The position numbers and the translations under genes are program-made. From the NCBI GenBank assembly GCA_016188295.1, contig JACPIA010000003.1, positions 30-64,029 of the forward strand: a DNA stretch of 64,000 bases, written 5' to 3'. The DNA comes from Candidatus Vogelbacteria bacterium (GTDB lineage Bacteria; Patescibacteriota; Minisyncoccia; Phycocordibacterales; XYD1-FULL-46-19). The notes beneath the pieces were generated by a model. That model saw only the letters and a program-made list of their open reading frames with translations. It ran no database searches and had not been told where the DNA came from. Position 1 is the first letter of the stretch. Every line of letters begins with the position of its first letter. Positions 1 to 64,000 of the stretch are shown here, one piece after another.

Positions 1-87
1 GAACCGGCGGGTGACCGCAAGAAACGTTGATATTACACTGTCTTTTCCGTTCGAAGCCATCGCCAACCGTGAGCTTGTCTCGGCGGG

Positions 88-159
88 TGACCCTACCGGG
101 AATCGAACCCGGCTTCCAAGCTTGAAAAGCTTGTGTCCTAACCGATAGACGATAGGGCC
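88..159 (-). tRNA. tRNA-Glu (anticodon TTC)
   Basis: Reverse complement folds as a cloverleaf: acceptor GGCCCTA/TAGGGTC, anticodon loop tTTCaa, T-arm GGTTCGATTCC. Confidence 0.8.
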
Positions 160-247
160 GAAAGGTGTACCTAAAAACGCTTAAATTCTAACAATTTTTG
201 GCTTTTTTGGCAAAAAGTACAAAAAGTGATAGGATAAACCAAGTTTT

Positions 248-334
248 GGAGAAGTGGCTGAGTGGTCTAAGGCACCGCACTCGAAATGCGGCAAGGGAGC
301 AATTCCTTCGTGAGTTCAAATCTCACCTTCTCCG
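248..334 (+). tRNA. tRNA-Ser (anticodon CGA)
   Basis: Acceptor GGAGAAG/CTTCTCC, anticodon loop ctCGAaa, long variable arm, T-loop GTTCAAATC. Confidence 0.8.
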
Positions 335-379
335 CCTTCCTCTAGTTTCAGCGAAGTGAAGGAGGATTTACAATTTCAA

Positions 380-456
380 GGTCGATTAGCTCAGCTGGTT
401 AGAGCGCCACATTGACATTGTGGAGGTCACAGGTTCGAGTCCTGTATCGACCACCA
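380..456 (+). tRNA. tRNA-Val (anticodon GAC), CCA encoded
   Basis: Acceptor GGTCGAT/ATCGACC, D-loop AGCTGGTTAGAGC, anticodon loop ttGACat, T-loop GGTTCGAGTCC, followed by CCA. Confidence 0.8.
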
Positions 457-462
457 AACTTT

Positions 463-1173
463 TTACAGCCCCGCTAATGCAATCATTCCATATAAGACAA
501 CAATACCTAAAATGGTCATAATAGTAGTCCAGTGAGTAGGATGGGTATGATGACTCTCGGGCAGTAAATCGCTCGCTCCAATATAGAGGAAAAAACCCGC
601 AAATAAAGCGAGTACCAAACCGAGACTCGCGGCCGATAAAGTAAAAAACATAGTTGAGGCGATACCTAGTACTGGTGCTATGGCGTCAACCGACAGCCAA
701 CACAAAGCCGTACGCCGTATGCCACCGTTTTTAATGATCAAGCCAACGGTATTAACTCCGTCCGAAAAGCCGTGGGCCAACACCGCCAGCGCCACCACTG
801 CCCCCAACACCGCCGAGACTTGGAAAGCCAGGCCGATCGCTGTGCCATCTAAGAAACTATGGACCGAGATACTCCCTGCCCCTAATACGCCACGCTGGCT
901 ATGCTCAGTATCATCATGAGTGTGGAAATAAAAAAATCGATCTAAAATTAAATAGGTCACAAAACCCAGTGCCGTCACCGTCATAATCGTCGAGGCATTA
1001 TAAACCCCACCACCAAACTCAAGCGCCTCCGGGATTAAATCAAAAAAAGCAACGCCAATCACTGCGCCGGCGCTAAAACCTAAAATTAAATGGAGTCGAT
1101 CTTTAAATTTAAGCGCAAACAGACCGCCAAACATTGTGGCTAAAAAGGCGGCAATGGAAATTAAAATAAGCAT
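463..1173 (-). CDS. zupT: ZIP family zinc/metal transporter (ZupT-like)
   Basis: 236 aa polytopic membrane protein with the ZIP signature HSFLDGTAIGLAF and histidine-rich loops. Confidence 0.8.
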   Translation of the reverse strand: MLILISIAAFLATMFGGLFALKFKDRLHLILGFSAGAVIGVAFFDLIPEALEFGGGVYNASTIMTVTALGFVTYLILDRFFYFHTHDDTEHSQRGVLGAGSISVHSFLDGTAIGLAFQVSAVLGAVVALAVLAHGFSDGVNTVGLIIKNGGIRRTALCWLSVDAIAPVLGIASTMFFTLSAASLGLVLALFAGFFLYIGASDLLPESHHTHPTHWTTIMTILGIVVLYGMIALAGL

Positions 1174-1218
1174 CTATTAACTCTAACTTAAGATCCCAGA
1201 TTGTGCTAGTGTAAGCTC

Positions 1219-2403
1219 ATGCGTATTTTAGCTATTGAGACTAGTTGTGACGACACCGCCGTGAGCTTGGTGGAGGCTAGTGGTGATTTAAGCGCGCCCG
1301 CGTTTACAGTGCTAGCTCATGAGGTCTCCTCGCAGACGGCCACTCATGCCGCTTGGGGCGGAGTGGTACCTACTTTAGCTAAACGCGAGCATGGTAAAAA
1401 TTTAGTGCCGTTACTCGCTCAAGTGTTAAGTAAAGCAGAAAGTAGTGAAAAGCCGGTAGAAAATCCGCCGGCTGGCGGATTAGAACGAGAAGTAGAGCTT
1501 AAAGATAATTTAATTGAATTTTTACAACAAACTAATACCCCAAATATTGATGCGATTGCTGTTACTCAAGGTCCGGGGCTTGAGCCAGCGCTTTGGGTCG
1601 GTCTCAATGCTGCTCGCGCCTTGGCGCTCGCTTGGAAAAAGCCTTTGATACCGGCCAATCATTTGGAGGGACACATCATTTCACCGTTAACTAATCCACC
1701 AGTTGGTGGAGTCGCCTTCCCGGCTTTGGCTTTAATTGTGAGTGGTGGACATACCGAGCTTGATTTGGTTCATAGTTGGGGCCAATACGAACAAATTGGC
1801 GCTACGCGCGATGATGCCGTAGGTGAAGCCTTTGATAAAGTGGCACGCTTAATGGGTTTGCCTTACCCCGGCGGACCAGCGGTTAGCCACCTCGCCTCTC
1901 GAGGACTCTCCTCGGAACCTTATGAGGAGAGTCCTCATAAAAGATGGAATTTACCGCGACCAATGATCGACTCTCCTGACTTCGACTTTTCTTTTTCCGG
2001 TCTCAAAACCGCCGTACGTTACGCGATCGAAAAACATGGTGAATTAAGTGAGCAAGATAAAGAAACCTTAGCTTATGAGTTCCAACAAGCAGTGATTGAT
2101 GTTTTAACTACCAAAACCAAAAAAGCGTTACAACAATTTAATATTCAGACTTTAATTATTGGTGGTGGCGTCATAGCAAATCAAAAACTCAGACATCACT
2201 TTGCGCTCTTGGCCACTAAATTCCAAACAACCAATCCCGAATTCCAATTATTAATCCCCGACTTCCAATTAGCCACCGACAACGCCACCATGATCGCTAT
2301 GGCCGCCTATGTCCGTTACCTCAAAAACGAGTTTATAGCTCCCGACCAAATCACCACCGCTGACGACCTAATCGCCAAGGGTACGCTCCCGCTTAACCTT
2401 TAA
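1219..2403 (+). CDS. tsaD: tRNA N6-adenosine threonylcarbamoyltransferase TsaD (Kae1/Gcp family)
   Basis: N-terminal MRILAIETSCDDTAVSLV, GPG motif and ASKH-fold pattern. Carries a roughly 40-aa insertion relative to the usual ~340-aa TsaD. Confidence 0.85.
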   Translation: MRILAIETSCDDTAVSLVEASGDLSAPAFTVLAHEVSSQTATHAAWGGVVPTLAKREHGKNLVPLLAQVLSKAESSEKPVENPPAGGLEREVELKDNLIEFLQQTNTPNIDAIAVTQGPGLEPALWVGLNAARALALAWKKPLIPANHLEGHIISPLTNPPVGGVAFPALALIVSGGHTELDLVHSWGQYEQIGATRDDAVGEAFDKVARLMGLPYPGGPAVSHLASRGLSSEPYEESPHKRWNLPRPMIDSPDFDFSFSGLKTAVRYAIEKHGELSEQDKETLAYEFQQAVIDVLTTKTKKALQQFNIQTLIIGGGVIANQKLRHHFALLATKFQTTNPEFQLLIPDFQLATDNATMIAMAAYVRYLKNEFIAPDQITTADDLIAKGTLPLNL

Positions 2404-2436
2404 TTTAGGGTTATTTCTTGTTAAGATAACATAAAA

Positions 2437-4575
2437 ATGGCCAATGTTCCGGACAAACTAACTAAACCTTATGATCCCGCCCAGACTGAAGGGCGGATTT
2501 ATAAAGAGTGGGAGGACGGTAATCACTTTGCTCCTCAAGGCAAAGGCGAATCATTCACCATTATTATGCCGCCGCCAAATGCTAATGGTGACTTACACGC
2601 CGGACACGCCCTCTTTATTACGCTTGAGGACATCATGACTCGCTATGCCCGAATGCAAGGTAAGCGCGCGTTATGGGTCCCAGGGGCCGATCATGCCGGG
2701 TTTGAAACACAGATTGTTTACGAGAAAAAGTTAGAAAAAGAGGGACGATCAAGATTTAAAATGTCGCGTGAGGAGCTCTATCAAGAAATTTTAGCGTTTA
2801 CTTTAGAGAATAAAACCAATATGGAGGCCCAGGTACGTCGCCTCGGCGCCTCTTGTGACTGGAGTCGCGAAAAATTTACTTTAGATCCTGAGGTCGTGGC
2901 CGAAGTAGGACGCACCTTTAAAAAAATGTTTGACGACGATTTAATTTACCGCGGCGAGCGCATTGTTAATTGGTGCTCTAAACACGGCACCTCGCTCTCC
3001 GACGTTGAGACCGAGTTTGTGGAGCAAGTTGATCCCCTTTATTACCTCCAATACGGCCCATTTGTGATTGCGACTACTCGCCCCGAGACCAAATTTGGCG
3101 ATAAGTATGTGGTAACGCACCCCGATGATGAGCGCTACGCTAATTACACTCATGGCCAACAACTTGAGCTGGAGTGGATTAATGGCCCGATTACCGCCAC
3201 TGTTATTAAAGATGACGTTATTGATATGAATTTTGGCACCGGCGTGATGACCATCACCCCGTGGCATGATGCGACCGACTTTGAGATCGCTAAGCGACAC
3301 AATTTAAGTAAAGAGCAGATTATTGATGAACACGGTAAATTATTGCCAGTCGCTGGCGATTTAGCCGGCTTAAAAATCAAAGAGGCTAGAGCTAAAATTA
3401 TGGAAAAGTTACAAGCTAAAGGTTTGATAGTTAAAGTGGAAGATAAATATAACCACGCGGTTAAAACTTGTTACAAATGTGGCACCGCTATTGAGCCTCA
3501 AATCCGCGATCAGTGGTTTGTAAAAATGAAGCCGCTAGCTGACCAAGCGGTTAAAGCGGTTAATGACTGCCAGATTAAATTTATCCCCGACAATCAGCGC
3601 AAAATCTTTTTGTATTGGATGGAAAACACTATTGATTGGAACATCTCGCGCCAAATTGTGTGGGGCATACCAATACCGGCTAAAATTTGTGACGCTTGTC
3701 GCAGTGGTATGCCCGATTTAGAAAATAAAATAACTACTTGTCCTAGTTGTAGTGGCCCAATGCGAACCGATACCGATACTTTTGATACCTGGTTCTCTAG
3801 TGGGCAATGGCCGCAATTAGTCCTTGGTTATCCGGATCATGCTGACTTTAAAACTTTTTACCCCACCAGTGTCATGGAAACGGGCCACGACCTCATTTTT
3901 AAATGGGTACCACGAATGGTTATTTTTGGTCTGTACTTAACCGGGCAAGTCCCCTTCCACACTGTTTACTTGCATGGCTTGGTCAATGACGCTAAGGGTC
4001 AAAAAATGAGTAAATCTAAAGGTAATGTAGTTAGCCCTGAAGAGCTAATTAATGAGTTCGGCACCGATGCTCTGCGTATGGCTTTAGTGGTGGGCAATAC
4101 ACCAGGAACTGACTTGGCTCTCGCTCGTGATAAAGTTAAAGCTTACAAGCACTTTGCTAATAAATTGTGGAATGTGGCCCGTTTTATTATTACTGAATTA
4201 GAGCAAAATAAAGATTGGGTAAAAACTGACTTAACCGAGATCGATCACTTATTATTAAAACAATTTGAGGCAGTGATTAAGGAAGTGACTGGTGATTTAG
4301 AACATTATCGATTTCACTTAGCGGCTGAAAAATTGTATCATTATATATGGCACGAGTTAGCTGATGTGTTAATTGAAGAATCTAAAATCATCTTAAAAAC
4401 CGATGCCGCCAATTCTCGCCGGCAGTTATTGTTTAAAATTTTAGACGGCAGTTTACGCACCTTGCATCCGTTTATGCCCTTTATTACGGAAGAAGTTTGG
4501 TCGCTACTGACTCCTCATCACTCTAATCATCAATTGCTCATTATTACCCCATGGCCGCTGTCCTCCAATTTATAA
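2437..4575 (+). CDS. valS: valyl-tRNA synthetase (short form, 712 aa)
   Basis: Class I aaRS motifs PPPNANGDLHAGHA (HIGH) and KMSKSKGN (KMSKS). The PPPN pattern is typical of ValRS. It appears to lack the long C-terminal coiled-coil. Confidence 0.75.
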   Translation: MANVPDKLTKPYDPAQTEGRIYKEWEDGNHFAPQGKGESFTIIMPPPNANGDLHAGHALFITLEDIMTRYARMQGKRALWVPGADHAGFETQIVYEKKLEKEGRSRFKMSREELYQEILAFTLENKTNMEAQVRRLGASCDWSREKFTLDPEVVAEVGRTFKKMFDDDLIYRGERIVNWCSKHGTSLSDVETEFVEQVDPLYYLQYGPFVIATTRPETKFGDKYVVTHPDDERYANYTHGQQLELEWINGPITATVIKDDVIDMNFGTGVMTITPWHDATDFEIAKRHNLSKEQIIDEHGKLLPVAGDLAGLKIKEARAKIMEKLQAKGLIVKVEDKYNHAVKTCYKCGTAIEPQIRDQWFVKMKPLADQAVKAVNDCQIKFIPDNQRKIFLYWMENTIDWNISRQIVWGIPIPAKICDACRSGMPDLENKITTCPSCSGPMRTDTDTFDTWFSSGQWPQLVLGYPDHADFKTFYPTSVMETGHDLIFKWVPRMVIFGLYLTGQVPFHTVYLHGLVNDAKGQKMSKSKGNVVSPEELINEFGTDALRMALVVGNTPGTDLALARDKVKAYKHFANKLWNVARFIITELEQNKDWVKTDLTEIDHLLLKQFEAVIKEVTGDLEHYRFHLAAEKLYHYIWHELADVLIEESKIILKTDAANSRRQLLFKILDGSLRTLHPFMPFITEEVWSLLTPHHSNHQLLIITPWPLSSNL

Positions 4576-5324
4576 CCGAATCGCCTAATTTAGCGGCCAT
4601 CATTGGCGGTGTGGCCCCGGCTGTGGTTTGGTTGTGGTTTTGGCTTAAAGAGGACGGTACTCGCCCCGAGCCCAAGCGTTTAATCGTGCTTTCATTTTTA
4701 CTCGGAGCGATGGCTGTCTTTTTGGCTTTTATTTTAGAACGAATCGCTTTAATGGTTATCGCTCCAGGCTACTCCCCGGCCGACTCGCTCATAACCCTAC
4801 CCTTTAATCAACAAGTAACTGTCATTATTACTTGGTCCTTAATTGAAGAGATGATCAAATATGGTTTAGCCGCCGCCACCATCTTCCGTCTTGCCTCGTT
4901 TGATGAGCCGGTTGACGCTATGATTTATATGATTACCATTGCGTTAGGCTTTAGTGCGATGGAAAACAGCCTCTTTTTACTCAATGCAGGGACATTAGGT
5001 GGAGCCGCGGAACTTTTTTTAACTGGCAATTTACGTTTTTTAGGCGCAACTATTTTGCACGTGGTCTCTTCGGCAGTCATTGGCGGAATGGTCGCTCTCT
5101 CCTTTTACGCTCCCCATATCAAACAAATCGAATATTTTTTAGTCGGGTTATGCACGGCTACCGGATTGCACGCCTTGTTTAATTTCTTTATAATTAGTAC
5201 TGATAGTCGTGATATAATTAAAGTGTTGGCATTTTTATGGCTCTCGGCGATTTTGATTTTGCTTTTGTTTGAGCGAGTCAAACGAACTATTGTTGTTACT
5301 ACTCCACCTACTACTTATGTCTAA
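4551..5324 (+). CDS. PrsW-family-like intramembrane protease (putative)
   Basis: Polytopic membrane protein with an EExxK motif (SLIEEMIKYG), FSAMEN and HALFN motifs reminiscent of PrsW/CPBP-type proteases. Overlaps the valS stop. Confidence 0.45.
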   Translation: MAAVLQFITESPNLAAIIGGVAPAVVWLWFWLKEDGTRPEPKRLIVLSFLLGAMAVFLAFILERIALMVIAPGYSPADSLITLPFNQQVTVIITWSLIEEMIKYGLAAATIFRLASFDEPVDAMIYMITIALGFSAMENSLFLLNAGTLGGAAELFLTGNLRFLGATILHVVSSAVIGGMVALSFYAPHIKQIEYFLVGLCTATGLHALFNFFIISTDSRDIIKVLAFLWLSAILILLLFERVKRTIVVTTPPTTYV

Positions 5325-5778
5325 AGAAAAACGATCATTTTTTGAACGGATTACCGGCAGTGTCTCAGCGGATGAGACTATTGTTGATGCGCCGATAAAT
5401 GGTAAAGCTGGTCCCGCCTCAGCTAACTGGCTTGAGGATGAACCGGAGGAGGGCGAACTTTCGGTTGATGTTTATCAAACCGCCAACGAGATCGTGATCC
5501 AATCAATGGTCGCCGGCGTCAAACCCGAAGATTTGCAGGTGACCATCACTCGCGAATTGGTCACTATTAAAGGCCATCGCGAACGCCCCAGTGTCGTGGA
5601 CGATGAGAGCTATTTCCAAAAAGAATTGTATTGGGGCTCATTTACCCGCACTATTTTACTACCCGCTGAAGTGGAAGCCGAAGAATCTGAAGCGACTGAA
5701 CGTTTTGGTCTCCTTACTCTCCGTCTCCCTAAAATCGACAAAGCCAAAATCCAAAAAGTAAAAGTCAGGTCAGTTTAA
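5317..5778 (+). CDS. Hsp20/alpha-crystallin family small heat shock protein
   Basis: Alpha-crystallin domain (ELSVDVYQT...VTITRELVTIKGHRE...LPK). The start is trimmed to ATG 5317, which overlaps the stop of the upstream gene. The track ORF starts at 5269. Confidence 0.8.
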   Translation: MSKEKRSFFERITGSVSADETIVDAPINGKAGPASANWLEDEPEEGELSVDVYQTANEIVIQSMVAGVKPEDLQVTITRELVTIKGHRERPSVVDDESYFQKELYWGSFTRTILLPAEVEAEESEATERFGLLTLRLPKIDKAKIQKVKVRSV

Positions 5779-5813
5779 AGTGGCTTGCCACGTGAGAGCG
5801 TAGCGACTTTACG

Positions 5814-5889
5814 TGGTGCCGAGGACCGGTCTCGAACCGGTGACCCTTCCCTCTTCAGGGGAATGCTCTACCAACTGAGCTACCTCGGC
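5814..5889 (-). tRNA. tRNA-Phe (anticodon GAA), CCA encoded
   Basis: Reverse complement GCCGAGGTAGCTCAGTTGGTAGAGC...ctGAAga...GGTTCGAGACC...CACCA. Confidence 0.85.
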
Positions 5890-5913
5890 TTGTCTGCGCT
5901 TATGGCGCAAAAT

Positions 5914-6168
5914 TTATAATAACAGTAAGGAGCGGTAAGTTTCAACTAAAGGTTTTAGGTAGGGTTCGAGGTAGTAAAAAACACCTAAGGTTAGTCCAAT
6001 GACCACCACCCAACGTAAAATAAACCAAAAGAATTGCCGCCGCTGATAACCAAGCAACTTGCGCAAGATCCGATTATTATCGGTCGCTAATTCCTTAATT
6101 TCATCTAATTCCGAATTAGTCACAGTTTTATTATAACTCATCTTGACGGTCTTTGTCGCTAGGCGCAC
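5914..6168 (-). CDS. hypothetical small membrane protein
   Basis: 84-aa ORF with one C-terminal TM helix. On the same strand as its neighbours. No recognisable domain. Confidence 0.35.
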   Translation of the reverse strand: MRLATKTVKMSYNKTVTNSELDEIKELATDNNRILRKLLGYQRRQFFWFILRWVVVIGLTLGVFYYLEPYLKPLVETYRSLLLL

Positions 6169-6223
6169 ACTGGATATAGAATCAGTTCTTTAACTTCAAC
6201 TACAATCGATGGGGAGAATACCG

Positions 6224-6652
6224 ATGGTAACAACAGACCAACCTTTTATTGTCTGGGGATTTGTACCTTTAGCTGTTCCTCGTGGAGGATATCGCCGAAC
6301 TTTCACATTAGGACGTCGTGATTGGCAACAAAGTGATCTGAAACCAGACACCAATGGATTTTTCTTGAGTAATGATCCCACTACGGGCTTAACGGTTACA
6401 GAAATCCGTCATCATAGCCCACCGCTCTGCTTTTTGCCGGTCAGATTCGCTATCGAAGATGACAGCCATTTGTACATTGACGATGAAGGTGGTATTTGGT
6501 TGGGCAACAACCAACTACCAATATTTGGTTCAATGAGTAGATTATTAAAAGCTCAATTCACTCGCCACCTCGAGTCTAGTTTACAATGGAGGTTTAGTGA
6601 CTATTGGATCAATAAAATAAAAATAGCTGGCACTGTTATGATTGGGATTTGA
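6224..6652 (+). CDS. hypothetical protein
   Basis: ORF preceded by GGGGAG 8 nt upstream of ATG 6224 and followed directly by an intrinsic terminator. No recognisable domain. Confidence 0.45.
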   Translation: MVTTDQPFIVWGFVPLAVPRGGYRRTFTLGRRDWQQSDLKPDTNGFFLSNDPTTGLTVTEIRHHSPPLCFLPVRFAIEDDSHLYIDDEGGIWLGNNQLPIFGSMSRLLKAQFTRHLESSLQWRFSDYWINKIKIAGTVMIGI

Positions 6653-6654
6653 AG

Positions 6655-6690
6655 CGCCGAAATCAATCGGCGCTTTTATTATTTGTTTTA
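6655..6690 (+). terminator. rho-independent terminator
   Basis: Hairpin GCGCCGAaatcaaTCGGCGC followed by TTTTATTATTTGTTTT, immediately after the stop at 6652. Confidence 0.6.
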
Positions 6691-6691
6691 G

Positions 6692-6763
6692 TGCTCCCGA
6701 TAGGAGTCGAACCTATATTTACCTCTTAGGACGGGGTTGTTCTATCCATTGAACTACAGGAGC
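6692..6763 (-). tRNA. tRNA-Arg (anticodon CCT, probable)
   Basis: Reverse complement GCTCCTGTAGTTCAATGGATAGAAC...gtCCTaa...GGTTCGACTCC...TCGGGAGCA. The anticodon stem has one mismatch, so the anticodon call is moderate. Confidence 0.65.
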
Positions 6764-6984
6764 AGGGAGCTTAACTTAGCTTGATCAAAACCAACTAAAA
6801 TCTGATCATCAATAATAATCACTGGCACACCCATTTGGCCGCTCTTGGCAATCATCTCATTACGCCTCACGGCGTCAGCGGCTACATTAAACTCCTCATA
6901 GGTCACGCCGTTAGCTTTAAAAAACTCTTTAGCCATTTTACAGTAATGGCAAGTGGGAGTGGAGTAGATTGTTACTTTTTTCAT
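6754..6984 (-). CDS. glutaredoxin (NrdH/GrxC-like)
   Basis: 76 aa with a CHYC active site (TPTCHYCKMAKEFF) and a thioredoxin-fold pattern. Confidence 0.8.
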   Translation of the reverse strand: MKKVTIYSTPTCHYCKMAKEFFKANGVTYEEFNVAADAVRRNEMIAKSGQMGVPVIIIDDQILVGFDQAKLSSLLL

Positions 6985-6990
6985 GCTGTT

Positions 6991-7287
6991 TTATTTTACC
7001 ATATCAGTCAAATAATCCCCAAGCTCATCATTTTTGGCCGCTTTATTGGGTTTAATGTAACCACATCTAACGCAAACGTGCTCAATAATAAACTCCCCGC
7101 CTTCCAGTTTAACCACTTTAGGCTCCATTAAGCCACCACATTGTGCCGCCCGATCGCCGGGTGTTACGTCCACATGTTTACTCCACAAACACTTAGAGCA
7201 ATGATTAGTGTACCCATCCCCCGCCACCTCCGCGCCACACTTCTCACACCCAAAATCCTCTTTAACTTTTTTAAATCCTTGGGACAT
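6991..7287 (-). CDS. RNHCP domain-containing zinc-ribbon protein
   Basis: Cys-rich protein with CxxC pairs (GCEKCG...HCSKC...CVRCG) and a YTNHC motif. Confidence 0.55.
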   Translation of the reverse strand: MSQGFKKVKEDFGCEKCGAEVAGDGYTNHCSKCLWSKHVDVTPGDRAAQCGGLMEPKVVKLEGGEFIIEHVCVRCGYIKPNKAAKNDELGDYLTDMVK

Positions 7288-7288
7288 G
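7246..7288. repeat. 43-bp direct repeat, copy 1 (covers the start codon and codons 1-14 of the RNHCP gene)
   Basis: acacccaaaatcctctttaacttttttaaatccttgggacatg, identical to 7800-7842. Confidence 0.85.
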
Positions 7289-7292
7289 GTTA

Positions 7293-7535
7293 TTATTTGG
7301 TATAAAACTTATCCCTTAATTCATCTTCCGATACAAATTTACTAGTCTGATTAAAAATCGCTTTTAAAGTACCCCTATCAATATCTCTATGATTAGGGAC
7401 AGTCAGTATTTGAAAACCAAAATCAGTTTCCCTTCTCATCTTGATGTGACTACCTCTTTGTTTAGCAACAATAAAACCAAAGCCCTCAAGAATTTTGATG
7501 ACTTCTTTTTGAGAGAGCCTTTTTAATTTAGGCAT
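7293..7535 (-). CDS. hicA: type II toxin-antitoxin system HicA family toxin
   Basis: 80 aa with the KEVIKILEGFGF...RGSHIKM...TVPNH pattern typical of HicA/YcfA mRNA interferases. Confidence 0.8.
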   Translation of the reverse strand: MPKLKRLSQKEVIKILEGFGFIVAKQRGSHIKMRRETDFGFQILTVPNHRDIDRGTLKAIFNQTSKFVSEDELRDKFYTK

Positions 7536-7755
7536 ACGACAACTGCGGGAGTTCGAAATTCAATAAGACAGACGGCGAGTTGGTAAAACCTAAAGACTTG
7601 GCATTTTCGTCCTCAAAATGGAGTTCTACCGCCTCCTTTATATTTAGAGCCAGCTCATCAAGCGTTTTACCTTGAGTCACAATAGCCACATCAACCCCTT
7701 CGGCGACATAGTATTTTTCCCCTTTAGAGATATGAAATTGGATGATATTTTTCAT
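7528..7755 (-). CDS. hicB: HicB-family antitoxin (UPF0150 N-domain only)
   Basis: 75 aa with YYVAEGVDVAIVTQGKTLDEL...IKEAVELHFED. Overlaps hicA by 8 nt. Confidence 0.7.
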   Translation of the reverse strand: MKNIIQFHISKGEKYYVAEGVDVAIVTQGKTLDELALNIKEAVELHFEDENAKSLGFTNSPSVLLNFELPQLSYA

Positions 7756-7799
7756 AATTACAATATAACCACAAATGACGATTTACCGCAACTTAACTT

Positions 7800-7842
7800 A
7801 CACCCAAAATCCTCTTTAACTTTTTTAAATCCTTGGGACATG
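7800..7842. repeat. 43-bp direct repeat, copy 2 (orphan 5-prime fragment of the RNHCP gene abutting the tRNA-Gly 3-prime end)
   Basis: Perfect copy of 7246-7288. Ends 1 nt before tRNA-Gly. Confidence 0.85.
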
Positions 7843-7913
7843 TGCGGGATATGGGAATCGGACCCATGTCTCATCCTTGGGAAGGACGTGTTCTGCCATT
7901 GAACCAATCCCGC
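7843..7913 (-). tRNA. tRNA-Gly (anticodon CCC)
   Basis: Reverse complement GCGGGATTGGTTCAATGGCAGAAC...ttCCCaa...TGGGTCCGATTCCCATATCCCGCA. Confidence 0.8.
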
Positions 7914-7915
7914 AT

Positions 7916-8296
7916 TTAATTTTTCTTCTTAAACATCTCTTGGAACAGCCTCTGCCAGAGCGAAATTTCCGTTGTCGAAGCATTAGAAGAAGCACTCGTA
8001 TCTTCTACCACCGTTATCACCTGCTCGCCGGGCCAAACGATGGGGAAGTTGGCTCTAATTTCGGCCTCCTCGCCACGTGGGGTTTTAAGAAGCTCAACGA
8101 CGGCCACCAAGGCGGCCTTGCGCGCTTCTGACTCACTTAACTCTTGCTCGGTTTGTTGACGATGATTAGTTGTAATTACCTTTTTTTGATACAAACCATA
8201 AACTGATTTAGTCAAAACGATTACTATAATAACAAGTAGTACCACCAACACCGGAGTAAAAACCGAAGCTCGTTTATTACCTTGCCAGCGAGTCAT
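7916..8296 (-). CDS. hypothetical membrane-anchored protein
   Basis: 126 aa with an N-terminal TM helix and a charged C-terminus. No recognisable domain. Confidence 0.45.
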   Translation of the reverse strand: MTRWQGNKRASVFTPVLVVLLVIIVIVLTKSVYGLYQKKVITTNHRQQTEQELSESEARKAALVAVVELLKTPRGEEAEIRANFPIVWPGEQVITVVEDTSASSNASTTEISLWQRLFQEMFKKKN

Positions 8297-8435
8297 TGTG
8301 CCTGTATAGTACTATACATGAACTACTCCAGCAAACCAAAAAATAAAATTTCGCCTTTATGGGCCTTCGTCGGCTTTATCGTGATTGTGGGAATGATTCT
8401 CCTTTACCTTGCTCCCATTTTTACTTAATCCAATT

Positions 8436-10229
8436 TTAATTACTGTCGGCCCTCATCATTTGTAAAAAAACATTATCAGGGATCTCCACCGAACCGCGCG
8501 CTTGCATTTTTTTCTTCCCTCTCTTTTGTTTTTCGCGCAACTTCATTTTGCGAGTGATATCACCACCATACAAGTAACCGGTAACATCTTTACGGAGAGC
8601 GGATAAAGTTTCTGAAGAGATAATCCGTCCCAGCGCTTGAGCTTGGATTTTAACCGCGATTAATTGTCGTGGCAATAATCTAGCTAATTTTTCCACCGCC
8701 ACTTTAGCCTCATGCTCCACTTGGCGTCGCGCCACTACCCGCGAAAAAGCGGCCACGATTTCGCTATTAACTAACACATCGAGGCGCACTACCTCCGCCG
8801 GTTGCCATTCCCCAATCCGGTATGAGAGCGAAGCGAAGCCGGAGGAAATACTTTTTAATTTATCAAAAAAGTGGCGCATTAACTCACGAAGTGACATATT
8901 AATCGTCAATGCCGTTCGACCAGCCGACCAATTGTCGGTATTTATAATAATTGCTTCATGTTCATAAAGAAGTGGCATAATCGCCGCCAAATACTCCGGC
9001 GGTGTAATCAACGTTACTGTCACCCACAACTCACGGATCGAGTAATTTTTGGTCTCTTCAGGAAAGCGAGTTGGCGAGTAAATAAGAGCGGTCTCACCGG
9101 TAATATTATTAGTGACCTCATAACTGATGGTTGGTGTGGCCACAATCAGAGTTAAGCCAAACTCTCGTCGCAAGCGCTCGGTAATAATCTCCAAGTGGAG
9201 CATACCAAGGAAGCCAATTCTAAAACCCCGCCCTAAAGCGCCAGACGACTCCTCCTCAAAGGTAAAAGCTGAATCCGAGAGGTTGAGCCGCTCTAAAGCC
9301 TGTTTAAGAACCGGGAAGTCATCCTGACTCTCCGGATACACCGAAGCCCAGACCACCGGTCGAGGTTGCTCATAGCCCGGTACAGCCGGTAGAGCTTCTC
9401 TACCGGTTAAGGTATCACCCACATGGGCCAAACCTGGCTTTTTAAGTCCAGTGACAATGTAACCGATTTCACCCGCTTTTAGGGCCGTAGCTGGGGTACG
9501 TTCGGGAGCAAAAAAGCCAACTTCGCCTACTACACAACCCTCACCACTACCTACAAAATGGAGGATATTACCAGCTGTTAAGATGCCATCTAAGACTCTT
9601 ACGTACACGATCACACCTCGATGAGTAGAATATTCAAAATCAAACACTAAAGCTCGCGAGCCATTGGGTACACTGTCGACCGGTGGTGGTACTCGCTTCA
9701 CAATCTCAACCAATAATTCATCCACGCCCGCGCCGGTTTTACCGGACACCGCTAAAATAGTGTCCGGATTTACTTCCAATAATTTAGCAACCTCGGTTCG
9801 TACCTCCTCGACTCGGGCAATTGGTAAATCAATTTTATTAAGCACAGGAATAATAGTAAGGTCGAATGTTCGAGCTAACGACAACACTGATAAAGTTTGC
9901 GCCTGTACGCCCTGTGTCGCATCAATCAATAAAATGACTCCTTCTACTGCCTGCAAGGCTCGCGATACTTCGTACGAAAAATCAATATGTCCCGGCGTAT
10001 CAATTAAATTAAATTCATAAGTCTCCCCTTGATGCCGATAGCTCATTCGCACCGGCTGCATTTTAATAGTAATCCCCCGCTCGCGCTCCAAGTCCATCCG
10101 GTCTAAGACTTGATTCTTCATCTTACGCTGTTCAATCGTTCCGGTACGCTCAAGGAGCCGGTCAGCCAAAGTGGACTTACCGTGATCAATGTGAGCAATA
10201 ATACTAAAATTTCTAATCTTCTCCGCCAT
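8436..10229 (-). CDS. lepA: translation elongation factor 4 (LepA)
   Basis: N-terminal NFSIIAHIDHGKSTLADRLL with the G1-G4 GTPase motifs and the LepA C-terminal domain. Confidence 0.9.
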   Translation of the reverse strand: MAEKIRNFSIIAHIDHGKSTLADRLLERTGTIEQRKMKNQVLDRMDLERERGITIKMQPVRMSYRHQGETYEFNLIDTPGHIDFSYEVSRALQAVEGVILLIDATQGVQAQTLSVLSLARTFDLTIIPVLNKIDLPIARVEEVRTEVAKLLEVNPDTILAVSGKTGAGVDELLVEIVKRVPPPVDSVPNGSRALVFDFEYSTHRGVIVYVRVLDGILTAGNILHFVGSGEGCVVGEVGFFAPERTPATALKAGEIGYIVTGLKKPGLAHVGDTLTGREALPAVPGYEQPRPVVWASVYPESQDDFPVLKQALERLNLSDSAFTFEEESSGALGRGFRIGFLGMLHLEIITERLRREFGLTLIVATPTISYEVTNNITGETALIYSPTRFPEETKNYSIRELWVTVTLITPPEYLAAIMPLLYEHEAIIINTDNWSAGRTALTINMSLRELMRHFFDKLKSISSGFASLSYRIGEWQPAEVVRLDVLVNSEIVAAFSRVVARRQVEHEAKVAVEKLARLLPRQLIAVKIQAQALGRIISSETLSALRKDVTGYLYGGDITRKMKLREKQKRGKKKMQARGSVEIPDNVFLQMMRADSN

Positions 10230-10437
10230 CGCCCTATCCTATCATAACTCGCGAGGTATCATAAAAAACTTACAATTTTTAGCCTAGTATGCTAACCTAT
10301 AGGTACAAATGGCTTCGGCCCTCCCCGCAAGGGGTAAAAACAAAGATAAGCTCAGGCGAGTAATTGCTTGAGTTTTTCTTTTACTTCCTTAAAATCTTTG
10401 CTCATCAACAATAGATATTTTTCACTCTGTTTTGTTA

Positions 10438-11463
10438 TTAAATCTTCTTAATTGTTCGGAGTAAATCATCAAGTGGTTTAGTTTTACCGGAACCATCTAT
10501 ATGAAGTTTAAGAAACGTGCTATGTGACAACGGGATAATAAATGTGGCCCAACGTCCAGCCCCCACAAGTACTGGCAAACCATCTGCGGTGTATGGATAG
10601 TAAATATATGGAGTTGCTATTGGGGATAATGTTTCGCCAGTTTTTTCACTCTGGCGCACATTTGTCATCCATCGCTGATTACTCTCATCGTAATAATAAG
10701 TAACCGTACCAAATTTTGTGTCAGAAGTAGTAATACTGGTGCCTGATATATAGCTAATATCAATTGTATCCCCTACTGAATCTCCTGAGACTTGCTTAAG
10801 TTCTATACGGTCACCAGTATCACTAATCAAATTCCAGTTGGGTGATTTTGTAAAAGAAACACCCCAATTGTTTTTTATGATTGGAACTAATGAAGTACTA
10901 ACAGGGGTGTTCTGTATAGCAACGGAGGAATAAATTTGTTGGGCAATTTTAGGATCATAATTTTTTCCAGTTGCTACACCCAACTCACACGATTGTTGGA
11001 AATCATCCCTGTTAATGAAAATTAAACTAAAATCACTCGCCGCTTTTCTGTCTCTATCCTTTAGATTCCACAACTCAACTTTATATGTCTTTCCGGCTTG
11101 CTTAATTTCCCTCGTCTGAGATTCTATATCCCATGCTTCATATCCAACTTCTCTAATGGGACAACGTAGAGAACCTACATGCTCTCCATCCACAGCAAAA
11201 GTGGCTCCGTTTGATAATGGATTAGCAACCCATCCCGAAGGATACAAAAATTGATAATTATTAAATGAATACGTTTGCCAATTTGCTGTCGTTTGCCTAG
11301 CCAATAATTTTTGCAGTATTTGGGTTAAAACTTGGATTTGTTCCCTCAATAAATTAATCAATTGTTGATTGTAGGAAGTAGCTAAAGTTTGAGCTTGGAC
11401 TACTCCCACTGGCACTACGATTATGGCTAATAAAACCAGGCCAATGGCTATATATTTCTTCAT
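10438..11463 (-). CDS. hypothetical secreted protein
   Basis: 341 aa with a signal-peptide-like N-terminus (MKKYIAIGLVLLAIIVVPVGVVQA). No known domain recognised. Confidence 0.5.
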   Translation of the reverse strand: MKKYIAIGLVLLAIIVVPVGVVQAQTLATSYNQQLINLLREQIQVLTQILQKLLARQTTANWQTYSFNNYQFLYPSGWVANPLSNGATFAVDGEHVGSLRCPIREVGYEAWDIESQTREIKQAGKTYKVELWNLKDRDRKAASDFSLIFINRDDFQQSCELGVATGKNYDPKIAQQIYSSVAIQNTPVSTSLVPIIKNNWGVSFTKSPNWNLISDTGDRIELKQVSGDSVGDTIDISYISGTSITTSDTKFGTVTYYYDESNQRWMTNVRQSEKTGETLSPIATPYIYYPYTADGLPVLVGAGRWATFIIPLSHSTFLKLHIDGSGKTKPLDDLLRTIKKI

Positions 11464-11486
11464 ATAAAGCTACTATATAACATCGC

Positions 11487-13160
11487 TTATAATTCGCCAA
11501 CTTCAGGCACGATGGTTTCTTGGGAGCGGCGGCGAGTGAGAGAGCGTTTTAATTCGACTATTTCTTGATTACTGATCGAAAGTAGTAATATCGCAATGAC
11601 GATAATCCCAACGATTCCCGCTAATAATCCTTGAGTTAAAACTCCGAGTGTAGTGGACAGCGGTATGGACTCACCAATCAAGAGCAACACACTGTAAGCA
11701 GCTACGCCGCCAATTAAAGAGGCACCCAGTGACTCCGCGGTCGCGCGACGCAGACCAGTCGTGACCCAGCCAAAATCGCGACGAAACCACTGCCACAATA
11801 ATAATCCTTGTATAGTGACGCCAATGGTAAAAGCCAATGGGATCATAATGACCGCCGTACCGGGTACTTCCGGAATGCGCAATAATGACTCAACCATTAA
11901 CCGAAGTGAGGATGAGGTATTAAACGCCGTCACCAAGACCCAAGCTAAGGTGGAGGTAATAACCAACATTACGCCTGCGGCCACTAACGGTGTTTTAGTT
12001 TTACCGCCAGCATAATAACCCCGGACCAATAACAAGACTAAATTCTGAGCCGCTAACGACAAAACAAAAATAGCCACCGCGGCGGCGGTTAAACGAGTAG
12101 CCGTCCAGTCAAAAGCACCCGCACCTAAAATCACCCGCACAATATGCGCTCGTAAGACCATAAACAACACCATTACCGGTACCGACCAAAAGACAATGTG
12201 CCGGGCCGCCCGACCAATATGACTTAAAAATTCTGCCCGAGAGCCTTTAGTGTAAAGGGCCGTGAGGGTAGGGAAGGCGGCTACCGAATAGCTGACACCA
12301 ATTAAAGCCAGCGGCACTGATTGTAAATTTAAAGCAAAAGTAAAAACCGCAATCGAGCCAATTGGCAAGAGCGAAGTGATCATCACTAAACCAACTTGGA
12401 CCAATTGATGACAACCCAAAGTAAACGTGCGTGGTAAGGACACAACTAAGACCGGTTTAATCTCCTGCCAATTGACTAAACGCCATGTCGGCAAAAATCC
12501 CAGTTTAGTAATCGTCGGTAATTGGATAACTAAATGCAATAACGCCCCCAAGACTACTCCCCAAGCCAAACCACTAAGGCCCCGGTAGGGATATAGCCAT
12601 AAGATACCAAAAATAATACCTAAGTTGTAAAAAATCGGACTAAGCGAGTAAATAACAAAACGCCGATAAGCTTGAGTAATACTGGCAAATAAATTAGATA
12701 AGCCAAGTAAAAACGGTGATATTAAAATAATCCGCGACAACTCGACCACCGTTAATTGATCAACCACCGTAAACCCTGGTACCACTCTGATGATTAACCA
12801 AGGTATTATGATATAAAGTCCCACACTAACTAGCACCATCATTAAACTAAATAAAGTCACCACTCCAGACAAAAAACGCTTGGCCTCCGCTTCTTTACCG
12901 TCAGCCAAACGTGTCAGTACAAAAGGGATAAGCACCGTAACGGAAACCAGTGAGGCCACCGACACGTAAACCAGATCCGGAATCCGAAAAGAAGCATAAT
13001 AAATATCCAGTGTCCGTCCCACTCCAAAAGCACTGGCCAATAGACGGTCACGGACTAAACCTAGTAATTGTGAAGTTAAAGCTGAAATCGATAAAAACAA
13101 AGCCGCCTGATGCAGGCCGCTTAATTCGCGATCTAAAAGTTTGAGCAAACTTTTAACCAT
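11487..13160 (-). CDS. murJ: lipid II flippase MurJ (MviN)
   Basis: 14-TM MOP-superfamily pattern with the N-terminal LSISALTSQLLGLVRDRLLASAFG typical of MurJ. Confidence 0.8.
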   Translation of the reverse strand: MVKSLLKLLDRELSGLHQAALFLSISALTSQLLGLVRDRLLASAFGVGRTLDIYYASFRIPDLVYVSVASLVSVTVLIPFVLTRLADGKEAEAKRFLSGVVTLFSLMMVLVSVGLYIIIPWLIIRVVPGFTVVDQLTVVELSRIILISPFLLGLSNLFASITQAYRRFVIYSLSPIFYNLGIIFGILWLYPYRGLSGLAWGVVLGALLHLVIQLPTITKLGFLPTWRLVNWQEIKPVLVVSLPRTFTLGCHQLVQVGLVMITSLLPIGSIAVFTFALNLQSVPLALIGVSYSVAAFPTLTALYTKGSRAEFLSHIGRAARHIVFWSVPVMVLFMVLRAHIVRVILGAGAFDWTATRLTAAAVAIFVLSLAAQNLVLLLVRGYYAGGKTKTPLVAAGVMLVITSTLAWVLVTAFNTSSSLRLMVESLLRIPEVPGTAVIMIPLAFTIGVTIQGLLLWQWFRRDFGWVTTGLRRATAESLGASLIGGVAAYSVLLLIGESIPLSTTLGVLTQGLLAGIVGIIVIAILLLSISNQEIVELKRSLTRRRSQETIVPEVGEL

Positions 13161-13163
13161 ATA

Positions 13164-15515
13164 CTAATTGTCTTTGACTGGAGGGGTAGAGCGCTTCTCT
13201 GGCGTATCTTTGGTACCAGTGGCAAATGGTGCTCGGCCCGCGCGCAAATTAGCTAAAATGGATTTGACCTCGGCATTACCGGGATTAAGAGCAGCTACCG
13301 CCTCAAATTGATTAATAGCCGCTTGACGATTACCCAGAGCTGACTCGGCTAAACCCAAAAAATATTGAGCATTAGCATAATTAGATATGAGGTCAGTGGC
13401 TCTAGTAAGCGCTTGTCTAGCCTCAACGTAGTCGCCGGCTCGATAACGTAAAAAACCAAGTTGGAAAAAGATCCCGCCATCATTGGGTGAGAGGAGAACA
13501 GCGTTCTCGGCCCGAATAATCGCCTCTTTTAAGTTGCCTGATTCCACATCAAGTTGGGCTAACAAAAAGAGAGCGTCAGTATAATTAGCTTTTTTAGCTA
13601 CCGCTGTCAGCAAGTGCTCGCGTGCGGCCTTGCGATCATTAAGCGCCAACTCTAAACGAGCAAGCAATAAATCAATCGCCGGGCTAGTGGGATTACGTTT
13701 AGCGACCTCGGCATAAGTAGCGACGGCTTGCTCGTAAGCACCCGGAATTTTAAGCGGTACTAGTGACTCATAAACACGAGCTAAAGCAATCCAATTTAAA
13801 TAATTATTAGGATTGTGATCAATAGCCCTTTTAGTCGCGATTAAAGTGGTAGAGAGCAAACCCTCAAATTGGGCCCGCACCGTCTCCGGTGAAGTTTCAT
13901 TGTTGGATGATAATAATAAACTAATCTTAGCTAAACCGACATCAGCCAAAGCTCGCTCATAAATCTCACTATCACTCCAATTGGCCGCGGCTAAGAAGTA
14001 GGGTTCGACCTCGTCTACCGACTTGCCATTTTGGACCAAACTTAGACCTTGTTGAAACCAATAAATTGAAACCATTTTTTGAATTAATAAATAACCAGCA
14101 CCAATACTCAAAATTAAACTGAAAATTATTACCAAAATAGAGATAAAATTGATGCGCGGATTATGCGCTAAAAATAATTCATAAATCGGCAATCGCTTGA
14201 TCGCCACTAAAACACCGAAACTCATCCCCGACAAAGCCATAGTGATAATCAACAAAGCGGCACTCGGTACATAAAAAAGGCTAAAAATCCAACCATACAC
14301 TGTTACGAGTAGAATTACTAACGCCAAACTATGGCCACTTTTGTCGGTAGTAACGGTAAAAATATTCCTAATTATACCAAAACCAAAAAGTAGCAAAAAA
14401 GCCAAAACCCCCAATAGGCCGACTCCTCCGGCGGTAATTAAAAAAGTCGGCAAATAACCACTGGCGGCATCAAAATCGACTGCCCAAAATGGACTATTAT
14501 TGACTCCTGATGGCTTAAAGACCAGCCAACTGTTAGTAAACTGCCCCGGCCCAACACCAAGCAAGGGGTCTTTAATAATCGCCTGTTTAAACACCGCCCA
14601 AGTAGCACTCTCTGTCGGCCAGACCTCAATAGAATTGACCCCTAGTTTGATGGTCATTAAATTAAGACCGCGACCAACCACATTACTAGTCTGACCAATA
14701 GTTAAAAAGATGATAGCGACCACCAAGACAATAAATACCGGCCGAATAATCCGACGGTGCTCGCCGGAATTACTTCTCTCACGCATCACTATCAAGTAAA
14801 TAAATAAAATTAAACTTAATACGGCTAATACCAACCAGACACGGTAAAAATTAATAAAAGCGAGTGCAATTAAACTGGTAATCAAACTAACCCTGACTAA
14901 GTAAGAAATTACTTTGGAACCCTTTGGGGGCACTAATTCCCAAATACTCACCGCCATAGTAGCGATGAGGCCAAAAAAGACGGCGAGCTCATTCCACTTA
15001 CCGATTAAATTGACTGTTTTGGTACTAAAAATAGCGAGCCAATTAAATGGCCCAAAGATAATTAATAAAGCTTGGAATAAAAAGACTAAAATACTAGCTG
15101 CCAATAAACCCAAACAGACACGGATTACCCGTTCTTTGGATTGGAAAATAATCGCTGATAAGCCAAAAACTAAACTTAAAACCAACCAAAACCAGACCGT
15201 TCCATGTTCATAGCCACTGCCATAAAGCGAAAAACGGATTGCACCGGAAAAAAGCGCCGAGATTAACAGGCCAACTAACAGTGGCACCGGAGCTAACAAG
15301 CCGATCGTTTTAGGTAAAGTTAAATGGCTCTCTTGCAAAAGACTGATCAACCATAAGATTAAAACGGCAATGATACCGAACGACAGAATAAGGGTTTTAC
15401 CGACATCAATAGTCAGACCAAGGATAGGTAAAAATAAAAGTGGTGCTAAGATAATCAAAGCGGTTAAGACCCACAGAGCGATGATCTCAAAGGTTGGCCA
15501 TTGCTTTATAAACAT
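13164..15515 (-). CDS. O-antigen ligase-like (Wzy_C) polytopic membrane protein with C-terminal TPR repeats
   Basis: About 12 TM helices, then a roughly 250-aa C-terminus of TPR-like repeats. Confidence 0.55.
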   Translation of the reverse strand: MFIKQWPTFEIIALWVLTALIILAPLLFLPILGLTIDVGKTLILSFGIIAVLILWLISLLQESHLTLPKTIGLLAPVPLLVGLLISALFSGAIRFSLYGSGYEHGTVWFWLVLSLVFGLSAIIFQSKERVIRVCLGLLAASILVFLFQALLIIFGPFNWLAIFSTKTVNLIGKWNELAVFFGLIATMAVSIWELVPPKGSKVISYLVRVSLITSLIALAFINFYRVWLVLAVLSLILFIYLIVMRERSNSGEHRRIIRPVFIVLVVAIIFLTIGQTSNVVGRGLNLMTIKLGVNSIEVWPTESATWAVFKQAIIKDPLLGVGPGQFTNSWLVFKPSGVNNSPFWAVDFDAASGYLPTFLITAGGVGLLGVLAFLLLFGFGIIRNIFTVTTDKSGHSLALVILLVTVYGWIFSLFYVPSAALLIITMALSGMSFGVLVAIKRLPIYELFLAHNPRINFISILVIIFSLILSIGAGYLLIQKMVSIYWFQQGLSLVQNGKSVDEVEPYFLAAANWSDSEIYERALADVGLAKISLLLSSNNETSPETVRAQFEGLLSTTLIATKRAIDHNPNNYLNWIALARVYESLVPLKIPGAYEQAVATYAEVAKRNPTSPAIDLLLARLELALNDRKAAREHLLTAVAKKANYTDALFLLAQLDVESGNLKEAIIRAENAVLLSPNDGGIFFQLGFLRYRAGDYVEARQALTRATDLISNYANAQYFLGLAESALGNRQAAINQFEAVAALNPGNAEVKSILANLRAGRAPFATGTKDTPEKRSTPPVKDN

Positions 15516-15548
15516 AGAAGTTCTTTAATTATAAACGACAAACCCATT

Positions 15549-15773
15549 ATGACGCAACCACGAATTAAATTAAAGAAATTATTACCCATCAAAGAGGCGG
15601 CCGAGTGGTTAGGTGTCTCCCCCGCCACTTTGCGGATCTGGGACAAAAAGGGAATTTTAAAAGCCACCCGCCAGCCCGACAATCATTATCGTCGTTATAA
15701 TCTCCACACTCTCCAGCAAATCGCCGCCAGCCGTGATCTGGGCCCAAAACTAAGACGAAAATTAGTTGATTGA
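15549..15773 (+). CDS. MerR/excisionase-type HTH DNA-binding protein
   Basis: IKEAAEWLGVSPATLRIWDKKGILKATR helix-turn-helix. The start is trimmed to ATG 15549. The track ORF starts at 15501. Confidence 0.5.
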   Translation: MTQPRIKLKKLLPIKEAAEWLGVSPATLRIWDKKGILKATRQPDNHYRRYNLHTLQQIAASRDLGPKLRRKLVD

Positions 15774-15798
15774 TTTTTAGGGTGTTTTGTGCTATAGT
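15770..15798 (+). promoter_or_regulatory. candidate sigma70-type promoter for rnpB (TTGATT-17-TATAGT)
   Basis: -35 at 15770-15775 and -10 at 15793-15798, with 17-nt spacing. The RNA 5-prime end is predicted near 15805. Confidence 0.45.
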
Positions 15799-15802
15799 GA
15801 AA

Positions 15803-16253
15803 GAGCCTGGTCGGATAGTTGCCCCGCCAGTAGTGGGGAGGAAAGTCCGAACATCCTTGATCTTTGATTTAGAAGTACGTCGTGGGTAACGCCCACCCAG
15901 TTGTATGTGAATACAATTGAGGGACAGTGCCACAGAGACAATACTACCCGCCAATATCTTTTAAGGTTGTGGCGGGGAAAGGTGAAAAGTCTATGGAGGT
16001 TTACGCCACCATAGAGAATCCGTAGCGATACGGATACTTGGTAAACCCGACGTGATGCAAGGCCGTGATAATTTAGAGGTTGGAGATTTGAGGTGGGAAG
16101 TTGGATAATCTAATTTCTAACTTCCCACCTCCAACTTCTACTTTGTAGTGCCGCTTGACCCCGAGAGTAATCGAGGGGCTTAGATAAATAACTATCGTCC
16201 AGACTAAAACGTCTGGATACAGAATTCGGCTTATAGATCAGGCAAACAATATC
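15803..16253 (+). ncRNA. rnpB: RNase P RNA (bacterial type A-like)
   Basis: Conserved blocks GGAGGAAAGTCCG, GGGTAACGCCCACCC, CAGTGCCACAGAGACAA, GGTAAACCCGAC and ACAGAATTCGGCTTATAG. P1 pairs GCCTGGTC with GATCAGGC. Carries an extended perfect hairpin at 16078-16140. Confidence 0.85.
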
Positions 16254-16263
16254 AAAACCTCCC

Positions 16264-16294
16264 GCCAATTGGCGGGAGGTTTTGTGTTATGTCA
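16264..16294 (+). terminator. rho-independent terminator after rnpB
   Basis: AAAACCTCCCGCCaattGGCGGGAGGTTTT followed by GTGTT. Confidence 0.55.
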
Positions 16295-16480
16295 GTGCCA
16301 TCTGCTCCCTAAATTTCGGATAACTTTCAGCAACAAAATTATTGTCACGCGGGTCTTCTATCGCATTCATCATGAAAGAAAATCCCGGCTGCTTCCATTC
16401 TTCCAAAGGTATGAAGTCAGTTCTTGAAATTCTCCGGTGTCCGCCTTCAGTTGTGGCCTAAATTTTTCCATATTGTTCCT

Positions 16481-17488
16481 TTAAACTTTAATGTAGCGCG
16501 TGGCCCGGCCTCGTCCCACTCTTTTAATTTCGCCGAGCTCGACGAGACGATCCAGCGCTTGGCGGACTGTCCCCAGCGCCATATTGGTCGCTTTCACAAT
16601 TTCCCCTGGAGCTGCTTCTTTAACGCTTGAGAGGTATTTCCAAACCTCGTATTGCTTAGGCGAAAGGGTATCTTCAATTTTTTCTGCCTGCAGATACGAA
16701 AGAGCTTTGGTAGCTTGCTCCTGCACAACAAACAAAAAGAAATTTAACCATGGCGAGATTGTGTCGTGATCTGTTTTAAATGTCTCCTGTGATTTGCGGA
16801 GCGCTATATAATATTCGTCTTTGCGGCGTTCGATAACTTGCTCATGCGAGACATACTGCACAAAAGTGTAGCCTGAGCGAAGAAGCAAAAGATTTGTGAG
16901 GACGCGCGAAAGACGTCCATTCCCATCTTCAAATGGATGGATTTTCAAAAACTCGACAATGAAATCAGCGATGATAAGAAGCTGGTGGAAACGATTCTTT
17001 TCAAGTGCATCGGCAGTCCAGTCGACGAGCTCCTGCATTTCTTTGCCGGTGAGATACGCTGGCGTAGTTTCAAACATTATTTTTACCACTTTGCCGTCCG
17101 CCCCTACCACACCGACTGTATTTTCTTTCTTTTTGTATCCTCCGCGATATGTGTCATCTTTATTCGAATATTTAAGAAGCTGATTATGTAGAGAGGTAAT
17201 GACACTCTTCCGAAGCGGCAGAGCCTGAAAGCTGTCGAATACATTTTGAAGCGTTTCAAGATAGCCCTGCACTTCCTGTGAGTCACGATCCGCAAATTTA
17301 GAAACCGTCAGCCCGCGCATAACTTTCTCGACTTTCTCGTCAGTGATGTCCGCTCCTTCAATGCGGGTGGATGCACCAGCTGAAGTAATCAGCGTCGATC
17401 TCTTAAGGTTGGTAATCGCCTGAGGTGTCATTCTTAATCCCCCCTTAAATTCACCCCGAATCCCGTCAATTTCAGCCAAAAGAGCCAC
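16481..17488 (-). CDS. fic: Fic family protein (AMPylator/adenylyltransferase-like) with C-terminal winged HTH
   Basis: Fic motif HPFEDGNGRLSRVL and a C-terminal wHTH (GEIVKATNMALGTVRQALDRLVELGEIKRVGRG). Confidence 0.8.
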   Translation of the reverse strand: MALLAEIDGIRGEFKGGLRMTPQAITNLKRSTLITSAGASTRIEGADITDEKVEKVMRGLTVSKFADRDSQEVQGYLETLQNVFDSFQALPLRKSVITSLHNQLLKYSNKDDTYRGGYKKKENTVGVVGADGKVVKIMFETTPAYLTGKEMQELVDWTADALEKNRFHQLLIIADFIVEFLKIHPFEDGNGRLSRVLTNLLLLRSGYTFVQYVSHEQVIERRKDEYYIALRKSQETFKTDHDTISPWLNFFLFVVQEQATKALSYLQAEKIEDTLSPKQYEVWKYLSSVKEAAPGEIVKATNMALGTVRQALDRLVELGEIKRVGRGRATRYIKV

Positions 17489-17502
17489 GATAGAGGATCT
17501 GT

Positions 17503-19809
17503 CTATGATTGAGGTATTTCTGGTGTAATCTCGATCTCACAAGTGCCACCAGCACAAGCTAGTTCGCGCTTATTTTCTGTTTCGTCAGTCATCTCATAAG
17601 AAATGATTTTAGAGAAGTCGATGCCCACCCATTGTTTAGACAATTCTTCGTATTGAGCTTTGGTAATCTCCTCGTAGGGGGCTAATTGATAGACGTGATT
17701 ATCGCGCGGTAAAAAAGAGAGCCCACCAATAATATCCCAGTGTTCATACAACCAATTAGCCACTTGGAGCCACTCGTCGTCACCAACTGACACCGTTACC
17801 GACGGATTATGTTCGGTGTAATTAGTTTTAACCATTTGCCAATATTCTAATTGTTGTAGCGCCGATAAATCATTTTTAAACACCGAACCCCCCGGCGCCT
17901 TGACCGGGAAATCAATCACATAAGTAGTCGCCGTTTCTGCATTTTGCCCCACTTCCGGATGATAGGGTACCCCTTGGTCTTTAAGCATTTTAAAAAGGGC
18001 ATCAGTCGAGGCAATGCGTACTCGACGGATGTAGTACGGTGCATGACGTGGATGCATCCCCGAGGAGCAGTCCACTGTCTGAGACAAATTGCCTGAAGGT
18101 TTGACACAAGTAATACAAGTCGAGGTATTTATTTTAAAGCGTTTAGCGTAAATTTCATTAACTCTAATCGACTCATCTCGGAGCTTACGGAGCACCGCCG
18201 GATCGCGCACCACCTCGGCATCCCATTGACCAGTGATTGACAAGCCCAGTAGACGCTCCGCTTCACAATTATCCTTCCAGCCCTTGGACAGATATTTAAA
18301 ATTAGTGAGAGTTGATTGGTAGGTCCCCAAGATCGTCGCTAATTTTACTTTATGCAACAAAGTTTTAAGCGTATCCTCTGGACGAGCTACCACTTCCGAT
18401 AAATTACAAAACTGTTTTGACTGGAGGATGATCTCGCCACAGGGATTAGTCCCTAAATTATCAATAACCCCCTTTAGGGCCTTAAGTCGTCGCTTAGGCA
18501 AAGTGGTCGCTAGACTACCACGATTAAAAATACCACGCTCACCGGAGCCACTGGCTACTAAGGCGGCCCACTCATCAAGAAACTCGGCCGCGGTGGGCTT
18601 ATTGTTATACACCGCCGAGTTATTAGCCAAACTTCGTTGTGGATCCGTTAGGTAAAATTGTCCCTTTTTAGCATCGCGAATACCTTCATCATCCAAATCC
18701 GAAAGTGAGATCATGGCACTGCGACGAACACCACCAGCTACTACAATCTCACCGATTTTACAAATCAAATCATGAGCATCTAAATTAGTTAAGCGCTTGC
18801 CTTGGCGACGTAACACTCGCTCGCGGGCAAAACGAAGCAGATCGCGAAGTGGATCAGGTCCTGACGATTTACCACCCATCGTTTGTAGCCGCGCCCCGGC
18901 CGGACGCAAGAGCGAGAAGTCAAAATCAACATCTTTACCGTCATACCACGTTTTAAGACCATGAGTTAAAGCATCGCACCAACCCCCTTTACTGTCGGCA
19001 ATAACGTGGGTTTTTAATTTAACACCGGTTTGACGTTTGATTACCGGTAATTGTTGAATATTAGCACTCTCGACCGACCAACCAGCACCAGTACCACACA
19101 TTGAGATATACATAATCTCGGCAAAATCCTCAAGTTGGCTGGGAGCAAGATAAGAGCAGTTGTAAGCGCAAACACTAGTAGCACGAGCCGCCTTACCGGC
19201 AAATTGAAGTAAACGCATGGAGGGCATCACCTGCTGTTTTAAAATCCCCTGGCGGATGTCCTCATACTCGGTGATTGTCAATTTGTTGCCTAAATTTTCT
19301 TTCATAAAATCAACATAGCGATCCACTGTCTCAATCCAGGTCTCACGACGATTCTCCGCTTCAATCCAACGCGAATAAGTCCGGTAATAAATAAACTCGC
19401 CCAGAGCATTGCGGAAATATTTTTGACTATCCTCGGCTAATTGGCGTACTTTGGCCGGAATATCGCCCTTTTGGCGCCGGAGCTCGGCCCGGCGCTCGCG
19501 GTATAAGATATAAGCCTTGGCTGTTGCTGCAAATTGATGGTGGACTAATTCCTGTTCGACAATATCTTGAATCTCCTCAACAGTCGGTAGGTAATCGGTG
19601 GTGGCTCGAATTTTGGAGAGTAGTGTCTTCTCTACCGACCCACCAACTCTAACCGCGTCCTTGTTGACCCCCTCGCCGGCGACACGCATCGCCTTCCAAA
19701 TTGCTTGTTCGATCTTGATTAAATCAAAATCAACTAAAGTGCCATCACGCTTCTTAATTTTAGTGAGAGAAAACGTCTTTTTCGAAGCTTTTTTGGCACT
19801 TTTGGGCAT
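17503..19809 (-). CDS. nrdJ: ribonucleotide reductase, class II (adenosylcobalamin-dependent NrdJ-like) with N-terminal ATP-cone
   Basis: ATP-cone (KRDGTLVDFDLIKIEQAIWKAM), active-site NPCGEI motif and a C-terminal Cys pair (CAGGTCEI). Confidence 0.55.
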   Translation of the reverse strand: MPKSAKKASKKTFSLTKIKKRDGTLVDFDLIKIEQAIWKAMRVAGEGVNKDAVRVGGSVEKTLLSKIRATTDYLPTVEEIQDIVEQELVHHQFAATAKAYILYRERRAELRRQKGDIPAKVRQLAEDSQKYFRNALGEFIYYRTYSRWIEAENRRETWIETVDRYVDFMKENLGNKLTITEYEDIRQGILKQQVMPSMRLLQFAGKAARATSVCAYNCSYLAPSQLEDFAEIMYISMCGTGAGWSVESANIQQLPVIKRQTGVKLKTHVIADSKGGWCDALTHGLKTWYDGKDVDFDFSLLRPAGARLQTMGGKSSGPDPLRDLLRFARERVLRRQGKRLTNLDAHDLICKIGEIVVAGGVRRSAMISLSDLDDEGIRDAKKGQFYLTDPQRSLANNSAVYNNKPTAAEFLDEWAALVASGSGERGIFNRGSLATTLPKRRLKALKGVIDNLGTNPCGEIILQSKQFCNLSEVVARPEDTLKTLLHKVKLATILGTYQSTLTNFKYLSKGWKDNCEAERLLGLSITGQWDAEVVRDPAVLRKLRDESIRVNEIYAKRFKINTSTCITCVKPSGNLSQTVDCSSGMHPRHAPYYIRRVRIASTDALFKMLKDQGVPYHPEVGQNAETATTYVIDFPVKAPGGSVFKNDLSALQQLEYWQMVKTNYTEHNPSVTVSVGDDEWLQVANWLYEHWDIIGGLSFLPRDNHVYQLAPYEEITKAQYEELSKQWVGIDFSKIISYEMTDETENKRELACAGGTCEIEITPEIPQS

Positions 19810-19900
19810 ATTTTAGCAAAAATTAATGATTAATGTTCACTTATTTTACACCCAAATTGATTTTGAGTAGCTATGGGGATAATTTTGGCAAACTAGGGCT

Positions 19901-20569
19901 CTACTGTTTAACCGCCACAATGGTCACCTCTACCGACACTTCATTTTTAATCACTTTATCACCCAAATTTTTGAAGAAAGTCTCTGAACCATACTTAATC
20001 TCCCACAAGGAGCGATCAAAGGAGAATTTAGCTTTAGCCGTAATCGTATTACCAGCGAGCGTAATAATCGCCGGAAAGGTAATCGGCTTAGTAATACCCT
20101 TGATCGTCAAATCACCGGTCACTACTGCCTCGGCCGTAGCTGGATCGCCCGCCTCAAGTTTAGTAATCATCAAGGTCGCGGTTGGATATTTGGCCACGTC
20201 AAAAAAATCAGCATTTTTTAGGTGGTCTTCTAGTTGCGTTTTACCAGCATTATCTTTAATCGTGTCTAAATCAATCGTAAACTGCCCGCCGGTGAGCGTA
20301 TTCTCCACCACATTAAACTGACCTTGACTCACCTTAACTGTGCCGGCCTCGCTGATTCCTCCCACAAAGCTCCCGATCCATTTAAAGGTGCTAGAGGCGG
20401 TATTAATTAAATAAGCCTCACCTTGATCCTCTGGTAAAGTTGTAACCGTGTTCTCACCAGTGGATACACCATCAGTTGGCACCACCACCGGCGTTTTGCT
20501 AGCCCACCACAAACCACCAATCACGATAATAATCAAAACAATTGTCCCGATAATTAAATCTTTATTCAT
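19901..20569 (-). CDS. YceI-like family periplasmic protein
   Basis: N-terminal TM/signal, then a beta-barrel YceI-like pattern (KWIGSFVGG...GDLTIKGITKPITF). Confidence 0.5.
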   Translation of the reverse strand: MNKDLIIGTIVLIIIVIGGLWWASKTPVVVPTDGVSTGENTVTTLPEDQGEAYLINTASSTFKWIGSFVGGISEAGTVKVSQGQFNVVENTLTGGQFTIDLDTIKDNAGKTQLEDHLKNADFFDVAKYPTATLMITKLEAGDPATAEAVVTGDLTIKGITKPITFPAIITLAGNTITAKAKFSFDRSLWEIKYGSETFFKNLGDKVIKNEVSVEVTIVAVKQ

Positions 20570-20628
20570 ATGTCGCTAGTTTAGCATAGTGATGCTGAGG
20601 TGAAAATTAACATGAGGGGTCATTGTCT

Positions 20629-20826
20629 TTATAGGTTTTTTATTTTAATTCCTGCCTCCTCTAACACCTCTCGCTTGGCCGTATTTTCAAATGACTCCCC
20701 ATACTCCAAATGCCCACCGGGTACGGACCAACTACCGGACCTGTGTGAATTAGCTCGTTTAAGCATTAAAAATTTACCTTCTTTAAAAATAAAAACCCCG
20801 ACCCCAACTCTCGTCTGTTTTTCCAT
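20629..20826 (-). pseudogene. NUDIX hydrolase, truncated (N-terminal 65 aa only)
   Basis: Intact Nudix box GGHLEYGESFENTAKREVLEEAGI, but the ORF stops about 20 aa after it. Normal Nudix proteins are 130 aa or longer. Confidence 0.5.
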
Positions 20827-20874
20827 AACTCTATAATAACGGTTTTACCATTTTTTCCTAAAAGCGTAATCAAT

Positions 20875-20914
20875 GTGGTCTCTATTTTCTACGACCGTAG
20901 AAAATAGAGACCAC
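20875..20914. repeat. perfect palindrome (19-bp arms, 2-nt spacer)
   Basis: GTGGTCTCTATTTTCTACG ac CGTAGAAAATAGAGACCAC, between two gene fragments. Confidence 0.8.
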
Positions 20915-21114
20915 TTAAAATTCTCTCTCTTGCCCGAGTTCTAAATAGACAAACTCAATCCCCGCTTGTGGTAAAAAGATCTCGGGCAAGCGTTTGGTTA
21001 TGCCAATGGCTTTAACGAGTCCGCCGTCGTGGACGGGGAAAGCGACGCGCGGTTTAACTTCCAGCGCATACTCCACCACCAAGCAACAGTGCCCCAGTTT
21101 AGTTATTTTAACAT
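20915..21114 (-). pseudogene. MBL-fold metal-dependent hydrolase remnant (N-terminal beta-strand plus C-terminal segment, middle missing)
   Basis: Translates to MLKITKLGHCCLVVEYALEVKPRVAFPVHDGGLVKAIGITKRLPEIFLPQAGIEFVYLELGQEREF. The MKITxLGHSC start is typical of UPF0173/MBL hydrolases, which are normally about 220 aa. Confidence 0.4.
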
Positions 21115-21125
21115 AGATCTAATTA

Positions 21126-21713
21126 TCAAGGCGTTGCCTTGATAATTAGATACCGAAAGCAGGTGACCTCATGATCATTAACTAAGCCAACCGCCTGCAT
21201 CAAGGCATAGCAGATAGTGGGGCCGACAAATTTAAAGCCACGTTTTAGCAAATCTCTACTCATCGCCACGGACTCTTTAGTGGTAATGGGGATGTCGGTT
21301 AAGGATTTAATTTTATGATTAATCGGCTTACCGCCGACAAACTGCCAAATGTACCGGTCAAAAGAGCCAAACTCCTTTTGCACCTTTAAAAAGGCTTGGG
21401 CGTTTTTGATAGTAGCAACAATTTTTAGACGATTGCGGATAATGCCGGGGTCGACCAAGAGCCGTTTAACGTCCTTGGCGTCATAAGAGGCTATTTTCTT
21501 TACATTAAAATTAGCAAAAGCTTTACGATAGATCTGACGCTTATTGAGCACTGTTTGCCAGGTAAGTCCAGCTTGTGCACCTTCTAAAATCAAAAATTCA
21601 AACAGCGTTCGGTCGTCGTGGACCGGTACGCCCCACTCCTTATCGTGATAGGCGACCATTAGTGGGTTGCTTCCGCACCACTGACAGCGATATAGCCCAG
21701 ATTTTTTAGCCAT
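21126..21713 (-). CDS. tag: DNA-3-methyladenine glycosylase I (Tag)
   Basis: RCQWCGSNPLMVAYHDKEWGVPVHDD zinc-binding N-terminus and an HhH-GPD-like fold, 195 aa. Confidence 0.85.
   Translation of the reverse strand: MAKKSGLYRCQWCGSNPLMVAYHDKEWGVPVHDDRTLFEFLILEGAQAGLTWQTVLNKRQIYRKAFANFNVKKIASYDAKDVKRLLVDPGIIRNRLKIVATIKNAQAFLKVQKEFGSFDRYIWQFVGGKPINHKIKSLTDIPITTKESVAMSRDLLKRGFKFVGPTICYALMQAVGLVNDHEVTCFRYLIIKATP
21128..21152. repeat. REP-like palindrome variant (atcaaggcgttgccttgat), overlaps the tag stop
   Basis: Core caaggc-N3-gccttg is shared with the REP family at 21730, 34596 and 35011. Confidence 0.4.
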
Positions 21714-21729
21714 TATTTTTTTAAATACC

Positions 21730-21756
21730 CACTGTCAAGGCGAGGCCTTGACAGTG
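21730..21756. repeat. REP-like palindromic element (cactgtcaaggc gag gccttgacagtg)
   Basis: 12-bp arms with a 3-nt spacer. Same family as the elements flanking the RAYT gene at 34.6-35.1 kb. Confidence 0.7.
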
Positions 21757-21787
21757 CTTCTAGTCGACTTCACTAAAGTTTCAATTT

Positions 21788-21875
21788 TGGCGGAGGGTGA
21801 GGGATTTGAACCCTCGATGCCTTTCGGCATACACGCTTTCCAAGCGTGCGCACTAGACCGCTATGCGAACCCTCC
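21788..21875 (-). tRNA. tRNA-Ser (anticodon GGA), CCA encoded
   Basis: Reverse complement GGAGGGTTCGCATAGCGGTCTAGTGCG...ttGGAaa...long variable arm ATGCCGAAAGGCATC...GGTTCAAATCC...CCGCCA. Confidence 0.85.
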
Positions 21876-21918
21876 AGTCTATCGCATAGTGCCTTAATAT
21901 TTGGTTTTTTTCAAGTTA

Positions 21919-22806
21919 TTACAAACTCATCTCGCGGAGGAGACGGATGCGCTCAGCGACAGGTGGATGGGTGGCGAGGAGCCCGGTAAAACGCTTGGTC
22001 GCCCCGCCGAAAGGGTTAGCGATGTATAAGTGTGCCGTGGCACTATTAGCCGTTTTGAGTGGCACAACGCTGACACTGATTTTCTCTAAGGCACTCGCCA
22101 ATCCCTCGGGGTAACGTGTAAGGAGCGCACCAGTGGCATCGGCTAAGTACTCTCGCCGGCGTGAGATCGCTAAATGGAGCAGTGAAGCGACAAGCGGTGC
22201 CAAAAGCCCGGCGATAAATACCCCAAGCATCAGGAGGCCGCCGGCGCGACTATCGCGATTACTTCGACCATGCAAACCACTGCGTAAAATCATATCACTG
22301 GCAATAGAGACAAAACCCACCAACACCACTGCCGCGGTAGAGAGCAACATATCACGATTACCGATATGGGCAAGCTCATGAGCAATAACGCCCTCAAGTT
22401 CATTGCGCTCTAAACACGCTAATAAGCCAGTAGTTACGGCTACGGCCGAGTGCTTTCTGTCACGCCCAGTGGCAAAAGCATTGAGGGCCATATCCTCAAT
22501 CACATACAGTTTAGGCATCGGAAGTCCAGCGGCGATAGATAAATTCTCGGTTACAGTATAAAGATCAAAAAATCCACTTCGCATCGCCGGTTTGGCCCGC
22601 GCCATTTTTAAGACCAACTTGTCGGACCACCAATAGCCGGCTACATTCATGACGAGCGAGAAAATCACCGCCACGTAAAGCACATTAGGTGAATCAAAAT
22701 AAACACTCAAGAGCCAGCCCACACCGATCACTACCACCACGAAAACACCAAACAACGCCCAAGTCTTGGCGTTGTTACTCGCCTGATGAGTATAAAGCGT
22801 CGCCAT
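21919..22806 (-). CDS. htpX: zinc metalloprotease HtpX (M48 family)
   Basis: HELAHIGNRD zinc-binding motif and 4 TM helices. Confidence 0.85.
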   Translation of the reverse strand: MATLYTHQASNNAKTWALFGVFVVVVIGVGWLLSVYFDSPNVLYVAVIFSLVMNVAGYWWSDKLVLKMARAKPAMRSGFFDLYTVTENLSIAAGLPMPKLYVIEDMALNAFATGRDRKHSAVAVTTGLLACLERNELEGVIAHELAHIGNRDMLLSTAAVVLVGFVSIASDMILRSGLHGRSNRDSRAGGLLMLGVFIAGLLAPLVASLLHLAISRRREYLADATGALLTRYPEGLASALEKISVSVVPLKTANSATAHLYIANPFGGATKRFTGLLATHPPVAERIRLLREMSL

Positions 22807-22817
22807 AGATTACAAAA

Positions 22818-23372
22818 TTAAAACGAGACTGGTACCGGATTTTTAGCCACCGCCTCCTCGAGCTCAAAAAAGTCGCTGACTTTAAAACCAAATATCCCGG
22901 CAATAAGATTGGAGGGGAAAGAGCCCACCAGCACATTTAAGTCCCGGACATTGCCATTGTAAAAGCGACGCGCCGCTTGGATCTTATTCTCGGTATCAGC
23001 GAGCTCGCGCTGGAGCTCTAAAAAGTTTTGATTTGCTTTCAAATCTGGGTAGGCCTCGGCCACCGCAAACAGACTTTTAAGCGCGCCAGTTAGCATGTTC
23101 TCGGCCTCACCATGCTCGACCACACTGCCAGCCGAGAGCGCTTTGGCCCGAGCAGTGGTCACGCGATCAAAAGTCTCGCGCTCGTGGGTGGCATAACTCT
23201 TAACCGTCTCCACCAAGTTAGGGATCAGATCGTAACGGCGCTTAAGTTGCACGTCGATATCAGCCCAAGCTTCTTTAACCCGTATTGTTAAAGCCACAAA
23301 TCGATTATAAACAAAAACAATGATAATTAATAAAAAGACAATTATTCCTAATACAATATAGAGTGTAGACAT
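22818..23372 (-). CDS. lemA: LemA family protein
   Basis: N-terminal TM plus the LemA pattern (WADIDVQLKRRYDLIPNLVETVK...NFLELQRELADTENKI). Confidence 0.8.
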   Translation of the reverse strand: MSTLYIVLGIIVFLLIIIVFVYNRFVALTIRVKEAWADIDVQLKRRYDLIPNLVETVKSYATHERETFDRVTTARAKALSAGSVVEHGEAENMLTGALKSLFAVAEAYPDLKANQNFLELQRELADTENKIQAARRFYNGNVRDLNVLVGSFPSNLIAGIFGFKVSDFFELEEAVAKNPVPVSF

Positions 23373-23399
23373 AGTAAGATTAATTATACCACCTGCCCA

Positions 23400-25040
23400 C
23401 TAGTAATCCATCTCGGGTACCCCATGTTTATGTTCCTCTTTTTTAGGTTCATCCACAATCGCCACCTCAGTCGTGAGGAGAATAGCCGCCGCGCTGGCCG
23501 CTCGCTCAAGACCGGTGCGTGTTACTTTAACCGGATCAATAATCCCGGCAACATACATATCAGCCACAATCTCATCAGCATTGGCATCATAACCCTCATT
23601 GCCCTTACCGATTTTAACTTTATCCACAATTACCGCACCATCATCTTTACCAGCGTTAATCGCAATTTGACGCAAGGGGGCATCGAGAGCTTTCAATAAA
23701 ATCTGGACACCAACCTCAAACTCGGCGGTCACATCATTAGATGGTGGGACAATTTTTTTACTGGCCACTTTAGCACCCGCTCTTACTAACGCCGTACCAC
23801 CACCGGGCACAATCCCCTCCGCCACCGCCGCTTTAGTCGCTTTGACTGCATCCTCAATTTTTAATTTTTTATACTTCATCTCCGACTCGGTCGAAGCACC
23901 GACTTTAATTACCGCCACACCGCCAGAGAGCTTGCTCAAACGCTCCACTAACTTTTCTTTATCGTAACTTGATTCGGTATTTTCAATCTGTCCGCGTAAT
24001 TGGGCAATCCGCTTATCTATCTCTCCTTTCTTCCCTTTACCACCCACAATCGTAGTTGAGTCTTTAGTGGCAATTATTTTACGGGCCCGGCCGAGCATTC
24101 CCACCTCCACATTCTCCAACTTTAATCCTAAACTTTCGGTCACCACTTGACCGCCAGTTAAAATAGCAATGTCCTCCAGCATCTCCTTACGCCGATCACC
24201 AAAACCCGGTGCTTTAATCGCTAGAGCACTAAAAGCACCGCGCAGTTTATTAACAATCAAAGTGGCCAAAGCCTCACCATCCACATCCTCGGCAATAATC
24301 ACCAATTCTTTTTTACCGGCCCCCGCCATCTTTTCCAACAACGGCAAAATCTCTTTGATGGATGAAATCTTTTTGTCGGTAATTAAAATGTGCGCATCAC
24401 CATACTCGGCCTCCATCCGCTCATTGTCGGTAATTAAGTAGGGCGAGGCATAACCTTTATCAAATTGCATCCCCTCCACAAACTCCGACTCGACGGCAAA
24501 AGTTTGCGACTCCTCCACTGTCACCACACCATCCTTACCCACCTGATCAATGGCCGCGGCAATAATCTCGCCAAACTCGGCTGACTCGGCGGAGATCGTC
24601 GCCACTTGGGTAATCTCTTGTTTATTTTTAATCGGCTTAGCCATCGCTTGTAGCGCTTTAACCACCTCGGCCGCCGCGGCCTCAATGCCCAGTTTTACCC
24701 CCATGGCATTTACGCCCAAAGTGGTCTTTTTAAAACCCTCCTCAATTAACGCTTGAGTTAAAACCACCGCGGTGGTGGTACCGTCACCGGCCACCTCATC
24801 TGTTTTACTAGCCACCTCTTTAATAATCTCGGCGCCCATGTTTTCGAGGCGATTAGTTAAGGTAATTTCTTTAGCAATGGAGACGCCGTCATTGGTGATC
24901 ATCGGCGTACCAAAGCTTTTGTCGAGGACCACATTGCGCCCCTTCGGACCGATAGTCACTCGCACGACACTAGCTACCGCGTCAATACCACGTTTTAAAC
25001 CCAATCGGGCCGCCTCATTAAAAATAATTTGTTTTGCCAT
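23400..25040 (-). CDS. groL: chaperonin GroEL (Cpn60)
   Basis: [23 protein letters not shown]...[17 protein letters not shown] and a Gly/Met-like C-terminus. Confidence 0.95.
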
Positions 25041-25058
25041 AATTTTACTCGGTAATAA

Positions 25059-25361
25059 TTACTCGATAATCGCTAAAATATTCGACTCGCTGATGATCAA
25101 ATACTCCTGATCGCCCACCTTGACCTCGTCAGGACCATACTTAGAGAATAAAACTGTCTGGCCTTTTTTGACTTTAATTGGGACGAGCCGGCCATCATCA
25201 GCCACCTTGCCCTCGCCGACAGCGATCACCAAACCCTGTTCCGGTCGCTCTTTACTTGCCGTCTCGGGGATATACAAACCACTTTTGGTTTTAGAATCCT
25301 CTTTTGAGGGCGCCACCAGCACTTTATCGCCTAATGGCTTAATTTTGATAGTATTTTTCAT
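25059..25361 (-). CDS. groS: co-chaperonin GroES (Cpn10)
   Basis: IKPLGDKVLV...SGLYIPETA...GEGK pattern, 100 aa, directly upstream of groL. Confidence 0.9.
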   Translation of the reverse strand: MKNTIKIKPLGDKVLVAPSKEDSKTKSGLYIPETASKERPEQGLVIAVGEGKVADDGRLVPIKVKKGQTVLFSKYGPDEVKVGDQEYLIISESNILAIIE

Positions 25362-25370
25362 AGCACTACT

Positions 25371-25398
25371 ATTATAGACAGAAAAAACTGTTTGTCAA
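25371..25398 (-). promoter_or_regulatory. candidate sigma70-type promoter for groES-groEL (TTGACA-16-TATAAT on the minus strand)
   Basis: Minus-strand reading tttGACAaacagttttttctgtcTATAATag. The -10 lies at 25371-25376 and the -35 at 25393-25398. No CIRCE inverted repeat found. Confidence 0.55.
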
Positions 25399-25435
25399 AA
25401 AATAAAATCCCCTGGATCAACAAGGATCCAGGAGA
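25396..25435 (-). terminator. rho-independent terminator for the upstream minus-strand gene
   Basis: Hairpin TCCCCTGGATCaacaaGGATCCAGGAGA followed on the minus strand by a T-run (plus strand AAAAAATAAAAT). Confidence 0.5.
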
Positions 25436-25461
25436 TGAAGGATTGAGAACTCTTAAACGAT

Positions 25462-26163
25462 TTACCGCTTGGACGCTCCAACCAGTCGCTTCTGATTTGC
25501 GACATGATTAGGGAGGACAACACGATGACAACAACAACCTTCGGTATTCAAGGTAACATCAATAGAAAAAGGACTAAGGCCATCAAAACCTAATATTGAC
25601 TGGCCGTCATCACGCAAAGATACACAGGCAGCGGAGAACTGATTGCCAGTTCTAAAAAAGAAGACCGTGTAATAATCCCTACTAAGCCAATCGCGATGAT
25701 CCAGACAAAACTGAATAATCTTATCCTCCGGAAGGACAAAATCATCTAATGTACCACCAGACAGACTCTCGATTATTTGTCTATAAGTGACATTTGGACG
25801 CATTTCCCGTACTGCGACTGCTATTGGCGGACTAGTGTCACGACAGGCACCAGTATTGAGTTCTGAGAAGACTGAATCGATGAAAGCAAACACGTCACGT
25901 GCTTCGGCTAGTGTTCGACTGCCATCTGTTTCGGCGATAATCAAGTTCTCACCACCGGGCAATCGTCGTAGGTATCTATCTTGATAGGCCTGACCGACAG
26001 CCAAAAATGCGACCCTGACCACTTCTCTACCCTTACCTGTCGTCAACCACTCTACAATGGCCGGACTGACACCAAGATCAGTCATGGTGTTGCGGAAGAG
26101 GACGACCAATTCTTGACACACTGCCGCCAGTTTGGTTAGCGCTTTCCAGTCTTCCATTTCCAA
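25462..26163 (-). CDS. hypothetical protein (paralog 1 of a tandem pair)
   Basis: 233 aa. Shares blocks with 26451-27131 (ETDGSRTLAEARDVFAFID vs PTDGTETLAKAKDLFVWID, YYTVFFFRTGNQFSAACVSLRDDG vs YATLFLFKQGEEFFIAYVDLDDDG, RVVLP). Confidence 0.55.
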   Translation of the reverse strand: MEMEDWKALTKLAAVCQELVVLFRNTMTDLGVSPAIVEWLTTGKGREVVRVAFLAVGQAYQDRYLRRLPGGENLIIAETDGSRTLAEARDVFAFIDSVFSELNTGACRDTSPPIAVAVREMRPNVTYRQIIESLSGGTLDDFVLPEDKIIQFCLDHRDWLSRDYYTVFFFRTGNQFSAACVSLRDDGQSILGFDGLSPFSIDVTLNTEGCCCHRVVLPNHVANQKRLVGASKR

Positions 26164-26450
26164 GGTCCTTTCTATGAGCTACAGCCACTCATCCCGCCAC
26201 TAGGCGCGACCCTAAGCCATAGCGTTTATCTACTACCAGTATACACTTAAAGCAAATTAAGTCAATGGTTTGTGGTAATGTGCACACACATTACCAAGTT
26301 GCCTCAACGCTGGCTTTGTAAATATGACGGGGTTTAGGATCATTGATTGAAAAGGCGTAATAGTAGTATACAAAAAAGTCTCTCAAATCCATAAGTATAA
26401 GGATGAGAGAGACTAAGGGTTGAGGAAGAACAAATTGAGAGTAAGAGAGA

Positions 26451-27131
26451 TTAAGCAGCCAGTTGTGGGAGGACAACGCGAGGCCGGTAGACCGCGTACC
26501 AGACACTGTCGTTCGAAAAACGGTAAACGTCCACCCGCAGCCCGCCGTCGTCGTCCAGGTCCACGTAGGCGATGAAGAATTCTTCTCCCTGTTTAAAGAG
26601 GAAGAGGGTAGCATATTCACTGGTACGTAACCACCCCCCATATTTCTGTACAAACTGCTTGATTTGGTGCTGGGTCAAACAGAGCTGATCCAAGTTACCA
26701 CCAACACTGTTAAAGAATTGGTTAAACCGACCGTTCTTGACTAACTCATGCACTTGGACCTTCGTGGCAGGAGTGGCCGTCGCTGGTAGACCCAAACCCC
26801 AACTGGTAAAGCAATCATCGATCCAAACAAACAGATCTTTGGCTTTGGCCAAGGTTTCGGTACCGTCAGTCGGGTCGAGAGTAATTTCCTCTTTGCCCGA
26901 AATGAGCTTGAGAAAACCATTGGCCTCGCGGTATTTGACCACAAACACTTCCGTTACCTCGGCCAGAACCTTGCGACCTTCGTCAGTGTTAGTCCAGTAG
27001 AGAATGTTTTCATCCATCCCAAGCTTTGCGAGCGTTTTGCCAATGACCACCAGCGACTCGCTCAACACCGCGCCAAACAAACCAAACAATTTTTCCATGA
27101 CCAGTCTCCTGGTTGTGCTTCTGTCCCTCAC
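26451..27131 (-). CDS. hypothetical protein (paralog 2 of a tandem pair)
   Basis: 226 aa, paralogous to 25462-26163. The probable true start is the internal MEKLFG. The P2 palindrome lies about 100 bp upstream. Confidence 0.55.
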   Translation of the reverse strand: MRDRSTTRRLVMEKLFGLFGAVLSESLVVIGKTLAKLGMDENILYWTNTDEGRKVLAEVTEVFVVKYREANGFLKLISGKEEITLDPTDGTETLAKAKDLFVWIDDCFTSWGLGLPATATPATKVQVHELVKNGRFNQFFNSVGGNLDQLCLTQHQIKQFVQKYGGWLRTSEYATLFLFKQGEEFFIAYVDLDDDGGLRVDVYRFSNDSVWYAVYRPRVVLPQLAA

Positions 27132-27227
27132 CCTGTCACATAACAGAGCCCCAGACAGTTGCTTTTTACCCTTATTTTCAAGGGTCTACTCTACCCTTTA
27201 CTATACACCTATTACCAATTTTAGTCA

Positions 27228-27269
27228 ATTATTCCAAAAAATACGCTATAGCGTGTAATTTGGAATAAT
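27228..27269. repeat. P2 palindromic element, copy 1 (ATTATTCCAAAAAATACGCTATAGCGTGTAATTTGGAATAAT)
   Basis: Outer arms ATTATTCCAAA/TTTGGAATAAT and inner palindrome ACGCTATAGCGT. The same family occurs at 58754 and 59398. Confidence 0.75.
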
Positions 27270-27299
27270 CTAACTTATTCTACTTATAAAGAGTAAAAA

Positions 27300-27857
27300 T
27301 TAAATGTAATCAAATTCTTGGAACACTTGTTTATAGAGCTCAATGGTAGCGCGCGCTTCGCGCTTGTTTAATTGATGATTAGGCTCGTGGGCAATTTGAT
27401 TCCGTACTTTATGCGCTTCCCAGGCTTGGTTAAGGGTAAGGAAGTCACTTGCCTCAATCGCCTTTAAGCGCTCGCCTAAATTCTCGCCCGGGTAATTCAT
27501 CCTCGCCACGAGTGCATCTAAAATAGTATCGGCTTCAATAATCGCCAGCTTCCAATCCGAGGGATTGTCCGAGTCAATAAATTTCATTACTCGCTCAAAC
27601 TGCTCGGTATAATCTTTAGAGGCCACCACTGGTTGAGTAATATTTTCAATAATCTTTTTCTTATTCAACTCAATTAATCGTAGCGAAATGTAAACAATAA
27701 GCGCGAGCCAGATCAGACCAATAGTTATTCCGATTACTTTAATTACCGGCAACCACACCAATACCGGCATCCCTAAATTACGCCAACCACCATTAAACAG
27801 TAATTGGTAAATTAAGTTAAAAAAATATTCAAAGTTAATGTAAACAGTCGATTGCAT
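27300..27857 (-). CDS. hypothetical membrane-anchored protein
   Basis: 185 aa with an N-terminal TM segment. No recognisable domain. Probably co-transcribed with gatCA. Confidence 0.45.
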   Translation of the reverse strand: MQSTVYINFEYFFNLIYQLLFNGGWRNLGMPVLVWLPVIKVIGITIGLIWLALIVYISLRLIELNKKKIIENITQPVVASKDYTEQFERVMKFIDSDNPSDWKLAIIEADTILDALVARMNYPGENLGERLKAIEASDFLTLNQAWEAHKVRNQIAHEPNHQLNKREARATIELYKQVFQEFDYI

Positions 27858-29278
27858 TATGATGTTTTAGCTTCAAATTCACCCGCAATCTCAAATAAAG
27901 TATTCTCACCCATTGGCGCACCAGTTAATTGGATACCGAGGGGTAAGCCCGCTTTAGTTTTGCCCGCCGGTATCGAGATGGCGGGTACGCCAGCTAAATT
28001 AATCGGCACCGTAAAAATATCTTCCAGATACATGGTCAAGGGATCACTCGCCTTCTCGCCGATTTTAAAGGCCGGCCCTGGGGTAGTGGGCGTTAAAATG
28101 GCATCCACCTCTTTAAACACTTTAGCGTAATCGGCTTTAATCATCTCACGCACTGCCCCGGCTTTAGCATAATAAGCATCGTAATAACCAGCCGAGAGTA
28201 CATAAGTACCAAGCATTATTCGCCGACGCACCTCTGGGCCAAAACCCTCGGCCCGCGACACCTCATACTCCTCCAGTAAATTTTTCCCTTCCGCATGATG
28301 ACCATAACGCACACCATCAAAGCGGGCTAAATTAGTGGAGGCCTCGGCCGGCATAATAATGTAATAACAAGCCAGTGCATATTTAATGGACGGCAACTCA
28401 ACATCCACCACTTCATAACCTAAGTTTTTAAATATCTTTTCCGCTTCGGCAAAAGTCGCCGCCATTTCTGGATCTAAACCCTCACTCACAAACGAGCGTG
28501 GTACGCCAATTTTTTTACGAGTCGAGACTGGCCGCAACTCATCAGCGCGAGTGGTGGAATCAAGCAGATCTACTCCTTTAATTACCTCAAACAATAATTT
28601 AGCATCAGCCACTGTTTTAGTAATGGGACCAATTTGATCAAGCGATGAGGCCATAGCTACAAGTCCTGAACGAGAGACTAGACCATAAGTGGGCTTAAGT
28701 CCGACTACTCCACAAAAAGCCGCCGGCTGACGAATCGAACCACCAGTGTCCGAGCCCAAAGCGCCCAAAGCCAAGTCAGCTGCTACTACAGCCACTGATC
28801 CACCCGAGGAACCACCGGCCACTCGAGTTAAATCCTTAGGATTTTTAACCGCCCCAAAAGCGGAGTTTTCCGTCGAGCCACCCATCGCAAATTCGTCCAT
28901 ATTAGTCCGGCCGAGTAAAATAGCCCCCGCCTCTTTTAATTTACTAATCACCGCCGCATCATAACTAGCGGTGTAATTAGCTAGAATTTTAGAAGCACAT
29001 GAAGCAATTTTGCCTTTAATTAAGATATTATTTTTAATCGCAAGCGGTACGCCGGCTAAAGGGGACAACTTTTCACCCTTGGCTCGACGCTCATCAATTA
29101 ATTTAGCTTGAACTAAAGCATCGGTAAATACTTCTAAATAAGCATTTAAATTATCACCCTTCGCTTTGGCTAAATAGTGCTCGGTTAAAGCCACGGCCGT
29201 TAACTCACCACTTGCTAATTTTTTAGCTACCCCGCTAATGGTCAAATTAGTGGTATCCATATTAACTGGTACTGTCAC
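27857..29278 (-). CDS. gatA: Glu-tRNA(Gln)/Asp-tRNA(Asn) amidotransferase subunit A
   Basis: Amidase signature GGSSGGS with Ser-cisSer-Lys triad context, 473 aa. Confidence 0.9.
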   Translation of the reverse strand: MTVPVNMDTTNLTISGVAKKLASGELTAVALTEHYLAKAKGDNLNAYLEVFTDALVQAKLIDERRAKGEKLSPLAGVPLAIKNNILIKGKIASCASKILANYTASYDAAVISKLKEAGAILLGRTNMDEFAMGGSTENSAFGAVKNPKDLTRVAGGSSGGSVAVVAADLALGALGSDTGGSIRQPAAFCGVVGLKPTYGLVSRSGLVAMASSLDQIGPITKTVADAKLLFEVIKGVDLLDSTTRADELRPVSTRKKIGVPRSFVSEGLDPEMAATFAEAEKIFKNLGYEVVDVELPSIKYALACYYIIMPAEASTNLARFDGVRYGHHAEGKNLLEEYEVSRAEGFGPEVRRRIMLGTYVLSAGYYDAYYAKAGAVREMIKADYAKVFKEVDAILTPTTPGPAFKIGEKASDPLTMYLEDIFTVPINLAGVPAISIPAGKTKAGLPLGIQLTGAPMGENTLFEIAGEFEAKTS

Positions 29279-29555
29279 CTAAAATAGCTTTGACCTCCAC
29301 AAAGCCATCATGAGATTTAGGCGCCGCGGCAAGTAGTTCATTAGTGTACTCACCAGCATCATGAGGATTAGTATCCACTCGCATCACATTAGCGGCGGGC
29401 AATTCCGTCGAGAGTGCCGGCACGTCAACTTGAGCAAGTTCCCCAACATAATTTAAAATCGAGTTTAAATCCTGCACCAAACTCGCCTCCTCCTCAGACT
29501 TAAGGGAGAGCCGGGCTAATCGGGCTAATTTTTGGACTTCCTCATTACTGATCAT
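29262..29555 (-). CDS. gatC: amidotransferase subunit C
   Basis: 97 aa with MISNEEVQKLARLARLSL, directly upstream of gatA. Confidence 0.8.
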   Translation of the reverse strand: MISNEEVQKLARLARLSLKSEEEASLVQDLNSILNYVGELAQVDVPALSTELPAANVMRVDTNPHDAGEYTNELLAAAPKSHDGFVEVKAILGDSTS

Positions 29556-29567
29556 AGGGTTATCGTA

Positions 29568-31553
29568 TCATTCTCCGAGTAGTTTGAGAAATGCCTTTTC
29601 ATCTAAAATAGATACCCCCAATTGCTCTGCTTTGTCATATTTAGAACCGGGATCGGTGCCAGCCACCACGTAACTAGTATTTTTGGAAACACTAGCCACT
29701 ACCTCACCACCCAAGCTTTTGATTTTTTGCTTGGTCTCATCGCGACTCATGGTGCTTAAAGTGCCAGTCAAGACAAAACTCTGGCCAGTCAATTTACCAG
29801 CTTGTTTTTTTTCTACTCTTTCGATCTTTACTTGCTCGAGTAAATCAGCCACCATTTTTTGATTAGCTTTATCGGCAAAAAATTCGACCACCTTCCCGGC
29901 CACTATCTCACCTACGCCATTTATTTGAGCGAGCTCCTCATGACCAGCCCGCATTAATTTATCCAAACAACCAAAATGTTGAGCTAAATCTTCAGCCGTC
30001 TCCTCGCCTACTTGAGGAATAGAAAGCGCCGTAACAAAACGCGCTAAAGTGATCTGACGACGCGAATTAATTGATCTAATTAACTTTTTGACTGACACCT
30101 CAGCAAAACGGGGTAAGGCCAAAAGATTATTGTCTGTCAATTTAAAAATATCAGCATAGGAGGAAATTAAATTATTTTCCAACAAGATATCAATTTGTTT
30201 GGGCCCTAGCCCCGGGATATCAAAAGCGTGTTTGCTAACAAAATAATGAAAGCGGCGCGATACTTGAGCAAAAGTATTGTTATTTACCGCTCGATGGGCA
30301 GCCTCACCGGATAAGCGTTTGATTGCTCCAATCCCCGGTAAGTGATCAGGAAAAATATACGGCTTAGTATTATGGGGACGCAATTCCGTCAGCACCTTAA
30401 CCACATCAGGAATAATGTCGCCTGATTTTTGAATAATCACCGTATCACCCACTCGGACATCGAGCCGCTTAATCTCATCCTCATTATGAAGGGTCGCTCG
30501 GGTAACAGTAGTACTGGCCACTAGTACTGGTCTAAGTTCGGCGACCGGTGTGATCGTCCCTTGTCGACCCACTTGCAAAGAGATCGCCTCCACCACAGTT
30601 GTAACCTGTTCGGCTGGAAATTTAAACGCAATAGCAAAGCGCGGCGACTTACCGGTATAGCCCATTTGTTGTTGCAGTCTGATATCATTAACTTTTACCA
30701 CCACCCCGTCGAGCCAATAATTCTCTTTATTTTTTTGGTTTTGCCATTTTTGCCAATACTTAATGACTGCTTCAATATCTGGCGCCAAAATAAAATGTTT
30801 GTTAACTTTAAAACCCAAATCTTGGAGTAACTTTAATTCTGCCAACTGATTATCCGGCAAACCAAAATCAGCCTGAGCCACATCATAAATAAACGAGTCT
30901 AATTGGCGGGCAGCTACAATTTTAGCATCAAGTTGGCGGATAGTGCCGGCGGCAATATTGCGCGGATTAGCATATAGTGGCAAATTATTTTTAGCTTGCT
31001 CGTCATTAATTCGCTTAAACTCTTTTTGGCCCATCCAAATCTCACCTTCCACAATGATATTGACCTTTTGTTCCAATTTTAAGGGAATCGAGGCGATGGT
31101 CCGGATATTTTGAGTCACATCTTCGCCCACCATACCATCGCCACGAGTAGCCGCCGTTTTAAGTAAACCCTCTACATAAGTTAAAACGATCTTAAAGCCA
31201 TCAATTTTAAGTTCGCAGACATACTCGAGCCGTTCGCGACCAGCCCACTTTTTGACCCGCTTATCAAACGCCCTAATATCCGCCTCATCAAAAGCATCGG
31301 CAAAAGACCACTGGGGTACTTGGTGGCGGATTTTAGCAAAAGCGGCCAAGGGGGCCCCCGAGACCCGCTGGGTTGGCGAGTCGGGAGTAATTAAATCGGG
31401 ATACTGCTCTTCTAATTGTCTAAGCTCCTCTTCTAAAGAGTCATAAGCTTGATCCGAGATCTCGGGTTGGTCTAATACATGGTAAAGCCGACGATGATAA
31501 TTAATGAGCTCTCGGAGCTTGATTACTCGTACAATCGCCTCTTGTTTATTCAT
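29568..31553 (-). CDS. ligA: NAD-dependent DNA ligase LigA
   Basis: Adenylation motif KxDG (ELKIDG), OB, Zn-finger, HhH and a C-terminal BRCT, 661 aa. Confidence 0.9.
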   Translation of the reverse strand: MNKQEAIVRVIKLRELINYHRRLYHVLDQPEISDQAYDSLEEELRQLEEQYPDLITPDSPTQRVSGAPLAAFAKIRHQVPQWSFADAFDEADIRAFDKRVKKWAGRERLEYVCELKIDGFKIVLTYVEGLLKTAATRGDGMVGEDVTQNIRTIASIPLKLEQKVNIIVEGEIWMGQKEFKRINDEQAKNNLPLYANPRNIAAGTIRQLDAKIVAARQLDSFIYDVAQADFGLPDNQLAELKLLQDLGFKVNKHFILAPDIEAVIKYWQKWQNQKNKENYWLDGVVVKVNDIRLQQQMGYTGKSPRFAIAFKFPAEQVTTVVEAISLQVGRQGTITPVAELRPVLVASTTVTRATLHNEDEIKRLDVRVGDTVIIQKSGDIIPDVVKVLTELRPHNTKPYIFPDHLPGIGAIKRLSGEAAHRAVNNNTFAQVSRRFHYFVSKHAFDIPGLGPKQIDILLENNLISSYADIFKLTDNNLLALPRFAEVSVKKLIRSINSRRQITLARFVTALSIPQVGEETAEDLAQHFGCLDKLMRAGHEELAQINGVGEIVAGKVVEFFADKANQKMVADLLEQVKIERVEKKQAGKLTGQSFVLTGTLSTMSRDETKQKIKSLGGEVVASVSKNTSYVVAGTDPGSKYDKAEQLGVSILDEKAFLKLLGE

Positions 31554-31558
31554 AATTC

Positions 31559-32116
31559 CTACTGTACCACACGAGTCTCAATAAAACGCTGGACTAACCG
31601 TGGCGAGGGTGAGTTACAATCAGCACTATAACCGAACGCTCGGATGGTAGCGACAACCCTGGGATCATCAGATAAAATGTCCCCATCTGGACTAGTTGCT
31701 GGTACGCCATGAAAAACTGTGACTTCGGCGCAACGAGGAGGAATATTATTTTCTCCTAACAAATCCACCTGATAAGAAAAAGACCCTCGACGTTCAATAT
31801 TATTGAATAGCTCCTCTACAATCACTGCACCATTATGACAAGTTAAAGCGGTAATACCGCCATTAAATAGACTGGCGCCCAACTCATTGACCCAAAACAA
31901 GGCGCAGTCCCGTCCGGCATCGGCGGCATAGTAAGCGATTTTAGCATCACGAGCCGTAGCGGCGATCACTAATTGTTTAAGTAAAATATTAGCTAACAGT
32001 AAGCCTACTGTGATCACAATACTAGAAACCAATACGGCATACAAGAGTACGAAACCATAATTTAATTTTAAATTAATCTTCATAATTTTAGAGTACTTCT
32101 TGAATTGGTCGAGCAT
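31559..32116 (-). CDS. pilus-associated protein (PilX-like / minor pilin-like)
   Basis: N-terminal hydrophobic segment in operon position with minor pilins. Weak class III signal. Confidence 0.35.
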   Translation of the reverse strand: MLDQFKKYSKIMKINLKLNYGFVLLYAVLVSSIVITVGLLLANILLKQLVIAATARDAKIAYYAADAGRDCALFWVNELGASLFNGGITALTCHNGAVIVEELFNNIERRGSFSYQVDLLGENNIPPRCAEVTVFHGVPATSPDGDILSDDPRVVATIRAFGYSADCNSPSPRLVQRFIETRVVQ

Positions 32117-32684
32117 AAATCACATCTTTTAACACCAATGTCCGCGGAGCCGCTTTATTCATCCATTTTACCGTTACTATCACCTCGGCTTGATTATATT
32201 GAGTTGTTTGATTGTCGGGAATAGGATTACCGTCAATACTACCAGTAATAGTATTGCTACCTGGTATGATCCCGATCTGCCTTACAAAATGAGCCTCATT
32301 TTCAACCCCACCAATAAATTCAAATGGTTTACATAACTCACCATTAGCTGGAGTATTGCAACTTTCTACCGTCTCTGGATTTTCTACATCAATATAACAA
32401 CCATGATCAGCAACACAATTAGTTAATCCAGCCAGCCATGGATAGTTATTCGGATAATCCATATCACCAATCCCAAACTGATTAGCATCACGACGATTCA
32501 TTACTAACTCGAGGCCCTCTTGAGCTAGATAAAATGCAGTAATCTCGTTCTTAGCATAATTACCATCAGTAATACCCCGTACCATTAATGATAGCGGACC
32601 AATTACCGCAATCACTAAAATAGTAACCGCCACAAAAGTCTCTAGTAAAGTGAAGCCACGATTGTTTGGGAGTGAGAATTTCAT
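32088..32684 (-). CDS. prepilin-type N-terminal cleavage/methylation domain protein (minor pilin)
   Basis: N-terminal NNRGFTLLETFVAVTILVIAV. Confidence 0.6.
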   Translation of the reverse strand: MKFSLPNNRGFTLLETFVAVTILVIAVIGPLSLMVRGITDGNYAKNEITAFYLAQEGLELVMNRRDANQFGIGDMDYPNNYPWLAGLTNCVADHGCYIDVENPETVESCNTPANGELCKPFEFIGGVENEAHFVRQIGIIPGSNTITGSIDGNPIPDNQTTQYNQAEVIVTVKWMNKAAPRTLVLKDVIYARPIQEVL

Positions 32685-32690
32685 AAACTC

Positions 32691-33239
32691 TTAAAAATTG
32701 CGTTGAGTCACGGCAGTTTGTAAATTTAATTTTGTCTCCGAGCGACCTATTTTGGCTTTGCCTTGAATTGAAATTACCACATAAGACCGACTAGTAGCTG
32801 TTATCACCCGAAACTTAGCCTGTTCAATACTAATTTCCGGTGAGAGTAAATCAGCGCGAGTCAATGAGGGATCTGATTCATCAGTTAAGAAAATAGATTT
32901 TTCCCCGTTACCACGGTCAGCCAATTCATAAATAATTTCTCTCGCTACACCACCGGGTGGTAAATACTTAAACTCAATTTTTGATTCATTGTCGTTGGCG
33001 TAATAATCCACTCCTTCAGCCAGGCGATACGTCATACCATCAAGGGTAAAATTAAGATTGTCGACAATCAAACGGATAGCTTGGGCTTTTTTATTAGCCT
33101 CATTGACAGTAATGAATACCGTGGAAGCAATAAAAGCAACGATGATAAAAATAGAGACCGAGACCATAATCTCGATTAAGGTGAAACCTTTCGATGGGCT
33201 CAGGACAGGCCCCTTAGTTTTAGATTTTATTGTTGACAT
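32691..33239 (-). CDS. prepilin-type minor pilin
   Basis: N-terminal [21 protein letters not shown]. Confidence 0.6.
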   Translation of the reverse strand: MSTIKSKTKGPVLSPSKGFTLIEIMVSVSIFIIVAFIASTVFITVNEANKKAQAIRLIVDNLNFTLDGMTYRLAEGVDYYANDNESKIEFKYLPPGGVAREIIYELADRGNGEKSIFLTDESDPSLTRADLLSPEISIEQAKFRVITATSRSYVVISIQGKAKIGRSETKLNLQTAVTQRNF

Positions 33240-33814
33240 TGAAATCCGGGGATAACAGCGATTTGACCATTAATGGAAATCCTAATTTGCTTACAACGAT
33301 CTCCTCCACGTTTGCTTTTAATTTTGATCGTTAATGAGTCACCGGTGATATTAGAATTATTATGTAAAATCCTAGCCTCGGGATTGGGTCGGCGATAAGT
33401 AATATCAAAAACTCCAGTCAAATCATCACCACTTTGATCATAAAAATTAGTGATATCAGCTCCTTGTAGAGTATACTCCTCTACTATTTTATCTCCTTCA
33501 TCAAAAGTACCATCCTCCTTATTACTACCAATAAAACTGATAAATTTATTTGTATTATCACTATTAAAGTGAACCCCGTAAGACCTAGCGGCGGCAGGCC
33601 CGCTTGAACCCACTCTAGTACCAGTACCAAGCACTTGGGCGGTACGGATATTAACCGCCATCTCTTGAGCCATCAGTTCCAGCGCCGACTGGTCCTTAAA
33701 TTGCGGATAGTTGGCAACGATAATGCCAGTGATAATTAAAAAAATGACAATCACTACCAACATCTCCACCAAGGAGAAGCCACGATTTTGTTTAAATTTA
33801 AAAAGGGATAACAT
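33227..33814 (-). CDS. prepilin-type minor pilin
   Basis: N-terminal QNRGFSLVEMLVVIVIFLIITGII. Confidence 0.6.
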   Translation of the reverse strand: MLSLFKFKQNRGFSLVEMLVVIVIFLIITGIIVANYPQFKDQSALELMAQEMAVNIRTAQVLGTGTRVGSSGPAAARSYGVHFNSDNTNKFISFIGSNKEDGTFDEGDKIVEEYTLQGADITNFYDQSGDDLTGVFDITYRRPNPEARILHNNSNITGDSLTIKIKSKRGGDRCKQIRISINGQIAVIPGFQCQQ

Positions 33815-34553
33815 GCCAGGAAAAGAACAGAACCATCAACAAACCAAGAATCATAAATGGCGCAAAGGGCAACTCACTCTTTATTGTAATCAATTTACTC
33901 CCCCACCACAATCGCTTGAGTCGAGAAGCTACCATCAAACCGATACCCACTAAAGCCCCACTCCAAAAAGCAAGCGCCAAAGCGGATAATGTCGCCACCG
34001 GACCCAAGAGCCAACCAAGCGCCAAGCCGAGCTTGGCATCACCAAAACCCATCCAGCGTCCGCCCGAGACAGCCCACAGGAACGCGAAAAAAGCAAAACT
34101 CCCTAGGCCGGCCAATAAGTAAGCCCCGCCATTTGCCACTGCCCAAATTAAACTGAGGGCAATTAGGATGTACATTGGACCAGTGGGAATAATTTGATGC
34201 CGCCAGTCGTAGGCGCCGATGATAACTACCAGAGCCATTATCAACCAGTAAAAAGCGATTAAATTAAAATTAGGGAAAAAGCGCCAGACGGTCAAGACAA
34301 ACAACAGCCCGGTCAATACTTCAACAATTGGATATTGAAGTGAGATATGACTCTGACACTCGCGACAACGACCTTTTAAACTTAGGTAACTTAAAATGGG
34401 TACTAAATCTAAAGCGGTTAATTGCCGGCCACAAGCAAGACAGCCCGAGCGACCGGCAAGAGATTTGCCGGTGTTGTAGCGGATAATTAAGACATTTAAA
34501 AAACTGCCAATAATCGTGCCAAAAATAAAAATTAGTAGATACCACAGCCACAT
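33798..34553 (-). CDS. pilD: prepilin peptidase (A24 family, PilD)
   Basis: Tetracysteine CLACG...CRECQ motif and a polytopic membrane domain with catalytic Asp context. Confidence 0.8.
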   Translation of the reverse strand: MWLWYLLIFIFGTIIGSFLNVLIIRYNTGKSLAGRSGCLACGRQLTALDLVPILSYLSLKGRCRECQSHISLQYPIVEVLTGLLFVLTVWRFFPNFNLIAFYWLIMALVVIIGAYDWRHQIIPTGPMYILIALSLIWAVANGGAYLLAGLGSFAFFAFLWAVSGGRWMGFGDAKLGLALGWLLGPVATLSALALAFWSGALVGIGLMVASRLKRLWWGSKLITIKSELPFAPFMILGLLMVLFFSWHVIPF

Positions 34554-34595
34554 ATATCACTTAATTTTACCACGTTAGTCATTATTACCACCTTA

Positions 34596-34620
34596 AATGT
34601 CAAGGCCTCGCCTTGACATT
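34596..34620. repeat. REP palindrome (aatgtcaaggc ctc gccttgacatt), overlaps the RAYT stop
   Basis: Inverted-orientation copy of the 21730 element. Confidence 0.75.
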
Positions 34621-34992
34621 GTCGATGGAACCAGTTTGTTGATATTTTTTATTAAAATACATGGAATATCCAGTCATCAACTTTTGCACAAAAATACTAA
34701 TACCCTGTTCCGATTTTTCTTTTACTAGCAAATGAAAATGATTAGGCATTAAACAATAAGCACCGATATCAACTAGGGTACTACCTCGGTCTAAATTAAA
34801 AACTTTTTTTAAATCAGTCTGCTCTTGTCGCCAATGATCACTTAAATGGATAACTTTTTTGGCATTGGTAGTGTAAAGTAAGAGGATAAATCGTAGATGA
34901 TCATTATCGTCCAAGAAAATCTCACGACGATTAGTACCACGAGTGTATAAGTGATAATACTCATCGGGACTGAATTCCAATTTACGAGCCAT
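34600..34992 (-). CDS. REP-associated tyrosine transposase (RAYT; IS200/IS605-like HuH Y1 transposase)
   Basis: HuH motif CLMPNHFHLLV and catalytic Tyr region TGYSMYFNKKY, 130 aa. Flanked on both sides by REP palindromes. Confidence 0.75.
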   Translation of the reverse strand: MARKLEFSPDEYYHLYTRGTNRREIFLDDNDHLRFILLLYTTNAKKVIHLSDHWRQEQTDLKKVFNLDRGSTLVDIGAYCLMPNHFHLLVKEKSEQGISIFVQKLMTGYSMYFNKKYQQTGSIDNVKARP

Positions 34993-35010
34993 AACTTTAA
35001 TTTATTATAC

Positions 35011-35036
35011 CATGTCAAGGCCTCGCCTTGACAATG
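35011..35036. repeat. REP palindrome (catgtcaaggcctcgccttgacaatg)
   Basis: Same family. Confidence 0.7.
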
Positions 35037-35073
35037 AGGGGAAACAAAAAACCTCCTTGGTTGGAGGAGGGTT

Positions 35074-35128
35074 AATGTCAAGGCCTCGCCTTGCCGAAGG
35101 CTACGCCTTGCCGAAGGCTACCTAATTA
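35074..35128. repeat. degenerate REP plus 17-bp tandem duplication (cgccttgccgaaggcta x2)
   Basis: aatgtcaaggcctcgccttgccgaaggctacgccttgccgaaggctacc. Confidence 0.6.
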
Positions 35129-35574
35129 CAAACTCCAGCGCCTGCAGCTTCAGTATTTTTAGATGCACCTGTACTATCAACACACCAATAAGTGTTAGTA
35201 GTTGCAACTAAAGGAGATGATACTGCCCAAGCTGTTGCAGAAGTATTTGCATCAGTCGTACAAGTTAGATCAATATTCCCATTTGCACTTTTAACAGCCG
35301 TGATCAGACCAGCCAAGCCACCTTCGGCAGCTGTAGCACCAAACATACCACCAGCACAGGAATCTGCACTATCACCATAGTCAGAGTTAGTATCAAAGTA
35401 AATCTCTGCTTGGGCACGCATACTAGCCAATTGGGCCTTAATCGCCGCATCTTTAGCTTTGTTACGAGCGGTGTTGAGTGAGGTCAAGACCACACCGGAC
35501 AAGATACCAATGATGGCAATAACCACCAACAATTCGATTAACGTAAAACCTTTCGATGAACCTTTTTTAGACAT
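35122..35574 (-). CDS. pilA: type IV pilin (major pilin, PilA-like)
   Basis: N-terminal [23 protein letters not shown] class III signal and a C-terminal Cys pair. Confidence 0.8.
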
Positions 35575-35704
35575 AAATTTAAATTAATTATAATCTCGTT
35601 TTCGACGTTAGTTCTATTATACAGCACACCCGTAAAATGAGTACATCACGGGTCAAGCCCCTGTGGATATCCCGTAAAGCGCAGACGCCACGGGACTAGG
35701 TACC

Positions 35705-36913
35705 CTAGAACCCTGAAGCGATGTTATAGATAGGCACCAAGACGGAAGTAAGGAGAACACCCACTCCAATACCCAAAAAGACGATCAAAGCCGGCTCAAT
35801 CAAGCCCACCAAAGTGTCTACGGCATCATTAACCTCCCGACGATAAAAGCGCGAGAGCGTCTCCAAGACAAATCCCAATTTACCGGTCTCCTCACCCACC
35901 TTCATCATTTGAATCATAATGGGCGGAATATCCGAGTATTTGCTCATAATCTCGGATACCGCCGAGCCGGTTTTAATGGCGGCCGAGGCCGACAGCAAAA
36001 TATCGCGGAAGATGACATTGTTGACCACCTCGGCGGTAATCTCCAAGGCCCGGACCATCGAGATACCGCTCGTCAACATCGTATTTAAGTTATCGGCAAT
36101 CCGCGAGAGATAGAGCTTTTGGTACAAATTACCCACGTACGGAATCGCCAATTTAGCCGAGTCTAAAGAACGACGACCTTTCTCTGTCTGGATATAACGC
36201 AAAACAACAATCGCCACCGTAATTACCAAAATCAACAAAATTACGCCGTAGGCCACAAAAAAGTCGCTTAAACCGATCACTATCCGAGTATAGATCGGCA
36301 ATTCCTGCCCCGTCTCGATTAAAATCTGGGACAATTGCGGGATCACAAACATCAACATAATAATGAGTACCACGACAAAAGAAAAAATGATAAAAATCGG
36401 GTAGATCAAGGCATTTTTAGCGCGGCTGACCAACGCATAAGAGCGCTCTAAATAATCGGCCAAATAAGTAAAAGTCTCGGATAGTTTGCCGGTCTCTTCG
36501 CCGGACTTAACCATACTGACGTAAAAGTTAGAAAAAAGGTCCGGATGATGAGCAAAAGCAGTGGAGATCGGCTGACCCGCTTGGACATCATCTAAAATGG
36601 CGGTGAGTTTGGCGCGTAAAATAGGACTAGATGCCTCACCAGCCAGTAATTTAAAAGTAGCGGTGACCGATACCTTGGCTTCAAATAAAGTCGCGATCTG
36701 CCGCGACAAAATCACAATATCGCGCGACTTAACAGTATTAAATAAATGAAAGCGACTTAAAAATGATTTACTCTTAACCACCTCCGGCACAATTGAGAGT
36801 AAAATAAGACCCCGACGTTGGAGCGAGGCAATAGCTACATCAATCGAGGGTGCTTCGATTGAGCCACTTTGCTCAATACCCTCTTTGCCGGTAGCTTTGT
36901 AAATAAACAACAT
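35705..36913 (-). CDS. pilC: type IV pilus assembly platform protein PilC (GspF family)
   Basis: Two GspF repeats and 3 TM segments, 402 aa. Confidence 0.85.
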   Translation of the reverse strand: MLFIYKATGKEGIEQSGSIEAPSIDVAIASLQRRGLILLSIVPEVVKSKSFLSRFHLFNTVKSRDIVILSRQIATLFEAKVSVTATFKLLAGEASSPILRAKLTAILDDVQAGQPISTAFAHHPDLFSNFYVSMVKSGEETGKLSETFTYLADYLERSYALVSRAKNALIYPIFIIFSFVVVLIIMLMFVIPQLSQILIETGQELPIYTRIVIGLSDFFVAYGVILLILVITVAIVVLRYIQTEKGRRSLDSAKLAIPYVGNLYQKLYLSRIADNLNTMLTSGISMVRALEITAEVVNNVIFRDILLSASAAIKTGSAVSEIMSKYSDIPPIMIQMMKVGEETGKLGFVLETLSRFYRREVNDAVDTLVGLIEPALIVFLGIGVGVLLTSVLVPIYNIASGF

Positions 36914-36916
36914 AAA

Positions 36917-37981
36917 TTACAATAGCCGTTCTAAACTTTTAGGATTGAGAGAAAAGCGGTAAGCGTTATCGGCCGTAATCTCGCCACGGCGGGCCAAGTC
37001 AGCTAACGAGTGATTAAGATCGACCATTCCCTGCTCGGCACCAGTCTCAATGACCACATCAATCTCCGGCGTCCGACCCTCCCGGATTAAGTTAGCGATG
37101 GCATTATTATTGATTAACAATTCATAAGCTGGAATTAAACCACCCGATACTCGAGGGAGCAAGCGTTGGGAAAAGATGCCTAATAAGCTGTCAGCCAGTT
37201 GGACTCGAATTTGGCGTTGCTCATTGCCGGGAAAAGAATCAATAATCCGATCAATGGTTTGCGAGGCGCTGTTAGTGTGGAGAGTAGAAAGAATTAAGTG
37301 ACCGGTCTCGGCGGCCGTGACGGCAGTACTAATGGTTTCCGGCTCGCGCATCTCGCCGATCATGGCCACATTAACGTCTTGACGAAACATCGCCTTTAAA
37401 GCGGTATGGAAATCGGCGGTATCAAAACGAACTTCGCGCTGATCAATAATTGATTTGTCGCTGGTGAACAAATATTCAACCGGATCCTCGACGGTAATGA
37501 TGTGCTCACTTCGCTCGTGATTGATGTGATCCACCATTGAAGCCAAGGTGGTTGATTTACCATGACCAACTGGACCCACTACTAAAAAGAAACCTTGTTC
37601 CCGTTTACAAAAATCAAGCAAGGACGGCGGTAAATTTAGCTCGGCTAAAGTCCGGATCGTCCGCGGAATCAGGCGAAAAGCCAAGCCGACTGTCCCTTTT
37701 TGATAAAACGCATTACCGCGAAAACGGACCGCCCCGTCGGGGCTGTAAGAAAAGTCGATGTCATGATTATCTAAAAAGAGTTTTTTATTTTTTTCATTTA
37801 ACACCGTCATGGCAAAACCCATGGTGTCCTCGGGAGTAAGGATTGGCTTTTTAACCACCGGAATCAAGTCGCCCGAAACCCGGATGGTGGGATGGCGTCC
37901 GGCCGTTAAGTGAAGATCGGAGGCCCCTTCGCGCGCCACCACCAAAATCAATTCATCCAACTCTTTTTTGTAATCAGTCAT
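36917..37981 (-). CDS. pilT: twitching motility retraction ATPase PilT
   Basis: Walker A GPVGHGKST, Asp/His boxes and the PilT-type N-terminus. Confidence 0.85.
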   Translation of the reverse strand: MTDYKKELDELILVVAREGASDLHLTAGRHPTIRVSGDLIPVVKKPILTPEDTMGFAMTVLNEKNKKLFLDNHDIDFSYSPDGAVRFRGNAFYQKGTVGLAFRLIPRTIRTLAELNLPPSLLDFCKREQGFFLVVGPVGHGKSTTLASMVDHINHERSEHIITVEDPVEYLFTSDKSIIDQREVRFDTADFHTALKAMFRQDVNVAMIGEMREPETISTAVTAAETGHLILSTLHTNSASQTIDRIIDSFPGNEQRQIRVQLADSLLGIFSQRLLPRVSGGLIPAYELLINNNAIANLIREGRTPEIDVVIETGAEQGMVDLNHSLADLARRGEITADNAYRFSLNPKSLERLL

Positions 37982-37993
37982 AAGTTAAAAATA

Positions 37994-38392
37994 TTAAAAA
38001 CTAATTCCTTTTTGTTTGGCAATATCTATTGTTTTAGCAACCACCTCTGATGGTGTCGCAGTAGCCTTGATGATGTAACCATCAGCACCGACCGCCAAAC
38101 CTTTGTCGACATCATCTTTTTGGCCCAAGTTGGAAAGGATAATAATGGCGGTGTTAGCTAGATCAGCCCGCGCTTTTAATTTTTTAACTAATTCCAAACC
38201 ATCCATCCCCGGCATGACAATATCGACCAAACAGACCATTGGCACAAAACCGCTCTCAATGCGAGTTAAAGCCTCCTCGGCACCACTGACGGTCTCCACC
38301 GTAAAATCATGCTCGCTAAATTTAATCGAGTACATGTCGAGCAAAAACTTGTCATCGTCAACGACTAGCACTTTAAGACCATTTCCAGACAT
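37994..38392 (-). CDS. response regulator receiver domain protein (CheY-like, PilH/PilG-like position)
   Basis: 132-aa receiver domain (KVLVVDDD...phospho-acceptor D in CLVDIVMPGMDG...K in YIIK), embedded between pilT and pilB. Confidence 0.75.
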   Translation of the reverse strand: MSGNGLKVLVVDDDKFLLDMYSIKFSEHDFTVETVSGAEEALTRIESGFVPMVCLVDIVMPGMDGLELVKKLKARADLANTAIIILSNLGQKDDVDKGLAVGADGYIIKATATPSEVVAKTIDIAKQKGISF

Positions 38393-38405
38393 AGAGTTAT
38401 TTTAA

Positions 38406-39983
38406 TTATAGCTTATTAACCTCCTCAAAGGCAATCTGCCCCGCAAACGCCTTTTGCATCGCATCCTCCCGGATCGACAGAAAACCCTTGGAGCGCAGTA
38501 ATTTGTAAATATCGGTTTGACCGCCGTTTTTTAGAACAATCTTTTCTAAATCCTTATCCATTTCAAAAAACTCGGCCGCCGCCGTCCGACCGCGGGTACC
38601 GGAGGGACAAGAAGAACTGGACACCGATTTGTACACTTCAGCCGGAATAGCTAATTTAGAGCGATGCTCGGGCGACAAATCCGCCAACTCTTTATCGAGC
38701 ATCATTTTAAGTGAGTCAGCGAGTGGCTCTTTTTGTTTGGAGTCGCAGAGTATTGGCACTAAGCGCTGACTGATCACTAAATTGAGAGTTGGCGGGATCA
38801 AATACGGCTCGACTCCCATATCAATTAAACGCGGAATCGCGCCTGCGGCGGTATTAGTGTGCAGAGTGGACAACACCAAGTGACCAGTTAAAGCCGCCTG
38901 AATGGCAAGTTTAGCCGTCTCCCGATCACGGATCTCGCCAACCATAATAATGTCCGGATCTTGGCGCAAGATCGAACGGAGACCATTAGCAAAAGTGTAA
39001 TTAATTTCCGGCTGGACTTGAGATTGATTAACCCCAGTAATATCGTACTCAATTGGGTCCTCTAGACTGACAGTGTTGAATTTTTCTTTATCAATCTCAT
39101 TTAACATTGAGTAAAGGGTAGTGGTTTTACCCGAGCCAGTCGGGCCAGTGAGTAAGATCATCCCATACGGCCGCTTGAGCGCATTGCGAATCGAGTTAAC
39201 TACCCGCTCGTTTAGGCCTAAAGTCTCTAGTGTCACAAATTTATGATCAGGATCAAGAATACGGATCACCACCTTCTCGCCAAAAAAGGTTGGCAAGGTG
39301 GAAACCCGGAAGTCGATCTGCTTGCCTTCGACTTTAGCCGAAAAACGACCATCTTGCGGTTTACGTTTTTCATCTAACTTCATATTCGTCAAAATTTTGA
39401 CTCGAGAAACCACGGCATTATGAACGGTTACGGGCAACAATAAACTGGTATACAAGACGCCATCGACGCGGAAACGGACGCGCACCTTACCCGCCATCGG
39501 CTCAATATGAATGTCTGAGGCATTACCGCTAATCGCGTGCTGGAGAATAACACCGACAATTTTGGTTACCGGCGCTTCCTCCACTAAGCTGGCATCCTCG
39601 GCCTTACGTTTAGCGGCCGGCGAGCCAATCACCGTCTCGCTACCCGTACCACTGTCGCCGGAAGTAGTTTTATATTCTTCAAGGGCCTCATCGACCGCGC
39701 CGGAAATACTCTTATAACCCTCAAAGACTTTAGTAAACTGCTCGGTCGTGATTTTAAAAATCTTAAACGGCATATCACTCTTGGAAGCGATAAATTGGAG
39801 CGCATCGCGCGCCTCCATATTGTCGGGATCAACCATTCCCACCTCCAAAACACCATCTTTAACCGCCATCGGCACTAATTGATAGTACGAAGCGGCATCC
39901 TCTGGGACATAGCGCAAGACCGCCGCGGCGATATGTTTGTCGCCCAGCTCTTTAGTTGGGACTGTTAAATCATCAGTACTCAT
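38406..39983 (-). CDS. pilB: type IV pilus assembly ATPase PilB (GspE family)
   Basis: N-terminal GspII_E-like domain, Walker A GPTGSGKTTT and a tetracysteine motif, 525 aa. Confidence 0.85.
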   Translation of the reverse strand: MSTDDLTVPTKELGDKHIAAAVLRYVPEDAASYYQLVPMAVKDGVLEVGMVDPDNMEARDALQFIASKSDMPFKIFKITTEQFTKVFEGYKSISGAVDEALEEYKTTSGDSGTGSETVIGSPAAKRKAEDASLVEEAPVTKIVGVILQHAISGNASDIHIEPMAGKVRVRFRVDGVLYTSLLLPVTVHNAVVSRVKILTNMKLDEKRKPQDGRFSAKVEGKQIDFRVSTLPTFFGEKVVIRILDPDHKFVTLETLGLNERVVNSIRNALKRPYGMILLTGPTGSGKTTTLYSMLNEIDKEKFNTVSLEDPIEYDITGVNQSQVQPEINYTFANGLRSILRQDPDIIMVGEIRDRETAKLAIQAALTGHLVLSTLHTNTAAGAIPRLIDMGVEPYLIPPTLNLVISQRLVPILCDSKQKEPLADSLKMMLDKELADLSPEHRSKLAIPAEVYKSVSSSSCPSGTRGRTAAAEFFEMDKDLEKIVLKNGGQTDIYKLLRSKGFLSIREDAMQKAFAGQIAFEEVNKL

Positions 39984-39995
39984 AAAGACAACTAC

Positions 39996-40364
39996 TTAGG
40001 GCCTAATACCAGAGCTGATGACCTGACCCGGTAAAGGAGCAAAGGGATTAGTTCGACCAGCTGGCACGGCCGGTAATGGTTGATGGAAATCAGAGAAACC
40101 ATTAGCAAACACCGGGTCATCAAAAATATTGATCCCTAAATTGGCTGATTGCAGGGCCGCTAACAGCTCCACAAATTGTTTATCAGTCTCCAAGTCGGCA
40201 TCTGACTCACTGTTATCGGTAACGACCAATGTTCCATCAGCAGTGGCTGTGCTGGTAGTCAAGCCAATACCAGCCTGTTCCTCGTCACCTAAATACCAAT
40301 AGCCAAGCACTAAAGCACTAGCAAACAGAAGGATAATAATCGTGTTAATTAAAGTCTTAGACAT
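39996..40364 (-). CDS. hypothetical membrane-anchored protein (PilP-like position)
   Basis: N-terminal TM and a Pro-rich C-terminus. Operon context only. Confidence 0.35.
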   Translation of the reverse strand: MSKTLINTIIILLFASALVLGYWYLGDEEQAGIGLTTSTATADGTLVVTDNSESDADLETDKQFVELLAALQSANLGINIFDDPVFANGFSDFHQPLPAVPAGRTNPFAPLPGQVISSGIRP

Positions 40365-40365
40365 A

Positions 40366-40950
40366 CTAATTTTTTAACCAATAGGTTTTAAAGTTGATAG
40401 TGTATTGATAAGTGTCTTTATCATCAACTGAAGTAAAACTGAGAGCAGTTAAATCAATCACGCGTAGACTTTTAGCTAAATCACTGATAAATCTTTGAAA
40501 TTGAGTGTAGTTACCAGAGACGGTGGCCGAGAAACTCTCTGTCCCTAAACTACCGATCACAATGGTACTAGTTGAGACGGCAGTGTTAGTAGTGCGCGTG
40601 ATTACCGGCGTCTCCACTTTAATATTTTTGACACTTAAACCGTTTTGTTTGGCAATCGTCGCCACATCTACCACTACCTCAATGGGATCCAGACTATCCG
40701 GCAAAAAACTATCAAGTTTGGCTAAATCTTGAGGTGTTAGTGCGCCAAAGCGTTCGTTCAGCTTTTCTTCCAAAGCGGTTAAAGCATCGGCTCGCTCAAG
40801 GGCTTGGTTTAAAGAGTCACGCTCGGCTCGTTGAGCCAAGATCCCCGGCCGACTAGCATCGGCCGTATTATAAATCAACGGACTGATCCCGCCCCAAAAC
40901 AGAGCAATGATTAAGAACAGGATAATAATAGGGGCAATGATTCTGGTCAT
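40366..40950 (-). CDS. PilO-like pilus assembly protein
   Basis: N-terminal TM plus coiled-coil. Called from operon position and size. Confidence 0.45.
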   Translation of the reverse strand: MTRIIAPIIILFLIIALFWGGISPLIYNTADASRPGILAQRAERDSLNQALERADALTALEEKLNERFGALTPQDLAKLDSFLPDSLDPIEVVVDVATIAKQNGLSVKNIKVETPVITRTTNTAVSTSTIVIGSLGTESFSATVSGNYTQFQRFISDLAKSLRVIDLTALSFTSVDDKDTYQYTINFKTYWLKN

Positions 40951-41618
40951 ATTGATATCGTGGAGCTGGCCGTAGAACTGGCGATAATCGCCGGTATTGT
41001 GACCGCATGATTAGTTAAGAAAGCGCGATAAGATAATAATCGCGGATCAAGGGAAAGAGCTAATTTAAAATTGACATTATTCTGATTATCTAAAACGAAA
41101 TCAGAAAAGGTAAAGGAGCGTACCCGTTTGTCGGTGCGGAAGTTGGCCGCCTGGATGGCAATATCCTCATAACGCGCCGCTACCCCCTCTAAAGCCAGAC
41201 CTTCATCAGTCTGAGTTAATTTTTTATAACGAATAGTTGAAAGGGTGGATTGATTAAAAAAATCTAATAACGGCAACATCGTAATGTGGTTATCCACAAG
41301 CGTGCGCGCCGTTTTAAATTTAACATCTAATCGTTGATACTCTTGCAACGTACTTTTATTAAGCTCCTCTTCTTTGCGATCTAAAGTCGCTTTTAAACCA
41401 CAACCCACCGGTACGCCCTCGGCCGTAACTTGGCAAGCACGATTAATCTGCCCATCCAAATACCAGTGATAAGCGTAAAGTATGGCTGTAAACAAGGCGA
41501 CAATGATTAAAATAATTACCGCCAAGGAAGATAAAAAACCAAAACGCTCTGGCGCTTGGATGGGCGCTTGCCGCAATGGTTGTTTAGGAATGAATGATGT
41601 TTGAATAGATGGCTCCAT
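40947..41618 (-). CDS. PilN-like pilus assembly protein
   Basis: N-terminal TM and operon position after pilM. Confidence 0.45.
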   Translation of the reverse strand: MEPSIQTSFIPKQPLRQAPIQAPERFGFLSSLAVIILIIVALFTAILYAYHWYLDGQINRACQVTAEGVPVGCGLKATLDRKEEELNKSTLQEYQRLDVKFKTARTLVDNHITMLPLLDFFNQSTLSTIRYKKLTQTDEGLALEGVAARYEDIAIQAANFRTDKRVRSFTFSDFVLDNQNNVNFKLALSLDPRLLSYRAFLTNHAVTIPAIIASSTASSTISI

Positions 41619-41667
41619 AAAAACGAACTACTATCACTTACATTGTAACGCGAAATTAAACCGCGTG

Positions 41668-42798
41668 CTAGTGATTATTAAGCACCCGCAAGGCCACACC
41701 GAGGGCAATCGCGAATGACGGCCCCGCTTCGGCCAACACATCAGTTAAAAATGGTGGTGCTTCCACACGATCAAACGGCTCACCTAAAACAATTGGCGTC
41801 TCGACTAAGCCTTTAGCCACCTCAGGCAAACCGGCCAACAATGAGCCACCACCGATCAAAATAATTTTATTGACTGCTCGACTGTATTTACGCTGATAAT
41901 CTAAAATCACTTGATTCACTTCGGAAAAAATAAATTCGATCATCGGATTGACCGTTGGCGCAATATGCTCCTCACCCACCTGCTCCATTAAACCAACTTT
42001 GCGTTTAATCTCCTCGGCTTTAGCAAACGAGACTCCGAGCGAGCGTGACACCGCGGTAGTAATATCTTGGGCGCCTTTATTAATCGTGTGCGAAACTCGG
42101 ACAATGCCGTAGTCAACAATCGTCATTTTAGCGGTACCGGCCCCAAGATCTAAAATGGCCGTCGCCGACAGTTCGGTCCCTAAACTGGAGCGGATAGCGC
42201 CAAACGTCTCAATCTCAAAAAAGCGCGTATCTAATTTAGCGGCTTGAGCAATCGCTTGGTATTGTTTTAAAGTGTCATTATGAATAGCGGCCACCAACAC
42301 TTCCACCATTTTGGTTTTAAGGGTATTCTCACGCTCGCGGGTTGGGATCGTAATTTCCTCATCGATTTTTTTAGGAATCACCCACCAATCAAGCGCCACT
42401 TCACTAATCGGTACCGGCACATATTTGCGAGCCTCAAGCGATACTACTTGAGGCAATTCTTTGTTACTGACCTCGGGCACCTCCATCGTCACCAACAAAC
42501 TAGAGCGAAGTGGAATCGCAATCGCTCCGGTGCGAGAAGTCACATTAGCCTCACGGAATAAGTCATCCAGCAAAGTGACAATCTGCTCGGTGTTGAGATT
42601 GATCGCCTGCCCCACTGCCAAGTCACCATAAGGACCGGTAGCAATCTCACCATAAGTCTCCAAAATTAAACGGCCCTGTTCGGTTTTGATTTGCACCACT
42701 TTGACGGAGGAAAAACCAATGTCCACACCAATAACACTCCCTGGTGTTTGCCACAGTTTTGGTTTTTTAATCCAACCTAATACCCGCGACCAATCCAT
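41668..42798 (-). CDS. pilM: type IV pilus assembly protein PilM (actin-like ATPase)
   Basis: FtsA/actin-like fold pattern (GVDIGFSSVKVVQI...DLGAGTAKMTIV). Confidence 0.75.
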   Translation of the reverse strand: MDWSRVLGWIKKPKLWQTPGSVIGVDIGFSSVKVVQIKTEQGRLILETYGEIATGPYGDLAVGQAINLNTEQIVTLLDDLFREANVTSRTGAIAIPLRSSLLVTMEVPEVSNKELPQVVSLEARKYVPVPISEVALDWWVIPKKIDEEITIPTRERENTLKTKMVEVLVAAIHNDTLKQYQAIAQAAKLDTRFFEIETFGAIRSSLGTELSATAILDLGAGTAKMTIVDYGIVRVSHTINKGAQDITTAVSRSLGVSFAKAEEIKRKVGLMEQVGEEHIAPTVNPMIEFIFSEVNQVILDYQRKYSRAVNKIILIGGGSLLAGLPEVAKGLVETPIVLGEPFDRVEAPPFLTDVLAEAGPSFAIALGVALRVLNNH

Positions 42799-42819
42799 AG
42801 ATAAGTTACAATAAAGTTA

Positions 42820-43476
42820 ATGGGTTTATTATATCACATTAAGGAATGGATTAATGACTTACTTTTTCCCGACTACTGCTTGGGTTGTGATCGTGCTGAT
42901 GAAATACTGTGCGCTGATTGTGCTGGACACTTACCGGTGGCGGGGCCCGCCGAGGATGACACCTGGGCCTTATTTGATTATCATCAGCCGCTGACTAAAA
43001 AATTATTGTGGCGTTTAAAATATAATGGCAAACAGCGGATTGGGTGGCGTTTAGGTCAACTGGCCGCCGAAAAATGGTACGAAGATTTGGCCGAGATAGT
43101 ATTGATGACTGGTGAACAAAAATTGATTATTGTGCCAATACCACTCGGCACTAGACGTTTACGCCAACGGGGCTTTAATCAAGCCTTAAGCATTGCCGCC
43201 GGTCTTCACGAACACACTCGTGATTTAACGGAATTGTTGCCGGATAGTCTAAAAAGAATTAAAGAAACAGGAAGTCAAGTCAAAACCACTAGTCGCACTG
43301 AAAGATTAAAAAATTTAAAAGACGCGTTTGGTGAGGTGAACCCGACGATCAAAAATAAAGTGGTGTTGTTGATCGACGACACCACCACCACTGGAGCGAC
43401 CATGCAAAGCGCCGCCCTTGCGTTGTCGCGGGGCGGCGCTTCTCGAGTAATCAAATTAGCAATCGCTCGCGGCTAA
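42820..43476 (+). CDS. comFC: ComF family protein (phosphoribosyltransferase domain, competence ComFC-like)
   Basis: N-terminal zinc-finger CLGC...CADCAG and a C-terminal PRTase motif VVLLIDDTTTTGATM. Confidence 0.75.
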   Translation: MGLLYHIKEWINDLLFPDYCLGCDRADEILCADCAGHLPVAGPAEDDTWALFDYHQPLTKKLLWRLKYNGKQRIGWRLGQLAAEKWYEDLAEIVLMTGEQKLIIVPIPLGTRRLRQRGFNQALSIAAGLHEHTRDLTELLPDSLKRIKETGSQVKTTSRTERLKNLKDAFGEVNPTIKNKVVLLIDDTTTTGATMQSAALALSRGGASRVIKLAIARG

Positions 43477-43486
43477 TTAAATTTAA

Positions 43487-43741
43487 TTAGGATAAATGCT
43501 TGGAAACAAGTTTAGTCATCTCAAACATGGAAACAGTCCCTTTTCCCCCAAAAACTGCTTTGAGTTTAGCGTCAGCATTGATATTGCGCTTATTACTAGG
43601 GTCTTGAAGATTATTGCCTTTGATGTACACCCATAACTTTTTGACCACCTCGGAGCGGGGCATTGGGCCCTTGCCTATCACTTCAGCTAACTCATCACTA
43701 ATCTGCATTGGCTTCATAAAAGCCGAATTACCTTTTGGCAT
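43487..43741 (-). CDS. SWIB/MDM2 domain protein
   Basis: ISDELAEVIGKGPMPRSEVVKKLWVYIKGNNLQDP pattern. Confidence 0.7.
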   Translation of the reverse strand: MPKGNSAFMKPMQISDELAEVIGKGPMPRSEVVKKLWVYIKGNNLQDPSNKRNINADAKLKAVFGGKGTVSMFEMTKLVSKHLS

Positions 43742-43821
43742 GTTTATTTAAATTAACGATTATTAAGACTACTTTTTCTCCTGCCAGCCATTATACCCTA
43801 TGTAGCCCTAGAGAGCAATCT

Positions 43822-43925
43822 GCGGTGTATTCTTAAAATAGCTCGAACGGAATTCTGTTCTCGCCCGCCTGCGGCGGGCTCGGGTCGGGAGGGCAAAAAA
43901 TCCGTGCGGCTTTGCCGCAAAAATT
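43822..43925. repeat. GC-rich inverted repeat A-prime (inverted copy of 44839-44942, about 99% identity)
   Basis: gcggtgtattcttaaaatagctcgaacggaattctgttctcgcccgcctgcggcgggctcgggtcgggagggcaaaaaatccgtgcggctttgccgcaaaaatt. Confidence 0.85.
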
Positions 43926-43964
43926 AACAATTTCAAGTTTTTCTTTGGCGGCAATTTAAAAATT

Positions 43965-44729
43965 TTAGAGACAGGGAACTGAAGAAAAATCCTGGTGACC
44001 TCGATTAAGTTGGCATCGTTGAGTAACTGTCGCATTTCCTAGTGTCCAAACATTATTGTTGTAATACGCAGATGCAACTTTTTTCTGTGCACTAACAGAA
44101 TCGTCTCGCATTCCTTCGTATATTGCAGTTACAGCGTATTGACCATTGTTGTTTTGGACACTGACGGTAACTGATCCACAAGTGTCAGGCGTACAACCGC
44201 CCCAATTCCGCAATACAAGAGTCCGAGCTTGTTCCTGAGTAAAAGTGGGTGTAGCAGATGTGATTGTAAAGTAATTATCAGAAACATCTTCAAGTTCTTG
44301 ACCAACAGTGACCGCTAATTTGTATCGTCCTGCTGGAATATCTACTGGAATGGTAACTGTTTTTACGCCATTATTTGGAGCATCAGTCCAACTGCTAACT
44401 AAATCTCCGTTGTTCAAATGTTTTCCGTCAGCTGTGTCCAAATGAATCCAAATACCAGCGGTAGAGGCAACATTTTTGGTTTGCCATTTGATTGTTATTT
44501 GATTTCCAGTCGTGTATGTTTCCCCGCCGTTCGGGGAAAGTAGAGTAATCGAACCATTGGCAAATTGCAGACTACCATCTTTCCCTCCCGCGCCACCAGT
44601 TGTCTTAATGCCTGGCGTAGGCGACAGCTGTTGATTGGACTTCAACATAAAATATCCGGCTATCCCCAAAACAACAACGACTAACACAATGAGCGCTATG
44701 ATTATATTTGCAAAACCTTTTTGATTCAT
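43965..44729 (-). CDS. hypothetical exported/membrane-anchored protein
   Basis: 254 aa with an N-terminal TM (IIIALIVLVVVVLGIAGYF) and a Gly/Thr/Asn-rich extracellular region. Bracketed by inverted repeats A-prime and A. Confidence 0.55.
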   Translation of the reverse strand: MNQKGFANIIIALIVLVVVVLGIAGYFMLKSNQQLSPTPGIKTTGGAGGKDGSLQFANGSITLLSPNGGETYTTGNQITIKWQTKNVASTAGIWIHLDTADGKHLNNGDLVSSWTDAPNNGVKTVTIPVDIPAGRYKLAVTVGQELEDVSDNYFTITSATPTFTQEQARTLVLRNWGGCTPDTCGSVTVSVQNNNGQYAVTAIYEGMRDDSVSAQKKVASAYYNNNVWTLGNATVTQRCQLNRGHQDFSSVPCL

Positions 44730-44838
44730 ATTTATAAATTTATTAGTTAATAATTTTTATGACTTTATGAAAAAATTTCTTTTGCCCTTCCAAAATATGG
44801 TCCGAGCCGATTTGTTTTCAGGTTCTTTGGCAGCTTGG

Positions 44839-44942
44839 AATTTTTGCGGCAAAGCCGCACGGATTTTTTTCCCTCCCGACCCGAGCCCGCCGCAGGCGGG
44901 CGAGAACAGAATTCCGTTCGAGCTATTTTAAGAATACACCGC
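44839..44942. repeat. GC-rich inverted repeat A (central copy)
   Basis: Reverse complement of 43822-43925. Contains sub-hairpins tgcggcaaagccgca and gcccgccgcaggcgggc. Confidence 0.85.
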
Positions 44943-45043
44943 AATTCAGGATTTCGCAAGTGGAAAGATGATGCCGAGCGGCGCGAAACGCGCCGCTCGG
45001 CTAGAATTTGAAAGGGCTTTTCGGGCGAAAAGGAAAAGGATTT
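44939..45043. repeat. GC-rich inverted repeat B (central copy, contiguous with A)
   Basis: Reverse complement of 46462-46566. Contains the perfect hairpin gccgagcggcgcg aaa cgcgccgctcggc. Confidence 0.85.
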
Positions 45044-45093
45044 ATCAATGAAGGGCAAAAGAAAATTTTTATCAATTTTAATCAAACAAAAAC

Positions 45094-46617
45094 ATGAAAT
45101 ACATAATCTATGCGAGAAAATCTACCGAGAGCGAGGAACGACAAATCATGTCTATTGAATCCCAGCTTTCTGAATTAAAAGAATTTGCCGCCAAAGAAAA
45201 ACTTGAAATTGTTGCTTCGCTTTGCGAAGCCCAAACTGCCAAAGAACCTGGGCGAATTAAATTCGCTGAAATGTTGTCATTTCTGGAGAGTGGAAAAGCA
45301 GACGGAATTCTCTCTTGGAATCCAGATCGTCTCGCCCGAAATTCCATAGACGGAGGACAGATTATCTATATGCTGGACACAGGAAAAATTAAGGACTTAA
45401 AATTTCCGACTCATTGGTTTGAAAATACACCGCAAGGAAAATTTATGCTGAACATTGCATTTGGGCAAAGCAAATACTATGTAGATAATCTAAGTGAAAA
45501 TATCAAACGCGGACATAGAGCAAAATTAAGAAAAAGCATTTGGCCCGGCTTTGCCCCGCTTGGCTACACCAACAATCATAAAACGCGAGATATTGATGTT
45601 GACCACGAAAAAGCTCCGTTCATACGAAAGGGTTTTGAATTGTATGCGACTGGAAAATATACGCTAAAACAGATTGCAAAAATTCTCAAAGATTTAGGAT
45701 TGCGAAGCTACAAAGGAAATGTCCTTTCAGTTTCCTGTGTCCAGCGATTTTTGCAGAATCGATTTTACTACGGACTGTTTGAATTCAAGGGCGAGACGCA
45801 TCAAGGAACGCACGAGCCAGTTATCACGAAGAAACTTTTTGATAAATGTCAGGAAGTTATGAAGGATCGCGGACATATTAAAACGAGAAAAGCAGAGAAA
45901 ACTTTTCCATTTCGCGGATTACTCGCTTGCGGAGAATGTAGTTGCGCTATTACTGCCGAGACACAAAAAGGTCATAACTATTATCGTTGCACGAAAAAGA
46001 AAATCGCTTGTTCGCAAAAATATGTCCGCGAAGAATTACTAACGGAACAAGTAAAAAGTTTTCTTCAAAAAGTTTCTTTATCGAGCCAAGACACCGAAAA
46101 AGTTTTGCGTGAGCTGGACAAAGACGAGCAGAAAGCAAAAGCGAGTAGTTTCGTAATCGTTCAAAATCTGAAGAGTGAGTTATCCGACATCGGCACAAAA
46201 TTGAATAAATTACTTTCTGCGTATCTCGACGAGATAATTACTTCGGAAGAGTATGCCACGCAAAAACAAAAAATGCTCTCACTCAAAATAGAGTGTGCGG
46301 AAGAAATCAGGGAAATTGAAGATGGAATTGTGTCTTGGCTCGAACCGGCTCGTGCGTGGATTAAATCCTTAAATCAAGCAGAGAAACTGCTTTCCTCTGG
46401 GGATAAGTCGGAAATGACAACATTTCTAAAACAAAACGGCTCGAACCATATTTTGATCGATAAATCCTTTTCCTTTTCGCCCGAAAAGCCCTTTCAAATT
46501 CTAGCCGAGCGGCGCGTTTCGCGCCGCTCGGCATCATCTTTCCACTTGCGAAATCCTGAATTGCGGAAGGGGAGGGATTCGAACCCTCGAGAGACTTTTA
46601 CATCCCTACCTCGTTAG
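45094..46617 (+). CDS. large serine recombinase (resolvase/invertase N-domain plus recombinase domain plus zinc ribbon plus coiled-coil)
   Basis: N-terminal IIYARKSTESEERQIMSIESQ catalytic-Ser region, recombinase domain and zinc ribbon CGECSC...YYRCTKKKIAC, 507 aa. The last ~50 codons read through repeat B-prime into the tRNA-Ser flank. The true C-terminus is probably near 46460. Confidence 0.8.
   Translation: MKYIIYARKSTESEERQIMSIESQLSELKEFAAKEKLEIVASLCEAQTAKEPGRIKFAEMLSFLESGKADGILSWNPDRLARNSIDGGQIIYMLDTGKIKDLKFPTHWFENTPQGKFMLNIAFGQSKYYVDNLSENIKRGHRAKLRKSIWPGFAPLGYTNNHKTRDIDVDHEKAPFIRKGFELYATGKYTLKQIAKILKDLGLRSYKGNVLSVSCVQRFLQNRFYYGLFEFKGETHQGTHEPVITKKLFDKCQEVMKDRGHIKTRKAEKTFPFRGLLACGECSCAITAETQKGHNYYRCTKKKIACSQKYVREELLTEQVKSFLQKVSLSSQDTEKVLRELDKDEQKAKASSFVIVQNLKSELSDIGTKLNKLLSAYLDEIITSEEYATQKQKMLSLKIECAEEIREIEDGIVSWLEPARAWIKSLNQAEKLLSSGDKSEMTTFLKQNGSNHILIDKSFSFSPEKPFQILAERRVSRRSASSFHLRNPELRKGRDSNPRETFTSLPR
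46462..46566. repeat. GC-rich inverted repeat B-prime, abutting and overlapping by about 3 nt the 3-prime end of tRNA-Ser(GCT)
   Basis: aaatccttttccttttcgcccgaaaagccctttcaaattctagccgagcggcgcgtttcgcgccgctcggcatcatctttccacttgcgaaatcctgaattgcgg. Confidence 0.85.
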
Positions 46618-46652
46618 CAGTGAGGCGCTTTCGACCACTCAGCCACCCCTCC
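46564..46652 (-). tRNA. tRNA-Ser (anticodon GCT)
   Basis: Reverse complement GGAGGGGTGGCTGAGTGGTCGAAAGCG...ctGCTaa...long variable arm...GGTTCGAATCCCTCCCCTTCCG. Confidence 0.8.
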
Positions 46653-46663
46653 ATTGATTGTCA

Positions 46664-46915
46664 CTACTTTATACTCTCTATCAACAAAAACTTCAACCTT
46701 TCTTTTCCTTTGCCAGTCTTGAGAAACAATTCCTCTCTACGTGCATCTTTTTCTGATACAAAAGCTTGATAATAAACCAATTTCCACGGGCCATTATTAC
46801 TGGTAAATTTACTATTACCTAACGAGTGTTCTTTAACTCGTCGCTTTAAATCAGCAGTAAAACCTTTGTATAATTTATTATTTCTCAAGCTTCTTAAAAC
46901 GTAGACATAATACAT
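46664..46915 (-). CDS. GIY-YIG nuclease superfamily protein (UPF0213-like)
   Basis: MYYVYVLRSLRNNKLYKGFTADLKRRVKEH is a GIY-YIG motif. The start is trimmed to the internal Met. The track ORF is 46664-46993. Confidence 0.7.
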   Translation of the reverse strand: MYYVYVLRSLRNNKLYKGFTADLKRRVKEHSLGNSKFTSNNGPWKLVYYQAFVSEKDARREELFLKTGKGKERLKFLLIESIK

Positions 46916-47044
46916 AAATTGTCCACTCTCAGCCCTAGGCTGATCGGCCTTGGGCCGAAGCCACCCCTCCGTATTACTGCAACACACCGGCAATTTAACA
47001 CATCTAGAGCAGTAAGGCTAGCTTAAAATTTAACACAAAATTAA

Positions 47045-47072
47045 CCCGGCGATGTGTACCCGCATCGCCGGG
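47045..47072 (-). terminator. candidate intrinsic terminator (minus strand)
   Basis: CCCGGCGATGtgtacccgCATCGCCGGG followed on the minus strand by TTAATTTTGTGTT. Confidence 0.4.
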
Positions 47073-47074
47073 TC

Positions 47075-47332
47075 TTAGATTGAGAATTCTTGGTTGTTTT
47101 CAAAACGGTTAGCAAAATCAGTTGCGCCACCATTTCGAATAAAATGCATCACAGCCTCGTTATCGCTTGGCGGATGCTGGAGAGCAATACCTGCAAACCA
47201 GCGATTCTCCGGCCCGAGCGCTTCCCGCTTCTGTACCTCTAAGAATTGTCTCAACCCTTCTGGTGTCCTACGATCAATTGGAGTTGACATGACTCCCCTC
47301 CTTTGTGACCGTTCCTGTCTCCAACATACCAT
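47075..47332 (-). CDS. hypothetical small protein (GC-rich)
   Basis: 85-aa ORF with GC content above the local background. The true start is possibly MSTPIDRR. No known domain. Confidence 0.3.
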   Translation of the reverse strand: MVCWRQERSQRRGVMSTPIDRRTPEGLRQFLEVQKREALGPENRWFAGIALQHPPSDNEAVMHFIRNGGATDFANRFENNQEFSI

Positions 47333-47424
47333 TTCTTAATTATTTGCAAACCAACTAATCCACACCTCCATTTTAAATCAATAATCATTTATTTTATCTC
47401 TTATTGCCCCTTCTTCATCCCTTT

Positions 47425-47469
47425 CAATTGTACCATCTTCCAGTGATCACGTTTACTTGGTACAATTGA
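47425..47469. repeat. P3 palindromic direct repeat, left copy (caATTGTACCAtcttccagtgatcacgtttactTGGTACAATtga)
   Basis: 10-bp perfect inverted arms AATTGTACCA/TGGTACAATT around a 22-nt core containing GTGATCAC. A second copy lies at 48070-48113. Confidence 0.8.
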
Positions 47470-47475
47470 TCTAAA

Positions 47476-48051
47476 ATGAAACATAAAACCAATAACATTA
47501 AAAGGGTTTATAGCCCCATGAAGCAAAAAATAATACTTTTACTTCACGCCGGCATTGCCTTATCCTTAACTCGTACCGCTAAAAAACAAATCTATCTTTT
47601 AAAAACCACACATCGAAAATGGCAAAAAATCGAAAAAAGAAAGCTTTATCGCTTAATTCGTGAATTTCACCATGAGCGACTAGTTGATTGGCGAGAGTAT
47701 AATGATGGTAGTATTAGCATCACCTTATCTCAAGCTGGCAAAAAACTAGCGCAAAAATTTGATTTTGATAATATGACTCTTCCGCAATCAGGACGATGGG
47801 ATAGGAAATGGCGAGTAGTGATGTACGATATTCCTCAACCAAAACAGGCTACTCGTGATGCTTTAAGGTCAAAATTAAAAGAATTAGGTTTTAAAGAATT
47901 CCAAAAATCCGTTTTCATTTACCCCTACTCTTGTTGCGATGAAATCAATTTTATTATTGAATTTTTTGATATTAGACCATATGTCACCTTTGGTGAGTTA
48001 GTTAATCCAACCAATGAAGCTTCATTAAAAATGAGTTTTGGTGTTAAATAA
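47476..48051 (+). CDS. wHTH plus Cas2-like (Cas2/VapD-fold) domain protein, paralog A (PaaX-like architecture)
   Basis: C-terminal RWRVVMYDIPQPKQATRDALRSKLKELGFKEFQKSVFIYPY matches the Cas2 core pattern (hhhYDh..kr..kv.k.L...G.r.Q.SVF). The N-terminal roughly 100 aa is a basic helix-rich domain. About 45% identical to 58811-59374. Confidence 0.55.
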   Translation: MKHKTNNIKRVYSPMKQKIILLLHAGIALSLTRTAKKQIYLLKTTHRKWQKIEKRKLYRLIREFHHERLVDWREYNDGSISITLSQAGKKLAQKFDFDNMTLPQSGRWDRKWRVVMYDIPQPKQATRDALRSKLKELGFKEFQKSVFIYPYSCCDEINFIIEFFDIRPYVTFGELVNPTNEASLKMSFGVK

Positions 48052-48069
48052 ATTTTTAAAAATAAATCT

Positions 48070-48113
48070 AATTGTACCATCTTCCAGTGATCACGTCTAC
48101 TTGGTACAAGTTG
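48070..48113. repeat. P3 palindromic direct repeat, right copy
   Basis: 41/44 identical to 47425-47469. Confidence 0.8.
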
Positions 48114-48188
48114 TGATTTTATAGGATTCAATTTATCTAGCGACCTAACTAATTTGGTGTTTATTTAAATTAGTACTATAATTTTAAG

Positions 48189-48545
48189 ATGAACAGGTTT
48201 GGGTTGATTGGATTAATAGTGGTAATTATTGTGGTCGGCTTAATTGCTTGGCAATATGAAATCCCGTCCAGCCAAACACCGACTATCAGTGATCTTAATC
48301 AAAACAAAGTGGAGCCTGGCACTATTAGAGTGGAGGGTTATGTGGTTAAAAAATCTATTAAGAGTGGTAACATTATCATTTCCCAAACTAATGAATCCCT
48401 CACTGATTACACCCAATTAACTGATGATGATTTGATTATTTACCTCGATCATCCCGATCGCTATAATCTGGGCCAAAAATATACTTTCGAGTTAATGTTG
48501 GAAAGTTACGACAGCCAAGGCCACCCAATCTATAGTTTGAAATAG
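48189..48545 (+). CDS. hypothetical membrane-anchored protein
   Basis: 118 aa with an N-terminal TM. Precedes the GspE-like gene. Confidence 0.45.
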   Translation: MNRFGLIGLIVVIIVVGLIAWQYEIPSSQTPTISDLNQNKVEPGTIRVEGYVVKKSIKSGNIIISQTNESLTDYTQLTDDDLIIYLDHPDRYNLGQKYTFELMLESYDSQGHPIYSLK

Positions 48546-48553
48546 ACTGCCCT

Positions 48554-49768
48554 ATGGCCGCCGAGGCAATTACACAAGAATTAGCGCGAGGCGGATCTGT
48601 CTCTATTATTAATTTAGTTAATTGTTTGATCAGCCAAGCGGCGGAAGTGGGTGCCTCTGATTTACATCTCGACCCATCAGAGTCAGGACTGGAAGCGCGT
48701 CTGCGTATTGATGGCGTGCTGGAGGATTTATGTCACATCCCTAAAGAAATTAAGTCTGAAGTAGTCTCCCGGATTAAAGTGGTCGCCGGTCTCCGGACTG
48801 ATGAGCACCAGATGCCACAGGATGGCCGCTTCCGCCACCTTTTCCCTAACCAACACTTTGTCGACATCCGCGTCTCGATTGCCCCAACGTACCATGGTGA
48901 GAATGTGGTTTTGCGCCTACTCTCCGACAAGGCTGAGGATTTTAGTTTAGGGATGTTGGGGTTTAGTGAGAGTGATCAAGTAAAAATTGGCCAGGCAATT
49001 AAAAAATCAAGTGGGATGATTTTAGTCACCGGGCCCACTGGTTCTGGCAAAACCACTACTCTATACACTTTAATTAAAATGCTTAATTCTAAAAGCGTTT
49101 CGATTATTACCGTCGAGGATCCAATTGAGTATGCCATTTGTGGCATTAAACAAATTCAAGTTAACCCACGCGCCGGCCTCACTTTTGTCACCGGCCTCCG
49201 GACCATTTTACGCCAGGATCCTAATATTATTATGGTCGGCGAAATTCGCGATGTCGAGACCGCCAGCATGGCCGTCAACACCGCTTTAACCGGCCACTTA
49301 TTACTTTCGACCTTACACACCAACGATGCCGCCACTACCCTACCGCGCTTGTTGGATATGAAGATTGAATCTTTTTTAGTCGCCTCCACTGTTAGTGTCG
49401 CCATCGGCCAACGCTTAGTCCGCCGGATTTGTAGTAAATGTAAAGAGAAGATAATAGTCACCCCAGCTCTAGCTCAAAGTTTGGCCGCTATTTGTTTAGC
49501 TCAACCGATATTAAGTGGCGAGATTTTTTACCGAGGTAAGGGTTGTGAGTATTGCCACCACAGTGGTTACACTGGTCGACTAGTAATTAACGAGGTCTTA
49601 GTCGCTACTCCTAATTTACGCGAAGCGATTTTAAACAAAGCCTCGGCTAGCCGATTAAAACAAATTGCAATCACCGAAGGAATGACCACTATGATCGATG
49701 ACGGTTTTATTAAAGCACGCTCCGGCCAAACTACCATTGAGGAAGTCTTACGGGTGATTCATGAATAG
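48554..49768 (+). CDS. GspE/PilB-family secretion ATPase (short form, ComGA-like)
   Basis: Walker A GPTGSGKTTT, Asp/His boxes and a tetracysteine CSKC...CEYCHHSG, 404 aa. Lacks the long N-terminal domain. Confidence 0.8.
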   Translation: MAAEAITQELARGGSVSIINLVNCLISQAAEVGASDLHLDPSESGLEARLRIDGVLEDLCHIPKEIKSEVVSRIKVVAGLRTDEHQMPQDGRFRHLFPNQHFVDIRVSIAPTYHGENVVLRLLSDKAEDFSLGMLGFSESDQVKIGQAIKKSSGMILVTGPTGSGKTTTLYTLIKMLNSKSVSIITVEDPIEYAICGIKQIQVNPRAGLTFVTGLRTILRQDPNIIMVGEIRDVETASMAVNTALTGHLLLSTLHTNDAATTLPRLLDMKIESFLVASTVSVAIGQRLVRRICSKCKEKIIVTPALAQSLAAICLAQPILSGEIFYRGKGCEYCHHSGYTGRLVINEVLVATPNLREAILNKASASRLKQIAITEGMTTMIDDGFIKARSGQTTIEEVLRVIHE

Positions 49769-50837
49769 ATTATTTCAACATCACACCAAGTGGTCGATTA
49801 AAGAACAATCGTTTTTTGCCAAACGATTATCGTTTTTAATGAGCGCCGGTTTGCCACTTTTAGATAGCCTCCAACTTTTGCATCGACAAACCAATGTCCG
49901 TTCGCGCTCAAATAAAGTGCTGGATACTTTAATTGATGATATTGCCAGTGGTTATTATTTGTCTAAAAGTTTAGCCCGCTTCCCCACTATTTTTGGCCAG
50001 TTTGCGGTTAATATTGTCAAAATCGGCGAGGAGAGTGGTATCTTAAGCCAAAACCTCAATTACCTCGCCGCCGAATTAAAAAAGAAGCAAATTCTCCGCC
50101 GTAAAATAATCAGCGCTTTAATTTACCCAATAATTATTACTTTGGCCACTTTAGGCATCACCGCTTTTTTGATGATTTACCTTTTTCCTAAAATTATGCC
50201 GATTTTTACCAGCCTCCGTGTCGACTTACCATTAAGCACTAAAATAGTGATTGCGATTAGTAGTTTTTTGCATCACTGGGGACTAGCTTCTTTAATCGGT
50301 TTAAGCTCTAGTTTGATTATTTTAGCAACCACCATTAAAAAGAATCGACCAATCAGACGCTGGTATGAAAAATTATTATTAAAATTACCGGTACTGGGGA
50401 CCATGATTAAAAATTACAATTTAGCCAATGCCAGTCGGACCTTGAGCTTATTACTCCAAAGCAATATGACTTTAAATGGCGCCTTAGCGATCACCGCCGA
50501 AACTAGTGAAAATCTAATCTTTAAAAACACTTGGCAAACTTGGGCAGAGATCGCTAATCGGGGCGAGTGCCTGGATTTTGCTTTAAATAAAGAAGGAACC
50601 AAGGTCTTGCCCGACATTTTTAAACAATTAGTCTCGGTTGGTGAGGTCAGTGGCAACTTAGCCGACACTTTAATGTATTTATCCGAGCTTTACGAGCAAG
50701 AGCTGGATGATATTACCAAAGATTTATCAACGATGATTGAGCCGGCCTTAATGATTTTTATGGGCTTATTAATCGGCTTTATCGCCATTTCGATTATTAC
50801 TCCAATTTATAGTTTGACCCAAAATTTACATGGCTAA
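49761..50837 (+). CDS. GspF/PilC-family platform protein (ComGB-like)
   Basis: Duplicated GspF domain and 3 TM segments, 358 aa. Confidence 0.75.
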   Translation: MNRLFQHHTKWSIKEQSFFAKRLSFLMSAGLPLLDSLQLLHRQTNVRSRSNKVLDTLIDDIASGYYLSKSLARFPTIFGQFAVNIVKIGEESGILSQNLNYLAAELKKKQILRRKIISALIYPIIITLATLGITAFLMIYLFPKIMPIFTSLRVDLPLSTKIVIAISSFLHHWGLASLIGLSSSLIILATTIKKNRPIRRWYEKLLLKLPVLGTMIKNYNLANASRTLSLLLQSNMTLNGALAITAETSENLIFKNTWQTWAEIANRGECLDFALNKEGTKVLPDIFKQLVSVGEVSGNLADTLMYLSELYEQELDDITKDLSTMIEPALMIFMGLLIGFIAISIITPIYSLTQNLHG

Positions 50838-51309
50838 AACTGGACCTGCCCTGAGCTTGTCGAAGGGTTTTACTTTGATTGAAATTGTTTTGGCACTTGG
50901 TTTAATTGTCTTCGTCGCCGGTTTTGCTTTAACTATTGACTATCAGCGTTACCAAAAGCAGTCACTAAAGACCGAACAACAAACCATAATCACCCTATTA
51001 CAAACCGCTCGTTCCCAAGCTATTAATAATATTGGCCAATCTTCTCATGGCTTAGTAATTTATCCACCAGATGAACCGCAAAATTATGTTTTATTTACGG
51101 GGACAGATTACAGTACTAGTGACCCAACCAAAAATCAAATTATTGAGTCTGGTTATAACTGGGACTTAGCCTCTACCTCTTTAAGCCAGGTGATATTTAA
51201 TCAATTAAGTGGTGATGTAAATACGGCCGGAGAAATTATTTTAATCGATCCTGTTAGTAATAACACTAGCACTATTTCTGTAAATCATGAAGGAGCCATC
51301 AATTGGTAA
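50830..51309 (+). CDS. prepilin-type pseudopilin/pilin
   Basis: N-terminal [21 protein letters not shown]. Confidence 0.6.
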   Translation: MAKTGPALSLSKGFTLIEIVLALGLIVFVAGFALTIDYQRYQKQSLKTEQQTIITLLQTARSQAINNIGQSSHGLVIYPPDEPQNYVLFTGTDYSTSDPTKNQIIESGYNWDLASTSLSQVIFNQLSGDVNTAGEIILIDPVSNNTSTISVNHEGAINW

Positions 51310-52714
51310 TAATTGCGGTTTTAGTACTTTAGAGATAACGCTCGCCTTCGCGATTATGAGTCTCGCGCTTAGTGGTGTCGTTTTTGCTTTGTTTGGGACT
51401 AACTACTGGACCATTGCCGCCCAAAGGCACACCACTGCCATCACCGAAGCTGAAGCTAAGTTAGAAGCTTGGCACCACTTAACGCAAACTGATTTCCTCT
51501 CGGCCAGCTCGAGTGAAATTAGTGATCTCTCCCCCTGTATCAAAGAGGTCGCAGTAAAAATAAGCTGGCAAGTCACTCCTTATCCTACCAGCACTGTAAC
51601 TTTATTTAGTCTATTGACTAATCCTAGCGAGGCTAAAGCCTTGGGTGGTGATTGTTTATTCAACGAGCCTAGGGCTGATTGGTCTAATCCCATCTTAGCC
51701 TCGAGTACTACTTTTAGCTCTCGCCCCTTAGCGATTGACATTTTAAACGAAACTACTTATTTAGCCACTGATCAAAGTCCTTATTTTAAAATCATTACCG
51801 CAAGTGGTGAGCAAACTTTCGCAAATTACTTTCAGGTGGGCGATTTAATTAATGATTTGGATGTAGTTTATAATCCAGACACTCAAAAAACTTATGCTTA
51901 TGCCGCCATAGCCTCATCGACTAATCAATTCCAAATTATAGAGGTGACTGACCCACAAAATCCGGTTTTAATAGCCAGTCGATCGTTATATGGTGTCGAC
52001 CCCACCGGCACCGCCCCTGAAGGTTGGCGTTTAACTTATTATGACCACTTTATTTACTTAACTACCCGTTTTACCGCTGGTCCAGAATTCCACATCTTTG
52101 ACGTTACTGATAACACTAATCCATTTGAGATTAGTGTTGGTAGAAATTTAAACACCTCTGTTTATGATTTAGCAGTTAGAGATCAGACAATCAATGCGAC
52201 AACTTATCGCTTAGCTTATATGGCTACCACTCAAGACAGCCAGGAATTACAAATCTTAGATGTCACTGACCCCACTACAATCCAAACTTTACCTAGTCTA
52301 AATTTACCAGACAGCTCAGCTTGCGTGTCCAATGAGCCTGATACTAAGACGATTTTCATTGCTGGTTATACTGCCTATGTCGGTCGAGAGAATTTAACCA
52401 ATTGTGCCACTTTACCTGATTTATACTTAATTGATATTAGCAACCCCATCGCCACCACTAGTATTAAAGCAAGCGCCAATCTCGGTACTAGTGTCATTGG
52501 CCTTAAAGTCAGCGGACAAAATATTTTTGTTGCCACAACCAATATAACTAATCCGCCAGCCAGTAAACTCCTAGATCTTAATGGAAATTATCTTTATTTA
52601 GCCAAAGATAAAGCTAGATTGGTTGAGATTTGGCAACAAAACCAAACTGTTTTAACTAAAATCGGTACTTACACTGCCAGCCTCGAACCCTTACAACTAA
52701 TTACCTCTCCATGA
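51287..52714 (+). CDS. prepilin-like N-terminus plus large LVIVD-repeat (beta-propeller-like) domain protein
   Basis: N-terminal GFSTLEITLAFAIMSLAL and repeated motifs of type QIIEVTDPQNPVLIA / LQILDVTDPTTIQTL / LYLIDISNPIATT (LVIVD-like), 475 aa. Confidence 0.5.
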   Translation: MKEPSIGNNCGFSTLEITLAFAIMSLALSGVVFALFGTNYWTIAAQRHTTAITEAEAKLEAWHHLTQTDFLSASSSEISDLSPCIKEVAVKISWQVTPYPTSTVTLFSLLTNPSEAKALGGDCLFNEPRADWSNPILASSTTFSSRPLAIDILNETTYLATDQSPYFKIITASGEQTFANYFQVGDLINDLDVVYNPDTQKTYAYAAIASSTNQFQIIEVTDPQNPVLIASRSLYGVDPTGTAPEGWRLTYYDHFIYLTTRFTAGPEFHIFDVTDNTNPFEISVGRNLNTSVYDLAVRDQTINATTYRLAYMATTQDSQELQILDVTDPTTIQTLPSLNLPDSSACVSNEPDTKTIFIAGYTAYVGRENLTNCATLPDLYLIDISNPIATTSIKASANLGTSVIGLKVSGQNIFVATTNITNPPASKLLDLNGNYLYLAKDKARLVEIWQQNQTVLTKIGTYTASLEPLQLITSP

Positions 52715-53139
52715 CTAAACAAGGTTTTACTTTAATCGAAGTGATTATTTATATTGCCTTATTTGGCTTATTAATTGGTGGCGCTTTAGTCGCCACTTAC
52801 GAGATAATTTCGAGCGATAATCATCAACAATTAGCCATTATCACCGCTCAAGACAGTGCTTTCATTAAGGCTAAAATCACTTGGGTCTTAAGTGGTGCCA
52901 CTAATATTTATAGTACTGGTAATAGTTTAGTTATAGATAACCCGAGCCTGGGCCTAATCACCCTGGAGGAGGTAGACCATAACTTAACGATCAAACGTGG
53001 ATCAAACCCAGCCTTACCATTAAATAGTAGCTTATTGAAAATTACTGATGTTAATTTTATCGTCACCACCAGTAGTGTAACCACTAATTTAATAACCAAC
53101 CAAAAACCTTTTATTTTTATAAACTATTTACATTATTAG
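52711..53139 (+). CDS. prepilin-type pseudopilin
   Basis: N-terminal TKQGFTLIEVIIYIALFGLLIGG. Confidence 0.55.
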   Translation: MTKQGFTLIEVIIYIALFGLLIGGALVATYEIISSDNHQQLAIITAQDSAFIKAKITWVLSGATNIYSTGNSLVIDNPSLGLITLEEVDHNLTIKRGSNPALPLNSSLLKITDVNFIVTTSSVTTNLITNQKPFIFINYLHY

Positions 53140-53156
53140 TCTGTATAGTAGAAATA

Positions 53157-54290
53157 CTAGCGAATTAAGTGATCGAAGATCTGGGATATTTGAGGAGCGA
53201 GGTGGTCCCAGTTGTAATTGTTTTTAATTAGAGCGCGGGCCATGTTGATCACCTCCCAGACTTGTTGTTGGTTATCGGGGTCTGTAATGTAGCTAACTTT
53301 TTCAGCTAGTTTATTAGCATCATCAACAGGCACTAAAAAACCAGTTTGATTGTCTTTAAGAAAGTCTAGTATCCCCCCCACTGGCGTAGCAATCACTGGC
53401 ACCCCAGCAGCCATCGCCTCTAGAAAAGAAACGCCTAAACCTTCAGAACGTGACGGGCGAACAAAGACACTGGCTTGGTTTAACTCACTAAATAATTGAT
53501 GATTAGGCACATTGCCTAAAAATATCACCTTATCTTCTACTTTTAATTTTTTAGTTAATTGTTTTAAATTAACCTCCTCGGGACCACCACCAGCAATACG
53601 TAATTTAAAATTACTGGGTAATTTAGCTAAAGCTTGGATAATAATATCTACCGCATTTTTGTGAACCAAGCGCGAGGCAGTGAAAATAATTTTTTCGGTC
53701 CTAGTATCTAACCGCTCTTGATCGCAATAAAAAGTTTTTAAATCAATACCATTAGGCACTACTGTAACTGGACAAGTAGCACCCATACGCTTCGCCCAAT
53801 CAGCCAAATAGTGCGAAATACATTGAACATGATCAGCTTTCGTAAATATTTTTTTAAACCACCACCAAGCACCGAGCATTTTCATTTTAGTCTCTAAAGC
53901 CTTGAGATCATCGCCTTCTTGTAAAGAGAGCAGGTAAGGAGTGTTGAGGTTAGCTTTTTTAAACGAAGTGGCAGCCAGACCACCGTAACTAGCCATCATC
54001 GACCATACCAAAGCTGGCTTATTTTTTTTAGCTAACCACTTAGCGTAAGTAGCACCTGTTAATACCAAAACAAATTTATCTAGTTTAGTCCCCCAACCCA
54101 AGCGGTGAATAGTAACATTACCTATACTTTCTTTAGCTGGTAATAATCGCTTAAATCGTGCGGTGATAATCTCAAATTGATACTCCGGTAGACGTTTGAT
54201 AATTTCTGTTAAAGCCACTTCCGCACCGCCAATTAGTGGCCAATAAGCAGTAGTAAAAACAAAAACACGCTGAGACATATTATTTACCAT
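53157..54290 (-). CDS. glycosyltransferase family 1 (GT4-like)
   Basis: GT-B fold with the E-x7-E context (RPSRSEGLGVSFLEAMAAGVPVIAT), 377 aa. Confidence 0.75.
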   Translation of the reverse strand: MVNNMSQRVFVFTTAYWPLIGGAEVALTEIIKRLPEYQFEIITARFKRLLPAKESIGNVTIHRLGWGTKLDKFVLVLTGATYAKWLAKKNKPALVWSMMASYGGLAATSFKKANLNTPYLLSLQEGDDLKALETKMKMLGAWWWFKKIFTKADHVQCISHYLADWAKRMGATCPVTVVPNGIDLKTFYCDQERLDTRTEKIIFTASRLVHKNAVDIIIQALAKLPSNFKLRIAGGGPEEVNLKQLTKKLKVEDKVIFLGNVPNHQLFSELNQASVFVRPSRSEGLGVSFLEAMAAGVPVIATPVGGILDFLKDNQTGFLVPVDDANKLAEKVSYITDPDNQQQVWEVINMARALIKNNYNWDHLAPQISQIFDHLIR

Positions 54291-55944
54291 CTACTTTTAA
54301 CATCGAGCGGAGCTGGTCCTCGGGTATCTCTTTGGTTGTTTGAGTCATTGGTTGACTTGATGTAGGAGCCGATGTCGGTGCTGGCTTAGTCTCAGTCAAC
54401 ACATCATTAAGCGCCGCTCGAAGAGCATCTTTATGTTTACCAGTATCTTTGGATTTTGGCGCAACAGCAACTAAGGTATTTAATGAAACCTTAGCTTCTG
54501 GTACAGCTCGTTCTAATTGAGGTTTAGGGGTAATTGGTGCGGGCGCCGGTGTGGCTACTTGAACCACCGGTGCTGGAGGTGGTGTTGGTGGCTTGGGTTT
54601 AGGTATAGATGTTGCCCGAGGCTTTGGTACGGGTTCTAACTTAGGTTCACTATTACCCTTCTCATCATGAAATTGCCCGATCACCTCTTCTACTTTGATT
54701 CGAGGCTGAGAGTAAGTCTGGCGCGACCACTCCACAATCTCGGCTTTAAAGTTATTCTCGGCCGGCACAATTGGCGGCAAAGTCACGGCCGAGAATGGCC
54801 GAGATCCGACTCCATCGATCATTAAAGTCAAATAAATTTGAGCAAAACCTAAATTGACCAGATCCTCGGCGGTAAATACCGGGGCAAAGATCTTTTCTAA
54901 CAATTCCGCATCTAGTGGCCCAACCCGAAAGGCAATCGTAGTACCAACGTTGCCAAATACCGCACTGCGCACCGTTTCGGGCATTTGCTCAACATATTGA
55001 TGAGCGATCGTTAACGACAATTTATATTTGCGGGCTTCGGATAAAATATCAGCAAAAGTGTCATTAACAAAAGACTGGAACTCATCGACATATAAATAAA
55101 ATGGTGGCAACCGGCGAATCTCATTGTCGCTAACATTGGCTCGCGACATCGCCCCTAAATAAAGTTTAGTGATTAAGAGACTACCCAACAAACTGGCATT
55201 TTGCTCACCAATTAAACCTTTAGATAAGTTGATGATCAAAATCTTTTTTTGATCCATTAATTGGCGAATATCAAAATTAGATTTAGGCTGACCAATAATA
55301 TTGCGAACCAGCGGATTGGAAGTAAATTGACCGATTTTGTTTTGAATCGCCGGCACCGCCTCGGCGGCAAATCGCTCGGTATAACCGGCATACTCTTTAA
55401 CCCAATAACTTTTAACTGACGGGTCGGTAATATTAGCAATCACTTTATTGCGATAATCCTTCTCGGCAAGCATTTTATTAATACCGAGCATGGTTGATCC
55501 CGGATACTCCAATAGAGCTAAAATGGTATTCTGTAAAATATACTGCATTCGATCGGAGAAACTCTCTTCACCAAACAGTTTTTTGAAAGCACTCATGAGG
55601 CCAGACAACACCAAGTGACGTTGATCTTTGCCCACATCCTCCATTACATTAAAAGCAATCGGATAATCAAGGTCGAACGGTGCAAAATAAACGACATCTT
55701 TTATCCTTTCTTGTGGCACATAATCCAGCAGCAAATCAGCGGTCTTGCCGTGAGGATCAATAAAGGCCATCCCCTCACCATTTTTAATGTCTTGAATCGC
55801 CAAATTCTCGAGCAAGGTCGATTTACCCATACCGGTTTTACCGATAATGTAGACATGTTTAGACCGATCCTCGGCTTTAATACCAAAAGTCGTCTTTTTG
55901 CCCCGGAAATCCGTTTGAGCAAAATAATTAATAAGAGAGGTCAT
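54280..55944 (-). CDS. TraD/VirD4-like (type IV coupling protein family, FtsK/HerA-superfamily) P-loop ATPase with Pro-rich C-terminal tail
   Basis: Walker A YIIGKTGMGKST, Walker B YLYVDEFQ and an IAHQ motif. C-terminal low-complexity PKPKPPTPPPAPVVQVATPAPAP. Confidence 0.5.
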   Translation of the reverse strand: MTSLINYFAQTDFRGKKTTFGIKAEDRSKHVYIIGKTGMGKSTLLENLAIQDIKNGEGMAFIDPHGKTADLLLDYVPQERIKDVVYFAPFDLDYPIAFNVMEDVGKDQRHLVLSGLMSAFKKLFGEESFSDRMQYILQNTILALLEYPGSTMLGINKMLAEKDYRNKVIANITDPSVKSYWVKEYAGYTERFAAEAVPAIQNKIGQFTSNPLVRNIIGQPKSNFDIRQLMDQKKILIINLSKGLIGEQNASLLGSLLITKLYLGAMSRANVSDNEIRRLPPFYLYVDEFQSFVNDTFADILSEARKYKLSLTIAHQYVEQMPETVRSAVFGNVGTTIAFRVGPLDAELLEKIFAPVFTAEDLVNLGFAQIYLTLMIDGVGSRPFSAVTLPPIVPAENNFKAEIVEWSRQTYSQPRIKVEEVIGQFHDEKGNSEPKLEPVPKPRATSIPKPKPPTPPPAPVVQVATPAPAPITPKPQLERAVPEAKVSLNTLVAVAPKSKDTGKHKDALRAALNDVLTETKPAPTSAPTSSQPMTQTTKEIPEDQLRSMLKVDGK

Positions 55945-55965
55945 TTGTTTATAGTATAGCCAGTT

Positions 55966-57141
55966 TTAAGGTGCGGTGCTAGTGGCGATATTAAGTTGAT
56001 AAGCACTATTAGTGTATTTATTAGACGGGTCCCACATCATCCAGGAATTAATACCGAGATCGTAGAGAGCTTGTTTTTGCGCTTCAATCATTTTAGCAGT
56101 ATAATCGGCACCAAGACTAAAATCTTGCAACCATGGCCGGATTTTAGCCACCGTCGAGCTGGCCGCCACCGTCTTATCGATCGCCCCTTGAGCGGCGATT
56201 TTAATCATCGCATAAGGGTGCTCCGCCGGATTAGCAAAACCATTAAAGGTCGGCGGATAATGCGAGGGATAAATCATTGGAGCTAAATAATCAAAGTGAG
56301 GTAAGGCCCGTTCCCAGACCTGGCCGATCCCTAAATCATCGTTATTGGTAGTGGTCATGCCAAATAAATCGGCCGAAATAGGGATAGTCAATAATGATAA
56401 TTGCTCGTCCAAATATTTAAAGAAAGATTCTAACGCCTCGGGTTTAGTTTGCTCATTAGAATTATAAAAACGGTAAGCAATGTCCTGCATATTACCGTCA
56501 GAAGGAAAACGGATATAATCAAAATTAAGCTCGTCAAAACCAACTTGTTCAGCCATCTTACCTACCATTACCGTGTAATCCCAAACCTCATGTGAGCCTT
56601 GATCGAGCCAACTAACGCCCTTGTGATCCCTCCACATTTCACCATCACTAGCTCGGATCACCGCTAAGTCTGGCCGCGTTTTAGACAAATGGCTATCTTG
56701 AAATACTGAAATCCGGGCAATCACGTAAATATTTTTTTCATGAAGGCGTTTGATTAAACCCTCTATATCGAGAATACGCTGACTCATACTCCCATATTTA
56801 GACATTGCGGTATTGGTCGCCGTAAAAGAGATGATGCCGGTATAATCTTTAACATCAATCACCACAGCATTAATCTCCGTTTGATCAATCAAATTGATCA
56901 ACGGTTCACGAATACTAGCGGTACCCGCTACCCAACTGGTCATATATACCGCTCGTAATGGATCAGGGGTTGGTAAATGTCGTGGTTTGGATGGAGTAAC
57001 GGCCACTGTCAGATTGTCGCTATCACCAGAAACATAAGAAGTGCTCGGCCAAATCAAACTGGAGATTAAAATTAAACCAATCAAAGCTGCCACTATCAGC
57101 AACGCTCGGCCAAATTTAGATTTAATTGCTTTCTGGGTCAT
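55966..57141 (-). CDS. putative glycoside-hydrolase-like TIM-barrel protein (DUF4015-like), membrane-anchored
   Basis: N-terminal TM. FDELNFDYIRFPSDG and AVVIDVKDYTG motifs resemble the GHL families. Low certainty. Confidence 0.35.
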   Translation of the reverse strand: MTQKAIKSKFGRALLIVAALIGLILISSLIWPSTSYVSGDSDNLTVAVTPSKPRHLPTPDPLRAVYMTSWVAGTASIREPLINLIDQTEINAVVIDVKDYTGIISFTATNTAMSKYGSMSQRILDIEGLIKRLHEKNIYVIARISVFQDSHLSKTRPDLAVIRASDGEMWRDHKGVSWLDQGSHEVWDYTVMVGKMAEQVGFDELNFDYIRFPSDGNMQDIAYRFYNSNEQTKPEALESFFKYLDEQLSLLTIPISADLFGMTTTNNDDLGIGQVWERALPHFDYLAPMIYPSHYPPTFNGFANPAEHPYAMIKIAAQGAIDKTVAASSTVAKIRPWLQDFSLGADYTAKMIEAQKQALYDLGINSWMMWDPSNKYTNSAYQLNIATSTAP

Positions 57142-57349
57142 GCCAGTCTTTGCGAGCCTCTTGATACTTAATCGCGTGGACTAACTGGCGATTAGCCACT
57201 ATCCCAAACAAAACAATCAATAAACCGGCGGCAAGTAAAATAAAATTATCAATAGTCAGAGGCAAACCCAAAAAGGGCACCAAAGCGACAACGACCCCTA
57301 AAATAGTAATAGCGCGATTGCGCCACAAAGCGCGAGTATTATCTTCCAT
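57122..57349 (-). CDS. hypothetical small membrane protein
   Basis: 75 aa with 2 TM segments. Overlaps the neighbour by 20 nt. Confidence 0.35.
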   Translation of the reverse strand: MEDNTRALWRNRAITILGVVVALVPFLGLPLTIDNFILLAAGLLIVLFGIVANRQLVHAIKYQEARKDWHDPESN

Positions 57350-57356
57350 ACGGCGA

Positions 57357-58730
57357 CTAGTATATCACAGCTTGGGCCACTTGGCCTATATCCCCAGCTC
57401 CTAAAATGACCACTAAATCGCCAGGACTAGTTGCCGCTTTAATAAAAGTGATAGCATCGGTTAATTGGGGAGTATAGTGGACTACCTTTTTTTGTTTAAC
57501 GATTAATTCAACTAGATCTCGACTGCTGATGTGAGGATCGAGCGCCTCACGGGCGGCGTAAATGTCCGTGATCGCAATAATATCAGCATCGGTAAAACTG
57601 TTAGCAAACTCTTTGAGAAGTAATTTGGTTCGACTATAGAGATGGGGCTGAAAGACGGCGATGAGCTGTCCGGGAGTAATACTTTTTTGGCGGGCGCGCA
57701 AAAATTCCCGCGCGCCCGCCAACGTGGCCCGGATCTCGGTGGGATGATGAGCGTAATCATCGTAAACCAAAGCCCCATTCTCCGTTGCACCTTTATACTC
57801 AAAACGCCGCCAAGTGCCAGCAAAATCCGCTAGAGCATTTAAGGCGACCACTTGGCTGATCCCTAAAATTTTAGCCGTCGCTATAACCGCCTTGGCATTA
57901 AGCACATTATGGACACCAGGCACTTTAAGTTTTGGTCTAATCCGACTAGCGGTCCAATCAATTATTGTACATTTAGCTTTTTTTAGCACTGGTCTTAATA
58001 CTTTATCCTTAGTATTACAAATGACATAACCATCCTCCGGCACTTTAGCCACTAACTCACCAAACGCTTTTTGAATATCTTTTAAATCTTTATAGTAATC
58101 TAGATGATCAGTCTCAATGTTGGTAATAATCACCATATTGGGGTGTAGATTTAAAAACGAGCGCTGATACTCGCAAGCCTCCACGATCAATAAATCACTG
58201 TGGCCGGCAATAAAATTAGAACCAACATTATTGTGATTTTTAATCAGACTACCAACAATCACTGTAGGATCTTTTTCAGCTTCGACGCAGACTTGAGCCA
58301 GCATCGCGGTGGTAGTGGTCTTACCGTGCGTGCCGGCGACAGCCACGGTATATTTGTCGCGGGAAATTATACCAATCATCTCCGGGTAAGTGACACAAGG
58401 TATGCCATATTTTTTAGCAATCATTAATTCCGGATTGTTAGCTGGTATCGCTATAGTATAGACCACCAAATCTAGGTCATTAGTAATATGACTGGCGGTA
58501 TGACCCTCATAAATCATTGCTCCCGCCCGCGCCAATTCCTCCGTCACTAGCGACTTACTGCGATCCGAGCCACTAACTTGTTTACCTCCGCCCAACATCA
58601 TCCGAGCAATGGCCGAGACGCCAATTCCCCCAATGCCAATAAAGTGCACCTTTCTTGCCTTGAGCAAAGTCGAAGGATTACTTCCATATATAGACTCCAT
58701 ACGTCCCCAATTAAAGCATTTTACTGACAC
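57357..58730 (-). CDS. murC: UDP-N-acetylmuramate--L-alanine ligase
   Basis: N-terminal VHFIGIGGIGVSAIARMM, Mur ligase central GTHGKTTTT and a C-terminal domain. Confidence 0.85.
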   Translation of the reverse strand: MSVKCFNWGRMESIYGSNPSTLLKARKVHFIGIGGIGVSAIARMMLGGGKQVSGSDRSKSLVTEELARAGAMIYEGHTASHITNDLDLVVYTIAIPANNPELMIAKKYGIPCVTYPEMIGIISRDKYTVAVAGTHGKTTTTAMLAQVCVEAEKDPTVIVGSLIKNHNNVGSNFIAGHSDLLIVEACEYQRSFLNLHPNMVIITNIETDHLDYYKDLKDIQKAFGELVAKVPEDGYVICNTKDKVLRPVLKKAKCTIIDWTASRIRPKLKVPGVHNVLNAKAVIATAKILGISQVVALNALADFAGTWRRFEYKGATENGALVYDDYAHHPTEIRATLAGAREFLRARQKSITPGQLIAVFQPHLYSRTKLLLKEFANSFTDADIIAITDIYAAREALDPHISSRDLVELIVKQKKVVHYTPQLTDAITFIKAATSPGDLVVILGAGDIGQVAQAVIY

Positions 58731-58753
58731 AAAAACAAAATGACAGCCAACTA

Positions 58754-58797
58754 ATTATTCCTCCCAAAAATACGCTATCGCGTATTTTTTGGTATAA
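58754..58797. repeat. P2 palindromic element, copy 2 (overlaps the -35/-10 region of the downstream gene)
   Basis: ATTATTCCTCCCAAAAATACGCtatcGCGTATTTTTGGTATAAT with 12-bp arms CCAAAAATACGC/GCGTATTTTTGG. TATAAT at 58792-58797 sits 13 nt before ATG 58811. Confidence 0.8.
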
Positions 58798-58810
58798 TCA
58801 TATTTATATT

Positions 58811-59374
58811 ATGAGAAGTAAACCCAAGAACATCCATAGCCCTCTAAAACAGAAGGTGCTTACTCTCTTGCTGGCTGGTACCGCCTTGGGACTAACCCGA
58901 TCCTACAAAACCCAAAAGAGAATCTTAAAATCCATACCTAGAACCTTGAGGGATATTGACCGGGGCTATCTGTACCGTATTCTTGATGAATTTAATAACA
59001 ACCGATTAATTGACTGGAAAGAAAAAGCTGATGGTTCTATTTGTTTGATCATTACCGAAAAAGGCAAAGAAACCGCTCTTCAATTTAACCCTGATTTTCT
59101 TAAAATCAAACGACCGCCCATTTGGGATAAGCGTTGGCGAGTAGTTATTTATGACATCCCCGATAAGAAAAAGAGCGCCCGTGACGCCCTACGATACAAA
59201 TTAAAAGAGCTCGGTTTTAAAGAGTGGCAGAAATCTGTTTTTATCCATCCCTACCCTTGTCTCAATGAAATTAACTTTACTGTCGAATTTTTTGATGTCC
59301 GGCCTTATGTCCGTTATGCCGAACTAATCAATCCAACCAATGAAGCGGAGCTTAAACTACATTTCAAAATCTAG
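58811..59374 (+). CDS. wHTH plus Cas2-like domain protein, paralog B
   Basis: C-terminal RWRVVIYDIPDKKKSARDALRYKLKELGFKEWQKSVFIHPYPCLNE is the Cas2-like core. Paralog of 47476-48051. Bracketed by inverted P2 elements. Confidence 0.55.
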   Translation: MRSKPKNIHSPLKQKVLTLLLAGTALGLTRSYKTQKRILKSIPRTLRDIDRGYLYRILDEFNNNRLIDWKEKADGSICLIITEKGKETALQFNPDFLKIKRPPIWDKRWRVVIYDIPDKKKSARDALRYKLKELGFKEWQKSVFIHPYPCLNEINFTVEFFDVRPYVRYAELINPTNEAELKLHFKI

Positions 59375-59397
59375 TAAAGATAACTCTAATTTTTACT

Positions 59398-59440
59398 ATT
59401 ATTCCATTTTATACGCGATAGCGTATTTTTGGGAGGAATC
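59398..59440. repeat. P2 palindromic element, copy 3 (inverted relative to copy 2)
   Basis: Its reverse complement GATTCCTCCCAAAAATACGCTATCGCGTATAAAATGGAATAAT shares a 28-bp identical core with copy 2. Confidence 0.8.
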
Positions 59441-59443
59441 AAC

Positions 59444-59908
59444 CTATTTTAACTTATCACTCCAATAGATAGTGATTATGTAGCGTGGCTTGGCATTGTT
59501 AAATATCACATTATGAATAACTGGTGTCCCCGACTTAGAATCATTACTAATGGCCTGATCATCACCGAGATAAAAACCAATGTGTTTATGATTTTCGCCC
59601 TTTTCGTCTATCTGGCTTTCCCAGATTAAAACCGAACCTGGTTTTAACTCTTTGGTCTTTTGCCAATCAGCTTGTTCTAAAGCCCTCGTTGTTCCATCTA
59701 CCGTGACATGAATACCATCGATTAAATCAAAAATCTTAAGGAAGGAAGAAACAAAAAAGGCACATGATAAATCTCCGCTTTTAGTAATCTCTGTTTTAAC
59801 ACCATCAACTTCCGCAAAACCGCTTTGGAACATTTTAGTCCCAACGGCATTTTTTATCATAACTAAGTAAGTCTCAAATAAAAGTGGTTTAATAACAGGC
59901 GCGTCCAT
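59444..59908 (-). CDS. putative papain-like fold cysteine peptidase/amidase (NlpC/P60-superfamily-like)
   Basis: Candidate Cys (GDLSCAFFVSS) and His (HKHIGFYLGD) in the order typical of permuted papain-like enzymes. Low certainty. Confidence 0.3.
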   Translation of the reverse strand: MDAPVIKPLLFETYLVMIKNAVGTKMFQSGFAEVDGVKTEITKSGDLSCAFFVSSFLKIFDLIDGIHVTVDGTTRALEQADWQKTKELKPGSVLIWESQIDEKGENHKHIGFYLGDDQAISNDSKSGTPVIHNVIFNNAKPRYIITIYWSDKLK

Positions 59909-59909
59909 A

Positions 59910-61292
59910 TTATATTTTCTTTACTAAATTATTAAATTGGCCACCTCTATCAAATTCATTACGAAAGATACCAAAGGAAGCGGCACCAGGTGAGAGTAAA
60001 ACCAGATCACCTCTCGTCGCTAAATCCTCGGCCTGTCGAAGAGCCTCCTTCATACTCTCCACTACGGTAACTGGGAATTTTAATTTTTTAGGCAAAACGG
60101 CTAAAATTTTATCGGTGGCAGTGCCTTTAAATAAGACTAGACCTTTTAAATATTTAGGCACAATTTGAGCGTATCGTTTAAAATCGAGCCCTTTGTCGGT
60201 ACCACCACCAATTAAGATTATCTTTCCAAGGTGAGTCCTTGGAGACTGTTTAAAGGACTCCCCTTTAGAGAGGGTGTGTACCGCTGCCATAACGGCGTCG
60301 GGGGTAGTGGCAGTGGTATCATTGTAATACTTTACCCCCTTAACCTCTTTAATCAGCTCTAGCCGCCCCGGTAAACCTTTAAAATCAACTAACACTTTTT
60401 TAATCACTTGATCTTTAACTCCCAACTCCCGCGCGGCGACTACCGCCAACATCGCATTGTATTCATTGTGGACACCTGGTATTTTTAATTGCCAACCGGT
60501 CGGTAATTTGGCTTTAGGAATAATGAGTTTACTTTTGATTTTTACTTTTGATTTTTGTTTTTTGACTTGGTTGCCCAGAATTAGTGTATCTCCCCTTTTT
60601 TGATATTTAAAATTATTAACTTTATCGGCCCAATACCGCTTCATATCACCAGCATAATAATTTAGATGATCCACCATAAAGGTGGTAAAAATGGCTAAAT
60701 GAGGAGAGAGTTTGTTGTCACCAAAACTTTGTAATTGCCAGGAGTCGAGCTCCAAAACCACAATATCACCAGCTTTTATTTTTTTTAATAAAGGCAAAGT
60801 AGCCACCCCCCTGACATTGCCACCCAAAAAAACCTTTCGGTTTTTTTGCCCTGAACCTCGTCGAAGGGCTGATTGCAATATCTTATATAGTAAATGCGTC
60901 ACCGTACTTTTACCACGTGTACCAGTAATGCCGACAATCTTTACGCTCGCTGGTACTAATTTAACAAATAATGAAGCGTCTTGTTCGATTTCAATATTAT
61001 TCTTTTTAGCCTCGGCTAAATAGGGCGAATCAAGTGGTGCATTAGGAGCTCTAATAATTAAGTTTTTATTTTGGAAGTCTTCCAGCCGATGCTCCCCTAA
61101 CACGTATTTTATATTTTTGTATTTACTTAATTGCTTAAGGGCCGGGGCTAATTGCTTGCGAGTTTTAAGATCAGTCACTAAAATATCAACGCCGCAATCA
61201 GCTAAAAATTTAATCACGCCAATACCCCGCCCAAGAAGCCCGAGGCCCATGACAGTTACCTTTTTACCTTTAAAATAATCCCGATAATCCAT
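59910..61292 (-). CDS. murD: UDP-N-acetylmuramoylalanine--D-glutamate ligase
   Basis: N-terminal KKVTVMGLGLLGRGIGVIKFL Rossmann domain, Mur ligase GTRGKST and a C-terminal domain. Confidence 0.85.
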   Translation of the reverse strand: MDYRDYFKGKKVTVMGLGLLGRGIGVIKFLADCGVDILVTDLKTRKQLAPALKQLSKYKNIKYVLGEHRLEDFQNKNLIIRAPNAPLDSPYLAEAKKNNIEIEQDASLFVKLVPASVKIVGITGTRGKSTVTHLLYKILQSALRRGSGQKNRKVFLGGNVRGVATLPLLKKIKAGDIVVLELDSWQLQSFGDNKLSPHLAIFTTFMVDHLNYYAGDMKRYWADKVNNFKYQKRGDTLILGNQVKKQKSKVKIKSKLIIPKAKLPTGWQLKIPGVHNEYNAMLAVVAARELGVKDQVIKKVLVDFKGLPGRLELIKEVKGVKYYNDTTATTPDAVMAAVHTLSKGESFKQSPRTHLGKIILIGGGTDKGLDFKRYAQIVPKYLKGLVLFKGTATDKILAVLPKKLKFPVTVVESMKEALRQAEDLATRGDLVLLSPGAASFGIFRNEFDRGGQFNNLVKKI

Positions 61293-61353
61293 ATCGAGCC
61301 TATTCTATCATACTATTGTTTTAGGACTATTTTTTTGTTATAGTCGCTTAAAT

Positions 61354-61430
61354 GCGCGTGTAGCTCAGGTGGTTAGAGCGCGTCACTGATAATGACGAGG
61401 TCGTAGGTTCGAGTCCTACCATGCGCACCA
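61354..61430 (+). tRNA. tRNA-Ile (anticodon GAT), CCA encoded
   Basis: GCGCGTGTAGCTCAGGTGGTTAGAGCG...ctGATaa...GGTTCGAGTCC...CATGCGCACCA. Candidate promoter TTGTTT-17-TATAGT lies upstream. Confidence 0.85.
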
Positions 61431-61639
61431 AAACTAACTTTGTCGGAAATGACTGCTCCGCGCGGCGAGTACGCCGCGCTCCGCAGGGCAAAATCCGCTC
61501 CTCTTTCCTAATCCTGAAAATGTCTCTACTGGTGCTGTAATTCTACACTTTGCGCGAACCTTTTTCGAACGGAAACTGAACGAAACTCACCGCGGGTTTC
61601 TCAAAGTTGTTCATTCGTAAACGAAAGGAGGTGAGAACT

Positions 61640-61795
61640 ATGGACGCGAAGCACCCCTCGCTTCTCGACCAGCTTTTCGAGTCGGTTCCCGAGACGCCCG
61701 CGGCGGAGCTTGGGTCGTACGACCCGATCACCCAGACGTGGTCGCATCGGAACGCGCGGCTCATGAGCCCGGTCAAGCACAATCAGGAGCACTAG
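61640..61795 (+). CDS. small ORF (51 aa) with strong Shine-Dalgarno; candidate peptide
   Basis: AAAGGAGGTGAgaactATG. Acidic, Ser/Thr-rich peptide MDAKHPSLLDQLFESVPETPAAELGSYDPITQTWSHRNARLMSPVKHNQEH, GC-rich. A hairpin-plus-T-run terminator lies at 61805-61850. Confidence 0.35.
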   Translation: MDAKHPSLLDQLFESVPETPAAELGSYDPITQTWSHRNARLMSPVKHNQEH

Positions 61796-61841
61796 CTCCA
61801 CAATAGCTCATCAAGAGAACTATCTTGATGGGCTATTTCTT

Positions 61842-63683
61842 TTACGCACCTAATGCAAATCGAATTGCCTTAGCTATTAACCGTACGCGAAGGTTAGTAT
61901 TAGTGAATCCTCCTATATGACCGGATCTAAACCACTCAACATCAAAGCTTTTCTTATTCTTTTTGAGCACATCAATAAAGCGTTTCATTTGACGAGGTGG
62001 ACAACGAATATCATTCTCTCCATGTAAAATAAGCAAGGGCGATTGTATATGATTCACGTAAGTTATGGGCGAACTGCGCAGATAGCGAGAGCGCGCGGTC
62101 TCCGGCGTTCCTCTAAATCTTTCCTCGTCCTGCGCCCGAAAATACGCTGGCTCATTTTCGTATTGTGTAAGACAGTCTGCGATCCCCGCGCCCGCAACAC
62201 TCGAACTCCACAATGCCGGATAGGTTCCCGTCGCAAGTAGTGTAACATACCCTCCCCACGACCATCCGTACAACGTGATGCGTTTTGGATCGGCATAGCG
62301 GTTTTGGATAAGCCAGTTTCGCGCGGAAACAATATCTTCAACTTCCCAATGTCCCGGATTACCGTATATTTTTCGTTCAAATTTCTTGCCAAACCCGATC
62401 GAGCCGCGATAATTCACCGCGCAATACCCGAAGCCGCTTTCAATCCAGGCATGCATTTCCGGCGAAAATTCATCACCAACAACCCCATGCGGACCTCCGT
62501 GTACATCTATAACGAACGGCGGCTGTTTTATGCCTTTAGGTTGCATAATCCACATCTGCACATCTTCCCCATCGGAGGAGCGAGTCCAAAGACTTTTCAC
62601 GATATATTGAGATTTGATATTTCCCGACCATTCTGGTATTTCGCTCCATTTGTTGTATTGCGACGCATAGAGACGAATCAAACGAGGAGAATTATTGAAA
62701 TCGCTCCATTTAAAAATGAGTGAATTATCTGATAGGCGTACAACTGAACCAAAGTGGAAATTAAAACTGCCATTTTTAGGACCGATCCGCCGCAGGCTTT
62801 TATTCTCTAAATTGTAGATATACAACTTTTGTTGTGCCTGATAAACATCACAAAGAATCATTTCTTTACGATTTTCATTCCAATCAAGTACCCATACATC
62901 GCCGCGGAAGGAACCGTGTTGTATAAACGAAACGCGGTTATGCGCAAAGTCGTACAGCATAGGCCGGAGCCACTCGCCGCGTCTTGCAAGAGCGAGTATT
63001 TTACGTTGATCTGCTATTCGTGAGAACGCGAGGGGAGTGACGGAGCTAAAAGAACACGAACATATTTTCCTCTCACCGCCGTTGGTCGGTATAACGAGGA
63101 TTGTGTTTTGTTTCGTTTTCACATCAGTTTCAGCCACGCACACATACGTGCCATCGGAAGAGCAAATTGATTCGGAAAGAGAAGTGGCAGAGGTATGCAC
63201 GTTATAAGTTTGACGTGTGCCGTTATTGCTTTCTTTCGTAACAAAAATAGTATTTTTATTTTCTAGAGCGGCGGTAAACACGAGTGTTTTTTCGTCATCG
63301 CTTGCGTTCATGGAGTATGAAAAATACGGCTTGAGACGCGGCGTCATATCAATTTGTTTACCACCCTCAAAAGGAATTTGTAAAAAATGACCGTGCTCAG
63401 CGCCCTTTTTGTCGTCAAGAATATAGATATATTGCCCATCCGAAGAAATTGAGCCAAAAAGAGCCCCTCCTTTTCGCCTGGTAATTTGCCGGTGAAAACC
63501 ACTCGCAAAATCAACCGCATGAAGCTGATAATCTCCGGAACGGTTGGAAACCACAATCGCTCTATGCGGCGCATTTTGCGCAGTAAATAAATACTGCACA
63601 CTCGGCGTTTTGAATAACGATTGCAGTCGCGAAATGGATATAAAACTATATCGACCAATTTGTTTTATCATACGAGGATACAT
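61842..63683 (-). CDS. S9 family serine peptidase (prolyl oligopeptidase / acylaminoacyl-peptidase-like) with N-terminal beta-propeller
   Basis: Nucleophile elbow GWSWGG and a C-terminal HGENDIRCP (Asp/His region), 613 aa. Confidence 0.75.
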   Translation of the reverse strand: MYPRMIKQIGRYSFISISRLQSLFKTPSVQYLFTAQNAPHRAIVVSNRSGDYQLHAVDFASGFHRQITRRKGGALFGSISSDGQYIYILDDKKGAEHGHFLQIPFEGGKQIDMTPRLKPYFSYSMNASDDEKTLVFTAALENKNTIFVTKESNNGTRQTYNVHTSATSLSESICSSDGTYVCVAETDVKTKQNTILVIPTNGGERKICSCSFSSVTPLAFSRIADQRKILALARRGEWLRPMLYDFAHNRVSFIQHGSFRGDVWVLDWNENRKEMILCDVYQAQQKLYIYNLENKSLRRIGPKNGSFNFHFGSVVRLSDNSLIFKWSDFNNSPRLIRLYASQYNKWSEIPEWSGNIKSQYIVKSLWTRSSDGEDVQMWIMQPKGIKQPPFVIDVHGGPHGVVGDEFSPEMHAWIESGFGYCAVNYRGSIGFGKKFERKIYGNPGHWEVEDIVSARNWLIQNRYADPKRITLYGWSWGGYVTLLATGTYPALWSSSVAGAGIADCLTQYENEPAYFRAQDEERFRGTPETARSRYLRSSPITYVNHIQSPLLILHGENDIRCPPRQMKRFIDVLKKNKKSFDVEWFRSGHIGGFTNTNLRVRLIAKAIRFALGA

Positions 63684-63733
63684 ATATTTTACTATAAGTC
63701 GATACTATAAATAAAAGAAAGGGGCGGTCGGTT

Positions 63734-64000
63734 TTACGCCGAGCCGCCCATTCGAGAAACGAGCGCATCTGCAAGAGCACGACAGATGGCGCCATTATAG
63801 AACTGGTCAAGCCACCACCACGCACCGCATGTGTTCACTTCAAGGAAAAACAGATTTCCATCCGTGTCTTCCATGAAGTCAGCCGCGCAGTAATCAAGCT
63901 GAAGCATGCGCATAAGTGAATGGAGCTTGTGTGTTGTTTCTGCATCAACATTGCAAGCCTCAAACGATTCGCCTGCGCCACTCTCTTTGCGCACGTCCTC
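63734..64000 (-). CDS. ATP-grasp family protein, C-terminal part only (gene continues beyond the window end)
   Basis: C-terminal LFFLEVNTCGAWWWLD resembles the ATP-grasp C-domain (Mg/ATP-binding E-x-N). Truncated by the window. Confidence 0.4.
   Translation of the reverse strand, partial: EDVRKESGAGESFEACNVDAETTHKLHSLMRMLQLDYCAADFMEDTDGNLFFLEVNTCGAWWWLDQFYNGAICRALADALVSRMGGSA

Follow-up and report, generated by a model that had tools for sequence, protein, structure and literature searches.

Paired palindromes are associated with a Patescibacteria family of predicted winged-helix proteins that carry a Cas2-like domain

Cas2 (PF09827/TIGR01573; structures 3EXC, 2IVY, 5ZYF and 6JHZ) is a stand-alone protein of ~90–110 amino acids with a ferredoxin-like β-α-β-β-α-β fold, and it lies as a homodimer along duplex DNA in Cas1-Cas2 complexes. 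A related domain occurs in PaaX of E. coli (8A39; PF07848, PF20803 and PF08223; TIGR02277), the phenylacetyl-CoA-responsive repressor of the paa catabolon, in which a winged helix-turn-helix (wHTH) is combined with a dimerisation motif, the Cas2-like domain, and a C-terminal ligand domain (PMC9493321). PaaX binds the operator TGATTC(N27)GAATCA, which spans ~39 bp, and represses its own synthesis by steric hindrance of RNA polymerase (PMC9493321). In IS200/IS605 (TnpA, between LE/RE hairpins) and in RAYT (between flanking REPs), the gene of a small ferredoxin-like (RRM-like) protein lies between similar palindromes, a layout shared by the ~700-bp units described here. Patescibacteria (CPR) have tiny genomes with very few recognisable transcription factors, and to our knowledge essentially nothing is known experimentally about how their genes are regulated. 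Here we describe a Patescibacteria family that appears to have the first two parts of the PaaX layout, represented by two genes in a window of 64 kb, the whole stretch of Candidatus Vogelbacteria DNA that was analysed. The protein type is already catalogued; the pairing of its genes with their own flanking palindromes appears to be undescribed so far.

Two PaaX-like paralogs and their family

The original prediction reported two paralogous open reading frames of 191 and 187 amino acids, and both are present with that position, strand and length:

47476..48051, plus strand: gene 1, encoding a 191-aa wHTH + Cas2-like (PaaX_M) protein (ORF, Pfam, AF2, Foldseek)
47515-47757: wHTH of gene 1, ~residues 14-94
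47788-48039: Cas2-like domain of gene 1, ~residues 105-188
58811..59374, plus strand: gene 2, encoding a 187-aa paralog of gene 1 (ORF, paralog alignment, profile matches)
~58841-59083 and ~59114-59365: wHTH and Cas2-like domain of gene 2

The two proteins are 53% identical over 182 aligned residues (E 9e-68), and tblastn found no further copy of either gene in the 64-kb window. An NCBI entry from a Candidatus Vogelbacteria MAG, named 'hypothetical protein', matches the gene 1 protein at 100% identity. Both proteins contain the block WRVV[MI]YDIPxxKxAxRDALRxKLKELGFKExQKSVF[IY]xPY, which had been read as a Cas2 core pattern, and the profile searches bear out the resemblance to Cas2 and PaaX, with PaaX_M matched at E ~1e-20 and the Cas2 models at their cutoffs. 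The best model was PF20803 PaaX_M ("PaaX central Cas2-like domain"), with 74.1 bits (E 9.5e-21) for gene 1 and 72.5 bits (E 3e-20) for gene 2 at a Pfam cutoff of 24. The matches to the Cas2 models are limited to the initial ~37 domain residues; PF09827 gave 23.5 and 21.5 bits for genes 1 and 2, both below its cutoff of 23.8, and TIGR01573 gave 25.0 bits for gene 1, above its cutoff of 24.5, and 24.0 for gene 2, below it. PaaX_M outscored the Cas2 model by ~50 bits in both proteins.

A PaaX-like layout had been proposed as well, with the Cas2-like domain in the place of the C-terminal domain of PaaX. The combination of a wHTH with a Cas2-like domain is supported, but the latter corresponds to the middle domain of PaaX, so the window proteins resemble a PaaX truncated after that domain. 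Neither protein matched PaaX_C in the Pfam search, both chains stop ~15 residues past the Cas2-like domain (191 and 187 residues versus 316 in PaaX), and the partial matches to TIGR02277, of 28.4 and 26.7 bits, compare with an equivalog cutoff of 264.55. For the N-terminal domain, no HTH model of Pfam, the PaaX N-domain included, matched at E<=10, and MarR/SlyA/PadR profiles gave weak matches (E 0.02-0.7).

The AF2 model of the gene 1 protein shows a winged helix and a ferredoxin-like fold (pLDDT 82). Residues 14-94 form three helices and a β-hairpin wing, with a pLDDT of just 55-85, and residues 112-175 form β-α-β-β-α-β with a pLDDT >90. The top Foldseek match was E. coli PaaX 8A39, aligned over both domains (E 3.4e-5, 198 columns), followed by many Cas2 structures at a target-normalised TM of 0.5-0.65, and VapD 3ui3 was also among the structural matches. 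A weak match, ranked ninth, was Rv0674 of Mycobacterium tuberculosis (3KFW; E 0.046), which aligns in 178 columns over both domains. Rv0674 (234 aa) and the PaaX-like protein of Jannaschia 3L09 (~300 aa) are longer and have C-terminal helical extensions, and neither sequence matched the family profile at E<=1. In hhalign comparison with E. coli PaaX, the aligned region was PaaX residues 61-171 only.

An alignment of 61 family sequences shows W108, D109, W112, D118, R127, F139, Q143, S145 and F188 to be invariant. All of them fall in the C-terminal domain, which has a mean identity of 56%, versus 43% in the N-terminal domain. The W-D-x-K-W lead-in to β1 is common to the family and PaaX. The pattern hhhh[YF]D[IV]...R..L...G[FL]..Q.SVF aligns residue-for-residue with Cas2, and D118 aligns with the β1 Asp of solved Cas2 structures (the YDV/FDL Asp of 3EXC and 6JHZ); PaaX, in contrast, has Glu for the invariant Asp and lacks Q-K-S-V-F. 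No HUH motif, catalytic Tyr, conserved His pair or other known transposase motif is present among the invariant residues. The domain had been described as having an endonuclease fold. The fold stands, whereas 'endonuclease' is a fold label only and the activity putative; in PaaX the domain is a dimerisation motif (PMC9493321). Overall, profiles, structure prediction and fold search agree with the prediction of solo wHTH and Cas2-fold proteins unconnected to CRISPR.

The family is large in Patescibacteria, with a typical length of ~185 aa and 788 clusters (50% identity) at E<=1e-30. The ~790 close cluster representatives are all 180-200 aa long and all have the predicted N-terminal wHTH. Genomes usually carry several diverged paralogs (2-3).

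Palindromes in the window and across the family

The prediction that both genes lie in repeat-bounded cassettes proved real. Each gene stands between two copies of a ~42-bp palindrome that is particular to it, and a third copy of the gene-2 type lies elsewhere in the window:

47424..47469, unstranded: gene-1 upstream palindrome, tcaATTGTACCA-N22-TGGTACAATtga with the centre GTGATCAC (repeat search, sequence, palindrome scan)
48070..48109, unstranded: gene-1 downstream palindrome, a direct copy of the upstream one
58757..58798, unstranded: gene-2 upstream palindrome, ATTCCTCCCAAAAATACGCTATCGCGTATTTTTTGGTATAAT (inverted repeat and sequence)
59398..59439, unstranded: gene-2 downstream palindrome, an inverted copy of the upstream one
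27228..27269, unstranded: third gene-2-type element, ATTATTCCAAAAAATACGCTATAGCGTGTAATTTGGAATAAT, 81% identical

The copies around gene 1 form a 40-nt direct repeat (47426-47465 and 48070-48109, 98% identical), and those around gene 2 a 42-nt inverted repeat (58757-58798 and 59398-59439, 88% complementary). The right arm of the gene-1 upstream palindrome, TGGTACAAT, is extended −10-like and ends ~10 nt 5' of the ATG. The gene-2 upstream palindrome, which lies between the diverging genes murC and gene 2, has the centre CGCTATCGCG and the right arm TGGTATAAT, ending 12 nt 5' of the ATG. In both genes the right arm contains TGGTA[TC]AAT, 10-12 nt 5' of the ATG, and the upstream palindromes would thereby overlap a promoter-like extended −10 of their own gene. 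A simple sigma-70 scan called no promoter in the upstream copies because a −35 box is absent. The gene-1 downstream palindrome begins 19 nt past the stop codon and ends ~80 nt 5' of a 118-aa ORF, which heads a T2SS/type IV pilus-like operon (48189-53139; Pfam T2SSE and T2SSF matches), and the gene-2 downstream palindrome lies where gene 2 and an NlpC/P60-like gene converge, between their 3' ends. The element at 27228..27269 is intergenic, ~97 nt 5' of an ORF on the minus strand (26451..27131; no Pfam match), and could be a further operator. Folded as DNA hairpins, the gene-1 and gene-2 upstream palindromes and the third element reach −9.9, −9.8 and −11.6 kcal/mol (z −4.8, −6.95 and −6.8).

The association extends across the family and is specific to it. 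With a repeat score >=18 between the 150-nt upstream and 150-nt downstream flanks as threshold, the two flanks have a repeat in common at 47 of 78 family genes, versus 4 of 285 control ORFs. A centre-anchored finder returned 122 elements in 815 kb, versus 4 in shuffled sequence; 94 of the 122 lie <=200 nt from the ends of family genes, and Patescibacteria DNA without family genes held only 5 elements in 538 kb. Under the strict finder, 40 of 77 family genes have a candidate ~42-bp palindrome upstream, and the median distance from the end of the upstream copy to the start codon is 27 nt. These results strengthen the idea, put forward in the original prediction beside that of addiction or mobility factors, that each protein may regulate its own cassette.

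The elements share a common anatomy: the outer arms lie 8-20 bp away from the axis, and inside them come 3 bp of lower symmetry, as a spacer, and a CGATCG-type centre. The centre is conserved family-wide; the arms vary yet are kept complementary, and among double substitutions between the two copies at one gene, 37 of 43 restore arm complementarity (37 versus 6). Some elements are perfect palindromes with 20-26-bp arms. The two copies are direct in 25 cases, inverted in 11 and undecidable in 3. Loci usually hold just two copies (33/42), and 17 of 24 extra copies are intergenic, against an intergenic fraction of 13%, and 13 of the extra copies precede a gene start by 49-250 nt. The downstream copy is equally frequent when the next gene is convergent (14/27). 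The stems show no sense-strand G.U bias (17 versus 16 upstream; 25 versus 14 downstream, p 0.11), and there is no sense-specific T-tail, with T-tails after the stem in ~20% and A-runs before the stem in ~17%, which indicates that the symmetry acts on DNA. Each paralog is thereby given a specific candidate cognate DNA element, with a CGATCG centre and variable complementary arms, paired around the gene, and this opens the family to simple in-vitro tests.

Autoregulation and alternative readings

We hold, with slightly more confidence than doubt, that the family consists of autoregulated dimeric repressors that bind the palindromes flanking their own genes. These palindromes are probably the binding sites of the product of the gene they flank. 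By analogy with PaaX and Cas2, the Cas2-like domain would dimerise the protein, and the dimer would bind a ~42-bp palindrome specific to each paralog. Because the upstream copy appears to overlap the extended −10 promoter of its own gene, a dimer bound at this copy would obstruct RNA polymerase, with negative autoregulation as the result, as with PaaX at the Px promoter. The copy past the stop codon could be a second operator that acts through looping, through a roadblock or insulation, or through control of a following promoter, if there is one, and the occasional further copies may mark a small regulon. The variable wHTH would read the variable arms, and the highly conserved Cas2-like domain would sit over the conserved centre. 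Since PaaX_C is absent, any signal input would have to differ from the phenylacetyl-CoA of PaaX.

This reading draws on the homology to PaaX over both domains, on the pairing seen family-wide and on the scale and promoter-proximal position of the elements, which match the widely spaced PaaX operator of ~39 bp at its own promoter. The intergenic extra copies, the third window copy upstream of a gene and the DNA-level symmetry are consistent with it, and the conserved C-terminal and variable N-terminal domains parallel the conserved centre and variable arms. The family differs from PaaX in having a CGATCG centre in its elements, in their pairing around the gene and in its neighbours, which are housekeeping genes, with no paa genes near in the window or at 80 family loci. 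Several observations speak against this reading. Arm similarity correlates weakly with N-domain identity (rho 0.11), no better than with C-domain identity (rho 0.14). The symmetry exceeds what the half-sites of a dimer need and is rather a sign of hairpins, cruciforms or correction by template switching. Downstream copies are as common before convergent genes, where there is no promoter to regulate. The sigma-70 scan called no promoters, the N-terminal domain has no Pfam wHTH match, and the Cas2 β1 Asp and Q-K-S-V-F are kept although they are not obviously needed for structural dimerisation.

We consider it rather unlikely that palindrome, gene and palindrome form a small selfish or semi-mobile cassette of ~700 bp, whose protein recognises a hairpin or cruciform of its own palindromes and nicks or processes it via a Cas2-type acidic site, leading to duplication and relocation. 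The logic would be that of IS200/IS605 or REP/RAYT with a different chemistry; the resemblance is a functional analogy only, and we do not propose membership. The presumed binding sites flank the gene whatever the orientation of its neighbour, and the contexts are highly diverse, with the 549 neighbour proteins of the 80 loci falling into 397 clusters and including no conserved partner gene. Gene 2 lies in opposite orientation within a conserved, co-directional block of Mur ligase, (NlpC/P60), murC, (orf75) and a 391-aa gene, and in none of the 80 relatives compared does this block contain a family gene. The compensatory changes in the arms, the perfect long palindromes, and the invariant Asp with the rest of the Cas2 signature are also as expected for a cassette. 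Paralogs that share a genome are in some cases 70-82% identical, which indicates lineage-specific duplication of the palindrome-gene-palindrome unit. However, 82% is the maximum, and near-identical copies were found in no genome. In contrast to IS200/IS605 and RAYT, the family has no HUH motif or catalytic Tyr and no high-copy dispersal, and its elements are rare elsewhere, are usually limited to two per locus and are mixed in orientation. No recombinase is regularly linked among the 549 neighbours, and the surroundings repeat to some extent: 10 loci have GlyRS within ±4 genes, and 8 have DnaE. At murC, even the nearest relative reaches just 57% identity, so the 'insertion' of gene 2 would be old and its boundaries undefinable.

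In a more specific form, the Cas2-like domain would do more than hold a dimer together: it would directly recognise, and perhaps cut via the invariant Asp, the CGATCG centre of a palindrome able to extrude as a hairpin or cruciform, and the unit would be a self-propagating cassette. We regard this form as quite doubtful. If true, the family would be a free-living relative of Cas2 that acts on palindromic repeats in a sequence- or structure-specific way, and would thus offer a concrete ancestor-like state outside CRISPR that connects Cas2, PaaX and the recognition of palindromic repeats.

We give little credence to a single-chain toxin-antitoxin-like module, in which a nuclease toxin of Cas2/VapD fold would be fused to a wHTH that autoregulates from the palindromic operator. 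The structural matches to both Cas2 and VapD, the invariance of the Cas2-type Asp and the overlap of the putative operator with a predicted promoter are compatible with such a module. In relatives with the murC block, the gap that holds gene 2 carries other small genes, and in one of them a PemK/MazF-like ORF fills it. However, no conserved partner stands beside the family gene, and covalent fusion offers no obvious mechanism of release. Cas2 is generally a weak nuclease, and its role in CRISPR does not depend on that activity. The broad conservation, with 2-3 diverged paralogs per genome, is more like that of a regulator family.

A role of the palindromes as RNA hairpins, namely as a 5' leader and a 3' terminator or stabiliser bound or cleaved by an RRM-like Cas2 domain, is decidedly improbable. 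It predicts post-transcriptional autoregulation or transcript insulation, and it would fit the covariation of the stems, the A-runs and T-runs that flank many elements in the family profile, the RNase activity reported for Cas2/VapD family members (names of matched structures) and the excess of G.T over A.C mismatches downstream (25 versus 14). That downstream skew is not significant, however, and the upstream stems have no G.U bias; T-tails are no commoner than A-runs, and the elements face both ways with respect to the gene. With the −10 box placed in the right arm, the hairpin upstream of the gene would fall outside the transcript. Internal loops of 20 nt occur in the window elements, whose folding is weak, and neither terminator-like sites at the gene ends nor Rfam matches were found.

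Genuine Cas2 adaptation proteins, with cas1 and a CRISPR array elsewhere in the genome, are hardly credible: the TIGR01573 score of gene 1, the PADLOC matches to Cas2 models (E 4.6e-6) and the Cas2 names of several homologs stand against the ~50-bit advantage of PaaX_M, the wHTH fusion in every member, the multiple diverged paralogs per genome and the palindromes of each gene's own in place of a repeat-spacer array. As had been noted, the 64-kb window contains no CRISPR array in two repeat searches and no other cas gene, with PADLOC on 71 non-overlapping ORFs matching Cas2 models only, in these two proteins only, and there is no cas gene among the 549 neighbour proteins of the 80 family loci. 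The names given to homologs in databases are inconsistent and include hypothetical protein, PaaX and 'CRISPR-associated endonuclease Cas2', and the present analysis corrects the mis-annotation of the family as Cas2. The family is closer in sequence to Cas2 than the middle domain of PaaX is, and it may therefore illuminate how the Cas2 fold was recruited and help to explain the entry of this fold into DNA-binding regulators, or the reverse.

Domain composition and spread of the family

Both genes were found where the original prediction had placed them, and a tblastn search across the 64 kb window, which derives from a Candidatus Vogelbacteria (Patescibacteria/CPR) MAG, detected no third copy of the family.

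47476..48051 (+): gene 1, 191 aa
58811..59374 (+): gene 2, 187 aa

The two proteins are 53% identical across 182 residues (E 9e-68). The gene 1 protein is 100% identical to an NCBI "hypothetical protein" whose start lies 14 codons later; because the stretch from residue 9, before the later NCBI start, is conserved between the paralogs, we took the first ATG as the start of gene 1. The C-terminal block that had been likened to the Cas2 core pattern is present in both proteins, and all positions invariant in an alignment of 61 homologs (W108, D109, W112, D118, R127, F139, Q143, S145 and F188, gene 1 numbering) fall within it, among them the presumed catalytic Asp (D118). The mean pairwise identity was 43% for the N-domain and 56% for the C-domain, the N-domain being the more variable.

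To Pfam, residues ~105-174 belong to PF20803 PaaX_M ("PaaX protein central Cas2-like domain"; E 9.5e-21 and 3e-20 for genes 1 and 2), and Cas2 PF09827 scored 23.5 and 21.5 bits, just under its 23.8 cutoff. In NCBIfam, the TIGR01573 cas2 model, whose cutoff is 24.5, gave 25.0 and 24.0 bits; TIGR02277 PaaX matched only in part, at 28 bits where the cutoff is 264. An AlphaFold2 model computed from the family alignment had a mean pLDDT of 82, with values above 90 across the whole C-domain. In this model, residues 14-94 form three helices and a beta-hairpin wing, and residues 112-175 form a beta-alpha-beta-beta-alpha-beta ferredoxin-like domain followed by a last helix. The top Foldseek match in the PDB was E. 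coli W PaaX (8A39; E 3.4e-5, 198 aligned columns covering both domains). Next came many true Cas2 structures (3EXC, 5ZYF, 2IVY, 6JHZ and others) with target-normalised TM scores of 0.5-0.65, and PaaX-like Rv0674 (3KFW) and VapD (3UI3) were also matched. A PDB search with a single sequence gave spurious weak matches only (mitoribosomal mL41), and a profile of the full-length family retrieved no PaaX structure at E<=1; a fold search was needed to tie the family to PaaX.

The C-domain profile, hhh[FY]D[IV]P..R..L...GF..QKSVF, aligned onto beta1-alpha1-beta2 of five solved Cas2 structures, Asp on Asp, with weak E-values (0.06-1) and an identical register in all five. The family also aligns with residues 61-171 of E. 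coli K-12 PaaX, which keeps the W-D-G-K-W lead-in, although it has Glu where the family has Asp and lacks Q-K-S-V-F. In sequence, the family's Cas2-like domain lies nearer to true Cas2 proteins than does the middle domain of PaaX. The family does not belong to PaaX proper, since it lacks the PaaX_C domain and paa genes and scores far under the equivalog cutoff; nor does it belong to Cas2 proper, since it is fused to a wHTH, lacks cas1 and an array, and has borderline scores. We conclude that the proteins are PaaX-like and stop after the Cas2-like middle domain. The earlier reading of solo Cas2-like or PaaX-like proteins was therefore correct, Pfam itself describing PaaX_M as Cas2-like; for the same reason the protein type is not new, the combination having already been catalogued.

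A word-indexed search returned 114 clusters, all of ~180-195 aa and all from Patescibacteria/Parcubacteria. Their source names are inconsistent ("hypothetical", "DNA-binding transcriptional regulator PaaX", [quoted passage not shown] and "CRISPR-associated endonuclease Cas2"), and the present assignment corrects the recurrent "Cas2" mis-annotation. When 1.84 billion cluster representatives were searched exhaustively with a profile, 788 matched at E<=1e-30, 3217 at <=1e-10 and 5858 at <=1e-3; the best 150 were mostly 180-200 aa long and aligned over nearly their whole length. A scan of one genome per species yielded at least 325 encoded relatives, of which the best 80 loci, all from Patescibacteria, were analysed. 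Many single genomes contributed two or three of these loci, with within-genome paralogs 51-82% identical and never near-identical. The sole tandem pair among the 80 (locus L018, 4447..5031 and 5667..6257) is 63% identical, with palindromes in the flanking regions. A full-text literature search (PaaX with Cas2, Patescibacteria, CPR, 8A39) found no description of a large paralogous family of this short form, specific to Patescibacteria, with paired conserved-centre palindromes round its genes.

Palindromes flanking the family genes

The original prediction regarded the genes as repeat-bounded. Each indeed sits between two copies of its own element; the gene 2 element differs from that of gene 1, and every copy is itself palindromic.

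Palindromic elements in the window
47426-47465 and 48070-48109: gene 1 element copies, direct, 40 nt, 98% identical
58757-58798 and 59398-59439: gene 2 element copies, inverted, 42 nt, 88% complementary
27228-27269: third gene 2-type copy, 81% identical, ~31 kb from gene 2
20875-20914: orphan near-perfect palindrome of the element class, 40 nt, GTGGTCTCTATTTTCTACG meeting ACCGTAGAAAATAGAGACCAC, centre ACGACCGT

The gene 1 palindrome reads CAATTGTACCA-N22-TGGTACAATTG with the centre GTGATCAC, and that of gene 2 reads CCAAAAATACGC-TATC-GCGTATTTTTTGG with the extension ATT..CC / GG..AAT. For genes 1 and 2 alike, TGGTACAAT or TGGTATAAT stands in the upstream copy's right arm, 10-12 nt before the ATG, and reads as a putative extended -10 box. 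A sigma-70 consensus scan round both genes was uninformative, as it requires a -35 box and leaves an extended -10 unscored. A consensus scan found no terminators at the ends of genes 1 and 2. The third gene 2-type copy lies ~97 nt upstream of an unannotatable 226-aa ORF (26451..27131, -) and is a candidate distal target. The orphan palindrome (DNA hairpin -17.9 kcal/mol, z -11.9) has no adjacent family gene and lies amid apparent gene fragments, such as a truncated NUDIX-like ORF (20629..20826, -).

To compare the flanks across the 80 loci, the 150 nt upstream of each family gene were paired with the 150 nt downstream at a repeat score >=18. Such a repeat was shared by the flanks of 47 of 78 family genes; among 285 further ORFs of 120-300 aa from these loci, 4 had one. 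When the elements were aligned on their symmetry axis, the centre, CGA and TCG on either side of the axis, was strongly conserved, and the arms varied by locus; the commonest centre forms were ACGATCGT (19), GCGATCGC (8), GCTATCGC (6) and GCGGTCGC (5). Arm complementarity is high at positions 1-4 from the axis, 0.56-0.68 at 5-7 and 0.73-0.94 at 8-19, and falls to background beyond ~22, a profile that indicates a tripartite element of ~42 bp.

With a centre-anchored finder (<=1 mismatch to CGATCG, >=13/22 arm pairs), the 815 kb of family loci yielded 122 elements and shuffled sequence 4. Ninety-four of the 122 lie within 200 nt of family gene ends, a zone making up ~4% of the sequence. Under these strict settings, a copy lies upstream of 40 of 77 genes and downstream of 52, and 37 genes are flanked on both sides. 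The median distance from the end of the upstream copy to the longest-ORF start is 27 nt, and that from the stop to the start of the downstream copy is 22 nt. Pairs were present at 52-67% in all four classes of neighbour orientation (co-directional, divergent, convergent), independently of class. Just two flanking copies were found at 33 of 42 loci, and one or two extra at the other nine. Among the 24 elements with no family gene beside them, 17 fall between genes, although intergenic DNA accounts for only 13% of the sequence, and 13 sit 49-250 nt upstream of a gene start. In a control of 538 kb of Patescibacteria DNA round murC homologs, without family genes, only 5 elements were found. This rarity indicates that the element belongs to the family and rules out a general terminator type of these genomes; together with the prevalence of just two flanking copies per locus, it also rules out a REP-like dispersed repeat. 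Recombinase core sites show the opposite pattern to a conserved centre with variable arms, and no recombinase is regularly linked to the genes; a dif/Xer-like or serine-recombinase site was therefore set aside.

Proposed operator function and competing explanations

In PaaX, a wHTH is combined with a dimerisation motif and, at the C-terminus, a ligand domain; the protein recognises the site TGATTC(N27)GAATCA and blocks RNA polymerase at its own promoter Px, thereby repressing itself (PMC9493321). The family has the first two of these domains in common with PaaX, and its elements resemble the PaaX site in scale and layout. On these grounds, and given the overlap with the putative -10 box, we propose that the family members are dimeric autoregulated repressors acting on their own palindromes, a reading by analogy to which we give somewhat better than even chances. 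The Cas2-like domain would mediate dimerisation, as it does in PaaX and Cas2, and a dimer on the ~42-bp palindrome would occlude the promoter, whose putative extended -10 box, 10-12 nt before the ATG, would yield near-leaderless transcripts. A C-domain with all the invariant residues and a more variable N-domain run parallel to an invariant centre and variable arms, which suggests that the Cas2-like dimer might lie over the CGATCG centre, with the wHTHs reaching the arms ~14 bp to each side. A role as second operator, in looping or insulation, is possible for the downstream copy, which at gene 1 lies ~80 nt upstream of the ORF heading a T2SS/type IV pilus-like operon. The proteins carry no ligand domain. 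The operator assignment is a concrete, testable prediction for a family that may count among the main regulators of CPR bacteria.

The arms were compared by Spearman and partial correlations over 1653 pairs. Arm similarity correlated weakly with N-domain identity (rho 0.11) and did not favour it over C-domain identity (rho 0.14), and the arms were unchanged only above ~80% N-domain identity; co-variation of arms and wHTH was therefore dropped as support.

Between a gene's two copies, palindrome-paired positions are 87% identical and unpaired positions 49%, and 37 of 43 double substitutions at paired positions restore complementarity, where chance predicts about one third. In several elements the palindrome is perfect, with arms of 20-26 bp. 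Half-site contacts of a dimer need less symmetry than this and explain it at most in part. The arms could actually form hairpins or cruciforms, or the symmetry could stem from the template-switch "correction" of quasi-palindromes, a known mutational process.

A selfish or semi-mobile cassette encoding a structure-specific nuclease would also suit the self-contained architecture, the retention of the Cas2 Asp and the compensatory changes in the arms; we consider this explanation unlikely but the strongest of the competitors. It gains from the murC region, where gene 2 lies in the opposite orientation: in all 80 murC-neighbour relatives, the Mur ligase, NlpC/P60 (where present), murC, orf75 (where present) and a 391-aa gene are co-directional, and none of the 80 carries a family gene in this block. 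Other small accessory genes occupy the equivalent gap, including a PemK/MazF-like ORF. Because the closest MurC relative found in a metagenome scan with the MurC neighbour as query is just 57% identical, the comparison gives synteny but no insertion boundaries. However, the family shows no transposase motifs, a low copy number and some recurrent synteny, and the lack of near-identical copies within any genome makes an active IS-like element unlikely. Recognition or cutting of a palindromic repeat by a Cas2-like domain outside CRISPR would be the more interesting reading, if true, but is the less likely one. The gap upstream of murC spans 3547-3882 in comparison locus L087, where it holds the PemK/MazF-like ORF (111 aa), 3571-4001 in L083 and 2454-4001 in L090, with different small genes; the position appears to gather accessory insertions.

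We consider it improbable that the family is a fused toxin-antitoxin-like protein, and rather more so that the palindromes act as RNA-level hairpins. Arm mismatches in the upstream copies comprised 17 G.T and 16 A.C, and those in the downstream copies 25 G.T and 14 A.C, an excess that is not significant (p 0.11). T-runs after the stem (~20%) were not commoner than A-runs before it (~17%), and asymmetric elements were oriented relative to the gene in both ways (25 direct, 11 inverted, 3 undecidable). The absent sense-strand G.U bias and T-tail asymmetry rule out an RNA hairpin or terminator as the main explanation and, with the mixed orientation, argue for a DNA-level element.

A true Cas2 serving a distant CRISPR locus is very improbable. 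As had been stated from the sequence, the window holds no CRISPR array by Tandem Repeats Finder and a direct-repeat search (spacing <=120 nt), and no other cas gene: PADLOC, run one by one on all 71 non-overlapping ORFs, matched 16 families, with Cas2 models, the only Cas models matched, in exactly two ORFs, genes 1 and 2. The 549 neighbour proteins (+-4 genes) of the 80 loci in other genomes included neither a cas gene product nor any recurrent partner; the commonest neighbours were GlyRS (10 loci), DnaE (8) and ribosomal protein L32 (5), then ABC ATPase and MetRS.

Neighbouring features of the window

The pilus-like operon (48189-53139) directly follows the second palindrome of gene 1 and encodes a T2SSE ATPase (E 6e-118), a T2SSF platform protein (E 3e-48) and several ORFs with prepilin-like N-termini by eye; in the other 80 loci, pilus genes showed no recurrent association with the family. 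On the other side of gene 1, a GIY-YIG nuclease-domain ORF (46664-46993, -, 109 aa; Pfam E 4.4e-14) separates it from tRNA-Ser(gct) (46563-46652, -) and a large serine recombinase ORF (45094..46617, +, 507 aa). The recombinase is accompanied by a 114-nt inverted repeat (44939-45052 / 46453-46566, 98% complementary) with a GC-rich hairpin in each arm; the right arm falls within the 3'-terminal part of the ORF and abuts the tRNA gene. This unit (44939-46652) may be an integrated or invertible element beside the tRNA gene.

Further PADLOC matches among the window ORFs were SoFic (Fic-domain, E 7e-42), mad8 (two ORFs, best E 7.3e-16), PDC-S04 models and HerA, the last probably the 554-aa ATPase at 54280..55944. 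Rfam returned tRNAs and RNase P only; the class A bacterial RNase P RNA (15803-16249, +, 160.6 bits) is overlapped by a mechanically called minus-strand ORF (15589..15954) that is probably spurious.

Follow-up and report, generated by a model that had tools for sequence, protein, structure and literature searches.

The final part of the window (the whole stretch of DNA analysed, 64,000 nucleotides) carries genes for a precursor peptide, an ATP-grasp ligase and an S9 peptidase within a module of 3.1 kb that continues past its end; the joint product of these three genes is most likely a small side-chain-cyclised peptide. We read them, with a probability of about three in four, as a compact graspetide-type RiPP module of Candidatus Vogelbacteria (CPR/Patescibacteria), consisting of the precursor, its macrocyclase and an S9 maturation peptidase. 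The graspetide-like cluster proposed in the initial annotation is thus supported: the ligase is not of the RimK type, and all 45 evaluable homologous loci have kept the small open reading frame (ORF). The features of the region, in window coordinates, are as follows.

61354–61430, plus strand: tRNA-Ile(GAT) (ARAGORN; Rfam at 72 bits), left neighbour of the module and outside it.
61460–61479, plus strand: stem of 8 G-C pairs, GCGCGGCG-AGTA-CGCCGCGC, between the tRNA and the promoter region of the peptide gene, read from the sequence.
61514–61541, plus strand: putative promoter driving the precursor gene (CTGAAA and TGTAAT separated by 16 nt, and an upstream TG), likewise read from the sequence.
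61582–61600, plus strand: 5'UTR hairpin GAAACTC-ACCGC-GGGTTTC, common to a subclade of relatives.
61615–61644, plus strand: inverted-repeat arm of at least 30 nt spanning 5'UTR, Shine-Dalgarno, ATG and GA; the other arm lies 5' of the ATP-grasp gene, past the window end.
61640–61795, plus strand: precursor peptide gene HYV76_00780, 51 aa, with a leader of about residues 1–20 (PSLLDQLFESVPETP) and the core YDPITQTWSHRNARLMSPVKHNQEH.
61802–61837, plus strand: intrinsic terminator of the precursor gene, with a 15-bp stem and a T-run, between two convergent genes.
61842–63683, minus strand: S9-family serine peptidase, 613 aa, containing GWSWGG (Pfam Peptidase_S9, PF00326, 1.6e-40).
63708–63749, minus strand: GC-rich hairpin with the ATP-grasp stop codon in its loop, then a U-run, between the ATP-grasp and S9 genes.
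63734–64000, minus strand: last 88 codons of the gene for the graspetide-type ATP-grasp ligase (HYV76_00790); the remainder comes from positions 26–982 of contig L001.

The initial annotation had described the C-terminal part of an ATP-grasp enzyme leaving the window, which is present as 88 residues, and had called for recovery of the complete gene and its comparison with MdnB/MdnC-type ligases. The complete protein, recovered from the public 3.1-kb Logan contig L001 (the sole hit when exact copies of this protein and of the S9 peptidase were looked up), has 318 residues, and MdnB/MdnC are indeed among its best solved relatives. Its best NCBIfam profiles are GRASP_SAV_5884 (1.9e-49), MvdC (4.7e-40) and MvdD (1.9e-35), with the RimK family at 8e-16 and glutathione synthase at 3e-3. 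All NCBIfam scores lie far under the curated cut-offs, which leaves the ligase outside every curated equivalog; even the best profile, that of the GRASP_SAV_5884 maturases (TIGR04187), aligned with ligase residues 5–310, reaches 168 bits against a cut-off of 350, and the RimK profile TIGR00768 gives 58 bits against 143, which does not place the protein in the RimK family. The RimK-like ATP-grasp domain is the only one named by Pfam above threshold, and PF21068 (MvdD pre-ATP-grasp domain) appears below it at 6.6e-4. Full-length matches in the PDB are MdnB/MdnC, AMdnB, CdnC, PruB and PsnB (3e-22 to 3e-12). With the AlphaFold (AF2) model of the ligase (pLDDT 89.5), Foldseek ranks 1–32 are all occupied by graspetide macrocyclases (E 7e-26 to 8e-18, TM 0.67–0.86), followed by ArgX, LysX and RimK at about 1e-15 to 1e-13, the RimK structures sharing 13–14% identity. 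Profile, sequence and predicted fold all make the ligase a macrocyclase of graspetides, of the MdnB/MdnC, CdnC, PsnB and PruB type, and the housekeeping RimK- or GshB-type enzyme considered at the outset is ruled out by NCBIfam, the PDB relatives and Foldseek.

The ORF at 61640–61795 is a real gene. Its initial description as a 51-codon ORF with a Shine-Dalgarno sequence and its own terminator is confirmed: the Shine-Dalgarno sequence (AAAGGAGGTGA, 61624–61634) is followed by 5 nt and the ATG, the translation is exactly the 51 residues quoted, and the terminator hairpin folds with −21.4 kcal/mol (z = −7.2 vs shuffles). The strong translation initially ascribed to the ORF is an expectation drawn from the Shine-Dalgarno sequence. 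In the NCBI annotation the product is a hypothetical protein of Candidatus Vogelbacteria, and searches of Pfam and of NCBIfam (the latter at an E-value up to 0.1) gave no match to the peptide. Pairwise differences among the relatives are distributed over the three codon positions as 2928/2295/5379, a third-position excess corresponding to the sense frame; an in-frame TAG is found in the precursor genes of two close relatives. The antisense ORF at 61601–61801 (66 codons), preferred by the gene caller on L001, was rejected, since it goes against this codon-position pattern and is interrupted by stops in 4 of 28 variants.

The sharp rise in GC content reported 3' of tRNA-Ile(GAT) is present, with GC passing from about 0.40 to 0.56 within the 400-nt interval 61400–61799. 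The 51-codon ORF has a GC of 0.64, compared with 0.435 for the remainder of the window, and a GC3 of 0.88 vs a host median of 0.43 and maximum of 0.54 (29 large ORFs of the window). A GC3 so far beyond the host range, together with the open antisense ORF picked by the gene caller and the adjoining tRNA gene, would suit a remnant of foreign or mobile DNA at tRNA-Ile, in which the small ORF would be a high-GC by-product and not a gene. We find such an origin hardly credible, because the peptide sequence is kept in 45 loci with a host GC of 0.29 to 0.65, its stop position is conserved, and both the codon-position pattern and the antisense stops favour the sense frame. Moreover, no integrase gene was noticed in the list of ORFs from 59000 to the window end, neither the window nor the fetched loci contain a second copy of the tRNA-Ile 3' end, and a scan of 33 related loci showed a tRNA or tmRNA gene within about 1.2 kb of the module in just 3. 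Adjacency to a tRNA, mentioned initially for the segment, is therefore not general in the family. This and the missing repeat of the tRNA end, in the window and the fetched loci, speak against a tRNA-linked island; the composition is anomalous, and the far boundary of a candidate island falls beyond the window end. The tRNA is the sole Rfam match between 61000 and 64000, and the segment 61431–61520, which holds the stem of 8 G-C pairs, folds with −27.8 kcal/mol (z = −2.2).

No promoter was called at 61514–61541 by a consensus scan; the equivalent site in two relatives (L019 and L034) reads TTGTAT...TATGAT/TATGGT. A structured-RNA role of the 5'UTR was considered and discarded: the consensus hairpin obtained with RNAalifold (9 pairs, 7 sequences) displays one-sided wobble changes only, with no double compensatory changes in the 7 sequences, the whole 5'UTR of the window is as stable as its shuffles (z = 0.0), and the mean z over 28 relatives is −0.96. 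The 30-mer at 61615–61644, which occurs once in the window, is found at both ends of L001 in inverted orientation, and the module is flanked by near-identical inverted repeats of the promoter/5'UTR. The hairpin at 63708–63749 resembles a terminator separating the ATP-grasp gene from that of the S9 peptidase; the minus strand of 63690–63765 folds with −19.8 kcal/mol (z = −1.5), and a consensus terminator scan made no call at 63708–63749.

The pairing of precursor and ligase is a constant of the family. Scans of genomes and metagenomes, in which the GTDB representatives did not comprise this Vogelbacteria MAG, gave 52 loci, 41 of them with the precursor, and it was also found in 4 of 4 further contigs; all of the misses are truncated contigs or decayed loci, and wherever the contig reaches far enough the precursor lies beside the ATP-grasp gene (45/45). 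Each locus has one ligase, and four gene orders occur, including the classic one, in which the precursor gene immediately precedes that of the ligase. In two of them, architectures A and B, the peptide gene and the S9 gene converge closely on one common terminator. The S9 peptidase accompanies the pair in the closer relatives, which contribute 19 of the 28 non-redundant loci, and in 8 non-redundant loci of distant relatives a conserved, unrelated protein of 172 aa with weak DUF7689 matches takes its place; some loci additionally encode an HExxH protein. The visible part of the module, which ends within the ATP-grasp gene and leaves the right flank outside the window, contains no transporter gene.

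The precursor combines a leader in the graspetide style (hhxxLFEPVPETP) with the core pattern YDPxTQTWSHR-x5-SPVKHNQE-x. The leader motif P-h-h-x-x-L-F-E-P is present in the relatives, and many members fit exactly the signature Phhx(1,2)h known from graspetide leaders, those of CPR included (PMC8939145), with PLLLQLF, PLVKRLF, PLINRLF and PVLARLF, the peptide of the window (P-S-L-L-D-Q-L-F) having one additional residue after the proline. The penultimate residue, Glu50, is the only invariant acidic residue, and Thr33, Ser43 and Lys46 are invariant or nearly so. All precursors end one residue past the invariant Glu, and that last residue varies (H/E/N/S/A/M/Q). The initial annotation thus gave the sequence correctly and overstated its composition in calling the core rich in Thr, Ser, Asp and Glu, because only one acidic core residue is invariant in the family. 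The core of the peptide resembles the junction between blades of a β-propeller of the Kelch type.

The invariant Glu near the C terminus might also be expected of a small carrier protein whose C-terminal region is extended with amino acids by a RimK/LysX-like ligase that is not a macrocyclase, an activity with which the fold common to RimK, LysX and ArgX and the RimK domain named by Pfam would be compatible. We hold this to be very improbable, as the residue after Glu50 is variable, the N-terminal region is leader-like and bears a form of the graspetide signature, the RiPP maturase profiles are more than 100 bits ahead of RimK, and in the fold search the macrocyclases surpass RimK by 10 or more orders of magnitude.

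In the proposed mechanism of the graspetide module, the 51-aa product of 61640–61795 would serve as the precursor, and its leader PSLLDQLFESVPETP, in which the Phhx(1,2)h signature takes a variant form, would be bound by the ATP-grasp ligase. The ligase would use ATP to activate a side-chain carboxylate and join it to a side-chain hydroxyl or amine. Since there is one invariant acidic residue accompanied by Thr33, Ser43 and Lys46, one obligatory lactam or lactone is predicted, in which Glu50 would be the obligatory carboxylate. Its partner would most likely be Lys46, giving an i,i+4 lactam; the alternatives are lactones to Thr33 or Ser43. Asp28 is more likely to form the Asx turn in a YDPxT hairpin than to act as acyl donor, and a second ring involving Asp28 is conceivable. 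Finally, the S9C oligopeptidase, presumably cytoplasmic, would cut off the leader or trim the modified peptide, yielding a product with a presumed biological activity. At least two rings are present in most of the graspetides characterised so far. A single invariant acidic core residue counts against a graspetide reading, as do the NCBIfam scores under the cut-offs, the in-frame TAG in two close relatives and the lack of a transporter gene in the visible part of the module.

The peptidase was initially assigned to the prolyl-oligopeptidase family. The convergent S9 gene and its GWSWGG motif stand, and the subtype is revised: by sequence, the enzyme is of the acylaminoacyl-peptidase (S9C) type, not a prolyl endopeptidase, its best solved relative being the acylaminoacyl peptidase of Aeropyrum (1ve6, 2e-33). 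A probable N-terminal β-propeller region with weak TolB and Kelch matches precedes a C-terminal α/β-hydrolase domain, and the predicted catalytic residues Ser475, Asp558 and His589 form a triad conserved in 20 homologs. Since the enzyme is S9C-like and not a proline-specific S9A peptidase, cleavage at the conserved prolines of the precursor is not implied, and proline-specific removal of the leader, for which this subfamily assignment gives no support, was set aside. To our knowledge, no dedicated S9 maturation enzyme, resistance partner or target partner had been described for graspetides. A precedent for an S9-family oligopeptidase as a RiPP leader peptidase is FlaP, which is encoded inside a RiPP cluster and whose substrate peptide has about 50 residues (PMC10885120). 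The module shares with FlaP the S9 oligopeptidase in a RiPP cluster and conserved prolines in the precursor (PVPETP, SP), whereas the RiPP class is different and the enzyme described here is closest to the acylaminoacyl peptidases, its role in maturation being putative.

The same precursor and macrocyclase could, in turn, be combined with an S9 enzyme that is a target or self-resistance partner, the cyclised peptide being a serine-protease inhibitor that regulates S9 or is neutralised by it. The tight convergence of the peptide and S9 genes on one terminator in architectures A and B would agree with such a relationship, as would the likeness of the peptide core to a Kelch blade next to an enzyme with a propeller domain; microviridin-type graspetides inhibit serine proteases, and it has been proposed that proteases encoded beside graspetide clusters confer resistance (PMC13097080). 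We regard this arrangement as unlikely, because in the distant loci the unrelated 172-aa protein replaces S9 while the peptide core is still conserved, which is easier to understand if a processing enzyme, and not a target, underwent non-orthologous replacement, and because some loci contain the extra HExxH protein. A more speculative variant, to which we give little credence, is a minimal one-ring graspetide whose Kelch-like hairpin core (YDPxTQTWS...MSP) is a dedicated ligand or inhibitor of the propeller S9. Peptide and peptidase would then be a self-contained protease-regulator pair and not the source of a secreted natural product, in a cassette with an inverted copy of its own promoter on either side; this cassette would spread and recombine among CPR lineages.

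With maturation by S9 as the preferred reading, the module can be compared with characterised graspetides. The microviridin ligases MdnB/MdnC have the same fold and are full-length relatives (5ig8/5ig9: E 3e-22, TM 0.8), although their identity to the Vogelbacteria ligase is only 21–26%, and the microviridin precursor MdnA likewise consists of a leader helix followed by a core. In microviridins, the ring-forming acid occupies the penultimate core position and a Lys-Glu lactam is formed. Microviridin systems employ two ATP-grasp ligases and the Vogelbacteria module only one, in a CPR host and with a dedicated S9 peptidase; neither the PFFARFL leader motif nor the TxKxPSDxE(D/E) core motif is found in the peptide, which is thus not a microviridin. 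The spacing K46-x3-E50 equals that of the characterised Lys-x3-Asp isopeptide of corallotide from Corallococcus (one Lys-to-acid i,i+4 lactam per motif, Lys9-Asp13; PMC13097080), where five repeats and a hydroxylation are found, in contrast to the single motif and predicted link here.

In 2022, Makarova et al. (PMC8939145) were the first to report graspetide clusters from CPR, and their branches 1 and 2 come from the same host group. As given in the parts of that survey covered here, CPR leaders are of the same style, Phhx(1,2)h followed by E or EP (MPFALRFAEP and TPLLLRRIE, compared with PLLLQLFEP and PLVKRLFEP in the present family), whereas the cores follow TxxxTx(6-10)Dx(1-4)D, a motif different from that of the Vogelbacteria family; branch 2 includes a possible α/β hydrolase, and its precursors often could not be found. 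The strings TQTW, WSHR, SPVKH and KHNQE and the conserved ligase motifs of the family were not found in the part of the supplement covered (PMC8939145). The kind of system, a graspetide, is thus known; the precursor family was not found in the literature searched, and neither it nor its association with S9 occurs in the covered portions of two surveys.

In this family the precursor is clear and can be followed from locus to locus, where the 2022 survey of CPR graspetides, in the parts covered, often failed to find one (PMC8939145). It also yields a simple prediction, one ring at Glu50, and the 3.1-kb module is small enough for direct synthesis and expression. CPR bacteria have tiny genomes with few recognised genes for specialised metabolites; the retention of a three-gene peptide-modification module in many CPR lineages thus makes it likely that the module is of importance to an episymbiotic way of life.

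At its right end, the window carries every feature named in the initial annotation: a jump in GC content just 3' of a tRNA-Ile(GAT) gene (from about 0.40 before it to as much as 0.56 over 400 nt), a 51-codon ORF with a Shine-Dalgarno sequence and its own terminator, a convergent S9 peptidase, and a C-terminal ATP-grasp fragment running past the window end.

Features at the right end of the window
61354–61430, tRNA-Ile(GAT)
61640–61795 (+), precursor ORF of 51 residues, preceded by AAAGGAGGTGA-N5-ATG
61802–61837, hairpin of 15 bp with a T-run, 3' of the precursor ORF (-21.4 kcal/mol, z = -7.2)
61842–63683 (-), S9 protein of 613 aa, convergent with the precursor ORF (Pfam Peptidase_S9, 1.6e-40; GWSWGG motif)
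63734–64000 (-), ATP-grasp ligase, last 88 codons

The ATP-grasp stop codon lies in the loop of a GC-rich, terminator-like hairpin (63708–63749, -) with a U-run behind it. This hairpin may terminate or attenuate transcription between the ligase and peptidase genes and, as it overlaps the ligase stop, the S9 gene may be transcribed from a promoter of its own. Some 2 kb upstream of the module, 58811–59374 encodes a protein of 187 aa whose middle domain is PaaX/Cas2-like, and the RNase P RNA gene (15803–16249), with 447 nt on a 367-position model, carries insertions.

Exact-sequence look-up of the peptidase retrieved a 3101-bp public contig, L001 (Logan SRR12113420), which holds the small ORF, the peptidase gene, and the complete ATP-grasp gene (318 aa), thus supplying the part missing from the window. 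In the NCBI protein database, the ATP-grasp enzyme (HYV76_00790) and the 51-aa peptide (HYV76_00780), located on an 87-kb contig, are both named 'hypothetical protein [Candidatus Vogelbacteria bacterium]'. The small ORF is therefore already annotated as a CDS, without function, and the host is a CPR (Patescibacteria) bacterium.

The curated NCBIfam profiles that rank highest for the ligase are those of RiPP maturases (GRASP_SAV_5884, 1.9e-49; MvdC, 4.7e-40; MvdD, 1.9e-35), matched over its full length with scores well under the curated cut-offs, whereas in the same search the values are 8e-16 for the RimK family and 3e-3 for glutathione synthase. The comparison with MdnB/MdnC-type ligases called for initially places the microviridin ligases MdnB and MdnC (3e-22), together with AMdnB, CdnC, PruB, and PsnB, as the closest solved proteins. 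With an AlphaFold2 model built from 54 homologs (mean pLDDT 89.5), Foldseek hits 1–32 in the PDB are all macrocyclases of this same set (E 7e-26 to 8e-18, TM 0.67–0.86), followed by ArgX, LysX, and RimK at about 1e-15 to 1e-13 and 13–19% identity. The maturase profiles, the MdnB/MdnC-type relatives, and the Foldseek order rule out a housekeeping RimK/GshB enzyme, the alternative foreseen in the initial annotation. Pfam assigns a RimK-like ATP-grasp domain and, weakly, an MvdD pre-ATP-grasp domain; that the ligase performs RimK-like tailing is considered very improbable.

A scan of one genome per GTDB species and of JGI metagenomes with the ligase alignment yielded 51 loci, nearly all labelled CPR (Vogel-, Zambryski-, Ryan-, Taylor-, and Peribacteria, and Paceibacterota). 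With L001 included, the peptide profile is positive in 41 of 52 loci; in the other 11, the contig ends before the expected place or the locus is decayed, with a fragmentary ligase. The peptide is also present in all four additional Logan contigs, so that the small ORF, whose lack of conservation would have spoken against the original proposal, is conserved; among 1.84 billion representative proteins, a search with the profile added about 45 more short peptides of the family. When the 25-codon core is compared pairwise across its 28 distinct nucleotide versions, codon positions 1, 2, and 3 show 2928, 2295, and 5379 differences, and the stop always lies one codon past an invariant Glu. These conservation data strongly oppose the idea that the region is a non-coding GC-rich remnant, to which we give hardly any credence. 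The antisense frame chosen by the gene caller on L001 was rejected because of stops in four variants and the codon-position differences of the sense frame.

In two close relatives, the precursor gene has an in-frame TAG in place of the family CAG, at Gln32 in L016 (gene at about 2997–3152, -) and at Gln49 in L034 (gene at about 2610–2770, -), which could reflect inactivation of the precursor, sequencing error, or read-through; the L016 contig holds its ligase and S9 genes complete and intact. In one lineage (L004, L037, L040; e.g., L004 7947–8063), a 38-aa peptide with the conserved core lacks both the LFEP leader and a Shine-Dalgarno sequence, so that it represents either decay of the gene or a variant without a leader.

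The peptide consensus is M-x(3-10)-(P)-h-h-x-x-L-F-E-P-V-P-E-T-P-x-x-E-L-G-x-Y-D-P-x-T-Q-T-W-S-H-R-x5-S-P-V-K-H-N-Q-E-x. Its N-terminal part fits the Phhx(1,2)h signature described by Makarova et al. for graspetide leaders, with CPR examples such as MPFALRFAEP (PMC8939145). Core positions with little or no variation are Tyr27, Thr/Ser33, Ser/Thr43, Pro44, Lys46, and Glu50; many members have Asn, Ser, Gln, or Val at position 28 instead of Asp. The peptide profile also retrieved Kelch-repeat β-propeller proteins through the blade junction lEaYDPkTntWs..apMPtpR, in which YDP and YNP alternate as they do in the peptide family. This shared alternation suggests that YDPxT forms a hairpin-forming Asx-turn with a structural role for Asp28, which would leave Glu50 as the single obligatory carboxylate. 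Lys46 (i,i+4), Ser43, and Thr33 are the candidates for its ring partner, the topology being a prediction; the Lys46/Glu50 spacing equals that of the Lys-x3-Asp lactam characterised in corallotide (PMC13097080). The likeness to the Kelch junction covers peptide residues 23–44 (ELGxYDPxTQTWS...MSP), with 4–12 profile matches per Kelch protein (P0145, P0147, P0149, P0200); none of the single peptides reached the Pfam Kelch models.

The gene order of the module varies among loci.

Gene orders of the module
A (found in the window): ligase>, S9>, <peptide
B: peptide>, <S9, ligase>
C: S9, <peptide, ligase>
D: ligase and peptide as immediate neighbours, no S9 next to them

In eight D-type loci (L009 2302–2838, L010 11019–11537, L035, L036, L041, L044, L045, L051), a conserved protein of about 172 aa, with conserved Cys and His residues and only weak DUF7689 matches, takes the place of S9 3' of the ligase and may be a substitute hydrolase. 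Such an exchange of putative hydrolases beside an unchanged peptide is the pattern expected of a processing enzyme. The nearest solved relatives of the S9 protein are acylaminoacyl peptidases (Aeropyrum 1ve6, 2e-33), and its Ser475, Asp558, and His589 are kept in 20 homologs. It appears unlikely that the peptide is instead a protease inhibitor with the S9 enzyme as its target or resistance partner, a role already suggested for proteases encoded close to other graspetide clusters (PMC13097080). L010 additionally encodes a 305-aa stand-alone S9-like hydrolase domain. A HExxH protein of about 195 aa (ALAHELIH) is an occasional neighbour in three or four lineages (L002 901–1485, L019 5159–5758, L006 9280–9882); it has no Pfam match and is absent from the window.

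The termini of L001 (1–30 and 3072–3101) are identical, inverted 30-nt sequences, TCGTAAACGAAAGGAGGTGAGAACTATGGA, with the window copy at 61615–61644; in the precursor gene as in the ligase gene, they cover the 5'UTR, the Shine-Dalgarno sequence, and the beginning of the coding sequence. Logan contigs come from a k=31 assembly and 30 equals k-1, so this repeat may be longer and its length is at least 30 nt. Near-identical inverted promoter/5'UTR regions of the two genes flank the 3.1-kb module.

Inverted repeats in relatives
L018, 5738–5986/9064–9312, bracketing the module, 249 nt, 99%
L019, 5876–6006/9050–9180, bracketing the module, 131 nt, 95%
L025, 498–547/3661–3710, bracketing the module, 50 nt, 82%
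L053 (another sample), contig ends, terminal inverted 30-nt pair

By these repeats, the two transcription units have one promoter/leader sequence in common, kept homogeneous, and the repeats probably explain the 3.1–3.9 kb size of many public contigs with the module. A 5'UTR hairpin, AGAAAYYCR-NNN-YGRGTTTCT, about 20–45 nt upstream of the Shine-Dalgarno sequence, is common to a subclade (61582–61600 in the window; equivalents in L015, L019, L025, and L034), its pairing backed by G-U wobble changes only. Unrelated hairpins occupy a similar place in other relatives (mean z = -0.96, 28 5'UTRs).

The composition analysis proposed initially sets the precursor ORF apart (GC 0.64, GC3 0.88) from the window's 29 large ORFs (GC3 0.29–0.54, median 0.43); GC3 is 0.54 in the ATP-grasp gene and, at 0.42, host-like in the peptidase gene. 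Where the flanks are long, the precursor and ligase genes exceed them in GC content at most loci. High precursor GC3 recurs in many relatives, not in all; horizontal exchange of the short gene or nucleotide-level selection are possible causes. Four-fold-site identity to L016 is equal across the three genes (0.73–0.74). It is 0.75, 0.66, and 0.45 to L015 for precursor, ligase, and peptidase, and 0.83 and 0.47 to L034 for precursor and peptidase (the L034 contig stops within the ligase gene), with precursor counts small, at about 20 sites. These identities suggest a mosaic, horizontally exchanged module. Adjacency to a tRNA is not a trait of the family, and a search for a repeated tRNA end in the window and the retrieved loci found none.

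The interpretation of the initial annotation is supported, and a graspetide-type pathway is the best supported reading, with a probability of roughly 0.75. In such a pathway, the leader would dock on the ligase, which would phosphorylate Glu50 and close one ring, a second being possible through Asp28 where present; the cytoplasmic S9 oligopeptidase would then take off the leader or trim the product. FlaP provides a precedent for an S9 enzyme as RiPP leader peptidase (PMC10885120). A 2022 paper describing graspetide clusters of CPR bacteria remarked that many precursors had escaped detection and that one branch might involve an α/β hydrolase (PMC8939145). The searched supplementary files, some of them incomplete, contain for that paper no TQTW, WSHR, SPVKH, KHNQE, or conserved ligase motifs, and for a 2026 RODEO survey spanning 43 groups no WSHR, SPVKH, PF00326, or 'prolyl oligopeptidase' (PMC13097080), absence from either being no proof. 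Among graspetides, the module would be unusual in its single invariant acid, its linkage to an S9 enzyme, and its promoter inverted repeats.
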